DNA of 64,000 nt from assembly GCA_002245135.1 (NCBI GenBank), contig NGBS01000013.1, positions 62,001 to 126,000 on the forward strand, written 5' to 3'. Positions 1-64,000 of this stretch are shown here, in pieces; the stretch's first letter is position 1; every line of letters starts with the position of its first letter. Made by a program: the position numbers and the translations under genes. Under the pieces are notes generated by a model. That model was not told the origin of the DNA and made no database searches. It was given only the letters and a program-made list of their open reading frames with translations. The DNA is from Proteromonas lacertae. Its lineage: Eukaryota.

Positions 1-1199
1 ATCTTCATAAACTGAATCTATTATTATATAATATATTAATAATACGATTGTTTGTTATTGTTGTATTGTTTATATTAGTTGATTCAATTGAAGTATTTGT
101 ATTTGTTATTTTATTTTTATTGGCATTTATAACTGGTAAAGAACCTGACGAATATTGAATTACTCTTATTTTATTATTACCACTATCACACTATTTTCAT
201 TATATTATTATATTGATATACAACAAATAAATTCATTTGATATTCTATTAAGCTTATTCCAATTGGACTACTAAATTCACAACTACTCGCTTTACCATCT
301 ACATAACCACTATGACCATTTCCACAATAAGTATTTATTATTCCACTACTCAAATCTATATATCTTATTGTATCACTCATTTCACTTAATAATAATCCAT
401 TTGAAAATATACATAATCTTCGAGGATAATATAATTTACATTCATTAAATGAACCATTTTTATATCCACTCTCACCATTTCCTACTAAGGTTTTCACTCT
501 CTTCATTTTTAAATCAATTAAACGAATTACATGATTAAAACAATCACAAACATATAATTTGTTATTATTGTATATTATTCCATCAGGATGATTAAATATT
601 GATTCATTAAAACTTCCATCTATTAAACTATATTCTTCTTCATTATTATTATTATTATTTTCATAATCTTTTCTATATCCATTACCTATTGTATCAATAT
701 AATTTCCATTACTTAAACATATTATCACTATTCCATTATCACTTGTTATATATAATTCATCGTTATTTATTGACATACATCGAGGATTTAATAACATTGG
801 ATAACTTTCATTATTTCCATATAATACTTCAACTTCTTCTGTTTTGCTTGAATAACTTAAAATTCGATTATTTCCTGTATCACTTATTAAGTAAAACATT
901 TCGTCATTTTTACTATAACATACAATGTCTGAAGGATGACAAAACTCAACGGAAGAACTAATACCACTTTCTTCACCTACTAAACCACTTCCTATTATTG
1001 TACCACATTTAGGGGTTTCACCTATTCCACTAATTTTTCGAATGTTGTTATTATCAAAATCACTTATTAATAAACACTCATTTTTGAAATCGTAACATAT
1101 TCCACATGGTGAACCAAATTCACAAACATCATAATCTCCATCATTCATACCATACTCATTACCCATCAAAGTTAATACTTCTCCTTTTAAAACGTTCAT
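1..1199 (-). CDS. NHL-repeat beta-propeller protein, duplicate copy, 3' part runs off the window
   Basis: NHL motifs FGSPCGI, FCHPSDI, SDTGNNRI, FNHPDGI, CDCFNHVIR; mirror of 10884-12082. Confidence 0.8.
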
Positions 1200-1899
1200 T
1201 TTTCAAAAAATATTATCAAGCTTTTATCAAACATATTCAAAAATAAAATCGAAATTAATGATGAATGAGATTGGTTATTATGATGATAACTTTATATACA
1301 TATGTTTTAAGTTGAATGAGTTACATTTATAAGAATTATGTTTATTAAAATAGAAAATGACAAAAAACATTAAAAGAACAACAATATGATCTATTCAATA
1401 TTAGAGAACTGTTTTGATAATTCTATATTTTCTTCTTCTACAATTCCTGTTAGTTTCATTATTTCAATTGATTAAAACTCTTCTAAAAATGATTGTAATT
1501 CTGTTTTATCTATATTTTCTTTCACTGTTATTGACAAGTCATCTAAATTATCAAACAGGTTTTGGTTTTCTATCATCAATCTCAGCACTTCTTCATTTAA
1601 TTCATTTTCTGATAGATTCAACTTTCTCATTTTTTTTCTTTTCTTTTATTCATTCATTCTGTTTTTTATATCTTATACACTTTATTATTTCTATTCGATA
1701 AAAAACACTCACTTCTTTCATACTCTCTTTCAACACTTCACATACCTATTTCTAAATTATATTATGCTCATACATTCATGTCCATATTAACACTAGTTTT
1801 TAAATCATCAAAGATACTCTCAATTTCATTGTACATTTCTAATACACATTATTTGTATTGAGTGTATTATTTTGTATTGGATTATATATAAGTAAATAA

Positions 1900-3246
1900 A
1901 TGGATTTTGATGAAGAAAGTAATAATGATGATAATGTAGATGAAGAAATCGAAGATATGTTAATAAATGGTGAAAGAAGTGAAGAAGTAGTAAATGAAGA
2001 ATATATGACAGTAAATGATGGTATAATACATGAGAATAATGAAGAAATGAAAATATTATCGAATGTGAAGAATGAGTATGTCCATTTACTTGAAAGAGTG
2101 AAAATGAAGATAAATGAAACATTAAATAGTAAGAGATTAAATGATGTAGTTGGAAGAGATAATAATATAAGAAGTGAAGTGAGTAATAGCAGTTTATTTG
2201 GTAAATCTTTTCGAAAACCTTATTTCATACTGAAGAATGGTGATTCATTTCGACCAATAATATGTGTAAATAATCAGAGTAATGAAGAGTTAATAAATCG
2301 AAAATGGAGTGAAAAAGAAAAAGTCGAATTAAAGAAAAGTGTATTAAAACATGAACAAAAATATTTATTAGATAATTATATGAATGGAATAAGTAATATG
2401 AATGATGGAAGAATGAATAGTAACGATATAGAAGATATTGAAAATAAAATGAAAAATTTAAAAGAAATGAAAGTAGAAAGTGAATTATTAGGTCATTTAA
2501 ACTGGAATAGTATTTGTAATGATTTAGAAAATCGAAATAAAAGTGAATGTTATATCTATTATCACTACAATTGTGATGATAATTTAAACAAAGAAAAATG
2601 GAATGAAAAAGAAGAGATTTTGTTAATGAAATTAGTGGAAAAATATAATGGTTGTAATTGGTTAAAAATCAGTATAGAATTAGGAAGAAATCGAAGTGCA
2701 ATTGAATGTTTAAAACATTATCAAAGATATTTGAATCGTGTGTTATGTAAAGGTGAATGGAGTAAAAGTGAAGATGATATGTTAATGAAATATGTTTCAA
2801 AATATGGTGAAAATTGGTTAAAAATTTCAAAAATGATAGAAGGACGAAATCCTCAACTATGTAGTTGTAGATATCGAATAATAAAGAATAAATGCAGAAA
2901 ACTGTATAATATCTATATATATATATATAATATGAATAATAGAGGAATATGGAATAAAAAAGACACAATAAAATTATTATGTGGAATGAAAATATATGGT
3001 GATCAATGGATAAAAATAAGTGAATTATTTGAAGATCGAAGTGATATTCAATGTCGACAGAAATGGGAGAGTTTAAATCCGAAGATGATAAGAGAGAAGT
3101 GGTGTGAAGAAGAAGATGAATTATTATTGAAATTATATAAAGAAGAAAAAGGAAGTTGGATCAAAATTTCAAAAATATTAGTAAATCGAAGTAGTCGTCA
3201 ATGTAAACAGAGATATAAATATTTAGAAAGTAAAAAGTTAATATAA
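1900..3246 (+). CDS. SNAPC4: Multi-Myb-repeat protein, SNAPc subunit 4 (SNAP190)-like, copy 1; in-frame 39-nt intron 2904-2942
   Basis: FRKPYF motif followed by ~4.5 Myb repeats (NWNSI...KWNEKEE...NWLKIS.ELG.NRSAIECL; WSKSEDD; WCEEEDE), the SNAP190 arrangement. Confidence 0.75.
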   Translation: MDFDEESNNDDNVDEEIEDMLINGERSEEVVNEEYMTVNDGIIHENNEEMKILSNVKNEYVHLLERVKMKINETLNSKRLNDVVGRDNNIRSEVSNSSLFGKSFRKPYFILKNGDSFRPIICVNNQSNEELINRKWSEKEKVELKKSVLKHEQKYLLDNYMNGISNMNDGRMNSNDIEDIENKMKNLKEMKVESELLGHLNWNSICNDLENRNKSECYIYYHYNCDDNLNKEKWNEKEEILLMKLVEKYNGCNWLKISIELGRNRSAIECLKHYQRYLNRVLCKGEWSKSEDDMLMKYVSKYGENWLKISKMIEGRNPQLCSCRYRIIKNKCRKLYNIYIYIYNMNNRGIWNKKDTIKLLCGMKIYGDQWIKISELFEDRSDIQCRQKWESLNPKMIREKWCEEEDELLLKLYKEEKGSWIKISKILVNRSSRQCKQRYKYLESKKLI

Positions 3247-3469
3247 TAGTTTGTATGATGTTATTTATAGTTTTATTCAAAATAAAAATGATATATATCC
3301 GTTTCAAAAATATATAATTCTAAAATGTCAGTTCTTATTTAGAAGAAAGTGTACTTAATTACAATGACAATATATTTAAATTAAGGTAATATCATCTGCT
3401 GTTAAGAAAAACAAACATGTAAAAAAGAGTTGTTTCAAAAATATATTCGTTTTGAACACTATTTTAGAA

Positions 3470-5570
3470 ATGTCTTTTGTTCTTCATTGTAGAGGAGCAA
3501 AACTACCTGAAAATGAAGCCATATACTATACAGATAAAGTTATTATTCCAGAACATTTTTTTGAAGAATTTAGAAGTACAATTCTAAATTCTGGTCAAAT
3601 AATTTTTAAAATAACCAATATTAGAAATAATAAAAGTATATTATCAGGATTACACGAGTTTGGTGAATCATGTTATGCAATACTACCAAAATACATCAAA
3701 GAACAGTTAGAATTAGAAGAAGATGATTATTGTGATTTTAAGCCAACAATTTTACAAAAAATAGAAAGTGCAATATTCCAGCCACTCACGTATTTACATT
3801 AAATTGTAATAATTATTATGTAGGAAAGATTTTATAGAATCTGTTGGTACAAATGATGCTGTTCCAATATTGGAACAATCTCTTTCAAACTATACAACTT
3901 TATCTAAAAATCAAATACTGCCTATAAGATACTGTAATAGAGATTACATGTTAAAAGTGGTAGAATTACCTCCCAGTTACAACAGTGTATGGATTACTGG
4001 ATGTTCTTTTACAGTATTTATATAAATAATGATTATTTTTATTGGTAGATTGACTTGCTAGAATCAGCAGATGGAAAACAACCAATAAAACTAAATTATT
4101 TAAAACCAAATAATCTAATAGAGAATACATTATCATCTATTAATGAAAAATGTTATTATTATATCACTTTAAATAATGAAAAGCCATTACAAGAAATATT
4201 ATTAGAAATAGTTGAAGGTGATGCTGATATATTTGTATCTTTTAAGTATATATATATATTGTAACATTTATAATGGAAAATAGTGAATGTCATCCAGATT
4301 ATAATTGTTATAGTCAATGTAATATTTCTACAGAAAAGAATAAAAAAATAGATATTAACATAAGCCAACAGAATAACAAAAATAGTCTATATATTTCAAT
4401 TATCCCATACAAATCAAATGAATGTAAATATAGATTAATAGCATATGATATAACTGAATTATTCAATTATAATATTGATGATGATGACGATACTATAGAG
4501 AATAAAGATGAAAATAAGAAATATGTATATGTTTTTGTTTATATTTCTATTTAATTAGTGTGAATCTTGCGGAAAATATATTCCTATTAATACATATGAA
4601 ATGCATTGTCTGAGATGCGAGAAATATATAAAACAATGTAATACATGTGGATATAAAGGTAATATGGAATCGATTACTAAACATGAAGAAATATATCATA
4701 AAATAATAAAGTGTAAATTATGTGATATAGATGTTGAGTGTTTTAAAATACCATATCATTTGTATTTATAACATATTATTAATATTTAATAATAGAGAAA
4801 AGGAGTGTATTTTTCGAAGAATACAATGTGAATATTGTAGTGTTGATATACCATTTATTGAATTTGAGAATCATGAAATGTATTGCTCAAGTCAAACTGT
4901 AAAATGTGATTATTGTAGTGAATACATAATATTATCAAATTATAAACAACATTTGGCAATGAAACATAATATCAATGTATATATTATATTTTTGTTATAT
5001 TTATAATATTATTATTAGCCATATTTATCTTCATCAAATTCAATGATAGCTGAAGAATTATCAAGAAAGAATAATAATAATAATAATAATAATGTATTTA
5101 CCTGCCCAGATTGTAAAGATATATTTGAAAGTATGGATGAATTGAATGTATAATTATTTCATTTTATTGCTATTAGAGTCATCTATCTGATAGTAATTAT
5201 AGAAAACCAAAAATCTTAGAAAAATATATACTGAATATAGAAAACAAGAACAACAACAACTCTTGTAGTTTCAATACTGTTGATAGTAAAGAAATAGTGG
5301 TTAAACTCTACAATGAACAATTTAAAAGGCATAATTTGAGTTGGAGAATTATGATGAAAGATATTTTATATTCAAATGATTTATTAGTTGATGAATTGGT
5401 GAATCATGATAGAGATAAAGAAGATGAAATTGAGTGTGAAGGATGTTCTTTGAAAGTGAATTTGAAATATCTTCAAGTATATTTTAATTCTTTTTTAGTG
5501 TATATAGTGTCATTTCAATACTTGTCCAAAGAAATTGAAATGGAAATATGATCAATTGAAGAATAGATAA
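3470..5570 (+). CDS. UFD1-like domain plus TRAF-type zinc-finger repeat protein (multi-exon)
   Basis: N-terminal DKVIIP...IFKITN...SGLHEF...AILPKYI...L.LEE (UFD1-like). C-terminal CxxC...HxxxC repeats (CEYC...HEMYC, CDYC...HLAMKH). ORF pieces are linked by short GT-AG introns. Confidence 0.65.
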
Positions 5571-5643
5571 TATATTTTTTGCTTTTGTTTTAAATACTTT
5601 TTTTTAATAACAAAATAAATCAAAAATACTCTTATTAACTTTT

Positions 5644-7150
5644 CTAAATACTATCATTACTTTTCACTATCTTTTTAAATTCTACTGAATTTGGTAGAAC
5701 ATATGCTCCAATAGATGTAGCAATGTAAATATAAGATATAATACGAAAAAGAAATGTATAATTAAATGGATATCCTAAAATATTATTCTCACTCCAAGCA
5801 AATATATTAGCACCAAAATATGGACCAATTGATCTACAAGCTCCACTTAACGTTTGACCAATAGCATTTGCTTTACTCTTTTGTTCTGGAAGACATGAAT
5901 TATTCAATAATACTATAACACTAGTAAAACACATAACTCTAAATAGCTGTAGAAAACCATAAGTTATTGAAATAATTACTGTTAAATACTATATATAATT
6001 ACAAAAATTAATAATATATAATTATACTGTTGTTTCTAAATAATTAAAACATGATAATAATGGGAAAAAGTATGTAATAACACATACAATTATTGCGTTA
6101 TAAACCATACCCATCCTATATCCAAACCAACTAATCCATTTAGGATAAAAGAACAACAATCCCAACAACTGAATTGGCGAGGAAAACAAATATATTAATC
6201 CTATTCTGCTTGAATCATAGGCAAATCCTCCATTCTCTTTTGGATTCAGTAAATATAATGGAAGGACTTCATCCATTGAAGATCCATGAATACCCATTAT
6301 TGCATATAAACAACAAGATATCATAATATCTCGATTAATAAATAGAGAGAAATATGAATAATCACTATTTAAAAATAAAAACAATATATTATACTTTCTT
6401 TTTTTACCTTTTCTTTTCTTCAACTTCATTCTAGCTTTAATTTCAGGTGTAAGAGTTTCTATTATTGATATATAGGCGATTATAAAACCAATAACAGAAA
6501 ATACTGAACAAACACTACAAGCAACAAGATATGGAAAATCTTTTACAATTTTAAAATGATTGATTAAATATTTAATATTGTTTTTATTTCCTAAAAATCC
6601 ACCGATCACTGGACCTACTATTCTACCAACTGCATCCATTGCTCCTAATATTGTAAATCCTTTAGATTGATGTTCATTCTCTAATATTTCTGATAAATAA
6701 GTCTTTGCTACACCTACATTTCCATTTAAGATTTCCCACAAAAATCTTGATATAATTGCCCATGTATAATTCATTGAAAAACCAAAAAGTAATGTGCTAC
6801 AGAACGTACCAATAATTCCAGATAATAAGGCAAATCTTCTTCCGAATATATCAGCAATATAACCCCATATAATACTTCCACAAAATTGACCTATATTGAA
6901 GGATGCTCCTAATGTACCTACTTTGTAACCTAGTTCTGTATCTTCTAACTAATATGTAATATTAATAAAGAACAAAAAATACTTGCGGAAAGAAGTCTTT
7001 GATCATAAATGGAATAAATGGATATACTAACTGCATACTAACATAATTGATAAATAATGTAATAGCAACTGTTGCTACTTTCAAAAATGGGAATTTCGAA
7101 ACTTCCTTTTTAATTTCTGGAGAATTTGGTGTATCAGGAGATGAATTCAT
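5644..7150 (-). CDS. Major facilitator superfamily transporter (ZIFL/tetracycline-efflux-like)
   Basis: WGYIADIFGRR motif A in the exon at ~6830-6870, SRFLW..LNGNVGVAKTYLSEI, GPVIGGFL; multiple hydrophobic helices. Confidence 0.85.
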
Positions 7151-7315
7151 GTATTTTGTTACTTAATACAAAAATTACAAACAAACACAGAAAATAAATA
7201 CAAAAATACAATTCTTTTGATCAAACCTATCCAAGCATTTTTTAATTTTTTTTTTCATACAATAAACAATTTAATCATTGACATTAATGTTAGAAATATA
7301 TATATAACTATCTTA

Positions 7316-8759
7316 TCACTTTTTATTCCATATCTCATTCATATCAACTAAATCAGATTCTTCAACAATTCCTAAACACTTTCTAGCTTCACTCATCACA
7401 AAAAAACTTCCACAAATCACAATAACCTGGTTTTTATCAATATTGCTTGAAATAATTGACTTTATACTATAAATTGAATTTTCAACATCTTTAGAAACAA
7501 CAGTATCAGGAATTGAAGAGAAATTATCATTATTAGCAATCTCTTTGAACTGTTCCAACAAATATTGAGGATCAGCAGATCTTTCATTTTGAGACTTTGT
7601 AAAAACAATACTTTTTAAATTTTTCATTTTTAAAATTTCTTTTAAGTTATTTTTACAATCTTTATCAACGCACATTCCTACAATTACATGATAAATAATA
7701 TCTTTGTTTTCTTTTAAATCATATTTTAATAAATCATGAATCATATACTCAAATGCATGAGGGTTATGACAAGCATCACATAATATTTCTATTGATTTGT
7801 CTTTATTCAATTTAGATGGGAAAAAAGAGGGAGAAATTAACGAAGTAATCCATTCAAATCTACAGCTTGGTCTAATTGACAATATATCATCTATATCATC
7901 ATTTATTTTTAGCTTTTTATCTATTATTTATTACATAAAAACAAATTATTATATATATACCATTTTGACACAGTATTTCAATACACTTTTTACATATTCG
8001 AATATTTTCCTCATCATAACTACAATCTTCTTTTATAGATACTGGATAAAATGGAGAATTGTGATCTTTTGATATTGAGCACAATAAATCTATTGGACAA
8101 TGAGGACCACACACGATTGGTTTCTATAACTATTAATAATTATCATATACATTATCTTTGATAATTCCTGCTTTTTCCTTACATATTTCTTCTACTGTAG
8201 ATCCCAATATTTTTGTATGATCCAACGATACAGATGTAATAACAGAAATCTCAGGAATGACAATATTTGTAGCATCATTTTTACCACCTAATCCAACTTC
8301 AATTACAGCATAATCAGTTTTCTTTAATTTGAAAAATAATAGTGATAATAAAAATAAAGTCTATCACAATATATTTTTTATAGTATACTTCAAAGTATGT
8401 TACTTCGATGTGATTATTTTCTGAGACATTGAATATTTCTTCAAGCAATGGTATTGACTCTTCTTCTGTTATCATTTTACCATCAACAATAATACGCTCC
8501 CTAAATGTATTAACATGAGGAGAGAGAAAAGTTCCAGTACAATAGCTACTTATTATTTTCACAAAATATACCCAAAATGTCTCAAATAGTATGATAATTT
8601 TGTTACTACTGATCCTTTACCATTCGTGCCTGCTACATGAATGATTTTTGCTGATTTGCGAGGAACATTCAACAATTTTGCCATGGCTTCAATTCTATCT
8701 AATCCAAATACCACACCACGCATAAATCGAAGATCTGATAATTTATTTAGAACTGACAT
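7316..8759 (-). CDS. folC: Folylpolyglutamate synthase / dihydrofolate synthase
   Basis: IIHVAGTNGKGS P-loop, SPHV.TFRERI, AVIEVGLGG..DATN, LDHTKILG...EKAGIIK, DACHNP, ICGSFFV. Confidence 0.92.
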
Positions 8760-8837
8760 TTTAGAATTATATATTTTTGAAACGGATATATATCATTTTT
8801 ATTTTGAATAAAACTATAAATAACATCATACAAACTA

Positions 8838-10184
8838 TTATATTAACTTTTTACTTTCTAAATATTTATATCTCTGTTTACATTGACGACTACTTCGATT
8901 TACTAATATTTTTGAAATTTTGATCCAACTTCCTTTTTCTTCTTTATATAATTTCAATAATAATTCATCTTCTTCTTCACACCACTTCTCTCTTATCATC
9001 TTCGGATTTAAACTCTCCCATTTCTGTCGACATTGAATATCACTTCGATCTTCAAATAATTCACTTATTTTTATCCATTGATCACCATATATTTTCATTC
9101 CACATAATAATTTTATTGTGTCTTTTTTATTCCATATTCCTCTATTATTCATATTATATATATATATATAGATATTATACAGTTTTCTGCATTTATTCTT
9201 TATTATTCGATATCTACAACTACATAGTTGAGGATTTCGTCCTTCTATCATTTTTGAAATTTTTAACCAATTTTCACCATATTTTGAAACATATTTCATT
9301 AACATATCATCTTCACTTTTACTCCATTCACCTTTACATAACACACGATTCAAATATCTTTGATAATGTTTTAAACATTCAATTGCACTTCGATTTCTTC
9401 CTAATTCTATACTGATTTTTAACCAATTACAACCATTATATTTTTCCACTAATTTCATTAACAAAATCTCTTCTTTTTCATTCCATTTTTCTTTGTTTAA
9501 ATTATCATCACAATTGTAGTGATAATAGATATAACATTCACTTTTATTTCGATTTTCTAAATCATTACAAATACTATTCCAGTTTAAATGACCTAATAAT
9601 TCACTTTCTACTTTCATTTCTTTTAAATTTTTCATTTTATTTTCAATATCTTCTATATCGTTACTATTCATTCTTCCATCATTCATATTACTTATTCCAT
9701 TCATATAATTATCTAATAAATATTTTTGTTCATGTTTTAATACACTTTTCTTTAATTCGACTTTTTCTTTTTCACTCCATTTTCGATTTATTAACTCTTC
9801 ATTACTCTGATTATTTACACATATTATTGGTCGAAATGAATCACCATTCTTCAGTATGAAATAAGGTTTTCGAAAAGATTTACCAAATAAACTGCTATTA
9901 CTCACTTCACTTCTTATATTATTATCTCTTCCAACTACATCATTTAATCTCTTACTATTTAATGTTTCATTTATCTTCATTTTCACTCTTTCAAGTAAAT
10001 GGACATACTCATTCTTCACATTCGATAATATTTTCATTTCTTCATTATTCTCATGTATTATACCATCATTTACTGTCATATATTCTTCATTTACTACTTC
10101 TTCACTTCTTTCACCATTTATTAACATATCTTCGATTTCTTCATCTACATTATCATCATTATTACTTTCTTCATCAAAATCCAT
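8838..10184 (-). CDS. SNAPC4: SNAPC4-like Myb-repeat protein, copy 2
   Basis: Translation identical to 1900-3246. Confidence 0.75.
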   Translation of the reverse strand: MDFDEESNNDDNVDEEIEDMLINGERSEEVVNEEYMTVNDGIIHENNEEMKILSNVKNEYVHLLERVKMKINETLNSKRLNDVVGRDNNIRSEVSNSSLFGKSFRKPYFILKNGDSFRPIICVNNQSNEELINRKWSEKEKVELKKSVLKHEQKYLLDNYMNGISNMNDGRMNSNDIEDIENKMKNLKEMKVESELLGHLNWNSICNDLENRNKSECYIYYHYNCDDNLNKEKWNEKEEILLMKLVEKYNGCNWLKISIELGRNRSAIECLKHYQRYLNRVLCKGEWSKSEDDMLMKYVSKYGENWLKISKMIEGRNPQLCSCRYRIIKNKCRKLYNIYIYIYNMNNRGIWNKKDTIKLLCGMKIYGDQWIKISELFEDRSDIQCRQKWESLNPKMIREKWCEEEDELLLKLYKEEKGSWIKISKILVNRSSRQCKQRYKYLESKKLI

Positions 10185-10247
10185 TTATTTACTTATATAT
10201 AATCCAATACAAAATAATACACTCAATACAAATAATGTGTATTAGAA

Positions 10248-10611
10248 ATGTACAATGAAATTGAGAGTATCTTTGATGATTTAAAAACTAGTGTTAATAT
10301 GGACATGAATGTATGAGCATAATATAATTTAGAAATAGGTATGTGAAGTGTTGAAAGAGAGTATGAAAGAAGTGAGTGTTTTTTATCGAATAGAAATAAT
10401 AAAGTGTATAAGATATAAAAAACAGAATGAATGAATAAAAGAAAAGAAAAAAATGAGAAAGTTGAATCTATCAGAAAATGAATTAAATGAAGAAGTGCTG
10501 AGATTGATGATAGAAAACCAAAACCTGTTTGATAATTTAGATGACTTGTCAATAACAGTGAAAGAAAATATAGATAAAACAGAATTACAATCATTTTTAG
10601 AAGAGTTTTAA
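10248..10611 (+). pseudogene. Small, possibly degenerate LRR-like gene (mirror copy ~1473-1836 minus)
   Basis: ATG-led exon MYNEIESIFDDLKTSVNMDMN, a GT-AG intron, and a later segment MRKLNLSENELNEEVL (LxLxxNxL). The splice path is unclear and the 1-nt indel between the two arms lies here. Confidence 0.35.
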
Positions 10612-10883
10612 TCAATTGAAATAATGAAACTAACAGGAATTGTAGAAGAAGAAAATATAGAATTATCAAAACAGTTCTCTAATATTGAATAGATCATATT
10701 GTTGTTCTTTTAATGTTTTTTGTCATTTTCTATTTTAATAAACATAATTCTTATAAATGTAACTCATTCAACTTAAAACATATGTATATAAAGTTATCAT
10801 CATAATAACCAATCTCATTCATCATTAATTTCGATTTTATTTTTGAATATGTTTGATAAAAGCTTGATAATATTTTTTGAAAA

Positions 10884-12735
10884 ATGAACGTTTTAAAAGG
10901 AGAAGTATTAACTTTGATGGGTAATGAGTATGGTATGAATGATGGAGATTATGATGTTTGTGAATTTGGTTCACCATGTGGAATATGTTACGATTTCAAA
11001 AATGAGTGTTTATTAATAAGTGATTTTGATAATAACAACATTCGAAAAATTAGTGGAATAGGTGAAACCCCTAAATGTGGTACAATAATAGGAAGTGGTT
11101 TAGTAGGTGAAGAAAGTGGTATTAGTTCTTCCGTTGAGTTTTGTCATCCTTCAGACATTGTATGTTATAGTAAAAATGACGAAATGTTTTACTTAATAAG
11201 TGATACAGGAAATAATCGAATTTTAAGTTATTCAAGCAAAACAGAAGAAGTTGAAGTATTATATGGAAATAATGAAAGTTATCCAATGTTATTAAATCCT
11301 CGATGTATGTCAATAAATAACGATGAATTATATATAACAAGTGATAATGGAATAGTGATAATATGTTTAAGTAATGGAAATTATATTGATACAATAGGTA
11401 ATGGATATAGAAAAGATTATGAAAATAATAATAATAATAATGAAGAAGAATATAGTTTAATAGATGGAAGTTTTAATGAATCAATATTTAATCATCCTGA
11501 TGGAATAATATACAATAATAACAAATTATATGTTTGTGATTGTTTTAATCATGTAATTCGTTTAATTGATTTAAAAATGAAGAGAGTGAAAACCTTAGTA
11601 GGGAATGGTGAGAGTGGATATAAAAATGGTTCATTTAATGAATGTAAATTATATTATCCTCGAAGATTATGTATATTTTCAAATGGATTATTATTAAGTG
11701 AAATGAGTGATACAATAAGATATATAGATTTGAGTAGTGGAATAATAAATACTTATTGTGGAAATGGTCATAGTGGTTATGTAGATGGTAAAGCGAGTAG
11801 TTGTGAATTTAGTAGTCCAATTGGAATAAGCTTAATAGAATATCAAATGAATTTATTTGTTGTATATCAATATAATAATATAATGAAAATAGTGTGATAG
11901 TGGTAATAATAAAATAAGAGTAATTCAATATTCGTCAGGTTCTTTACCAGTTATAAATGCCAATAAAAATAAAATAACAAATACAAATACTTCAATTGAA
12001 TCAACTAATATAAACAATACAACAATAACAAACAATCGTATTATTAATATATTATATAATAATAGATTCAGTTTATGAAGATCAATATAATAATATAATG
12101 AAAGATATGTTGATAAAATCAAAGTATATAATATAATTAATTTATATATTTTAGATGTTTATTACAAGGATATGATATGCAATTAATAAGAAAGAAATAC
12201 AATTCAAAGAAAGTAAATACGTCCTTAATTCCCTTATTTCGAGGAATTGCGATAATTACTCATCAAAATAAGCCAAATACAGTTGAAGAATGTACCAATA
12301 TGTTATTACAACCCAATTTCTTATCATTAATGAATAATTTGAGATTTAATAATATAAGATACAGTAATAACGATTATTCTCAATTAATCATAGTAATAAA
12401 ACAGATTCATAATAATAAAATATATAATGTAAATAATAATAATAATAATAATAATAATATATTTAAATAGATAGCTGAATTCTCAACCTTAGTAAAATGG
12501 TTAGAAAGTATGGAAAAGATATTATATTATTATATTAATCATTAGTATAATATAATTATGTGTTATATATATTTATAGTGAGACAAGTCATGAAAGTGTA
12601 TATAAAAGAAATGAAGATAATGAGAGTAAGAATATGGATATATAAAAAGAAAAAGTGAAAGAATTAATAAAACATATAGAAGAAGGTGAAGAATATGAAT
12701 CTGATTTATTATCTCTCAAACCATTAGTTATATAA
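10884..12735 (+). CDS. NHL-repeat protein with C-terminal extension (multi-exon; 3' end approximate)
   Basis: NHL repeats; an intron at ~11862-11892 restores NLFV|CDSGNNKIR; further short exons follow to ~12735. Confidence 0.7.
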
Positions 12736-12853
12736 TCTAATAATAATAATATATTGATGTTGTATGAAGGGTATTTTGAATGAAATATTGATTAATAGAA
12801 ATGACATAGATATTCAAACTTAGATATCAAGCTTTTTTCTATTTTTGAGAATT

Positions 12854-13341
12854 ATGAATATAGAACAAGAAGAAATAAATGAATCGTTAGATAGATTACT
12901 CGTAAATATTATATTTACATTAGATAAAGTAGAAATAATCCGTAAAAAGATAGATGAAGCTTATAAGTATGATTATGTCTAATTTATATTATACTACAGA
13001 AATGGTCAATACAATTTATTACTGTCTAAACAATTTTCACTCCAAAAATCTGAAATAAATTCCTTATTCTATCCTTCAATTATTAATCCTTCTATATTGG
13101 TAAATAAATCGTATATTCGTATTTTATAATGTTTTTATATAGTGATAAAAATAGTTATACAATCCAGCATGTAAATGTTGATAAGGATCCTTTGTTATGG
13201 TTTGGTTGTCTCACATCTCCTTCTCTTCGAACATGCCAAAATGACTTCAAAGAAGTAATAGAAAGTTCTATAGAGTTATCCAACTTGCATATTAGGTTAG
13301 AGATATTAATTTCACAATATAATCTATTAAAAGCTAAATAA
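12854..13341 (+). CDS. CCDC115: V-ATPase assembly factor CCDC115/Vma22-like
   Basis: C-terminal KDPLLWFGCLTSPSLRTCQNDFK matches the DPL.WFG.L.P.SLR.AQ..F signature; N-terminal helical exon. Confidence 0.75.
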
Positions 13342-13415
13342 TAACTCAATACATTTATTAAGAGTATATATACCTATAAAAACATAATTATAAAAGAAAA
13401 AAAACATAATTAAAA

Positions 13416-14387
13416 CTATGTTATACTTAAATTATTCTTAATTGTTTCTAATTTATCATTCAATACATCTAAAGCTTTTGATACAATATATCCAGGTTCT
13501 AATGCTCCTGTACTCTCTACAGTAAATACAAATTTATTAGGTTCTTCGGATATAATAACAATTGGATCAGAAAATGTATCATCTTTTGCTGCAGTTTTTA
13601 CACATTCTAAACAAAACATACATTTCTTCTCTCTCATTGGATCTACAGATAATACTGCACTATCTTCATCGTATAAGAAGATGGATCTTGGACAACTATC
13701 TTTAATTGCCTTCTTTTTCAATACTGGTACATCTGTTAATTTTTCTGCATTTAATCTGACCCTTGGGACATATTTAAATACAGCTGTGGCTGTTGGGTTC
13801 CATTTGGCGTGAATTTTGCCAGTTCCAAGTCGAGCTTCTGCTTTTAATCTCAAAACTTGACCTCTTCCTAATGTAACGATTTTTATACCTTTATCTGTTA
13901 TGGATTCAGATGAATTAGAAATGAAGGGATATACATTCTCGTTATCTGATATTAAATCTCTAGAAGTAACATCACGTGTTTCTTCATCACATACAACATC
14001 TAAATTAAATAAAACTCTGCATTTTGGACAATCATCTGAAGTACATTCACATTCGTGAGGAAATCTGAAGTTTTTCATATTTGTAAAAGGATCTCTAACT
14101 GTCAACGGTATTAAACCAAGACGATGTGCAATAAATTCATCATGAAGAACAGAAGTGTTTGCTTGGATAGATACAATATCAATCGCAATTGTTGGTACCT
14201 ATATGTGAAATACAAAGTAGTGCAATATATGATATACTTCTGCCATCATAACACGTCTAAGAGCATTAGCTACACTTACGTCTACATTTGACAATGTAAA
14301 TTTTATTTTATCTTCCTGTACCTTGTGAATAATAATCTATGGAATAAATTATGATATCTATACATCAGGTCCTGAGCTTTGAGACAT
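13416..14387 (-). CDS. RPB3: RNA polymerase II subunit RPB3
   Basis: SVANALRRVMMAEVPTIAID, NTSVLHDEFIAHRLGLIPL, Zn loop CEC...CPKC, HAKWNP, FTVESTGAL; two short introns near the 5' end. Confidence 0.93.
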
Positions 14388-14515
14388 TTTATAAAAAATG
14401 ATGCTTGTTGTTTCAAACTTTTTTTCAGAAAGTATTTTTTGGAGCACCCAATTATAAAGAAGAATCTTCTTCGATTTATTTCAGATCTAGTGGAATATAA
14501 TTTATAATAAATACA

Positions 14516-15821
14516 ATGAGTGTTACAAATAACGTTATAGTGTCAGATAATGGAACTGGAGTATAAGTTTGACATTATTTTTGAATAGTATGTGAAACTG
14601 GGATATGCTGGAGATAATATTCCAAAATATGTCTTTCCTGCACTTGTAGGAAGACCAGCTTTAAGAGCAGAGGAAGCAGACTTTGGTGATTTAGAAGTAA
14701 AAGTATATATATTTTTTCTATAGAATTACATATAAAACAAAATAGGATTTAATGGTTGGTGATGAAGCATACAAAGCAAGATCAGCATTATGTGTAAACT
14801 ATCCAATTGAAAATGGTGTAATAAAGAGTTGGGATGATATGGAGCACTTATGGAACTACAGTTTTTCCACCAAAATGGGTCTCTCCTTCTCAGAATCTGG
14901 TCCAAACAGTACATCTGATAAAAAGATCTTACTTACAGAAGCTTCACTCAACCCTAAGCAAAATAAAGAAAAAATGGCTGAATATATGTTCGAAAAATAC
15001 AATTTCGGTTTCTTACAATGTCAAGCTCAAGCTTTATTAGTTTTATATGGTGTAGGTAGTCAAACTGGTGTAGTTGTCGATAGTGGAGATGGTGTAACGC
15101 ATATAGTTGTAGCATTCGACGGTTATATGCAAGATCATCTAACTGAAAGGTTAAATATAGCTGGTAGACATATTACTGATTATTTAAACAAATTGTTACA
15201 GAAAAGAGGATATTCTTTCAATATTTCCACTGATTTTGATATATTAAGAGATATAAAAGAGAATTATTGTTATTGTGCTTATGATTATGATAGAGAAGTG
15301 CGTTTATATGATGAAACAACAGTAATAATGAAAGATTATAATTTACCTGATGGAAAGAAGATTATATTAGGTAGTGAAAGATATGAGAGTTGTGAACCTT
15401 TATTTCATCCTGATTTAATAGGGTTAGGAAGCTTAGGAATGTCTGAATTGATATTTAATACAATAAACCAAGCAGATATTGATTTAAGAATGACTGTATA
15501 TATATATATATTATTATTATTATCAAATAGTTATATAAAAATATTGTTCTAAGTGGTGGTACAACGATGATTAGTGGTTTACCAGATAGATTGAATAATG
15601 ATATAACAAATTTATATTTACAGAATGTATTAAATGGTGATAAAAGTAGATTGAGTAAATTTAAATGTAATATTGAAGCCTTGCCTAATAGAAATACATT
15701 AGTTTATATGGGTGCGAGTGTATTAGGAGATGCATTGAGAGATCAAGATGATGTTTGGATTAGTAAGAAAGAATATAAAGAATATGGATCGAGTATTGTG
15801 TTTAGAAAACAATTGAAATAA
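14516..15821 (+). CDS. ARP2: Actin-related protein 2
   Basis: DNGTGYVKLGYAG, FPALVGRP.LR.EE, DLMVGDEA, VVVDSGDGVTH, LNIAGRHIT; four short introns. Confidence 0.9.
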
Positions 15822-16029
15822 ATGAAGATGTATTTTTAATATATAGTTGTTGTTGTTGTATAGATTTATTACATTTTTAAATAATGAATTGTTATTAGTT
15901 GTTTTTGAAAATAACCATTAAAACAAAATCAATAACAGAAATATTATCAGTTATAGATTCTACTATTACTTCCATTAATCAACTATATCAGCTTCATTGT
16001 GAAGGTGAAACATTCAATCAAACATTCCA

Positions 16030-16190
16030 TCAAATACATACATTTGTGTTTATTCCATTAATTTTGTTCATTTCTTCATCACTCAATTTAAAATTAAATA
16101 TATTAATATTACTTGAGCTGGTGATTTGTTATGATGTTTAGCTATTTCTAATACAACTGGATCTTTAAGCGCAACTGTACTAGTTTTACT
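16030..16190 (-). pseudogene. Aldo-keto reductase C-terminal remnant
   Basis: Minus strand reads LKDPVVLEIAKHHNKSPAQV and then, in another frame, NIFNFKLSDEEMNKINGIN. Both are typical AKR C-terminal motifs; the intervening IPKS segment is missing. Confidence 0.65.
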
Positions 16191-16561
16191 ATTTATATAC
16201 TTTTATAAGGATATTAATTACATACTCAACAAAATGAGCTGTTACTTTGACAATTAAACTATCAATTAAAAATGTTAAATTTGTATTTGATATGTATTAC
16301 TTATTTTTTATGGTTTTGATACACTGCATGGATAAACTTAATCTATTTATTTTAAGGGTTTGATTGATTTACAATATTTTCTATTATTAATATAAATAAG
16401 AGTTATATTTAATAATTATGGAAGAGAAGTGAGTTTATATGATGAAACAAATACTATAAAGCAAAATATTATAATTATTCTATGTTACATATATAATTAA
16501 GGTAGTGGATTAAATGATATTCACTATAATATCTTCATTTTATCATTATTTTTCACTTTTT

Positions 16562-19038
16562 CTAATCTAGTTCAGTTTTATATGTAAGAACTATTGTTGG
16601 AGATGTAGGTGAAATTGATCCATTTGATACACTTGGTGATGGAGAATGAGATGAACCAGATGATCTAGTAGGAGATGGAGAGTGAGGAGGAGATGGAGGT
16701 GGAGGAGATTTACCCTTTGGCCTATTAATATATTCATCTTCATCAAACTCATTTTCATCACTATTATCTTCATCTTCTACCGTCTTAATAGCTGATCTTT
16801 TACTACTATCAACTCCACTTGTAATACTTTTAGATTGTACAGAAGTCATTCTTCCTTTTGAGGTTATAGTAAAAAACACATCTATATTTTATTAATAATT
16901 ATATATAAATACTCATTCCTTCTGGTTTTGGTATTTTTTTTATATCTTCATCAACCTTATTATTTTCTAGATACAATATTTTTATATTTTTATATTGATA
17001 TAGTTGATTGATTCAGAATTGGCTCAAACTCTATCAAATTATCTTTCAAATTCAACTGTTTCAATTTTGTTATGTAACTTAAACTGCTTATTATATAATC
17101 ACAACCTATTCTATCAATTACATTATCTAATGATTATAAATACCTAAAATATACTAGACAAACATAACTTTTGAAGATTTGTTATATATGAAAAATTAAC
17201 AGCTAATGAATAAACTCCTCTTGAATCTATTTCATTTCCATTGATTGATAATTGTTCTAGATTAGGAAATTTTGGTAAACAATTGCTAAAACTTAATAAT
17301 CCTTCATATCCTAAAGAATTATTGGATAAATTCAAAAACTTCAAATCATTTAAAAATAGTTTTGGACTAAAGAAATATTTGGATTGTGATAAAGGATTTT
17401 TAGGACTGTTAATATTTGTAAGTGTAAGAGATACTAAACTATTTGAGAAATAATTACTCATTTCCTCTAAATCTGAAGCATTTATTGAATTGTCTAATGA
17501 TATATATTAGTGTTATTTCATTATAAATACTCTTTATTATCAGTTTATCTATCTTTTCTACTTTATATAAATTCTTACATATATTTATGAAGTCTTTAGA
17601 TTCAACAGTAATGCTATTTCCAATTTTAAAACTGCTTATTTGTTTTATAAGGTATAAATTTGTTAAATATTTATTGAATGATTTATATACATCTATATTT
17701 TAATATAAATATATATATAATACTGTTATTATTTACTATAATGTTTAACAATATTTCATCTTTTTCCTTTTTTATTTCTAACCAGTTAAATATGTCATTA
17801 TATTCTCCTTCTTCATCTTTCATCTTTAAACCTAAACTTAAGAAGTATAGAATATATTTTTTTAACCAATCACTTTCATAATTACTTTCTTTATACATAT
17901 TTCCAATCATATCAACAATCATATTAATTCTTCTTTTATCACCATTACTTTCGAAAAAATCATGTACATTCTTTGGATCTTCACCTATGTTAAAAAATAA
18001 AAAACATTATTATATCATATATATATATATATATATAATACTATGAATAAACAAACCTATTTTATTACAGTCTTCATTATCACATAATAGCATTGTTTGT
18101 AAAGGAATATTCAATAATACTCTTTGTTCATATTCTGTAACATCAGAATATCCACAATTTTCATATCTTCTTTTTATATTTTCTAATGCAATAATACATT
18201 CTTCACTATTATTTAATTCTATTGGATAATTTAATAATATATGTTTGAATTGCTTAGATTCATTTACCATTTGATTAGGATCTACATCTATTTGTTTTTC
18301 ATTGATATAATTCTCAAAAGACATTGATGTTTTATTCCAATCAACATAATTAATCAACAATTCTGTCATTTGAGATAGATTTTCTTGGTGATATGTTATA
18401 AATGATATTATTCTATCTGCTAAAAAATCTTCATTTGGAATTATTATATTATTTTGTTCGAGGATAAATTTGAATGTTGATAATTTCATATCTCTTATAT
18501 TTTCATCATTTAACATTATTGTTATATTTTCAGCAATAATTGAATTAAAATTGTAGTTGTTAAATATTCTTATAAATTGAGATATAAACATTTCTTTTTC
18601 ACTGTTTAATAGATGCAATATAGTTATAGGAGATGGATGATTAAGAAAATATCTGTACAGTTATAAAATAATTATGTATATATATATACTGTTTGGACTT
18701 TTCAAACAAATCAAATACATTTAAACGCCAAGAAGTAACTATAATATCAGCCACATTTACTTCATTTATGTCAATTATACAATAGCTTATATATTTAATA
18801 AACTCTCTAATACCATCTGCTGTTATTGCTTTATCAAATTCTTTTTTATTTTTTATTACATCAGCAGCTATGGAATTTTGACAACATATTAAAGGGGCAA
18901 ATATTTGTATTTTTTCTCCATCAACAGATATAGTACTACCACCACATTCTTTTATTAACAACTGACTTAAATTTTCTCTATGTAAAATAATCAGATATAA
19001 TCATACGATTGTGAGAAGTGGTCTTTTACAATTTTCAT
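16562..19038 (-). CDS. BTB/BACK-like N-terminus plus RNI-like LRRs and Ser/Pro-rich tail (multi-exon)
   Basis: BTB-like TISVDGEKIQI...FIKYI; BACK-like MKLSTFKFILEQNNIIIPNEDF; LRRs LKFLNLSNNSLG and LEQLSINGNEIDS. Confidence 0.6.
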
Positions 19039-19260
19039 TGTTTAAAATAACATAAAAAAAAGAAAAGATTAGTAAAGTTTGATTGAATGTTTGACAAGCT
19101 TTTCTTAATAATAATATTTTCAATGGATTGTGCTAATCTAATTAATCAATATCACATTTAAAATTGAATAACACCTGAATTGCATTTGTTATAACATGTT
19201 TTTCTGAAAATTTTAGAATAATCAAAAAAAACAATGGGAAAAATATATATACAAGTTTTA

Positions 19261-19780
19261 TTAATCCACTTGCATACGACCTTGTTGGATAAATTCATCG
19301 ACTAAATACTCATGTGCTCGATATATTTTGCTTTGAAGATAGAAAGAACCACCTTTTTTTGGATCATTTGAATTGAAAAATTTCTCAAATTTCTATAAAA
19401 TTGATAAATTAAATATAATTATCATACTTCTTGGACTTTTTCTGGAGTTAATTCAAATTCTGGTAAAGAGTCTAAATCTAATATTTTTAATGATTCTTCT
19501 CTTGTGATTTTCTTTCGATTCATTTGTTGTTTCATCGCTTCTCCTGTCTTTTTCGCTAAATTGATAAACATGTTATAATAATACATCCATTTTTAAACAC
19601 ATCATATGCTTTTGTCAATTTTTCAAATATTCCAGTAAACATACCAGAAAATTGTCTTTGGGGAATGTATATCTGTGAATTATAATAAAATGAACTATTT
19701 ATTTGATTTGGAAGTGTCTTAACTAGGGATGATCGCATTAAAACACGACTAGAACTTGTAATTAGTCTTCTTGACAACAT
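19261..19780 (-). CDS. PAM16: Mitochondrial import motor J-like protein Pam16/Tim16
   Basis: Spliced product contains ITREESLKILDL and FEKFFNSNDPKKGGSFYLQSKIYRAHEYL (Pam16 GGSFYLQSK signature); starts MLSRRLITSSSR. Confidence 0.85.
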
Positions 19781-19957
19781 AATTAGAAAAATGAAAAAAT
19801 GAAGCTCGAAGGAATCAAACCTATTCTTCTTTTTTTTCTTTCCTTTAAACACCAAAATACAAATATATAAAGAGGAAAAAACGAAAATCTAACACACCTA
19901 GTTACGAATTATAATTATGAATATCCATAATAACAGGAGAAGGAGGAATACTATAAA

Positions 19958-21581
19958 TTATAAAATAAGAACAGATATATACTCATTTTCATTTGTTTTG
20001 TGTCTTGCTATACTAAGCTTCTCCAAGTATTCATCTGAAATATCATCAGTCACATAATAACCATCAAAACAAGAACAATCAAAATCATAGAAAGGATGAG
20101 AAGGATCTTCACTCTCTCTTACTGAATCTTTCACATCTTCAATGGTATTATAAATAACCCAATCACATCCAATGAAATGTTCAATTTCTTCAATTTTCTT
20201 GTTATACGCTATTAACTCATCATAAGTAGGCATATCAATTCCATAAACATTTGGATATTTCACTTCAGGAGAAGCTGATGCTAGATAAACATGTTTTGCA
20301 CCTACATTTCTAACCATTTCTACAATCTCACGGGAAGTTGTACCTCTTACAATTGAATCATCAATTAAAAGCACATTCTTACCTTCTAATTCAGTTTTTA
20401 ATGGATTCAATTTTAATCTTACACTACTCATCCTTAGTGTTTGTCCAGGCATAATAAAAGTTCTTGCAATATATCTATTCTTAATAATTCCTTCTACATA
20501 TGGTAAATTTAGATATTTTGAACATGATAATGCCATTGTTCTAGAAGTTTCTGGAATTGGACAAACTATATCAATATCATGATGAGGATGTTTTAATTGG
20601 ATTTGTTTGGCGAGCTTTATTCCCATATTTGTTCTTGCTGTGTTTATAGATACATGATCTATTACAGAATCAGGTCTACTGAAGTAAATATATCTATTTA
20701 AATAATAATAATAATAATAATAATAAAGCAAGATAATATACTCAAAAATACATGGATTTAGTTTTGTTTTATCACAACACTGTTGTTTATACAAATTATT
20801 CTCTAAATCAATAAAAATACATTCTCCAGGTTGAACATCATCTACGATTTCATAACCTAATACATCCAAAGAAACACTTTCTGAAGATATATAATAATCA
20901 AATTTATTTGTTTCTATATTCAATCTTTTACCATAGATTAATGGTCTTATTCCATTTGGATCTCTAAATGCGATTAATCCATATCCTTGTATTGCTGCGA
21001 CTACTGCATAACCTCCACTGCAGTATTTTATTGTATTTTGTACTGCTTCGAAAATTATTTCTTTTGTTAATTTTGGTTTATTAATTGATAAATGATAAAT
21101 TTCATTTGACAATACATTCAGTAATAATTCAGAATCAGATCTTGTATTTATATGTCTGTTTGTTTTTTCAAGACGTTCATATAATTTAGATGTATTTACC
21201 AAATTACCATTGTGAGCAAGAGCAATACCAAACGGTGAATTTGTGTAAAATGGTTGAGCCTCTACTACAGATGCACAACCTGCTGTAGGATATCTGACAT
21301 GACCAATTCCAAAATAACCATTTAAATGAGACGTTCTCTCAGGTGTTAAAACTCTATTTTTTGTAACATTTAAAATAAATACTTTGAAACTAATCCCATA
21401 TCTTTGCATAAATATGCTCTTTCATTATCAATAGTTATCATCCCAGCAGCATCTAAAATTTAATTGATACAGTTATAAAAATACCTTGACCTCTGTGCTG
21501 AAGCATCAATAGCCCAGTGACTATTTCTGATTTAACGCATTTCTTCTTATCTGATATCAGAATACCAACAATTCCACACAT
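19958..21581 (-). CDS. purF: Amidophosphoribosyltransferase (three introns)
   Basis: N-terminal MCGIVG, LQHRGQDAAG, GHVRYPTAG, AHNGNL, YFSRPDS, PRPP loop VLLIDDSIVRGTT, PNVYGIDMP. Confidence 0.96.
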
Positions 21582-21781
21582 TTAAATTTGTCGATTCAGT
21601 TCTTTTCGAAAAAATCACCACAAAAAATATTTCTTTCTTTTTCTATAACATACAGATGTATTTATCCAACAAAACTTCACAAAAAAGTAAGATATATATG
21701 TTAAATATTATTTGAAATTACTTATAGAATATATACTACTATATATAGGTTATAAATACACTTTCTATATAAATATTAAAT

Positions 21782-24700
21782 TTAATCATCGCCTTTAGGG
21801 CTAATTACTCGTGCAGAGCATAATGGTGTGGTTGATTCAGATCCTCTCTGGTTCTGAATACGTCTAGTACTCATAGAGCTACTTTTATCGAATCTTCTAC
21901 TATAACAAGAGCCAACTATTCCAACTCCTTCATCGAAAAAATGCTGAGGTTCAGAAATAGTTGCTAATCCAAAATCACCAAAATAAAACACATCTGGGAA
22001 TATTCTAAACCTACCTCTTGAAGCTGCTACTTTTAATTGCCTATTACGATTCCTATTTTATAATAAAATAAATATGATAAATAAATACTCTAACGAATTT
22101 GAATTACTACTCCTTGAACCAAACGTACCTGATGTAAATGTAGTAGATAGTTCAGTTGTGTATAAGAACATCACTTTAGATCCAAATTGTATTAACAATA
22201 TGATAAATACACCTAATTCAATGCCTAAACTACGTAATAACATCAAAGTATCAGTTTCACTGGACATTAAATAATCCAATGGAACTAATATCACACCCAT
22301 AATAATCATAATAGCAATTGTCGCCATTAATGACATTGATTCATTAAATTCAGCTGAAGCATTTCTCACACCCCATGCAAGTTTTGCACCCCAGAAGAAT
22401 AGCAAGAAAACGGCTACTAATTCAATTACACTATATTAATAAATAATAATAATAATATATACACAAATATTGTATTGGAAGTACATTCTCTCATATACAC
22501 ATCATCTAAATACGTTGAATAACCGCTGCTAAATGATAATGTCGGTTCAGATGGTGATACAATTTGCCATATAACTAAATACACAATTTGAACAGATAAA
22601 ATAAATCCAATCATCTTCAACAACATAATATTTGATACTTTTACTTTCTGTAATTGTTTATTATTAAATAATTTATGAATTCTCCATGCTTTACTAAACA
22701 TAATACTGAATAATAAATTAATAGACAAAGACAGTCCCCAGATTCTAGCAGCACAAGTTACTTCATTATCTGCTAACAAAGTAAATACATCACCCATTAT
22801 AGCTAAAATAACCAATGAGATTAAAGCATAATATAAAAACAAAGGACTGGCACTTTTAATGATTCTTGTATGTCTGAATAGATAAACAATTGTTCCAACC
22901 AATAAAGAAGCAACACCATTCACTATACTAAAGGAAATAGAAACCCATCTAAATGCTTCATTCAATTCATAATAAACTTTATTCTTAAAGAATTTACAAT
23001 CTTCATTAGATTGGTAAGTCATTGTTCCTTCTACTATATATTCTATTCCTTGTTGCGGGAAAACTTGAATCAATGATGTATCTGATAATTGGAAGATAAA
23101 AACATCTTTTGATATTTGGTTATTATTCTCAGTTTTGATTGGACCAGAAGGACTATCATATGTTATATACTTTAAACTCAATTTTATATAATCATTACCA
23201 GGCCATTCACATCCATTACAGTAAGACATTGAATATTGTACAGCTTGTATCCATGTATAAATTGTACTATATGTATTTTCTAATACTTCATTTAATTCAA
23301 TTGAATCTTGATATTCAGCTGTCATTAAATATTGAAATGCGCCTGAAGCAGTGTTTGTGACAGATGGTGAATATGAAGTAACAACATAAGAACCTGTCAA
23401 TTTTTTTAAATTATCAGAACTTAAATCTAAAGGATCATATTTCATAAAGAATATAACAGTGGAACTAGTAATAGAGGAATCAATATATCCATTAATAAAC
23501 TGCGTATTTTCACTTGCAAAGTATAAGTTAATAATTGCTACACGATTTAATTTATCTAATTTACTTTCTATATCCTTCAACATTTGTTGAACATATAATG
23601 TATTAAATGGAGATAAGAAAGAATGACCTACAATTTCTATATTTTCATCATCTTCATTATTATCTTCATTTATTTTCCTTAAAGATTGTTCAATTACATA
23701 TAACTCAGTTGTGGATGAATTTCTATCACTTCCAACCACATATAATTTCTTCATTCCTAATGTCTTTATATATTCCATTAAAACATCCACTTTTTGATTT
23801 ATACTCAATCCACCAACAATCAAATTTTCTTGACATTCAAATCCATCATCTCTACCAGTAAACAAGAATAATGGCTCTTTTTCTTTTAAATAACGACTAA
23901 TTTCAGTTCTACATTCAGCGGTTAAACATCCAAACATTGTATTTGATTTACCTACTTCATAAATTGCTCTTGCGTTTCTATAAGCATCAGATATAGTAAC
24001 CCAACTATGATTTGCTGCAATTTGCCTACCTAATATACCTCCAACATCATTCACTTCTTTTACTATTAAATCGATTAGTAATGCATTATATTTCTCAGTT
24101 CTTCCACCTAAATCTTTCTCATGGAAGAAGGTAATAATGATTGGATTTGTATTGTAATTTTTACCTTTGGATTTATCATAAAAATCACATATTAATCCTA
24201 TTTCACTTTCATTAAATTGACTGAATATCAATGGAGTGAATTTCTGAGTTGGAGACCAATCTACTACTATTTTACCTTCACTATTAATCGTACCACTGTA
24301 TATTCTTCTATTGAAATAATTGTTAGGATTTAATTCAACAGTATCAGCCGGAATACTCACAGTATAATGATACATTTCTGCAGTATCTTCTAAAACAAAT
24401 GAATTTATTTTTCTAATCACTCCTTTCCAGAAGGTTATAGCAGAATAAGCACTTTCATAATCTCCAATCACTTTATGATCATCACCTATTTGTATATGAA
24501 TATCAGTATTACAAGCAGAAGCTAATGTTGGAACTCCTACATTATTTAATTCACTATTTCCTAATGATTCAAAGTAAGAATCAAATACCATAAAACCATT
24601 CAAACACTGTTTGTTATTAGTATTCTTCAAGATTCTTTCAATTATATTTTCATTGAATAATGAGTTAAGAATTGTATAAGTTGGATATGTTAATCCATTT

Positions 24701-27700
24701 TCACAGACTAAATCATAAAATGCTAAAATATCTTCATCATTTGTAAGTACTGTGATTATAAAACCTCCATTGGGTAAAGCTCTTTGAATATCATTCACTA
24801 ATCTTCGTGTATTACTTTTATCTAAAATAACATTACCATTCGAAGTAATAATTAAACTTTTCATCTTTTCAGTCATTAAATCAGAGATTTTACTTGCAAA
24901 TTCATCAGCTGATCTTAGTATAAATGCACTGGAACTATATTCTAATAGTCTTCTCAACACTGCTTGAGTGATTTGAGAAGGATGTAAATGAGTTGCAACA
25001 ACATTTTCATAACATACATTACCCATTGATCTTCCTAAGAAGAAGAATATTTTATTACTTCCAGTCAATATATCACCAATTCTCTCTAATGTTGAAGGTT
25101 TATATCCACCAAATATGTAACTATACCTTGTATTATTTACTAATTTCAATAATTCACTTTCATATATATCATCCGATGATTTTGTATCAATAACAGTGTA
25201 ATTGATATAATTATCTAACAATAATCCATTTCGATTAATATCACCAATTGCTGCGATTAAACTGTCAAAGATGGGAGTTTCAATTTCTCTATCTTCACCT
25301 GTTAATGATAACATTATTAAGATTGTATAAGTAGCAACAGTATTTCCATCATCAATATTATCATTGTCAAAATCACACTTTTTAAATATTCCATTCACTG
25401 GTTCAAATGCTTCTGGAACAATCGCATAAGTTGAATCATAGATTAAAGTACTTGATTTATTCTGATTGAATTTCAATATTTTGGGTATTCTGGATAAGTA
25501 TTGATTTCCACTGAAATACACTAATCCTTCAGGTGAATTGTATTTTACACTTCTTAAAGCAACTCTGACATTATTCCTATCAAGATTAACTACTTGTATA
25601 TTCTCTTCTCTTTTACTTTTAGGTAGAGAATCTAAGGCAGTTTGCCATAGTTTAATTGAACTGTAAGTTCTAATCATAACATCTGATACATAAACATCTG
25701 AATCAATTCTTTGATATAATTTATTCTTAAACTCCATATTAATATCAGAAGTATCATCAGGATTGTAGAATTCTATATATTCATAGTTATAATAAGGTAA
25801 TTTCCTCATATGTTGAGAATTCTCCATAATAATTACGTTGAATGGAATTCCATTTCCATTGGTTGCTTCGTTAATATTATCCATTAAAACACTGAATGAG
25901 TCTTCATATCCAAAAAATAATATACAAACGGTTTGTTCTTTCATCATTGACATTTGTGAGATTTGTTCTTTTAATTCAGTTTGAGAATCTACTTCATTTT
26001 CTACATCATATGTAAAAGTAGTTATATCTTCAATTTTCATATTTTGGAGGTATTTCTCCACATATTTTGCATTATAAGCATCAATACCACTTTCAATAAA
26101 TAACATTATTTGATTATAGAATCTATTTCTTATTACATCCAATATCTTATCATAGAAAGTTGCATGTTTTACACCTATAAAATATGGAGCATCACAGTCA
26201 TTCAATTGAATTGATAATAATCTGAAAAATATTAATTCTGTTTCATCAGGGATTTCTTTTTCAATTTCATTCAAACATGCGTCATCAATTGCACCAAACA
26301 ATGCTATTGGATGATTATCTCTAATATATGGCTCGATATAGGTTCGACACAATTCTGGATTACCTTCTGTATCAAATATATCACCTTTTAATGTATAACC
26401 ACCAATACCGCCATTATCATTAATCTCATTAGTTACCATTTGGAAAATATCAACGTAACCTTCAGCATTCTTTGAAGTAGATAGAGCAGCAACTAAAGCG
26501 ACTTTTCTTGCAGGAACTTTGTATTTATAACCAACTTCTGGTGTTCTATCTTTAAATGAACATTGATATCCATAACTAGTAGGAATATTCCAATTCCAAG
26601 GTGAAGCACTTTGAACATCGTATTTGCTATAAATAGTTTGATAAGTCAAGCCGTCTGGATTGTATCGAATCACAAAGAATGGAGCTGTAACGTAATTATT
26701 ATCGTTCATTGTAATTATTCCACTACCAACTTGGAATGATACTCCATACGATCCTTTTCTTACTTTTTCTGTATCAAATGAATCAGCCTTTTTCACAGCT
26801 TCAGCATATAAATGGACAGCAGAATAAGATGCTTCAAATAATGAAGTTGGCTTATCTAAACTGACATAATCTAATGCTTTATTTAAAAACTTCTTATTTT
26901 CTTCAGTTGCTAAATCGTAAGAATATCTGACTATTTTGTATATATTCTTTCTATCATCTGCTGGAATTGTATCTGTTTCTTCCACTTCCAAAAACAAATC
27001 AACAACTGCGTATTTATCACTATCAATATTTAATCGATTGAAGTATTCCATGAAATTCTTAAATACTTCCACTGTAGTAAAAGTTGATATAATTATTCCA
27101 CCTTCAGTCATTTTTGATTGAATATCATTGAATAATTCATAAGTTATTTGATGAGATGAATCATATTTGAATTGTCCTCTTTTATTTATTAAACCAGAAG
27201 CTTCTCCTTCTATCATAGTTACTAAATTGTTAGAAGAAGGATCATCTTGAGAGAGAATATAATAATCATTCTTAAATTTTGAAGTTAATAAGAATTCCAT
27301 TAATCTTGTAATATATTGATTAGCAACCATTGAAGTGTAGAATGTATAATAATCACATTCTTCACCAGCTGTAATTCTAGGGAAATAGAACAATTTATTT
27401 GTTTCTACAGCTACCTTTTTTACAGCATTTTTACAGACAGGTTCTGTACAACCAACATATGCGACAACATCTTTATCTTGTTTCATTTCACTCAATATAC
27501 TCTCTAATTTACTAACATCACTATTATAATTTATAAATTTCACTAAAAATCGATGTTCTTTGATTCTTTCACCATCATATAATTCTCTTAAAGCTGTCAT
27601 AGCACCAAGAAGAGCTTTTTCATGTGCTTTCTTATACATTCCAGCTGTAGCAAATACTAATACAATCTTCTTTACAGGAACATCAGTAACAATTCTTTCA

Positions 27701-30700
27701 TTACGTAAATTACATTCTTTCACTGGTTCTGAATCTTCTAATACATTACCATAAGCTCTTTGTGGAATAGCAAAGGATGTTTGCTCAATTATTTCATATC
27801 CAATTTCATACTTATTATTACCATCAACATCAGCAGAAATAAGGTTTTTACTACCTCTTTTCAAGATCATTGGCATTGAATATCGATTGTTTAAATTAAA
27901 ATGCATCTTACCAATAATTGTATCAGATTGATAATCATATAAAGCATCTTTTATTCCTCTGAATGTAACACCACCAAATTTTGCACTTTCTGTCAACATA
28001 TTATTCAACATAAAACCTCTTGAAACTGCTCTACTTATAACAGGAATATAGGCGAACAAAGAAGAGAATAATGCTTTAGTATTTATATATAATTCATTAC
28101 TATTATCTTCAACAAAAGTGTCATAATAATAAGCACCAATACTCGCTTCTCCTAAGTTATACATATCTAAATCATCCATATTCAAACTTAAAGTAGTGAA
28201 TTTATTATTCAATCCAGATTCATATAATGCTTCTAAAAATGTAATTTTACTTGTTCCTTCTAAGATTGATACTACTAAAGCTCCATCTGGAGATAGTCTT
28301 TGTATATATTGTACAGCTTCTTCCATCTCTTGATTCTCTAATGGAAATTGTAAATATACTTTTGGTATAATATTGAAGGTATTTAAATCATATTTCAATT
28401 TTTCAGCATAATAATTTGAATGGGTTGTATCTGAGTATAATATAATCACATTTCCTGGACTTAATTTCATTATTGTTGGTACTAAAGTGTAATAAGTTGG
28501 ATATCCAATTCCACCATAAAATCCATTCTCATGACATTCATTCCCTTCATAATCCACTGGGTAAAATATAATACTATCAGTTTCAACTGCAGCTTGATGT
28601 AATGCTTCTCTAATTTCAGTTTTAAAACCACCTAAGAATAAAAACATATTGAAATATTCAGCATGATCTTTCAATCTTCTATATGCTTTTTCTGGATCAT
28701 CTCCTGATGATATAACATAAGTATTTACAGTCACTCCATTTATTCCTCCTCTTTCATTATTATATACACTGGAACTATATACAGCTTCATAAAATAAAAT
28801 AGATTGAGCTAAATACTCTCTTTGTGAAGATACAACAATTCCAACTCGATAAAAAGGTTGAGAAGCAGCATCTATTTGTCTATCTTTCCAATCACAAATG
28901 ATATAATCTTCACGATTCAAAGCAACACGATAAGTTTCACCTCTCCAATCTCTGCTTACATAATCTACTAACTCCGTTTCACCTGTTACATTACTGATTC
29001 TACCACAGAAGACAGTTTGTGCGACATGATTACCAGAATCTACTTTGATATTACCCATTACTGAAACAATATTGAAATTATAAATTGTTTTTAAGATTTC
29101 TGTAGTATCATGATAGTCGTTTAACTTTGAAAACATCTCTAAAACCCATCTTGTAGCATCATATATTACAACATCACTATAAGCTGGATATTGCCCAGCT
29201 GTTAAATCAAAATAAAAGTCTCTAAATTCTACATTTAATGAGTCACTCCTATCCAACATATCAGCAGTATACATATAATGTCCAGCTGCATATTCTACAT
29301 CCCAATGTCGATGAGTATTTTCAATTACATAGATTGTATAAATTTCAGAAATTTCTGTAGAAGTTCCTAAGTATTTGAAATAGTTGTAAAATTCTTCAAA
29401 GAATAGTTCAGGATATCTTCCTGTTAATAAAGTAACAATTACACCACCATTTGGTAAGATTCTTTCAATCATTCTACATTGTCCAATGATTTGAATCCTC
29501 AAGCTTTCTTCAGTTTCATTAACCAATAACATTCCTTGATGTTTTATCGTTACATTGAATGCAGTAAATACTGATTGTAGCATAGCAATTCTAGTAGCAT
29601 ATCGTTCTAAATTTGAGTAAATAAATGCAAACTCACTTAATGGTTCTTTTTGTAATAAATGTAACATATAAGGCATAATATCTTGAGATGGAGAAACATA
29701 TAAATATACAGTATTCTTACTACAATCTTTACCTTCATTAAAACCAGTATAAATGAATAGTAAATTCAATGCTTCAATAGTTGGTTGCATTGCTTCTCTC
29801 GTCTGTTGATCACATCCTCCTACAAATACTTTAAATCCTCTGCCATAGAGAGTAACTATCATTGATGATGCATCTTCTTCAAGCGTTGGACATTGATATA
29901 ATTCAGAGACAATTTCATGATTATTGACTCCACCATTGTAATTCATTCTTTCTATTGAGTTAAGGGCCATTACATATTTAACAAAACCTCCTCCACCTAA
30001 TTCAAGGAAAAATGCGATTTTGATCGGATCTATTTCTTCTAATTGTTCACTTGAACCAGCTGCATAAGATATAGAATAATATTTCAAATCATTATTTAGG
30101 AAATTATAAGGTTTTGGCTTTAATGGCATATCTGTCGTCATTGCTGGTAGGAATACATCACTTCCGTTATACTGTACAAAGGATAAATGAGTCGTTACAA
30201 AGTTTACATCCATTATTCTCTTTTTTCCATCAGGACAATCTATATCTAACAAATACAACTGATTTCTTAAATTTTCTGCAGATATATCTGATGATCTTGG
30301 AACTGCTTCTTTTAAAAACAATAAAGTATCGTATGAAAATATAAACTCAGTTCTTAATAGCTTTAAATCACCTTTAAATTGTTTAATTTTATTTTGTAGT
30401 TCGACATTTCGTATATAATCAGATTGTTGATTATATAACATTGCTCCATAATGTCCAATAAAGTAATCATCAGTAAACTCATGGGTTGAATAATCCATTA
30501 TGAATAACGGATATATTGTTTTATTTGTTCCAACTGTATCACTATAAGATGACACAAATTCTTCTAAATGGGAATTTTCAGTAATTAATGTTATTATTAC
30601 AAGTTGTGGATATTCTTGACACTTTTCATATACAAAATTAGTGAAATTCTCCATTGTCGCATTTATGTCTGTAGAATAATGGAATCTAATTGGTTTATTC

Positions 30701-33700
30701 AAAAAGTTTGCCAATTTCATAATATAATCATTTCTATGTCTGCCAACACTGTTATTTTGATAAACAATTCCAACTTCTGTATAACGATCATAACTCCAAA
30801 ATAATGGGATATCTAAAACTTGATTTGTAACAGATGACATTTGTATAATTGTACTGTAACTAAATTCACCTTGTGATAATGATATAACGAATATTAACTT
30901 ACCATATTTCTTAGTCACATCATAAACAGCTTTTCTTTCATCTAATGAATCAGTTCCTATAAAACAAAGTATGTTATCATATGCAATAACCGCTTCTTCA
31001 TAAACTGCAGAGATTGTGGAAATATCTCCATTATAATCTGTGGTTAAAATGACTAAATCTTTATCATTTATTCCACCATCTTGATTAATTAGATCAATTG
31101 CTAATTGGATAGCTTCGAGTCGTTGTTTACCACTGGCTGTTGATATATCGAATAATGCACCAATGTAGTAGAAATCATATTTGGCAATTCCATTTGGATC
31201 TATAAAATAAATGAAAAAATTTGAAGAAAGAGAGAGAGAAAAGAAATATAATATATATACATTTCTTCCAATCACAAACCAAAGTTCCATTCGTAAACAT
31301 ATTTTCACTTCTACTAAAAGAGTCTTCATATACCATCACACTTTGTCCATTCTTTATCTTTAATACTCTCAACAATGTCAATGCTTCACCACTATAATAT
31401 ATCTCATACGGACCTAACACAGGATCTGGTAATGGATAGTGATAAATATATGATAAATATTGTGATGGCTTAATATAAGATCTAATAGCAATTACTTGAC
31501 TCCACAAGTTAAAAACATTTACTAATATTCCCATAGAGTTAAAAAAAGGAAATGAAGTTGTATTCAATTGTCTGGACATATATTCATGAAACATTTCCAT
31601 TATATCATATTGATTATTTGTTCCATAGTTATTATCTTTTTTATGATTGTAATAATAATGAGCTAAATAGGTTACATTCTCAACATCATCAATACCAACT
31701 ACTTGACCTAATGCTTCGTTGAATAATAATGAGATTATTTCATACTTTGTATCATTTACTATACCTTTATATACTAATCTACGGAATAATGGTATTTGAT
31801 ATGTTTGTGATGCTGTAACTACTATTACACCACCACTATCACCTAAGTTACTAACAACAGTGTCTATTATATAATCAATAGCTGTTGAATCTGTACTGAC
31901 TATTAATGAACCGGATATATTTTCAATTTCATATCCATTTTCTTCTAATTTTTTGAGTAAAATTTCTTGGGATTTTCTACCATATAAATCACCACTCGAT
32001 ATTATTGCTATATCTTCTACTTTTTCCTCTTTTGCTTCTAAATAGGATATTAAACATTCTAAATAGTTAGCTACTATTGGATTGGCATAAATAATGTTCT
32101 TTTTACATTCATCTCCTTCATTTCCTGATAAATAAATGAATTGGAAATCTTCGTCTTTGAGTAATTCTGAAAGTTGTAGTCTTTCTGTAGATGAACTGAC
32201 GAGAATACCAGTACGACAGTCGTATAATTCTATATTTTGTCTTATCTATAAAAAAATAATATAAGTAAAATATATTTATACTATATCAGCTGTATCTTCA
32301 ACATCATCTTCAATATTCACAAACAACTGTTTAATTGGTTTTGATCTGATTCCTCCATAACTATTCACTGTATCAATTAAAAATAAGAGAAATGCTCTTA
32401 AATATCTATTTTCTACATTCCTTTCACCATCTACGTGCTGTATAAACATTATAGTAATTGAATTAAACTCAGATAAACCAGTATCTTTATTTAACGTGAA
32501 ATTACATGATGTATTTGAGTTTTGTCCCATGATTTGATCAGGTTCGAATGTATATTTTGGTTCTATTGTATATTTCAACTCTGGCTTGCCACCTGTAAAT
32601 TCAAATGCATAATTGGTTGCTACTATGTAATGATTATCTAAAAGAGTTAATTCACCTCCAGCATAGGGTATTTTTCGTTTGTAGAAAATGGAGATTAAAT
32701 CCATCACTTTTGAGGTTGGAAGTCTTTCTAAACCGTAGATTAACATGTTCATTATACCCAAACTAGAAATATATAAATAAATAAATATACGCATAAACTT
32801 CATCATAAGGAGCTGATGGATTTCCTTTTTTATATTTATTTATATATTTTTCATTCTCAATATTATTAAACGAATCATCATAACCACGCATTTGATAATT
32901 ACCTTTATTATTTGGAGGAATTGTATTTGGATTATTTAATTGACTTGATACCAAACTTCCATCTAATAAAATAACAGGATAATCTTCATTAGAAAATCCA
33001 TATGTTGTTATTTTCTCCTTTAAAAATTTATCATATACAATATTGTCCTGAGATGACCAATATGTCACTACCTTTCTTCCAAATTTCTTTATATTCTCGA
33101 AATATTCTTTTATTATTGTATCATTAAGACTTTGGTGATGATAATTACCTATTTCTGTTTGTCCATAGTAGTATGAAGCTTTAATTATCCTTACTTGATA
33201 GAATTCATCCAGTGTACGACTATCTCCAATAAATCCAACACCTTCACTACCTCTTGTCGACATTATATAAGCCACTATAAGAAAATATAGACAATTGAAT
33301 AAACTATACTTGTTTCTATTGTATTTATTAATGTGTTACCCATTATATATCTTTTAGTACATTTTGCAACAGGGAAATAATTCAAACACCAGATTAATAT
33401 ATTCTTTTCTGTTAAATACTTTTCAACTTCTTCTGATAATATTGAATCCACACAAAATGTATAAATAAGTGTGATATTTTTGTTGTAATAATAGTCAATC
33501 TGTGCTTTGATATCATCAACCTCGTACCGGTGTTCTTGACAATCTATTTCAACAGTAATCTCACCACCTGTTTTTTCTAGTAGTTCATCCTTGGTGTAAT
33601 CCTTTAACAGCTGGCATTTAGCTGCATCGTCAGAAATGTTGAACCTTTTGAGGTATCCTACCTTTAGATCAAATGAAGCAGCAGATGCATATATAAACAA

Positions 33701-33721
33701 GAAGAACACTAAAAGATTCAT
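21782..33721 (-). CDS. Giant class C (GABA-B-like) GPCR: signal peptide, nine tandem type-1 periplasmic-binding (Venus flytrap, UrtA/AmiC-like) domains, 7TM; ~3903 aa
   Basis: Six frame-consistent introns (33275-33309, 32763-32790, 32246-32281, 31200-31260, 22431-22462, 22053-22088) join the ORFs. Repeats of ~390 aa carry IN..GG(I/V).G and FY/F....EG.EC. The 7TM has RHTRIIKSASPLF, C.ARIW, FSKAWRI and RN.S.EFNES. Confidence 0.88.
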
Positions 33722-33949
33722 TCTTTTATATTTCGTTAATAAATGACCAAACAGGTTTGAATCTTGAAACGATATTTTATTTTTAAAATATTAATTTAAC
33801 TACATTACTTTGAAAAGCAGTAGAATGGAGATATTATTCTACTTTATTTTCTATTGATAGATTGCGTGTGAGTAAAATACAACACTTTTAATAATGAATC
33901 ATAATAACAAAACCGCTTCACTAATTAAATAAATATAAATATATATAAA

Positions 33950-35846
33950 CTAATTTTCTTTGTGTATTTCGATATTAGATTTCATACTGTCCAATAATTC
34001 ACTTCTTACCATTTCAAGCCACTTTACTACAATCTCATCAGTCTCATCCAAATCATCATACATTTTTAAATATAGGGATTTCAACGATGGCATTATCTTT
34101 TCGTCTATCAAACAATTCAGAAATTCCTCACTAATAACAACATGGCAGGTAAATATCTTATCACCAAGATCAATATTCATCTTTGGACTAATCAATTTAA
34201 TATGAAATGTACTTCTAATCTCCTAATTTATAAAAAATAATTGATTATATATATACTTCTGGAGATAGTATCTTATTAATATCACATCCTTTTAATAATT
34301 CCTCCTCCTTTGTCAATTTCAAGTTCAAATTTGTAATAATACTCTGTTTTTGATCTAATTCTTCTTTTAATTGTTTCACTTCCTTCGCCAATATTTCTCT
34401 TGACTGTTCATACTCTTGTATCAAACCTGTTTGTTCTGTTAATTGGTTTTGTATTTGATTAATCATTTGAGCATTATCTATTCGTTTCTTCTTTTCTTCT
34501 TCCTTATTGGATATTTCTTTTAATAACATTTTATTAGACACCTCTAAAGATTTGGTTTGTGCATAAATATCAGTTATTTTATTTTCATACATATTCGTTA
34601 TGTCTTGATTTTTGAGTAATAAATCATGAACTTGTTGTTCTAATTCTAATTTATATCGATTCAATTCTTCATTCTCTCTTGCTGCTTTTGTATAACTATT
34701 TTCTTCGATATTTACCATATTTTCATAATCATCAGTAATTGATAAGATATTACTATAATCTGTTTGAGTTTCTGTTGTGTTTTTGTTAAAATCATCGTAA
34801 AATTCACCATATAAAATATCAATTACTTCATGTCCCATATATTTATTCATTTTTCTACTATCTCTCAGTTTCTTTTCATTTGCTTCTAAATTACTTATAT
34901 AATTTGATTTAAATTTATTATCATTTACTATCTTTGTTTGATATTCTAATAACTCTTTTGTTGTATTTTGTAAATCTTGATTCTATAATATAATATATAA
35001 TAATCAATATATATATATATATATAAATACACTTTGTTTTATCAACATCACTGTTGTTTCTAAATCTTTTATTCTTTTTTCATCCTCCATTATATAATTC
35101 TTATATTCATTTATTTCATTGTCTTTATATTCTATATTTTTTTGACTTTCTTCTAATTCATATTCTAATCGTTTTATTGTTTCATTATTGTTATTGAAAT
35201 GGTAATTTTGTGCTTTTTTAATTTCATTATTTTTATTTTTCATTTCTTTTTTCATTGTTTCTATTTTACTTTTTAAATCATTATTTTCGTTTTCCAAGTC
35301 TTTGTATTTATTCATTAAATTGTTTTGTTCTTTTATAATATTCTAAATGTATATTAAAAATAATATAAGGAAATATATATTCATACACTTTTTTCTTTTT
35401 CTGTTAGATCAAATTTGCCTATTTCTCTAAAATAAGTACTTTTCAATTCTGTTAATTTCTTTATTATTGTTCGATAGTCATCTTCCATTTTATTCAACTT
35501 CATCTTTAGTTTTTCACAGTTGTTACATTCTTTTATTTCAACTTTTTCTATGCTATTGTATTTTCTCAGTTTAGAACCTATTATTGAAGTTTTTCTATTA
35601 TGAAATTTATATATAATATCATTATATACTCATTAATTGGAGATATGTGTTTTTTATTGTTAGTCATATCATATGAACCATAGGAAATAGTACTAAGCCA
35701 TAAAATATTTAATTATACTCCACTTTACAACTTGAACTAGTGATGAAATCAGAATTAGAGTGAATCATATTTCTATGCTTTATATTATCGTTAGAATTTG
35801 GACTGTTATAATTATTCCTATTAGCAATGGGTGGGAAATTATTCAT
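33950..35846 (-). CDS. Coiled-coil protein of unknown function (multi-exon)
   Basis: Several E/K/N-rich heptad ORFs on one strand joined by short GT-AG introns. Confidence 0.6.
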
Positions 35847-35989
35847 ATTCCTGAGAAAATCACTAAAATAGATAAAACGATAAATTTTCAAACACCCATT
35901 TTAATTTTCAAATATTTTTTCATAACCCACAAAAATAAAAAATCATTATTAAACAATATTATCAATCATTTTAATGCAAGTTACTTAAT

Positions 35990-37571
35990 TTAATCACCTA
36001 AATAATGTTTCTTATTCTTTATATCTTTACGATATAAGCTTGTACCTTGACAGAAAGCTTCAACATCTTCAACTGTTCTTGGAACGTTAGATAAATCTTC
36101 AATACCACCTTCAGTAATTAAAATATCATCTTCAATTCTGCAACCGCCAATTGGGAAATATAATTCCTCAATTACGTCTTTATTCATGAATTTTGATTTT
36201 TCTGGGTTATTGTAAGCTTCATCTAATAAACATCTAATGAAATATAAACCTGGCTCACAGGTAATCAACATACCAACCTCCAAGTTTCGGCTTGTTCTCA
36301 AACTCTTATATCCAGCTTGATCTACTAATTTTTCTGGATATCCTTTCAAATAACCACCAACATCATGTGTATCACATCCCATAAAGTGACCTAAACCATG
36401 GGGCATGAAAGTTGCACCTAAATTAACTTTCATCATATCATCAACACTTCCTTTCAATATACCAGCTTCAGTTAATTTAGTTAAACCAATTTTATAAGCT
36501 AAAGTATGCATATCTCTCCAATTAACACCTGGTTTCATTGAATCTTGAACTCCCCAATTCATAGCTAATACAGCTTCATATATAATCTTCTGTTGAGCTG
36601 AATATTTACCATTAGCAGGGAATGTGCAAGTAATATCACTAGTATAACCATATAACTCCATACCTTGATCTGAACAAATCCAATCTCCATCCTTTATAAT
36701 GGCATTATTAGGAGCAGCAGCATGTCCATAATGTAATATTGAACTATTACGTCCAGTTCCACAGATAGATGTATAAGCAGCCATTCTAGTTCCACCAGTA
36801 TAATAAGCAGTGTGCATGAAGATGGATTCTAATTGGAACTCGTACATATTTGGAGCACAGTGTTTCATACAGGCAATATGACCATCACTTGTACGTTTAT
36901 TGATGTATTTTAATAATTTGATTTCTTCACTGTTTTTATGAACTCTAGCTTCAGCAATGTGTTGGAATAATAAACCAGTATCTACACGGTAATCTTCCAT
37001 ACCATCCCATTTGGCGGGTTTGATGTATTTACCGCTATCACTGTTTTGACCTTCTAATACATAAATACATTTTGGTGAATGTTCCTTTTAACCATTGGCT
37101 TAATTCATCTGCGAAGTATACTTCATCTACTCCGTAGTGTTGTTTGATTTCTGCTGCTGTTGGAACATGTCCAAACCAAATTGCATAGGATGGATCTAAT
37201 CTTGCAGCAAATAAGATTGATTTGCCTGTGTCTATTTCAATTGCACCATAATATCCAGGTTCTTGAACACCAAAACAATAATTGAAATAACTCTCTTGAC
37301 GGAATAATGGTTCAAGATCTATTCGTATAATATATTATTTATTAATAAATTAAATACCTGAATCATATCTTTCTGGATCTGGTCCACCTTGTAATAAGAT
37401 GATTGACTTTTCAATATGAGTCTTATCATCACGAACTCTCTTTAATACACATTCACGGTTCATTTTGAACATGGCAATTGGGAATTCGTAACTATTGTAA
37501 ATAAATAACAATGTCACCTATGAATAATTATACTAATTAGCTTGAACTGAAGGTAATGTAACTGGATCCAT
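35990..37571 (-). CDS. PEPD: Xaa-Pro dipeptidase (prolidase, M24B)
   Basis: LFRQESYFNYCFGV, ILHYGHAAAPN, D.G.E..GY.SDIT.TFP, MPHGLGHFMG.DTHDVGG, T.EPGLYF, GGCRIEDD. Confidence 0.95.
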
Positions 37572-37782
37572 TTTAATGCTATGAAGATGTAAAAATAAAA
37601 ATGATACATTGAGAAAAGAGCAAAAGAAAAACACAAGTAAGATTGGAGAAACTAGTCGTTTTAAACGGTTTCTACGTTAATTGTGTTTCAATATGAATCT
37701 CTTGAAGGAGAATGTGTCTGTTGATGATATATTCATTGTTGCATTTTTAAATAAAAAATAACATCAACAAAATGATTATATA

Positions 37783-39668
37783 TTAATTCTTTTTATAAAA
37801 CCTCATTTGTGTTTTATGACTTTTCATTTCACCACTTCCAAATATGCACTGAGATGTGAAATATGGATGAGTATCAGAATAAAAGTCATACATCTCTTCA
37901 TTTCTTAGATTTATTGATCCTCTCATTATAATATTAGCCTATTGAACAATATAAGCAAAATAATACCTTATGCACTAACTCTGGATCAATATTACTCAAT
38001 ATATACACTACTTTTTTATCTAAGTCAAAAGAATCAATAAATCCTAAGCCATAAGACTGACAAATAGGTGAAGTCGATAAAATATTCATTCTATTATTAT
38101 TATTACTAGTCAACTTTGTATTAATATCCTCAGAATAACATAAAGCCACTAATGTCTGATTCAATGCAATAGGATAAAAGTGATGGTAAGACTGTCTGTT
38201 GGATTATATTGAAAAACACTTTATTAAATGAAATTTCATATTTTGGAGTATTACTAAGTAAAGATCCATTCAATATACTACATAAAAAAGATAAAAATAA
38301 AAAAAGAATATAAATACTTATATTGAAAAGGGACATTTCTTATAGAAATAAGTAACAATTCTTAAATCTCTATAATAACTATTATTTTGAATAGATGAAC
38401 TATTAAACTCAGTTGTTCCATCAGGTGATATTGTCTGTGTAACACTATTAATATCATAACATTTCTTATATTTTATATCATAAGTATCAGTTTGTTGATG
38501 TTTATTACTACCTTGCAACTATAATATATAAAAATAAATAAATAATATATATATATATATATATACTCTTATTATATTTAATTCTTCTACTTTCATTAAT
38601 ACAGCTTCTATTGTATTTAATCCCAATCCTTTTACCCATCCATGTGAGTTAATAATCAACGGTAAATGTGAATAATTGTCTTTATAATAATCAATTAAAT
38701 TACAACAGGATGTTGTATAATAAGATGGATTGATACTTATATTTATACTACCAATATAATGTGATAAAATAGGTGTTCGAAAATGTTGGAAATGAATACC
38801 AAATACAGGTGTATTTATTATGTATAAACTTACAAAACCAGAAGGTGAAAATTCTGGTTGACCAATATCAATATCAATAAAACAAATTTCATTATACATT
38901 TTCTTTGGCTTTTTATTATTATTTTCATCATTATTATTACTATGACATTTTGAAAGTAAATAATTGATCATATATCGTGAATATGTGCTTTTACCAGTTG
39001 CCTATTTAAAGTTTAATAAATAATATATACTTTTGATCCTAAAATCACAATTCTTGGTGATGTGATTATTTCATCATTTTCTATTATTGAGTCTAAAGTA
39101 CTACTCCATTCAGATGGATATATTTCTATTTGATGTGTTAATTTAGTTTCATTTGTATAGATTCTTACTCCTGGAATAATAAATGGCGGAATTGAATTCT
39201 ATTAAAAAGAATAAAAACTAAAAAATAATATACTATTGTTTTATCGAATAAAATAGGATTATTACACTTTTCTATTTCAACAATGGTTGGATACTTTGAT
39301 AAAAGATTTGTTACTTCTACTGGTGCAAATTTTGGTCTTGACTTATTCCCATCAACGCAGATAATTGGGATTGAAGATGAACATGTTGAATTTGATGCAA
39401 TTTCATATGCATTACCTATACTCAAATTGAATCCTTGAACTGTCACATTTCCTTGTATAACAGACAGTTTCATAGCTCCATCATAAATAATAGTGTCATT
39501 TATTTTCATTCCAATATAAAATTTATCTTCAGTTTCATCTTTAACATAATATTCAGATTCATAATCCAGATTCGATGAAATTGGATTTGAAATAACCTCT
39601 GCATATCTTGGAGATTTGGGACTTGGACTTGGAGTCGCTTTTTGTAAAGAATTAAACCTTCTTTTCAT
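37783..39668 (-). CDS. NOL9: Polynucleotide 5'-hydroxyl kinase NOL9/Grc3 (start could alternatively be 39740)
   Basis: P-loop ILGSK..GKST split by an intron near 39000, FIDIDIGQPEFSPSG, PLIINSHGWVKGLG, C.SYGLGFI.S.D. Confidence 0.85.
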
Positions 39669-39738
39669 CAATTTCACTTTTGTTGAAAGAGAAAAACGAT
39701 GAAAATTGAAAAACTTGGCTTGAGTGAAAAATTTAATC

Positions 39739-41572
39739 ATGTCTGTATATTCATTATATATTGATTTGTTTATAGCAAAAACGTAAACATACTAAAGAAG
39801 AACCCAAAGAGGTTGAATCACCAGAAAATGAAGATGGAATGGTATAGTTTTTTTTTGATAATCTACTAGGAGGTTGAGCCACCAGTTAAAAAAACAAAAA
39901 CTCAAATACCATGTATGTTTGGATCAAAATGCAAAAAAGGTGATGCTTGTCCTTACTATCATGAGAAAAAAGCACCGTTATCAAAAGAAGAAAAGAAACA
40001 AGCTAGTATTAAGAAGAGATCAAATGGTGATTTAATTGAAAAGTGCAAAGAGATATGGAATGAACTCCGATTAAAAGAATTAGAAGATAACAAACGTAAA
40101 GAACTAATGAAAAAGCTAATGATATTAACAAAAGACAAAATATCAGATATTGCACTAAAACACGATTCAAGTCGTATAATTCAGTGTATGGTCAAATACT
40201 CAACACCAGAGCAAAGTACTGAAATATATAATGAAATATGCCCACACTTTCTAGAATGTGTACAATCAAAACATGGTTCATTTTTAGCAATCTCTTTAAT
40301 TCGTCATGCTTCAAAAGATCAATTAGCAAAACTATTAGAAGCATTAAAAGGTCATATATATAAGTTATCACTTCAACAAATATCATCAAAAGTAATAGAA
40401 TACATATTTGACCAGAAGTTATCAGAGAATCAAGCCAAAGTATTTATTCAAGAGATTTATTTAAAAGAATATGTAAATTTTCCTCAAAAATCAATTTATC
40501 ATTTATCTGATTTATGTAAAGATAATGAGAATAAATTAATGAAGATTAAAGAGAGATTAAGACCATTTTTAGAGAAGGCTAAAGATAAAGGATTAACTGA
40601 TAATGTTTATGTTCATTTTATATTGTCAGAATATATTAAAAATAGTGAACCAAAAGTATATATATATATTATTGTCTTTTTTTAATCTTTTTCATTTTGC
40701 TTTTGTTTTTTATTTTTATATATAGGAAATACATTATATGACAACTCTATTCAATGAATTATATCCCGCTTTATTAGTTACTGAAGATGGTAGTTATTGT
40801 GTAATGAAAATGATTGGATATTCAACTGCTAAAGATAGAAAAGTCGCAATAAAGACATTTAAAGATCAAATTAAACATTTAATAGTTCATCCTTTCTCTT
40901 ATAAAGCAATAATGAAATTGTTATGTGTTGTTGATGATACTGTATATATATAAATATAATATAATATAATTATTATTATTATTAATTTCTTTTTTCTTTT
41001 TTTTTAATTTTACTTCAATTTTCTTATTATTTTTTTTAAATATAGAAATTATTACAAAAAACAATTCTCAATGAAATGATCAACTGTATGGATGATATAA
41101 TAGTGAATAACAACGCCTGCGAAGTCTTACTCCAATTGCTATCACCAAATAACGAGAAATACATTTCTAATGACAATATTGAATTATTAAAAATGAGTTA
41201 TTTACCTCAAGAAAATGAAGAAACTAAAGAAGTTGAAATGGTTCCTACATCTAAAAAGGATGATTATATCAGAAGAAATGAAATTCTTTCATTTACTGAA
41301 ACAACAATAGTTAAAAGCATTATCAATAAAATGGATGAAATGTTGATTAAAGAGAATGATATTTCAGTTCCATTAACTGTATATGTGATTTATGAAGAAT
41401 TGAAGAGAAATTGGAATATGGAAATAATAAACAAATTATGTGAAGTTATAACTGGTAATTGTGAAGTATTGAAAGAGAATGGAGGTAGATTATGTAACTT
41501 GATTTTGAAAGAAAATCCCTAGTGTTGAAATTAAACATCTTATTGTTAAAAGCATCAAAGAGAAGTATATTG

Positions 41573-41606
<34 letters not shown>

Positions 41607-41676
41607 TTGTAATAGTTATGATACAGTGAAAGAATACCCGAAATTTAAGAAATTGGAAGAGTTGATGAAAGATTAA
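39739..41676 (+). CDS. PUF6: PUF6/PUM3 pumilio-like 60S biogenesis factor with an N-terminal CCCH finger
   Basis: KHDSSRIIQC.VKY, L..VVDDT, CPL-type PTSKKDDYIRR.E; 6-nt first coding exon ATGTCT. Confidence 0.85.
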
Positions 41677-41819
41677 AGATTTGTTAAGTTATTTTTTGTT
41701 TGTTTATTTCTATTTTTGACTAAATTCTTTGTTGTTATTGTTATTTAGAGTTTTTTAAAATATGGTGATGGTTTTATCGAAAATTTTTGGCACAAACAAA
41801 AATTTCAAAATACAATTTA

Positions 41820-42621
41820 ATGATACAGAGTCAACATCAATCATCATGTTGGTGTAGCTGCTGTTTGAGATATGGTTTGCCGTCTGTTACTTCAATACAA
41901 ATTGTATATTTTATTGATTCTAGTTAAATAGATAGTTTCATTAATTATATTAACCATTGCAGGAGTGTTGTATTATGATTCTATTGAATCTCGTATTTTT
42001 CTATTTAATATCAATAGATGGAATGATTTCAATAATTTTACCAAATTACACATGTTTAGGAGGATCTTTCGTATTTATTATTAGTGCAGCCGGAATATTT
42101 GCATGTTGTTGCTCTCCAACAAGTTTTGGAGCTTCATTATTCACAACATTGTATAAATACACTCATATATATATATATATATATATATAATTAGATATGC
42201 TGCATTTATGTTTGCTGCTGTAACTACTCAGATTATAGCTGGTATAGGATTATTACAAATAGTTGGAAAAAGTTCATATTATCCAACTCCATTTTTAGAA
42301 ATTCGTGAAGCATTTGAAAAAGGAGTATTATATCATTATACCATATGCTGTTCAGAAGATGATGATGATTATATTCATACAAATAGTACATCTCAGTGTT
42401 ATATTCAAGAATATGATTGTTCAACATACAATTTATTTCGAAGTAGTTGTATAAATGAGTTTAATGAAAGATATAATAACTATTTCACAGAAATAGTTGT
42501 TTGTTTGTGTTATGAAGTGTTTGTATTTTTCATAGTTTGTAGTTTGAGTCATGCAAATGATAGAGAACAGTTTGGTAATTTACCTTGTTGTAGAAGATTA
42601 GAAACACCATTAGTTAATTAG
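41820..42621 (+). CDS. Small four-TM membrane protein, tetraspanin-like
   Basis: Three N-terminal hydrophobic helices, AGIFACCC, a large loop with CC and further Cys, then a fourth TM helix. Confidence 0.45.
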
Positions 42622-42812
42622 ATGAAATTTAATTTTTAATATTTAATTTTAACTTTATGTTTTATTTAATTATTCATATAAATTCCAACAAAAATATATA
42701 ATAATTTTAGTATTTTGAGTAATATCCCATGAGAAAAATGAAATGAAAGAAATAATGAAACGATTATATTTCAGTAATTGTTTCAATTTTGAAAAAAGAA
42801 ACAGTTTAATAA

Positions 42813-43688
42813 ATGCCTTATGAAATACATCATGGAGTATTATCAGACGATGTTTATGGCTATTATAAAGCCATAGATAAGAATGGAGTATTATATATCG
42901 TTGTTTATACCTAATTTCATAGATTACTCATCGTTCATCTTCAAGATGTAATTATCCAATAACAGAGAATGAGAAAAAGTCAATAAAAAAGAAACGAGAA
43001 GAATTACGAAAAGGTAGAGGATTTGGCTGTCCTATTGATAAACCTTACTCTCCATTAGGAAATATTCAATCTGTATTTAATTTAAAAGTGAAAAAGATAG
43101 GAGGTAAGGTGATAGAAGAACCTCCTGCTGTTGCACCTCCAGAACCACCTACTTCTCCAGAAATAACTCAACCTATCTATTCCTCAAAGAAAACAGATGA
43201 AAAAAGTAGTGGTTATTTAGCCATTAGAGAAAGAGTAAAGAATTCAGAAAAAATATTAAAAAACATTCAAACAGGTAAAAGTTATTTCAATTATTTAAAA
43301 GACAATAAAATTGAAGATCAATTACAATTTGTTAGTAGAAATATGTGTCCCGATAAAGTAACTATCAAACCACCAACACCAAAACCATTAACTGAAAGGT
43401 TAAAAAAGAAATTTCATAAAATTGATTCTCAATATCAAATTAATAATATCAACACGATCATTAATCAATCTCATTTGAACGATAATGAAAATGATGAAAA
43501 TGATGATGATTCATCTTCATTTTCTTCTTCTTTTTTATATTATATGAATTCACCTCCTTCTCCAATTCATAAACCACAAAATAATTTCAGTAATTATAAT
43601 AACAATGATAAAAACAATAAAAGTCGAAAAAAGAAAAAAAATAATAACATAAAGAGAAAAGATGAAATTCCACAATTAAAGTATAATA

Positions 43689-43723
<35 letters not shown>

Positions 43724-44732
43724 TTATTTATAGATTGCCATCTTTAAATAATGCTACTTCAATAAAAACACCATTAACAGAAAGAACAAATAATGATTCA
43801 TTAGTAGATGAAGTATATACTCCTTTAACATCCAGAGAAAAACAAAATAATAATAAAACAAAATTACCAAATTATATATTTAAATCAACTGTACCAGCCA
43901 GTAATGATGATTTATATAAATTTCCAGAAATTTCTAATATTAATATTGATGAAGCATTAAAATCAGAAAGAGTATATATATATATATATATAGTTTTATT
44001 TTTTAATTCTATTTAGACTACTCCAATTCCATCATTTGAATCACTTTCCAATATCCCATCCAATTTAGATCCAATTCACAACTTAAAGAAGTTATGCAGA
44101 GATTTCAAACTCTATGAAACAAAAGCACAAGAAAAATTAATTTTGAAAATAAATATAATGGATTTTCATCGAACAGAACAAATATATAATAAATACAATG
44201 TATAATATTAAGTAAGTAATAATAATAATAAATAAATAGTCATTTAAAGTAGTAAGTAACACAATGAATGATGATTTAGAATTAATGAGATTAAATGCTG
44301 AAGAAATGAGTATAAAAGAAAGAATAAAAAACATTGAAAAGAACATTTGGTATATCGAATTAATTGATAAAGCCCAAGAGATTTCACCTGAATTATTAAC
44401 ACCAATTAAAAGGTTTTTACTCTGTATACAGCAGATAGTAGAGAATGGTGTGAAATTTACTACTTCTTTGTTTTATTATATTCAATTGTATATATTGAAT
44501 GATGAAGATAGAAAGTGTAATGAATTGATCAGTTTATTAGAATATACGAGGAAGAATATATTGTTTTTAGATGTTAAAGAATATGCTGCATTTTTAGAAA
44601 AACATCATTTACAAGTATTATATATATATTTGTCTATCAATCTATTAGATTCCTAAAACTCTTCAATCTGATTTATTAACATTATCATATCTTGAACAAA
44701 GTCGAAATAAAAGGAATAAAGATAATAAATAA
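42813..44732 (+). CDS. Hypothetical protein (multi-exon)
   Basis: Co-linear plus-strand ORFs joined by GT-AG introns; no family recognised. Confidence 0.55.
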
Positions 44733-44791
44733 ACATTGTAATTATATATATGTATGTATAAAAAAATAAATGTGCAAATTATTAAAAACGA

Positions 44792-45937
44792 TCAATATTC
44801 TGGAAGTGCATAATCTATATTTATTAGTTATATATATATTGGTAATTATACCTATTGTTAGATTTGGACATGTTTTCTTTATATTATCGTATATTTTCAT
44901 CCATTTTTTCTTTTCTGATTCTTCATTTGCATCTTCTTCCCCAATATTAGATATGAAGAAGGAAAATAGACTTTTACATTTGTTTAAACTTTTCATTACA
45001 TTTCTTATACCTTGTCTCTTAATTGAATTATCTAAATTTCATAATTCACAATAATAAATACTATTTAATGATAATAGCTCTAGTTTTTCTGGACTTTTGT
45101 CCAAATAATCACTCAAATATAGCATACCTTCTTGATTGAACTTATTTCCATCTAAATATAACTCTTTTAATTTTGAACAACTTTTGTATAGTAATTTTAT
45201 ACTTTTTAATCCATCATTACTTATCAAATTATCTATAGTAATCAAATATAAATAGAATATTACTTGAGAATATAAGACTTTCAATTAAATGATCAGATTT
45301 TTCCATACTTTTCATCAATATTTCAAACAAATGATCATCTATTTTACAATCTATCATAATTAGATTAAAATTATTAAAATATACTTGTAAGATCTAATGT
45401 TGTAATATGTACAGATGGTAATGAAATGTATTTACATACTTCTATGATGATATTTTCATTTAAAACATTATCTGAAAGATCTAACGTGTATAATTCTGGA
45501 AATTTTGATGCAAATGTTTCACTGAATAATACAGCTGGATTAATATCTTCCCAATTATTCTCTATATGAAATAACCATTACGATAAGAAATACTAACAAA
45601 GATATGAACAACATTTATGTGAGACAAATCATATCCTTTAAATCCTTCAATAAGCAAACGACATAACTCTGGCATTATTGATACTATCCAATATAAGGGC
45701 TACAATAAAAAATACCATCTAGAAATGTTTTTGACTTATCATCTGCTAATTTTTTCATAAACTTTTCAAAACCTGATACTCCTACTGATGTATCATCATC
45801 AAAATGAGCTAATGCAATAATAGAGTTAAAGATATACATCTTTCATCAATTGTTTGTGATTTAGGCGTATCTAGTAATAGACAAAATGATATGAATTTAA
45901 TACCAACATAATCTGTTTCTAAGTTATATCTTTTCAT
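44792..45937 (-). CDS. RNI-like leucine-rich repeat protein (multi-exon)
   Basis: LYTLDLSDN, ITTLDLT|NC, LKELYLDGNKF, LELLSLN|NN repeats with introns at the same repeat position. Confidence 0.7.
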
Positions 45938-46002
45938 TTTCAAATCTCAAGCTCTTTACTCAAACTTATTGATTTATATCTTGATAGAGTCAGCAATTCA
46001 TT

Positions 46003-46998
46003 ATGAACAATAACAAAATATTATTGATTATAGTCCTATATAGTATATCTGTTTTTGGAATTGAGCAAATTTCTTCAATCAAAAATTTCAAAACGAGAGT
46101 ATATGGTGGTATAAATGATCAGATGTGTGTATCATTAATTGATAATTATATTGTATTTTATTACTTATGTCCAGATCCGCATCCAGATTTAGGTATAATC
46201 ACTTAAGAAACTTATATAAATTATTAAATAGATTGTTTTGTCTCAGTAAACAATGTTAATATGTCAAATTGGAAAATCACTGTTGTTAATAACACTCTGT
46301 CTTACATTCAGAAGAATGGTGATTATAACATAAAAATAAATAATGATGATTGTTCATATACACATGAAATTAAAGCCATTCCTACATTTTTTCCACACAA
46401 TACCAATACAAAATTAATGGAATTTAGGAAGTTGTTATTGGAAAAGAGAGTAGATAATCAACAAATAAATATAATTGTAGGTAGTGGATCCTATTATGGA
46501 TATGATAATTACAATTCTACTTGGTTAGAAACAGATCAAGATTTCTTTGATATTACAAAACGATATGATTTATTACAAGCATTACCTGCTGAAATAATTG
46601 ACAATGTGATATCTACTCATGTATTTGAACATTTATTTGCAGAAACATTCATAGATGCAATGATAAACTTAAAATACTTATTGAAGAGAGGTGGTGGAAT
46701 GTTTATTAGTGTCCCAGATATGAATTGTCATAAGAATTGGGCTGCAAATAACTTTGAAGAAGTGTTAGGATTAAATTTGATTGTAAATCATCGTTTTCTT
46801 TGGAGTTATAAATCTTTAAAGTATATTTATGAGTCATTAGGATTTGAAGTAACTCCAATTCAATATTTTGATGATAATCACCAAAAAGTGATAAATGATT
46901 ATATGATAAAACAAATGAAAAAGTATAAAGATTTGAACGACATATTAAATGCAGCTACTATGCATTATTCAGTAGCTATATATGTAAAGAAGTTATAA
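46003..46998 (+). CDS. Signal-peptide/anchor protein with a C-terminal class I SAM-methyltransferase-like domain
   Basis: Hydrophobic N-terminus; NIIVGSG motif I, IDNVISTHVFEHL, LLKRGGGMFISVPD; one intron ~46193-46231. Confidence 0.65.
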
Positions 46999-47088
46999 AA
47001 TAGTAAAATGGTTATAATCTATTGTGTTTTTTCTCCTCTTTACTATATGCATTTACACAAAATTATATATTCAATATACTCTTATTAA

Positions 47089-49574
47089 TCAAAAATTAAT
47101 TCCACTATTATTATTAATAAAAAAATATCCACTGTTTAGTATAACGGAACTATATTCTCTACATATTGGATCAATGTCATTTTTACTAATTTCTACTAAC
47201 CATTCACTTAATTCATTCAATTCATTAACAAAATACGATTCTAATATTACTTTAGGAGTAACTAATACCAATCTTGATAATAAATACAATACAGATATTC
47301 TAACATTATTATCTCTATGATATAAACAAATAAATATGATTTTCATTAATATTACATTATATTCTATAATCTTTATTGAATTATAACAACATTCATATAT
47401 TATTCCAATACAATATAATAATTTTGATAATAAATAACCATCTTTATTCAATAAATCAATTTGACGATTCTTGTGGTCTATTCCATTCATTAATGGAATT
47501 AAATATATATCACTATATTGTAAGAATTTGTTCTTTATTATCTTTGGTTTTTCTACTTTTTTAAATTCTTTCATTATTCTACCTATTCGTTTTATATCAT
47601 CTTTTTTATTTGCTTTTTCATTATTTTCATCTTCTTCTTTTACATCACATAGTTGTTTTGCACTTTCACTTAACATCTTCAATATCATTATTCTATACTC
47701 TAAATCTTTTTCTAACGAATAAAATTCTTTTATTAAGTAGGGAACTGTTTCTAATGGAATTAATGTGATTATTCTGATTATATTTCTATTTCGAATTTCT
47801 TCAAAATTTTCTAAGAAATAAGCATTTCTCATATTCAATAGTATAATACAGATTTTCAAACCATATTTTTCTATACCTACTGGAATGTTCTTTAATTGTT
47901 TAGCTAATGATAGTAAACTTACATCTCTCTTATCTATATTATCATCATCTTTCAATCCTTCAATTATATCTCGCAAATTGTTTTGATATTTCTCTTTACC
48001 AACCATTTTATTATCTTTTTCTATTAATTCATATGATTCTAAACTATCACTATCACTCTCATCATCATTATTTTCTTCATTTTCATTTTCTATATCATTT
48101 ATTAGTAATTCATATTCTTTAAATGTGTTATATTCTATTGGATCTATTATTAATAATGGATTTTCATAGATATTATTATTATTATTATTTTCAACATCAT
48201 TCTTTTTATCATTTTCAACTGTATTCTCATTATTTATTTCTGGATTTGTATAATGGTAATTAATACTATCATTTTCTTCATCATCTTCTTCATTTTCGGA
48301 AAATCCATCACATTCTATATTCTTATGTTCTTTATCAACAATATGGAATAATTTATTACTCATATATTCTCCATATCTTTTACAATATTCATTATTACTA
48401 TTCAATAAATGTTGAATACCATCCATCAAGTATAATAATCGATTATTATTATTTTCCACTTCTAAATCACTTTTTATCATTGATTCTAAACATTTCGTTA
48501 TTATTATACATACACATTTTTCTATTGATTTTTCATTTCTTAAACTAAACTCTTCTTTGGACCATTTTGGTAATATTTCATCCATTAAGGATAATATTAA
48601 GGATCGATTTATTGATTTGAGGTATTTTATAAAGATTTTTATTCTTTTTGATTGTAATGAAGTACTTAATAGTACGTTATTAATTATTGATTTATATTCC
48701 ATCTCATTCTCTATTGTGTCTTTATATAATGACAGAAATATCTCAAAATTCTATTATCATTATATTATATATAACAATATACTATTGACGAGGATTTACA
48801 TATTAATTTAAACATCTTTATTCTCACATTCAATGCATAAGAATTGAATTCTTTTATTAATACTCTTTTTTTCTCAAGATTATTTAAGGAACTAATATAT
48901 ATATCATTCAATAACTTCACAAATATTTCTAATCTTTCATTATCGAAATCTCTTATTATGGAGATTATTACATTGTTATTCTTTATTTTATTCTCTATCA
49001 AACCATCAAAATAACTACTTAGTAGATTGTAATAATAATTATTAATTTGTAAAAATCGTGGAATATTCTTTAAATAATAATTTGACATTCTATCAGCTAT
49101 TGATTTTAACAATTGAACTGTTAATTCTACATCAATGTAATTCTTTACATGCTTTTCACTTAGTTCACTTAATATTAATCTCAAATTATTTCGATTTAAC
49201 AGCACATTCAACATGGAAGTAAGGAAATTTGAGATTATTGAAGAGTTATTATTCTTTTCTTTCTTTTTTCTTTCTTTCATATATTCACATATAACTAATA
49301 TTGATAAAGGATATGTAGAACATTCGCCAGTAAAATAGTTGGACAAGTCTTCGATTATAGCTGGATTTAAACAATAAAGCCAGTTTTCAATTATTGAATG
49401 GGTTATCACCTTACCAATTGAATAATAATATCTACTTATAAATTTTGATTTTGTTGTTGGGGTTGATAAAAGATGAACTACAGCTTTGATACATTCTTTT
49501 ATCTTCTCTAAATTCATTGATCTTTTCATTATTTCAATTATTCCATTTATTTCTTCTCTATTTATTTCTGTCAT
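47089..49574 (-). CDS. TEL2: Telomere length regulation protein TEL2 (TTT complex)
   Basis: Acidic DESDSDSLESYEL, L.DII.GL, L..EFYS....L..RI.IL..L..SA.QL, KNKF...Y.IPLM, IDLL..D.YLL.KLL; one intron ~48732-48782. Confidence 0.82.
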
Positions 49575-51896
49575 TCAAAAAAAAGAAAATAAAATGAAAG
49601 AAGCTTGGCTTGATTAAATGAAAAAAAAAGTCTAGAAAATTCTCAAGCCTAAGTGTAAAAAGCTTGAATTTTTAATTGTTGTTTATTGTTGTTATAGAAG
49701 TTATTGCTGATTGAAATAAATGAATTCATTATCTGGATGGTTAAATGTTCATAAATATGAGGTATAATCAATTTTATCTTTTTTCTTTGTTTTTTTAGTT
49801 GTTGAGTGATAGAAATAGTAACAGAATGTGTAAAATTCGAGATGTGGATAATGGCTCAAAGAAGTTATTAAAGATATTGGATGTGAGTGAGTTAAATTCA
49901 AAAGTTGTTGCTGAAGTAGTTTCTACAATGAATAGAGTAAATAATGTGAATATAGATGGTTTAATGAAATACAAAGTGATAGAAAGAGATGAAAACTGTT
50001 TATATCGAATAATGAGAGAATATAAAACACATTTAGATGTTATTAACCCATTGAAATACTTTGAAGAGAATGGTGTATTTGAAGTATTGAATGGAATATT
50101 GAATATATTGAATGGATTAAATGAAGCAGGAACAATTCACAGTGATTTAAAACCATCGAATATCTTTTTAAATGATGAAAATGAAGTGATTTTGAGTGAT
50201 TATTGTAATAATTTATTGTTTAAAGGAAGAGAAGGAAGAATAAATCGAAAAGGAGATGATATATGTTTTGTTTGTTATGATGAATTATTAGGAAAAGAAT
50301 TAGATATTTTAAGTGATATTTGGAATTTTGGATTAATATTTTATTATATAAAAAGTGGCAAATATCCATTTGTTGGTAAAAATATGTTAGAAACAATGAA
50401 CAATATTCGAGATGTGAAGTATAATGCATTAGAATGTGAAAATGGAGATAAATTAAACTCCTTTTTAAGAAAGATACTTGTTAAAGAAAAGAAAGATAGA
50501 TTAAAATTGAATGATGTTTTATCTGAATTGAAAAGTATATAATATGATTATTATGATATAATAAAATAGAATTAAATGAAGCAGAACTTCCAGTCATTCC
50601 ATTTGAAGAAGAGAATATAAATATTGATGAAGAACTGAGTATAAATGATATAAATACATTTTAAACTAGAAAATCGAATAGATTAGTAATTAATAAATGT
50701 AAAACAGTAAATGGAAATGAATTGAGTATTAGTTGATGTATGTATAATATAATATTTAAATATAATAATTAGATTACATGAAAGACGAAGGAATGAAATA
50801 TTTATATTCAAAACTTGATAGAATGAATAATGTGACAAAAATAGCTATTCAATGTATGATAATTGAATAATATTATTTATAGCTAATGATTTAACTTCAA
50901 TTGGATTAAATACATTCTCAGAATGTTTAAAATTCTTTCCAAATTTAGAAGAATTGTGGTTAAGTTTTAATCCATTTGGTAATAATAGTTTAAAAATATT
51001 TTCAGAAAATCTTCATTTCATTCCAAAATTGAAGAAATTGGAATTATCTAGTATTAATTTTATCATAATTATTAAATAGGATTGTAAATTAGGAGATGAA
51101 GCAATGAAATATTTATGTTCACATTTTAAAGATATTCCTAATTTAGAAGGATTATCTTTATTTGGTATATTTTATGATAATAATAATGAATAGATAATAA
51201 AATAGGTGATAAAGGAATAGAATATTTATGTGAAAATATAAATGAAATACAAAAGTTGCAAATATTGGATTTGAATGATAATGAAATTGGTGATATTGGA
51301 GGAGAAATATTGATAAACAATCTTCATAAATGTAAAGAATTGAAGAATTTATGGTTGTATAATAACAAAATATCCAATTATGATGATTTTAAAAGAAGAA
51401 TTAAAGAAAATCATCCTAATAAAAGTTTAGAAATTGATTAATTGTTACAACAATTACATATTTACTTGATAATGCTTTTGTTTTTTCTATTATCCTACTA
51501 TTTGTTTATATTGAACATCTGTATATCTTTGATTATATTATATCTAAATAACTCTTTCTATATAATGATTTAATTGTCTAATCTATTTTCACATTTTTAT
51601 CCGTTTCAAGAATTGATATTTTAATTAAAAAAGATCTAATGTCTTCTATTCTAAATGACAGTGATTTAGTAAGTCGTGATCCTAAAATGAGAAAGAAAGC
51701 AGCATGTAAAGTTCGAGTAAGTCTAGAAATAGCTTTAAAAGATCAAGCAGTTGAAGAACTAACCAAACTATTTACGAATTTAACAACGGAAATATTTCAT
51801 TATATCAATAGTACTGATATTTACGATCGTTTAGGTGGTTTAACCATAATCGACTCAATTCTTGATATTCTTCGAAATGATATTCAAACTTTAGTT
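49333..51896. repeat. Left arm of the second inverted duplication (partner 59515-~62109)
   Basis: Contains the TEL2 5' end, a kinase-LRR gene and the TOR 5' end; the reverse complement recurs at 59515-62109 with substitutions and indels. Confidence 0.93.
49720..51441 (+). CDS. Divergent protein kinase (pseudokinase-like) plus LRR protein, copy 1
   Basis: LLKIL, IHSDLKPSNI, DYC in place of DFG, SDIWNFG, G.YPF; LRRs LEELWLSFNPFG and LQILDLNDNEIG. Possible extra base at the acceptor near 51080. Confidence 0.72.
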
Positions 51897-51923
51897 AAGA
51901 TTGGTAATAAATTCAGATTTTAG
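51639..51923 (+). pseudogene. Truncated duplicate of the TOR 5' end
   Basis: First ~86 codons nearly identical to 59772-59515, then an unrelated tail KIGNKFRF and a stop. Confidence 0.88.
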
Positions 51924-52020
51924 TTTAACATAAATCAGAATAATGTAATTCTCACATAAAACAATCATAATTATTAAAATAAGTATATAATATTAGTATA
52001 TATAATGTAATCAGTATCAT

Positions 52021-55000
52021 TTACCAAAATGGACACCAACCAATATATAATTGACATAAATTCACATGATCTGTTGCCATTCTAATCAATTTTTGAACTT
52101 GATCACTCACATTTAAACTCTCATGAATAAAATCTTTTCCTGTTAACTTATCATTTATTCGATTTATTATTGCTAAAGCTTTTTCATTTGATACATCATC
52201 ATCACCATTATTATTATTAGTATTATCAAATGAGATATGATTTTGGATTAAACTATTACTCAATTCTTTCTTTCCTTCTTCTTCTTCTCCCATTTCCTCT
52301 TCCATTTCTTCTTCCATTTTTCTTTCTACATTTTCTTTTTCTTTCATTTCTTTATTGACATTTTCTTTTTTATTCTCTTCATTTTCATCACTCAATAATC
52401 TCCAACTAACTAATGGATCATGAACAAATGCTTCTAATAAAGCCATTAATGATTCTTTATTATCATTTTCTCTTAGCACACTCATCACATTCACACAAGT
52501 AAATCGGAAAGATCCTTCAATTCCTCGAACTTCCATCGCATTTATTAACATTCGAGTTAATCGGAATGGAATTGTTTCAGGAAAATGATCTCTCATCATT
52601 GCCACTTCAAAACAATCACCAAAATCAATATGACAGATTTTACCTGTATCATTATCTAACATTATATTACTTGGATGTCTATCTCCTAAACCTAACATAT
52701 ATCCAACTATTGACATTATTCCCATTGAACGAGTGAAATTTGTTCTACGTTCTAACCAACTTTCACTATTTACACTTTTCAACCAAAACATTTTATTCAA
52801 ATCTTGACCTCGAGTTTTTTCTAAGGCATAATCAAATGCTTCAACTTTACCTATTATTGTCATATCATCAAAATTGGGACATAATTGATATATCAATTTT
52901 TGTTCTACATTTATTAAGATTCGATGACTTTCTCGATATTCTTTGATTATTCCATGAATTGTATTGTGATTTTCTACCCATCCAATTAAACCAGCATTAT
53001 TGGATAATGGACAAGCAACATATCTTCGAATACTTAGATTTCGACGACTACATTCACTATCACTCTTTAGCAATTGATTTACTAATCCAAATAATTGCAT
53101 CACTCTTTCATCTTGTCTTAAATCTTCATGACCTTTCAATAAATATGGATAATTAATTCCATCACTTCCAATTATTATGATTTTTCGAGGTCTTTGTTTT
53201 GGATGGAATTACAGATAGTTTAGGTTGAAATCCAGCTATACAGATATTCTCAGTTTTTACTTTATAATTTCCAGGTAAAACTAATTCTAGATTCTTTGCA
53301 GCTAATAGTTTTGGTGAAGCATATTCTAAATTGCACTGTATGTAATAAATTGATTTGACTTCGAATTATTTTAAATACATGATAATACATACTCCAAGCA
53401 GCATCTAAATGACTTTTATTATTTTCATCATTTTTATATTTCAATATCCATTCATGAGCTTCATCTAATTCTCTTCCTAAACTCTGTTGAAATGAAATTT
53501 CTTTCATTGTAACTGCTCCTTTTTTCATCATCACATGTAATTTTTCTAAGATATTAATCATTTCTTTTATATCATTTTGTATAAAGAAAGTTCGGCTTGC
53601 ATCTTCCAAACCTTCAAACCACATTTCACTCCATAAAATAGCCACTCTCATTAATTCACTACTTACCATTGTTGCTTGTTCTACTAATTCAGGATATTTC
53701 TCTTTCATTTTATATAAGATCTTCTGACCATTTCTTTGTTTATTCTCCGAATCTGAACTTACTGAAACTGTTAATGAATAGATTAATGATTGAGGATGAC
53801 TTTCACCTAATTTCGTCAAAATATCAACTAATAATTTACTAGTGCTTTTGTTAGTAATATTTAATCGAGCAATCAATTGAGGAATAACATCTAACCAAGT
53901 ATCAATTGAGATTTTATTAATACCTTCATTTAAACTGTTATTTATTTCATTTATATGACCATATCTAAACATCAATGTTAAGATTCGAAGAATATCTTGA
54001 ATTAAGTTTGAACCATGCAAATCTTTTGAATATAATATAGCTTTAAAGAATGAATTAACCGCATTTACAATTATTCGTTTAGTGTTTTCATCCATCACAT
54101 TTTCTAATTTGTTGTTATTATTCAACTCTTTTTCTTCTAATTTTTTTATATACATGAAATAGGTTAATGCTAATTGATGCCAAGTTTTACTATTCTTATT
54201 ATCAAATTCTATTGCTTTATCTAAAGCATTTAACATATTCTCAAGTATATCTTTATTCATTTTATGATCATTTCTAGCCAATAACCATTCACTATAAGTT
54301 GTAAAGATTTTTACACTCAAATTCTTTAATTCTCCATTCTTTATTGAATCATTTTCACATAATTCACTGATTTTAATAAATGCATTTTCTTTCTCATTAT
54401 TTTCACCATTACTATTCCATAAGAATTTGCAATAACTATAAATAATCACTGGTTCTAATGAAGCATCAGGTAATCGATTAATTCCTAAATCATATAAAAC
54501 ATTTGAAGCTAATTCTTTATGGCTTTGTTTTCTACATAACGTACTGAATTTTAACCAAGATTCTAAATTATCACTCTTTTTTAATACTAAAGATCGAACT
54601 AATAATACTTTATTCCATACATTTATATTCTTCTGACAACCTGTTAATCGTTTATTCCATATACATCGCAACTTATTTTCATCATTTCCTAGATGACTTT
54701 TATATTCAATAATCTCTTCCATTTCAGATAAATGTTGTAATTTTACTAATTGTAAATAACAACGATTATATCCTTCATGAATTAGAGTTGATAAAGTTGA
54801 ATGTAAATAATCTCGACATTGATGAATATAGTCTTTAGCTTTATTGAAGTTTTCATTATGAATTGATAATACAGCTTGCATAAATGCATCATCTGCACTT
54901 ACCGTCTCAATTTTATCACTATTTCCACTACCACTACTTCCACTGCCACTACTTCCACTACTTCCTCCACTGTTACTGTTACTGGTATTATCATTATTAT

Positions 55001-58000
55001 ATTCTTTTAAATTGAAATCTTTCTTGGTTTTATGTTCAGCAAATTCATCAGCTATTTTTCTCATTTCATCATAATTGCCTAAATTCCAAGCTGCATCGAA
55101 TAACATACGAATTAATGAAGTTTTTAATTCTTCATTATTATTACCTCCACTTTCTCCATCATTTATATTTGAATTCTTTTTATCATTCCTAAATTGACTA
55201 CTTAGTTGTTTCCATCGAATATTAACTAAGTTTAATACTTTCTGATATTCTCCTATCGCATATAAACATCGTAATCTTCCATAAACTATCTTCAAATCTT
55301 CATTTATTATTAAATCATCACTATCATTTGCATTTATTCGACTATCAGCTATTAATTGCTTTTCTTCATAAGTTTTTAATGCTTCATCCCAAAGTCCTAG
55401 TTTTTCATACCATAATTCTTCTACTTTGATCTTTGTTCCTTTCGCATAATTCAATATACCTTCAGCTGCTTCTGGTTGACCCAATTGGTTATAAATTGAG
55501 ATTAATTGTTCAATACAACTACTAGGAACACGTGTAAATTGGATTTCTAGGAAATGTAAGGCTTTAGCATAAGCATTACACTTCAAAGCTAGTTCGCCAA
55601 TTTGGCTTGGCTCAATTGGTAATGCTCTTTCTTGCAATTCCATGAATTCTAATAGGTTTAAAATCATATTTAATATCTCTAGAGGTACTGATGACTTATT
55701 TATAATTTTCTTGATACTTTGAACCACTTCATCTTGAGCATCTAGCAATAACTCATCCCAACACGATAAGAACGCTATATTGAATAATTCCTTCTGTAAT
55801 GGGATATATACAACAGCTAGATTGTGACAAGTTCTTATAACTACTGAAGGTGAACATTTGATTAGTGAATAGGAGAGTTTTCTTATCCATTCCATCCAAT
55901 CTCTATCATCTATCACATTCTCAATATTAAATGATTTTATTACCTCATCACTGGAGAATTTCAAGTTGTGATTACTTTCATCATAATTAAGTTTATGTTC
56001 TGCAGGTCTGATTATCTCCATTGGTGGTAATGGTAAACCATTTATTAACTATATAAGAAATTATAATGTATAATGTATAATATACAGTGGTTAATAAATC
56101 TATATACTTTGGATAACCAATTTTCAAATTATATAAAACATTACCAACTGTTGGAGAATAAATTATATAATCTTCTTTTAATAAATACACTAATGAACAT
56201 AATATCTCTAATATTTGACTTCTAATCACTGTATCTGTTGATTGTTCTAATGTTCTTAATAATGGATTTATTACTTTCGGAGCATAATCAATATTCTTCA
56301 TTGATTGACATAATAAATTGATTGTTGTTAAGGTTTTCTTTTGCAATGAGATTAAAGTGGAATTGCTACTATTATTTTGATTATTTTCCATCATTTTTAA
56401 TAGAGATGGCATTACGATATAAGTGAATTCCGTTAGAGATGGAGAGAGATATTGTAAAGTGTTTAAAATCTTCATTGTTCCTTCTTTATCACTTGATTTA
56501 TCACTATTTAAGGCTTTTAACATTAATGTCACTAGTTTTGGAACATATAATATAAATTCACTTTTAGCTACTGTATAGATATGTTCAACTAGTGTTAATA
56601 GACTGGAAAGATTCTTATCCCAATAGTTATAAACTAATTCGAATATTTCTGGTAAATATTCACTTATATTATGTTCTACTATTAAGATAATTGTTGGTAA
56701 TTGTTGAATGATCATTTCTCGACAAACATGAGAACATGATGGAATGAGTGATAATAATGGAGATAAGATTATATTCAAATAAGGAACAACTCTATAAATA
56801 TATAAATATATAAATACTGTGATTTTAATATTGTGACAATACTGGTTATCTTTTGAATTACATCTTGAGGATCATCTTTCTTTTCTTTCAACATTTTTAT
56901 TAATGAAGTGATTGTAGTTGATATTATATAAGAATCACTTTGAGATGTACTAGAATCTTTGATTGGATTGATTGCTTTTGATGTAACATTATCATTAATT
57001 GGATTAGAACTGTCATTCAGTGTGGAGATTATTGATTTATATTCATACGGATCTAATGCTCCTAATCTTCCGATTGTTTTCATTGTTTGTTCTCTTGTCT
57101 CAGCATCTAATTGAACTGAACCTAATAGGTTTAATAACAGTGGTAATAATTGGGGAAATGCAATATATGGATCAATTACCATACTATTTTATAATAATAA
57201 TAATTATAATAATAATAAAAGATACTTTTCATCTTTTGTGAATTCTTCTAAAACAAATAGTGCAGCTTTCTTCTTTGGAGCTGGTACATCTTCTTGTAAA
57301 CAATTTAATAAGATTGGAATTATATCTTTATAATATTGAGATAATTCACTTGGATTTACTCGAATTAATTCACCTAAGGTAGATAAGATGGCACTAGCAA
57401 CACCAACTATATATATATAGAATAAAAACATATATACCATGAGAAGTAGCTTGTAATCTTGGAAATAATGCATTATATGTTGATAATGAATAAGGCTCGA
57501 ATAGGCTTGGAGCGATTTTTACTAAATGACTAAGTAATTGAATTGCTTCATCTTTAGCTAAACCATCTTCCCAATATTCTACTTTATTTAAGATTTCAGC
57601 ATCTGTTTGACGAATATAAGGAGCTATAGCAGAAGGATTGTAATTAACCAATCTTCCAAGGATTTCACAACCAACTAATTCATTTTTAAATTCTTCATCT
57701 CCTATTGCTCGAAATATGTAATTGATATTTTGAGATTCTTGTAGAAATTGATCATATCGACTATCTAAACATAATAAGATTTTATATCGCAATTCGGCAC
57801 TTCGATCAGTTACACACATTATCAATAATCGTTGAAGTATATCTTCGATTAAATATTTCGCATTTTGAACTTCATTATTTGATTCATATTCTACATTGAA
57901 ATAGATATTACTAGAATCATTTTTGGGTAGTAATAACTATTAATAAATAAATTATATATAAATATATACTTGACAACAAGCTAAAGCAGCAGATTTTCGA

Positions 58001-59772
58001 ATTGAAGATATATGATGATCTAAATAGATTACTACACTCTCTTTCAATAGAGGTAATAAATTGATATTTCCCCAATCGATTGTTGTTAAAGAATCTAATG
58101 CCAATTTGATAGTATTTATATCATAAGTGGTTATATCTTCTTGAATTATATTCGAAGGTAATAAATAACTTTGAATTAATCGATCAGATTTGGTTATTGA
58201 AGCTTTGTAATACGGTTTACCTGATAATACTAATGATAATTCGTGGATTAACCTCTCTTGAATATAAGGACATAAACGAGGAATATTCTTGGATACTTCT
58301 GTTAATGTGTTGATTAAAGCAGGTGATAAGTGTAAATTAAACATCTATTTTATATTATTATTATTATTATTATTATTATACTGGATCTAATATTGATTTT
58401 ATTGCATCATATAATGTTATTTGAAGTTTTTGAAATGATTCATAAGTTTGATTATGTTTTAAATCTTGAATGGATTTCTTATTTAATGGTTCAACTGATT
58501 GAGCTAATAAAGCTACACATCGTAATGCTTGGGGAGATGAACGTCTAATTTATAATAGATAATAGATAATAAATTATTAATATTATACTTTTTAGATGTT
58601 AAAGTATTTACAATATGTTTCATTATTGGACTAATATGAGCTGGATCAAATTTATCTTGTAAAGCTGTTGCTAATTTACCTATACTTACAAAAGCTAAAG
58701 CTTTTTCACTTGAATCAGTTAAAGCACCTTGTAATAACACCATCCATGCATAATAATTATTATTTAAGGAAATGAAAGTATTTTGATCAAATTTGGCAAA
58801 GATATGAGCTAATTCTATATTTCAATATATATATATATATTATATTTTATTATACTAATTACACTGCTTCGAATATATTTATCTTTTATATCTTTACATT
58901 CTAATGTAAATTTCATCATCTCACTACAATGATCTCGAGCAAATTTATCTCCTGCTTTTATTAAACCTGTTATTATCAATAACATTCCATGTACTTCTTC
59001 AGTATTCACTTTGTTTATTTCACTGTTTATTATTATCTCATTTGACATATAATCACTTATATTACTGTATAATTTTTCATACCAGTTGTTTTTATCACTA
59101 CTTTCTTTTTGATATAGTAATTTTAATGCTTCTTTTAATGCTTTATAAGCAGCTAATCGAATATGATATTTATCACTTTTTAATTTTAACCAAATATTAT
59201 CTATAAATTTTGGCATCTTTTGGTAGAATATGATTGGAGAATTTCGAGCTAATTGTTTTATCATCGTGAGAGCTAATAAATGACGATTGGATTGATGTTC
59301 ATTGTTTAACCATTCTAAAGCACAATCTACTTCTTTTTCTAAAAAGTCAGCTATCTGAGATCCATCGATCTTACCAAAATGACCTAATAACTAAATCAAA
59401 TACATATATAGTAAAAACATTATATCTTTATACTTGACAAGACATTTCGATTAATTCGTCTGAACTAGCTGTTGAAACAGCATTTATTGCCAATCGATTA
59501 TATAGAGCAAATCGAACTAAAGTTTGGATATCATTTCGAAGAATATCAAGAATTGAGTCGATTATGGTTAAACCACCTAAACGATCGTAAATATCAGTAC
59601 TATTGATATAATGAAATATTTCGGTTGTTAAATTCGTAAACAGTTTGGTTAGTTCTTCAACTGCTTGGTCTTTTAAAGCTATTTCTAGACTTACTCGAAC
59701 TTTACATGCTGCTTTCTTTCTCACTTTAGGATCACGACTTACTAAATCACTGTCATTTAGAATAGAAGACAT
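52021..59772 (-). CDS. TOR: Target of rapamycin kinase (HEAT, FAT, FRB, PI3K-like kinase, FATC); two apparent +1 frameshifts near 53330 and 53200
   Basis: CNAYAKALHF.E, WLDVIPQLIAR, FRB VAILWSEMW.EGLE.ASR, KGHEDLRQDER, LGLGDRHPSN, HIDFGDCFE, terminal LCQLYIGWCPFW. Confidence 0.96.
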
Positions 59773-62109
59773 TAGATCTTTTTTTAATTAAAAATATCAA
59801 TTCTTGAAACGGATAAAAATGTGAAAATAGATTAGACAATCAAATCATTATATAGAAAGAGTTATTTAGATATAATATAATCAAAGATATACAGATGTTC
59901 AATATAAACAAATAGTAGGATAATAGAAAAAACAAAAGCATTATCAAGTAAATATGTAATTGTTGTAACAATTAATCAATTTCTAAACTTTTATTAGGAT
60001 GATTTTCTTTCATTCTTCTTTTAAAATCATCATAATTGGATATTTTGTTATTATACAACCATAAATTCTTCAATTCTTTACATTTATGAAGATTGTTTAT
60101 CAATATTTCTCCTCCAATATCACCAATTTCATTATCATTCAAATCCAATATTTGCAACTTTTGGTATTTCATTTATATTTTCACATAAATATTCTATTCC
60201 TTTATCACCTATTTTATTACCTATTAATTATTATTATCATAAAATATATACCCCATAAATACAATCCTTCTAATTTTGGAATATCTTTAAAATATGAACT
60301 TAAATATCTCATATGCTTCATATCCTAATTTACATTCTATTTAATAATTATGATAAAATTAATACTTCCAATGATCCAATTTCTTCAATTTTGGAATGAA
60401 ATGAAGATTTTCTGAAAATATTTTTAAACTATTATTATTACCAAATGGATTAAAATTATAACCATAATTCCTCCAAATTTGGAAAGAATTTCAAACATTC
60501 TGAGAATGTATTTAATCCAATTGAAGTTAAATCATTAGCCTATAAATAATATTATTCAATTATCATACATCGTATATCTATTTTTGTCACATTATTCATT
60601 CTATCAAGTTTTGAACATAAATATTTCATTCCTTCATCTTTCATATAAACTAATTATTATATAAAAATATTATATTATACATACATTTATAAAAAAACAA
60701 TTCATTTCCATTTCATTTTTTACATTTATTAATTTCATAATCTATTCGATTTTCTAGTTTAAAATGTATTTATATCATTTATACTCAGTTCTTCATCAAT
60801 CTTTATATTCTCTTCTTCAAATGGAATGACTGGAAGTTCTGCTTCATTTAATTCTATTTTATTATATCATAATAACTATATTATATACTTTTCAATTCAG
60901 CTATAACTTCATTCAATTTTAATCTATCTTTCTTTTCTTTTAACAAGTATCTTTCTTAAACAGGAGTTTATCTTTTCTCCATTTTCACATTCTAATGCAT
61001 TATACTTCACATCTCGAATATTGTCCATTGTTTCTAACATGTTTAAACCAACAAATGGATATTTGCCACTTTTTATATAATAAAATATTAATCCAAAATT
61101 CCAAATATCACTTAAAATATCTAATTCTTTTCCTAATAATTCATCATAACAAACAAAACATATATCATCTTCCTTCTCTCGATTTATTCTATCCTTCTCT
61201 TCCTTTATATAACAAATTATTTACAACAATCACTCAAAATCACTTCATTTTCATCATTTAAAAAGATATTCGGATGGTTTTAAATCACTGTGAATTGTTC
61301 CTGCTTCATTTAATCCATTCAATACATTCAATATTCCATTCAATACTTCAAATACACCATTCTCTTCAAAGTATTTCAATGGGTTAATAACATCTAAATG
61401 TGTTTTATATTCTCTCATTATTCGATATAAACAGTTTTCATCTCTTTCTATCACTTTGTATTTCATTAAACCATCTATATTCACATTATTTACTCTATTC
61501 ATTGTAGAAACTACTTCAGCAACAACTTTTGAATTTAACTCACTCACATCCAATATCTTTAATAACTTCTTTGAGCCATTATCCACATCTCGAATTTTAC
61601 ACATCCCACTTCTTCTATCACTCAACAACTAAAAGAACAAAGAAAAAGAACAAAGAAAAAAGATGAAATTGATTATACCTCATATTTATGAACATTTAAC
61701 CATCACAGAAAATGAATTCATTTATTTCAATCAGCAATAACTTCTATAACAACAATAAACAACAATTAAAAATTCAAGCTTTTTACACTTAGGCTTGAGA
61801 ATTTTCTAGACTTTTTTTTTCATTTAATCAAGCCAAGCTTCTTTCATTTTATTTTCTTTTTTTTTGAATGACAGAAATAAATAGAGAAGAAATAAATGGA
61901 ATAATTGAAATAATGAAAAGATCAATGAATTTAGAGAAGATAAAAGAATGTATCAAAGCTGTAGTTCATCTTTTATCAACCCCAACAACAAAATCAATAT
62001 TTATAAGTAGATATTATTATTCAATTGGTAAGGTGATAACCCATTCAATAATTGAAAACTGGCTTTATTGTTTAAATCCAGCTATAATCGAAGAATTGTC
62101 AAGTTATTT
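59515..62109. repeat. Right arm of the second inverted duplication
   Basis: Reverse complement of ~49333-51896. Confidence 0.93.
59972..61721 (-). pseudogene. Kinase-LRR gene copy 2, frameshifted
   Basis: Paralogous to 49720-51441 but with +1 indels: exon 1 TCTGTGATGG vs TCTGGATGG; CCATCCGAAT vs CCATCGAAT at ~61272; further indels in the LRR exons. Confidence 0.7.
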
Positions 62110-62131
62110 CATTATAAATATGTATATCTAA
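61868..62131 (+). pseudogene. Truncated duplicate of the TEL2 5' end
   Basis: MTEINREEING... matches 49574 downward for ~80 codons, then diverges and stops. Confidence 0.85.
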
Positions 62132-62193
62132 CAAACAAATTATAACAAAAACAATATATCTTTTATATATTCTATAGATTTAAAGAAATTTCT

Positions 62194-64000
62194 CTATTTA
62201 TAGTAATTAGGAATGTTCTGGAAGATGTTTTCACTCTCATTTTCATCAAATATATTTATATCATTCAAATTTATTTCTTCTCTTTTTTCTTCACTTATTT
62301 CGTTTATTCTCATTCTTTCAACATTTTCATCTTCAAACATTTTCCAAATCATATTATCACTTTTGTCTGTCATTGGAATTATATTATCTCCAATCATCGA
62401 TGGAAGATTATTCACCATCTTCAATAAATTCAAATTGTTATCTTTTCCATATTCCCAATTTGAAATATAATCATACATCACTCCATAATTTAAATTCTTT
62501 TCTTTTAACCAATTTCTAGCTTTTTCACCTCCTTCATTACAAAATATATGATAAATTATTCCCAATATTATATCATACATTATTTTATCTATTTTTAACA
62601 CTCTTTTACAATCTTCTTCACATAATAACATCATTCGTTTATAGATATCATACATTCTATCAAAATTATTGATTACTTTCATATCAACTTTACAGATACT
62701 ACTTCCATCATAATATTCGATTAATGGAAATTCTTTATTAAATAATTCAGGAAGAATTTTACCATTTAATATTTCACTCAGGTTATTTGAGATATAAACT
62801 CCTTCACATTTATTTCGAATGTTTATTATATCATATAATGCTTCTAAATAATTGCCTTTTATCATCTTGCCATTCATTTCATTTATCCAGTTATTCACTA
62901 TTCTATCTTCCACTTTCTTGTTTTTAAATTCATTCACCACTTTCCATTTGTTACAATAATTCTCAACAAATTTAATTATATTTCGATCTATTCATATCAT
63001 TATTAATAGATTATATTATATAATAAATACTTTCAAAATATATATCATAGATTGTGTTTAAATTACTTCGATCAAATATATATTCAAAAGCATCTAATAT
63101 CTCTTTTGATGGTTTTCTTTGAGCATCATTATCTCGAGTTATATTTGCTCCATCAATTAAGATTTTTAAGCATTTCAATAAGTATTCTGGACATTCCACT
63201 GATAATTTGGCTAATACAAATGAACTACTGTTGTATAAACTAATATCATTTATATTCATCTTAGAACTTTCTCCACATTTCTCTTCTACATTTATATTAC
63301 TTACACTATGAATGATTTTATCTCCATATTGTCTTAATGGATAAGAAACATTACTCAACACTTTTAAACTCATTATTCGAACTTTCACACTTGAATCACT
63401 CAATCCAACTTCAGGTAATATTCGAGCTATTGCCACTCTTAAATCGATTGAACCATATTTCATTAAGAAACTAACAGCATTATAATCTAAACAAACAGAA
63501 TCATTATTTGATGAAGATTCTAATAATCGAATTAAAGCAGATTCTTTTGTAGCTAAATATCCACCTCTTGTTGTAGTATTGTTTCTATTTATGAGATTTG
63601 ATAATGATATTAACTTCACAAATGTATTGAAAAGAATGTATGTTAGTGATGGATTATTTATATTTATAAATTCATTCAAACATTCTTCTTCACTATCTAA
63701 TAATTGTTTATTAACACTCATGTCTCTACTCATTCTATCAATATCGTCATTAATCACTTTTATTCTGTCAATTATTATTTTGTAATTTGTATAACAAACA
63801 TTTTTATATTTAATACATAACTCAGTCCAGAATGTGTTTATACTAATAGTTTTTATCTTTGCTAATACTTTTAATAACTCTATTCTATCATCTATTGTAA
63901 ATGATTTATCATTATTAGAATTATCTAATTCAGAATATTCATATAAATTGAATATAATTTGACAAATGGCTCTAGTTATTTTGTAATTAATACAAACACT
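62194..64000 (-). CDS. 3' part of a large helical (HEAT-like) protein of unknown family; 5' end outside the window
   Basis: Open frames from the window edge to ~63030 and 62987-62194, separated by a short intron. Confidence 0.55.

What the first reader, a model, noticed from the sequence alone, without database searches (positions are those of the whole stretch)
21782..33721. Giant class C GPCR with nine tandem UrtA/AmiC-like Venus-flytrap domains
Seen: one spliced ORF of ~3903 aa with a signal peptide, nine ~390-aa modules and a class C 7TM. Modules start near 33670, 32465, 31180, 30030, 28858, 27678, 26514, 25335 and 24147. The 7TM carries IKSASPLF, KAWRI and EFNES, with no Cys-rich linker, as in GABA-B receptors. 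Known: animal class C GPCRs carry a single VFT per chain. The module motifs (IN..GG(I/V).G, FGCLTAECR, FYPVDYEGNEC.EN, ANQ) look more like bacterial urea/short-amide binding proteins UrtA/FmdD/AmiC than mGluR or GABA-B lobes. Inference: a multi-ligand or avidity-based nutrient/chemosensing receptor, possibly built from a horizontally acquired bacterial solute-binding domain amplified in tandem. I know of no described receptor with this architecture.
Basis: partly seen in the sequence, partly recalled or inferred. Interest (0 to 1): 0.92.

Follow-up and report, generated by a model that had tools for sequence, protein, structure and literature searches.

The report
Nine-flytrap receptor from bacterial urea binder
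This eukaryotic gene encodes a giant seven-helix membrane receptor whose outer part is a chain of nine modules related to a bacterial urea-binding protein; distant relatives keep the urea-pocket residues but this one has lost them, so it likely senses other small molecules, likely through G proteins.

Summary
Confirmed. The minus-strand gene (33721-21782, seven exons, 3903 aa) encodes nine type I periplasmic-binding (Venus flytrap) modules and a GABA-B-like class C 7TM. One unspliced 2969-codon frame already joins modules 3-9 to TM1-4, and an intron-free 3886-aa ortholog is collinear throughout. The modules are closest to the bacterial urea binder UrtA by profile and by fold (Z 44), not to animal flytraps. 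The gene belongs to an apparently undescribed family. Distant eukaryotic relatives also carry nine modules, five to eight of them with the complete urea pocket. The module order is shared with one of these relatives (best of 5040 permutations). Capsaspora has a shorter relative. In this gene and its AT-rich paralogs the urea pocket is gone (0 of 104 modules keep 4 of 5 core residues), so urea avidity is unlikely. The best reading is a disulfide-pinned stalk with new pockets (module 5 acidic, module 9 basic) acting on the 7TM. Ligand, dimer, expression and G-protein coupling are untested. Bacterial binding domains on class C receptors are known; a conserved nine-module UrtA array was not found in ten literature searches.

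The parts
33310..33721 (-). exon 1: start codon, hydrophobic N-terminus (likely signal peptide), first third of module 1
   Evidence: junction aligns without gap to intron-free P0001 and P0003
32791..33274 (-). exon 2 (module 1)
32282..32762 (-). exon 3 (end of module 1, start of module 2)
31261..32245 (-). exon 4 (module 2)
   Evidence: Peripla_BP_5 E 3e-6, TIGR03407 E 2e-10
22463..31199 (-). exon 5: modules 3-9 and TM1-4 in one uninterrupted frame
22089..22430 (-). exon 6: TM5-7
   Evidence: 7tm_3 positions 170-251, E 2e-7
21782..22052 (-). exon 7: cytoplasmic tail and stop
   Evidence: tail 38 of 109 identical to P0001
32468..33670 (-). module 1 (aa 18-397), most divergent flytrap
   Evidence: no Pfam hit on exon pieces; ortholog has 9 Peripla_BP_5 stretches; Cys pair kept
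31174..32461 (-). module 2 (aa 400-796)
30037..31173 (-). module 3 (aa 797-1175); lacks both Cys of the pair, as in its two orthologs
28858..30027 (-). module 4 (aa 1179-1568)
27682..28854 (-). module 5 (aa 1570-1960); UrtA Gln144 and Asn246 positions are Asp1670 and Glu1768: acidic cleft, candidate cation site
26518..27675 (-). module 6 (aa 1963-2348), best sequence match to UrtA
   Evidence: PDB 8hic E 1.5e-20; TIGR03407 E 2e-31
25339..26511 (-). module 7 (aa 2351-2741)
24151..25332 (-). module 8 (aa 2744-3137)
22966..24144 (-). module 9 (aa 3140-3532), membrane-proximal; invariant Arg3237, Asp3239, Arg3280 at cleft positions
   Evidence: (UrtA Z 44.1, rmsd 2.5 over 371 residues)
22148..22974 (-). 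class C 7TM (aa 3530-3794) with Lys of KAWRI and Glu of EFNES (ionic-lock positions) and the TM3/ECL2 Cys pair

Best explanation
The gene encodes a class C seven-helix receptor whose ectodomain is a chain of nine UrtA-related flytrap modules that have lost the urea-pocket residues, and it likely works as a small-solute sensor in which closure of one or more re-specialised modules would be relayed through the membrane-proximal modules to the 7TM and likely on to a G protein. Shown: the architecture, UrtA kinship, loss of urea-pocket residues, and conservation of module order and of a Cys pair. Predicted by the model: modules 8 and 9 and TM1-4 sit in a defined arrangement, with beta strands in the linker and ECL2 as in the GABA-B stalk. 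Inferred: the ancestor was a nine-module urea receptor built from a cyanobacterial-type UrtA whose Cys-bearing C-terminal tail became the linker; each Cys pair pins a module as a disulfide; module 5 (acidic cleft) and module 9 (basic cleft) are the likeliest ligand sites, while most other modules act as spacer or lever; the receptor acts as a dimer.
For: Fold and family: pLDDT 93, pTM 0.85 for M8-M9-TM1-4; UrtA Z 44 > AmiC 42 > branched-chain binders 38 > mGlu8 33.5. Whole protein under selection: P0001 is collinear, with identity rising towards the membrane from 28% (M1) to 53% (M9) and 65% (7TM). Relatives with whole urea pockets: P0020 has 5 such modules, P0205 8 and P0206 7; in 6 of 6 membrane-anchored relatives the last module is degenerate. 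Order shared with P0206: best of 5040 permutations with degenerate modules 3 and 9 left out. In 26 AT-rich family proteins, 111 of 123 modules score best against the profile of their expected position. Both Cys are present in 92 of 94 modules scored. Pocket positions are more conserved than the rest of the module in M5 (p 0.028) and M9 (p 0.030). The ionic-lock residues are present. Intact eukaryotic modules form one group, sister to Synechococcus UrtA, SH-aLRT 95 and 95.
Against: The pocket-conservation values for M5 and M9 do not survive correction for nine tests, and seven modules show no excess. TM7 reads FGSK instead of FxPKxY. With the window's modules in the tree they fall outside the intact UrtA group on long branches, so nesting inside UrtA is shown only for the relatives. 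The donor tree is a quick search with a single cyanobacterial transporter and hand-assigned labels. Order sharing was weak for P0020 (360 of 5040) and absent for P0205 (2134 of 5040). A z-normalised version of the position test gave only 70 of 105. P0205's 7TM lies outside the family branch. The window's annotated ORFs include no G-protein gene, and no genome was held to look further.
Confidence: 0.55

Rival explanations
1. The nine modules no longer bind solutes and form a rigid spacer, adhesion or mechanosensing stalk, with the signal coming from contact or force or from a site in the 7TM.
For: Seven of nine modules show no extra conservation at pocket positions; pocket residues vary freely among paralogs at positions 6, 8 and 9; 24 N-glycosylation sequons and many invariant Cys; distal modules diverge fastest.
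Against: The acidic pattern of M5 (Tyr-x-x-Asp-x-Glu plus an acid at the Asn246 position) recurs in orthologs and several paralogs. A mere spacer would not obviously keep nine distinct positions in order across lineages.
Confidence: 0.22
2. It is the non-binding, or G-protein-independent, partner subunit of a heterodimer with a paralog, in the way GABA-B2 partners GABA-B1.
For: GABA-B-like 7TM; many collinear paralog-level relatives; altered TM7 motif; the 7TM is the most conserved part.
Against: No relative in the AT-rich group has an intact urea pocket to serve as the binding subunit (0 of 104); which relatives share a genome is unknown.
Confidence: 0.15
3. It is still a urea or short-amide receptor that gains avidity from nine sites.
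For: UrtA and AmiC are the closest folds; distant relatives keep up to eight whole pockets.
Against: Window modules keep 0-1 of Trp120, Ser122, Gln144, Tyr190 and Asn246, each of which is needed for urea binding in UrtA (PMC10392092); modules are 11-19% identical to each other.
Confidence: 0.06
4. The model joins separate genes, or is an assembly artefact or pseudogene.
For: No transcript of this gene was seen.
Against: An unspliced 2969-codon frame; an intron-free collinear ortholog of 3886 aa seen on two contigs; five of six junctions align without a gap and one within 1-2 residues in a linker; codon-position GC like neighbouring host genes.
Confidence: 0.02

Closest known systems
GABA-B receptor (class C GPCR; PDB 9jqx, 6uo8, 6wiv)
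   Same: Best 7TM match (E 6e-14); no cysteine-rich domain; beta strands in linker and ECL2 in the model, like the stalk described in PMC8163086; ionic-lock Lys and Glu present.
   Different: One ANF-type flytrap per chain against nine UrtA-type modules; FxPKxY reads FGSK; no GABA pocket tested; dimer state unknown.
UrtA, urea ABC-transporter binding protein (TIGR03407; PDB 8hic, 7s6e, 7s6f)
   Same: Best profile and fold match for the modules, including the Cys-bearing C-terminal tail of the Synechococcus/Prochlorococcus proteins.
   Different: Scores 40-109 bits against a cut-off of 493; urea core residues lost; fused in tandem to a 7TM, with no ABC transporter.
Non-animal class C GPCRs with bacterial binding domains (BMP, OpuAC, SBP_bac_1, PBP_like_2; PMC3251606, PMC5168858, PMC3971589)
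   Same: Bacterial solute-binding domain on a 7tm_3; N-termini reported up to 1667 aa.
   Different: The passages read name other domain families and no tandem UrtA array; this ectodomain is about 3500 aa.
Capsaspora owczarzaki CAOG_05347 (XP_004347032.2; P0102)
   Same: 7tm_3 with 3-4 UrtA-like stretches; its 7TM lies on the same side of the tree.
   Different: Fewer modules, with Ser/Pro-rich inserts; annotated only as hypothetical or family 3 GPCR.
BvgS sensor kinase (PMC4352136, abstract)
   Same: Tandem flytraps, with mobile distal and closed proximal domains straining the membrane helices: a working analogy for a degenerate proximal module.
   Different: Two domains and a histidine-kinase output, in bacteria; homology was not tested here.

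Membership tests
Class C GPCR (7tm_3) | 7TM matching PF00003 | tested here: met
   103.6 bits for TM1-4 (cut-off 33.5) plus 31.6 for TM5-7; whole 7TM of P0001 128 bits
Class C GPCR (7tm_3) | Ionic lock K3.50 - E/D6.35 | tested here: met
   KAWRI and EFNES conserved in orthologs; aligned to GABA-B KxWR; motif defined in PMC8163086. The contact itself was not modelled.
Class C GPCR (7tm_3) | FxPKxY motif at end of TM7 | tested here: inconclusive
   FGSK in the window and P0001, FASK in P0002; FVPK in P0020, P0205 and Capsaspora; FTPK in P0024
Class C GPCR (7tm_3) | Large extracellular flytrap domain | tested here: met
Class C GPCR (7tm_3) | Obligate dimer | not testable with these tools
   needs experiment or a model of the whole chain
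Class C GPCR (7tm_3) | Coupling to heterotrimeric G protein | not testable with these tools
   no genome held; needs assay
mGlu/CaSR/T1R subfamily | Nine-cysteine domain (NCD3G) between flytrap and 7TM | tested here: not met
   no such Pfam hit and one Cys in the linker
GABA-B subfamily | Single ANF-type flytrap | tested here: not met
   nine modules; ANF_receptor hit in 3 modules only (best 37 bits) against Peripla_BP_5 up to 104 bits; 7 ANF rows form their own group without window modules
UrtA (TIGR03407) | Score above the curated cut-off of 492.75 bits | tested here: not met
   40-109 bits per module
UrtA (TIGR03407) | Urea core Trp120, Ser122, Gln144, Tyr190, Asn246 | tested here: not met
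   0-1 of 5 per window module; met 5 of 5 in 20 modules of P0020, P0205 and P0206
UrtA (TIGR03407) | Type I periplasmic-binding fold with UrtA as nearest structure | tested here: met
   module 9: Z 44.1, rmsd 2.5, 371 aligned; modules 1-7 were not folded

The most novel reading that the evidence does not exclude
An ancient, undescribed eukaryotic GPCR family arose when a cyanobacterial-type UrtA was fused to a class C 7TM and amplified to nine ordered modules. Members such as P0020, P0205 and P0206 are urea-sensing GPCRs. In this AT-rich lineage the nine positions and many paralogs diverged into a multi-ligand array, in which each position reads a different solute (module 5 a cation such as guanidinium or an amine, module 9 an anion) and all feed one 7TM.
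Probability: 0.3. Interest if true: 0.9.

Novelty: new variant of a known kind. Interest (0 to 1): 0.78.

Why it matters
Class C GPCR activation is understood for one flytrap per chain. A receptor with nine in series, kept in order across distant eukaryotes, raises the question of how a signal crosses up to eight modules, and whether one chain can integrate several ligands. Relatives with complete UrtA pockets are direct, testable candidates for a eukaryotic urea receptor. The family also shows, in readable steps, a bacterial transporter subunit being turned into a GPCR ectodomain: intact pockets, a degenerate proximal module, then wholesale pocket change.

Tried and rejected
No genome is held, so G-protein genes and paralogs in this organism could not be searched. 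Sequencing runs: none was listed; no RNA holder listed. A metagenome-contig scan with alignment A1 gave 382 pattern matches and 0 relatives. The genome-contig scan with P0063 gave 1 locus from 40 stretches. The single-sequence fold failed (pLDDT 36) and was replaced by the 46-row alignment. Module 9 homodimer prediction: no verdict. The protein atlas did not complete. Earlier findings: nothing in three look-ups. The AU test on the UrtA-bearing 7TMs did not finish; the careful donor tree did not finish and the quick tree is used. A self-BLAST of the whole protein printed no internal repeats; module-level comparison was needed. The recalled Blastocystis gene-end motif occurs 16 times with no clear tie to gene ends and was dropped. 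Recent tandem duplication was rejected (11-19% identity). Bacterial contamination was rejected: spliceosomal introns, eukaryotic neighbours, same codon GC.
Full report
Observation. The region holds one minus-strand gene. Six short introns (GTAT...TAG, 28-61 nt) join seven exons into 3903 codons with a single terminal stop. Splicing is not needed for the main claim: ORF 22426-31335 runs 2969 codons and carries modules 3-9 and TM1-4. Modules 2-9 each match Pfam Peripla_BP_5 and NCBIfam TIGR03407 (UrtA). Module 1, searched as three exon pieces, gave no hit in 0 of 3, but the ortholog P0001 shows nine Peripla_BP_5 stretches. The 7TM matches 7tm_3, with GABA-B subunits as the best solved relatives. 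The neighbours are ordinary eukaryotic genes (TOR, an actin-family gene, Myb, prolidase, amidophosphoribosyltransferase), and codon-position GC equals theirs.

Independent support for one chain. A search of 7116 candidates gave 4 orthologs at 38-44% identity. P0001 is a single 3886-aa frame, collinear from signal peptide to tail; five of six splice junctions align without a gap and the sixth within 1-2 residues. Identity to P0001 rises towards the membrane: M1 28%, M2 33%, M3 30%, M4 35%, M5 32%, M6 44%, M7 41%, M8 51%, M9 53%, 7TM 65%. The modules are only 11-19% identical to each other. No transcript of the window gene itself was seen.

What the modules are. Module 6 matches cyanobacterial UrtA structures at E 1.5e-20, including their C-terminal Cys-bearing tail. 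An AlphaFold2 model of M8-M9-TM1-4 from a 46-row alignment has pLDDT 93 and pTM 0.85. Module 9 superposes best on UrtA (Z 44.1, rmsd 2.5, 371 residues), then AmiC (41.9), branched-chain and aromatic binders (38) and mGlu8 (33.5). The model has beta strands in the module 9-TM1 linker and in ECL2, as in the GABA-B stalk described in PMC8163086 (passages); their pairing was not inspected. Modules 1-7 were not folded. The two Cys that align with UrtA Cys150 and Cys418 are both present in eight of nine window modules; module 3 lacks both, also in its two orthologs. In the family, 92 of 94 modules scored have both. A disulfide is inferred.

The family. A full HMMER search with M9 plus TM1-4 gave 2301 hits at E 0.001, of which 150 were listed. 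Among 155 proteins examined (those hits, three more, the orthologs and the window protein), 41 carry two or more modules and 26 of these also a 7TM part. Three of the 41 look bacterial and lack a 7TM. Most of the rest resemble the window gene and often end in what looks like intron read-through (my reading). In 26 of them, 111 of 123 modules score best on the profile of the position expected by counting from the membrane. A z-normalised version gave 70 of 105, still far above one in nine. Three very different receptors also have nine modules and a 7tm_3: P0020, P0205 and P0206. Their contigs are only 185-735 nt longer than the ORF, as a transcript would be (inference). Their organisms are unnamed; I call them eukaryotic because of the 7tm_3. 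P0102 is Capsaspora owczarzaki CAOG_05347, with 3-4 UrtA-like stretches. In a quick 7TM tree of 89 rows, 23 of 24 UrtA-array rows (one a fragment without a module) lie with one ANF-type receptor on one side of a branch with SH-aLRT 99; P0205 lies outside. The rows were picked by likeness to the query, and the AU test did not finish.

Nine positions are old. Profiles of each window position match P0206's modules in order: p 0.0005 with all nine, and best of 5040 permutations with degenerate modules 3 and 9 left out. The same test is weak for P0020 (360 of 5040) and blank for P0205 (2134 of 5040). P0020 against P0206 gives 2 of 720, and P0206 against P0205 17 of 5040. The array therefore predates the split between this lineage and that of P0206.

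Urea pocket. PMC10392092 (passages) names nine pocket residues and shows that mutating Ser122, Gln144, Tyr190 or Asn246 strongly reduces or abolishes binding, and that W120A does not bind. P0162, a Synechococcus UrtA, has the same numbering. All five are kept in 5 modules of P0020, 8 of P0205 and 7 of P0206. In 6 of 6 membrane-anchored relatives the last module keeps 0-1. Window modules keep 0-1, and 0 of 104 modules in the AT-rich group keep four or more. Among orthologs, pocket positions are more conserved than the module average only in M5 (p 0.028) and M9 (p 0.030), which does not survive nine tests. In M5 the two amides that hold urea's nitrogens become acids (Asp in 5 of 5 rows, Asp or Glu in 7 of 7), and the Tyr that holds its oxygen is lost. 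This would suit a cation such as guanidinium or an amine (inference from chemistry). M9 has invariant Arg, Asp and Arg, which could bind an anion or lock the cleft.

Origin. In a tree of 57 rows (26 intact eukaryotic modules, 31 bacterial), rooted on a distant binding protein, the eukaryotic modules form one group (SH-aLRT 95), sister to Synechococcus UrtA (95), inside bacterial UrtA. Left out were all window-family and other degenerate modules, and the split Kovacikia gene. P0111 was relabelled eukaryotic by me, because it has tandem modules and the Cys tail. Unnamed bacterial rows were labelled from their architecture, and only one cyanobacterial transporter was included. The long tail with the Cys is shared by Synechococcus UrtA and the eukaryotic linkers and is missing from the 16 other bacterial modules printed; four plasmid-borne UrtA proteins end in a shorter Cys motif. 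With the window modules included they sit outside the intact group on long branches, and apart from seven ANF rows. UrtA origin is thus well supported; the cyanobacterial donor is a lead.

Organism. Not established. The neighbouring prolidase is 93% identical to one unnamed protein and about 50-55% to everything else listed. It groups with a tortoise Blastocystis protein at SH-aLRT 90 on long branches. Low GC and variable short introns fit the tortoise isolates in PMC12129017 (passages). A Blastocystis-related stramenopile is possible, no more.

Mechanism. Shown: architecture, kinship, pocket loss, conserved order. Predicted: a defined M8-M9-7TM arrangement. Inferred: closure of a re-specialised module is passed down a disulfide-pinned stalk to the proximal module and 7TM and breaks the Lys-Glu lock, as in GABA-B. 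BvgS is the analogy for mobile distal and closed proximal flytraps (PMC4352136, abstract). I give this 0.55, a non-binding stalk 0.22, a partner subunit 0.15, urea avidity 0.06 and artefact 0.02. The TM7 motif is altered (FGSK), and G-protein coupling is untested.

What is known. Bacterial binding domains on non-animal class C receptors are described in PMC3251606, PMC5168858 and PMC3971589 (passages). PMC3251606 gives N-termini up to 1667 aa. The choanoflagellate survey (bioRxiv 10.1101/2025.04.15.649019, passages and section 9) names no such array. For its eLife version one supplementary file was held and had no hit; its Supplementary File 10 and the architecture figures of the older papers were not seen and could list the Capsaspora protein. 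PMC8687355 and PMC12965686 (passages) add nothing on tandem arrays. Ten searches (seen as listings) showed no tandem-UrtA GPCR; the library lacks most subscription papers. Verdict: a real, conserved, apparently undescribed variant of class C GPCR; interest 0.78.

Noticed in passing
window 1-3335 and 8749-12082: A 3335-nt inverted duplication at 99.94% identity carrying a Myb-domain gene and an NHL-repeat gene, around a unique 5.4-kb centre with an MFS transporter and a Mur-ligase C-domain gene; it runs off the window start. Recent duplication or assembly artefact.
   Followed up: partly
P0205, P0206, P0020: Nine-module class C receptors with 5-8 complete UrtA urea pockets: the best candidates for a eukaryotic urea GPCR.
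   Followed up: partly
P0075: A separate tandem design: three ANF-type flytraps on a 7tm_3 (1716 aa, cluster of 8).
   Followed up: no
P0207: An EukProt protein with pairs of UrtA modules (intact then degenerate), Cys-rich repeats and a multi-pass membrane region that does not match the 7tm_3 profile: the same module on another receptor type.
   Followed up: no
L005:3019-5701: A Kovacikia plasmid gene with a UrtA-like domain followed by what reads as GAF and histidine-kinase parts, in two ORFs (226 and 660 aa). P0137, P0112 and P0058 show UrtA-like domains on bacterial kinases.
   Followed up: no
window 52021-59800: TOR kinase gene (FAT, FRB, kinase, FATC) on the minus strand; a TELO2-like gene lies nearby at 47089-48750.
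   Followed up: no
modules 6 and 9 (aa 2038-2043, 3212-3217): An extra Cys-x4-Cys motif, kept at position 9 in nearly all paralogs: a likely second disulfide next to the cleft.
   Followed up: partly
P0059: A class C receptor with a PBP_like_2 ectodomain and a C-terminal RGS domain.
   Followed up: no
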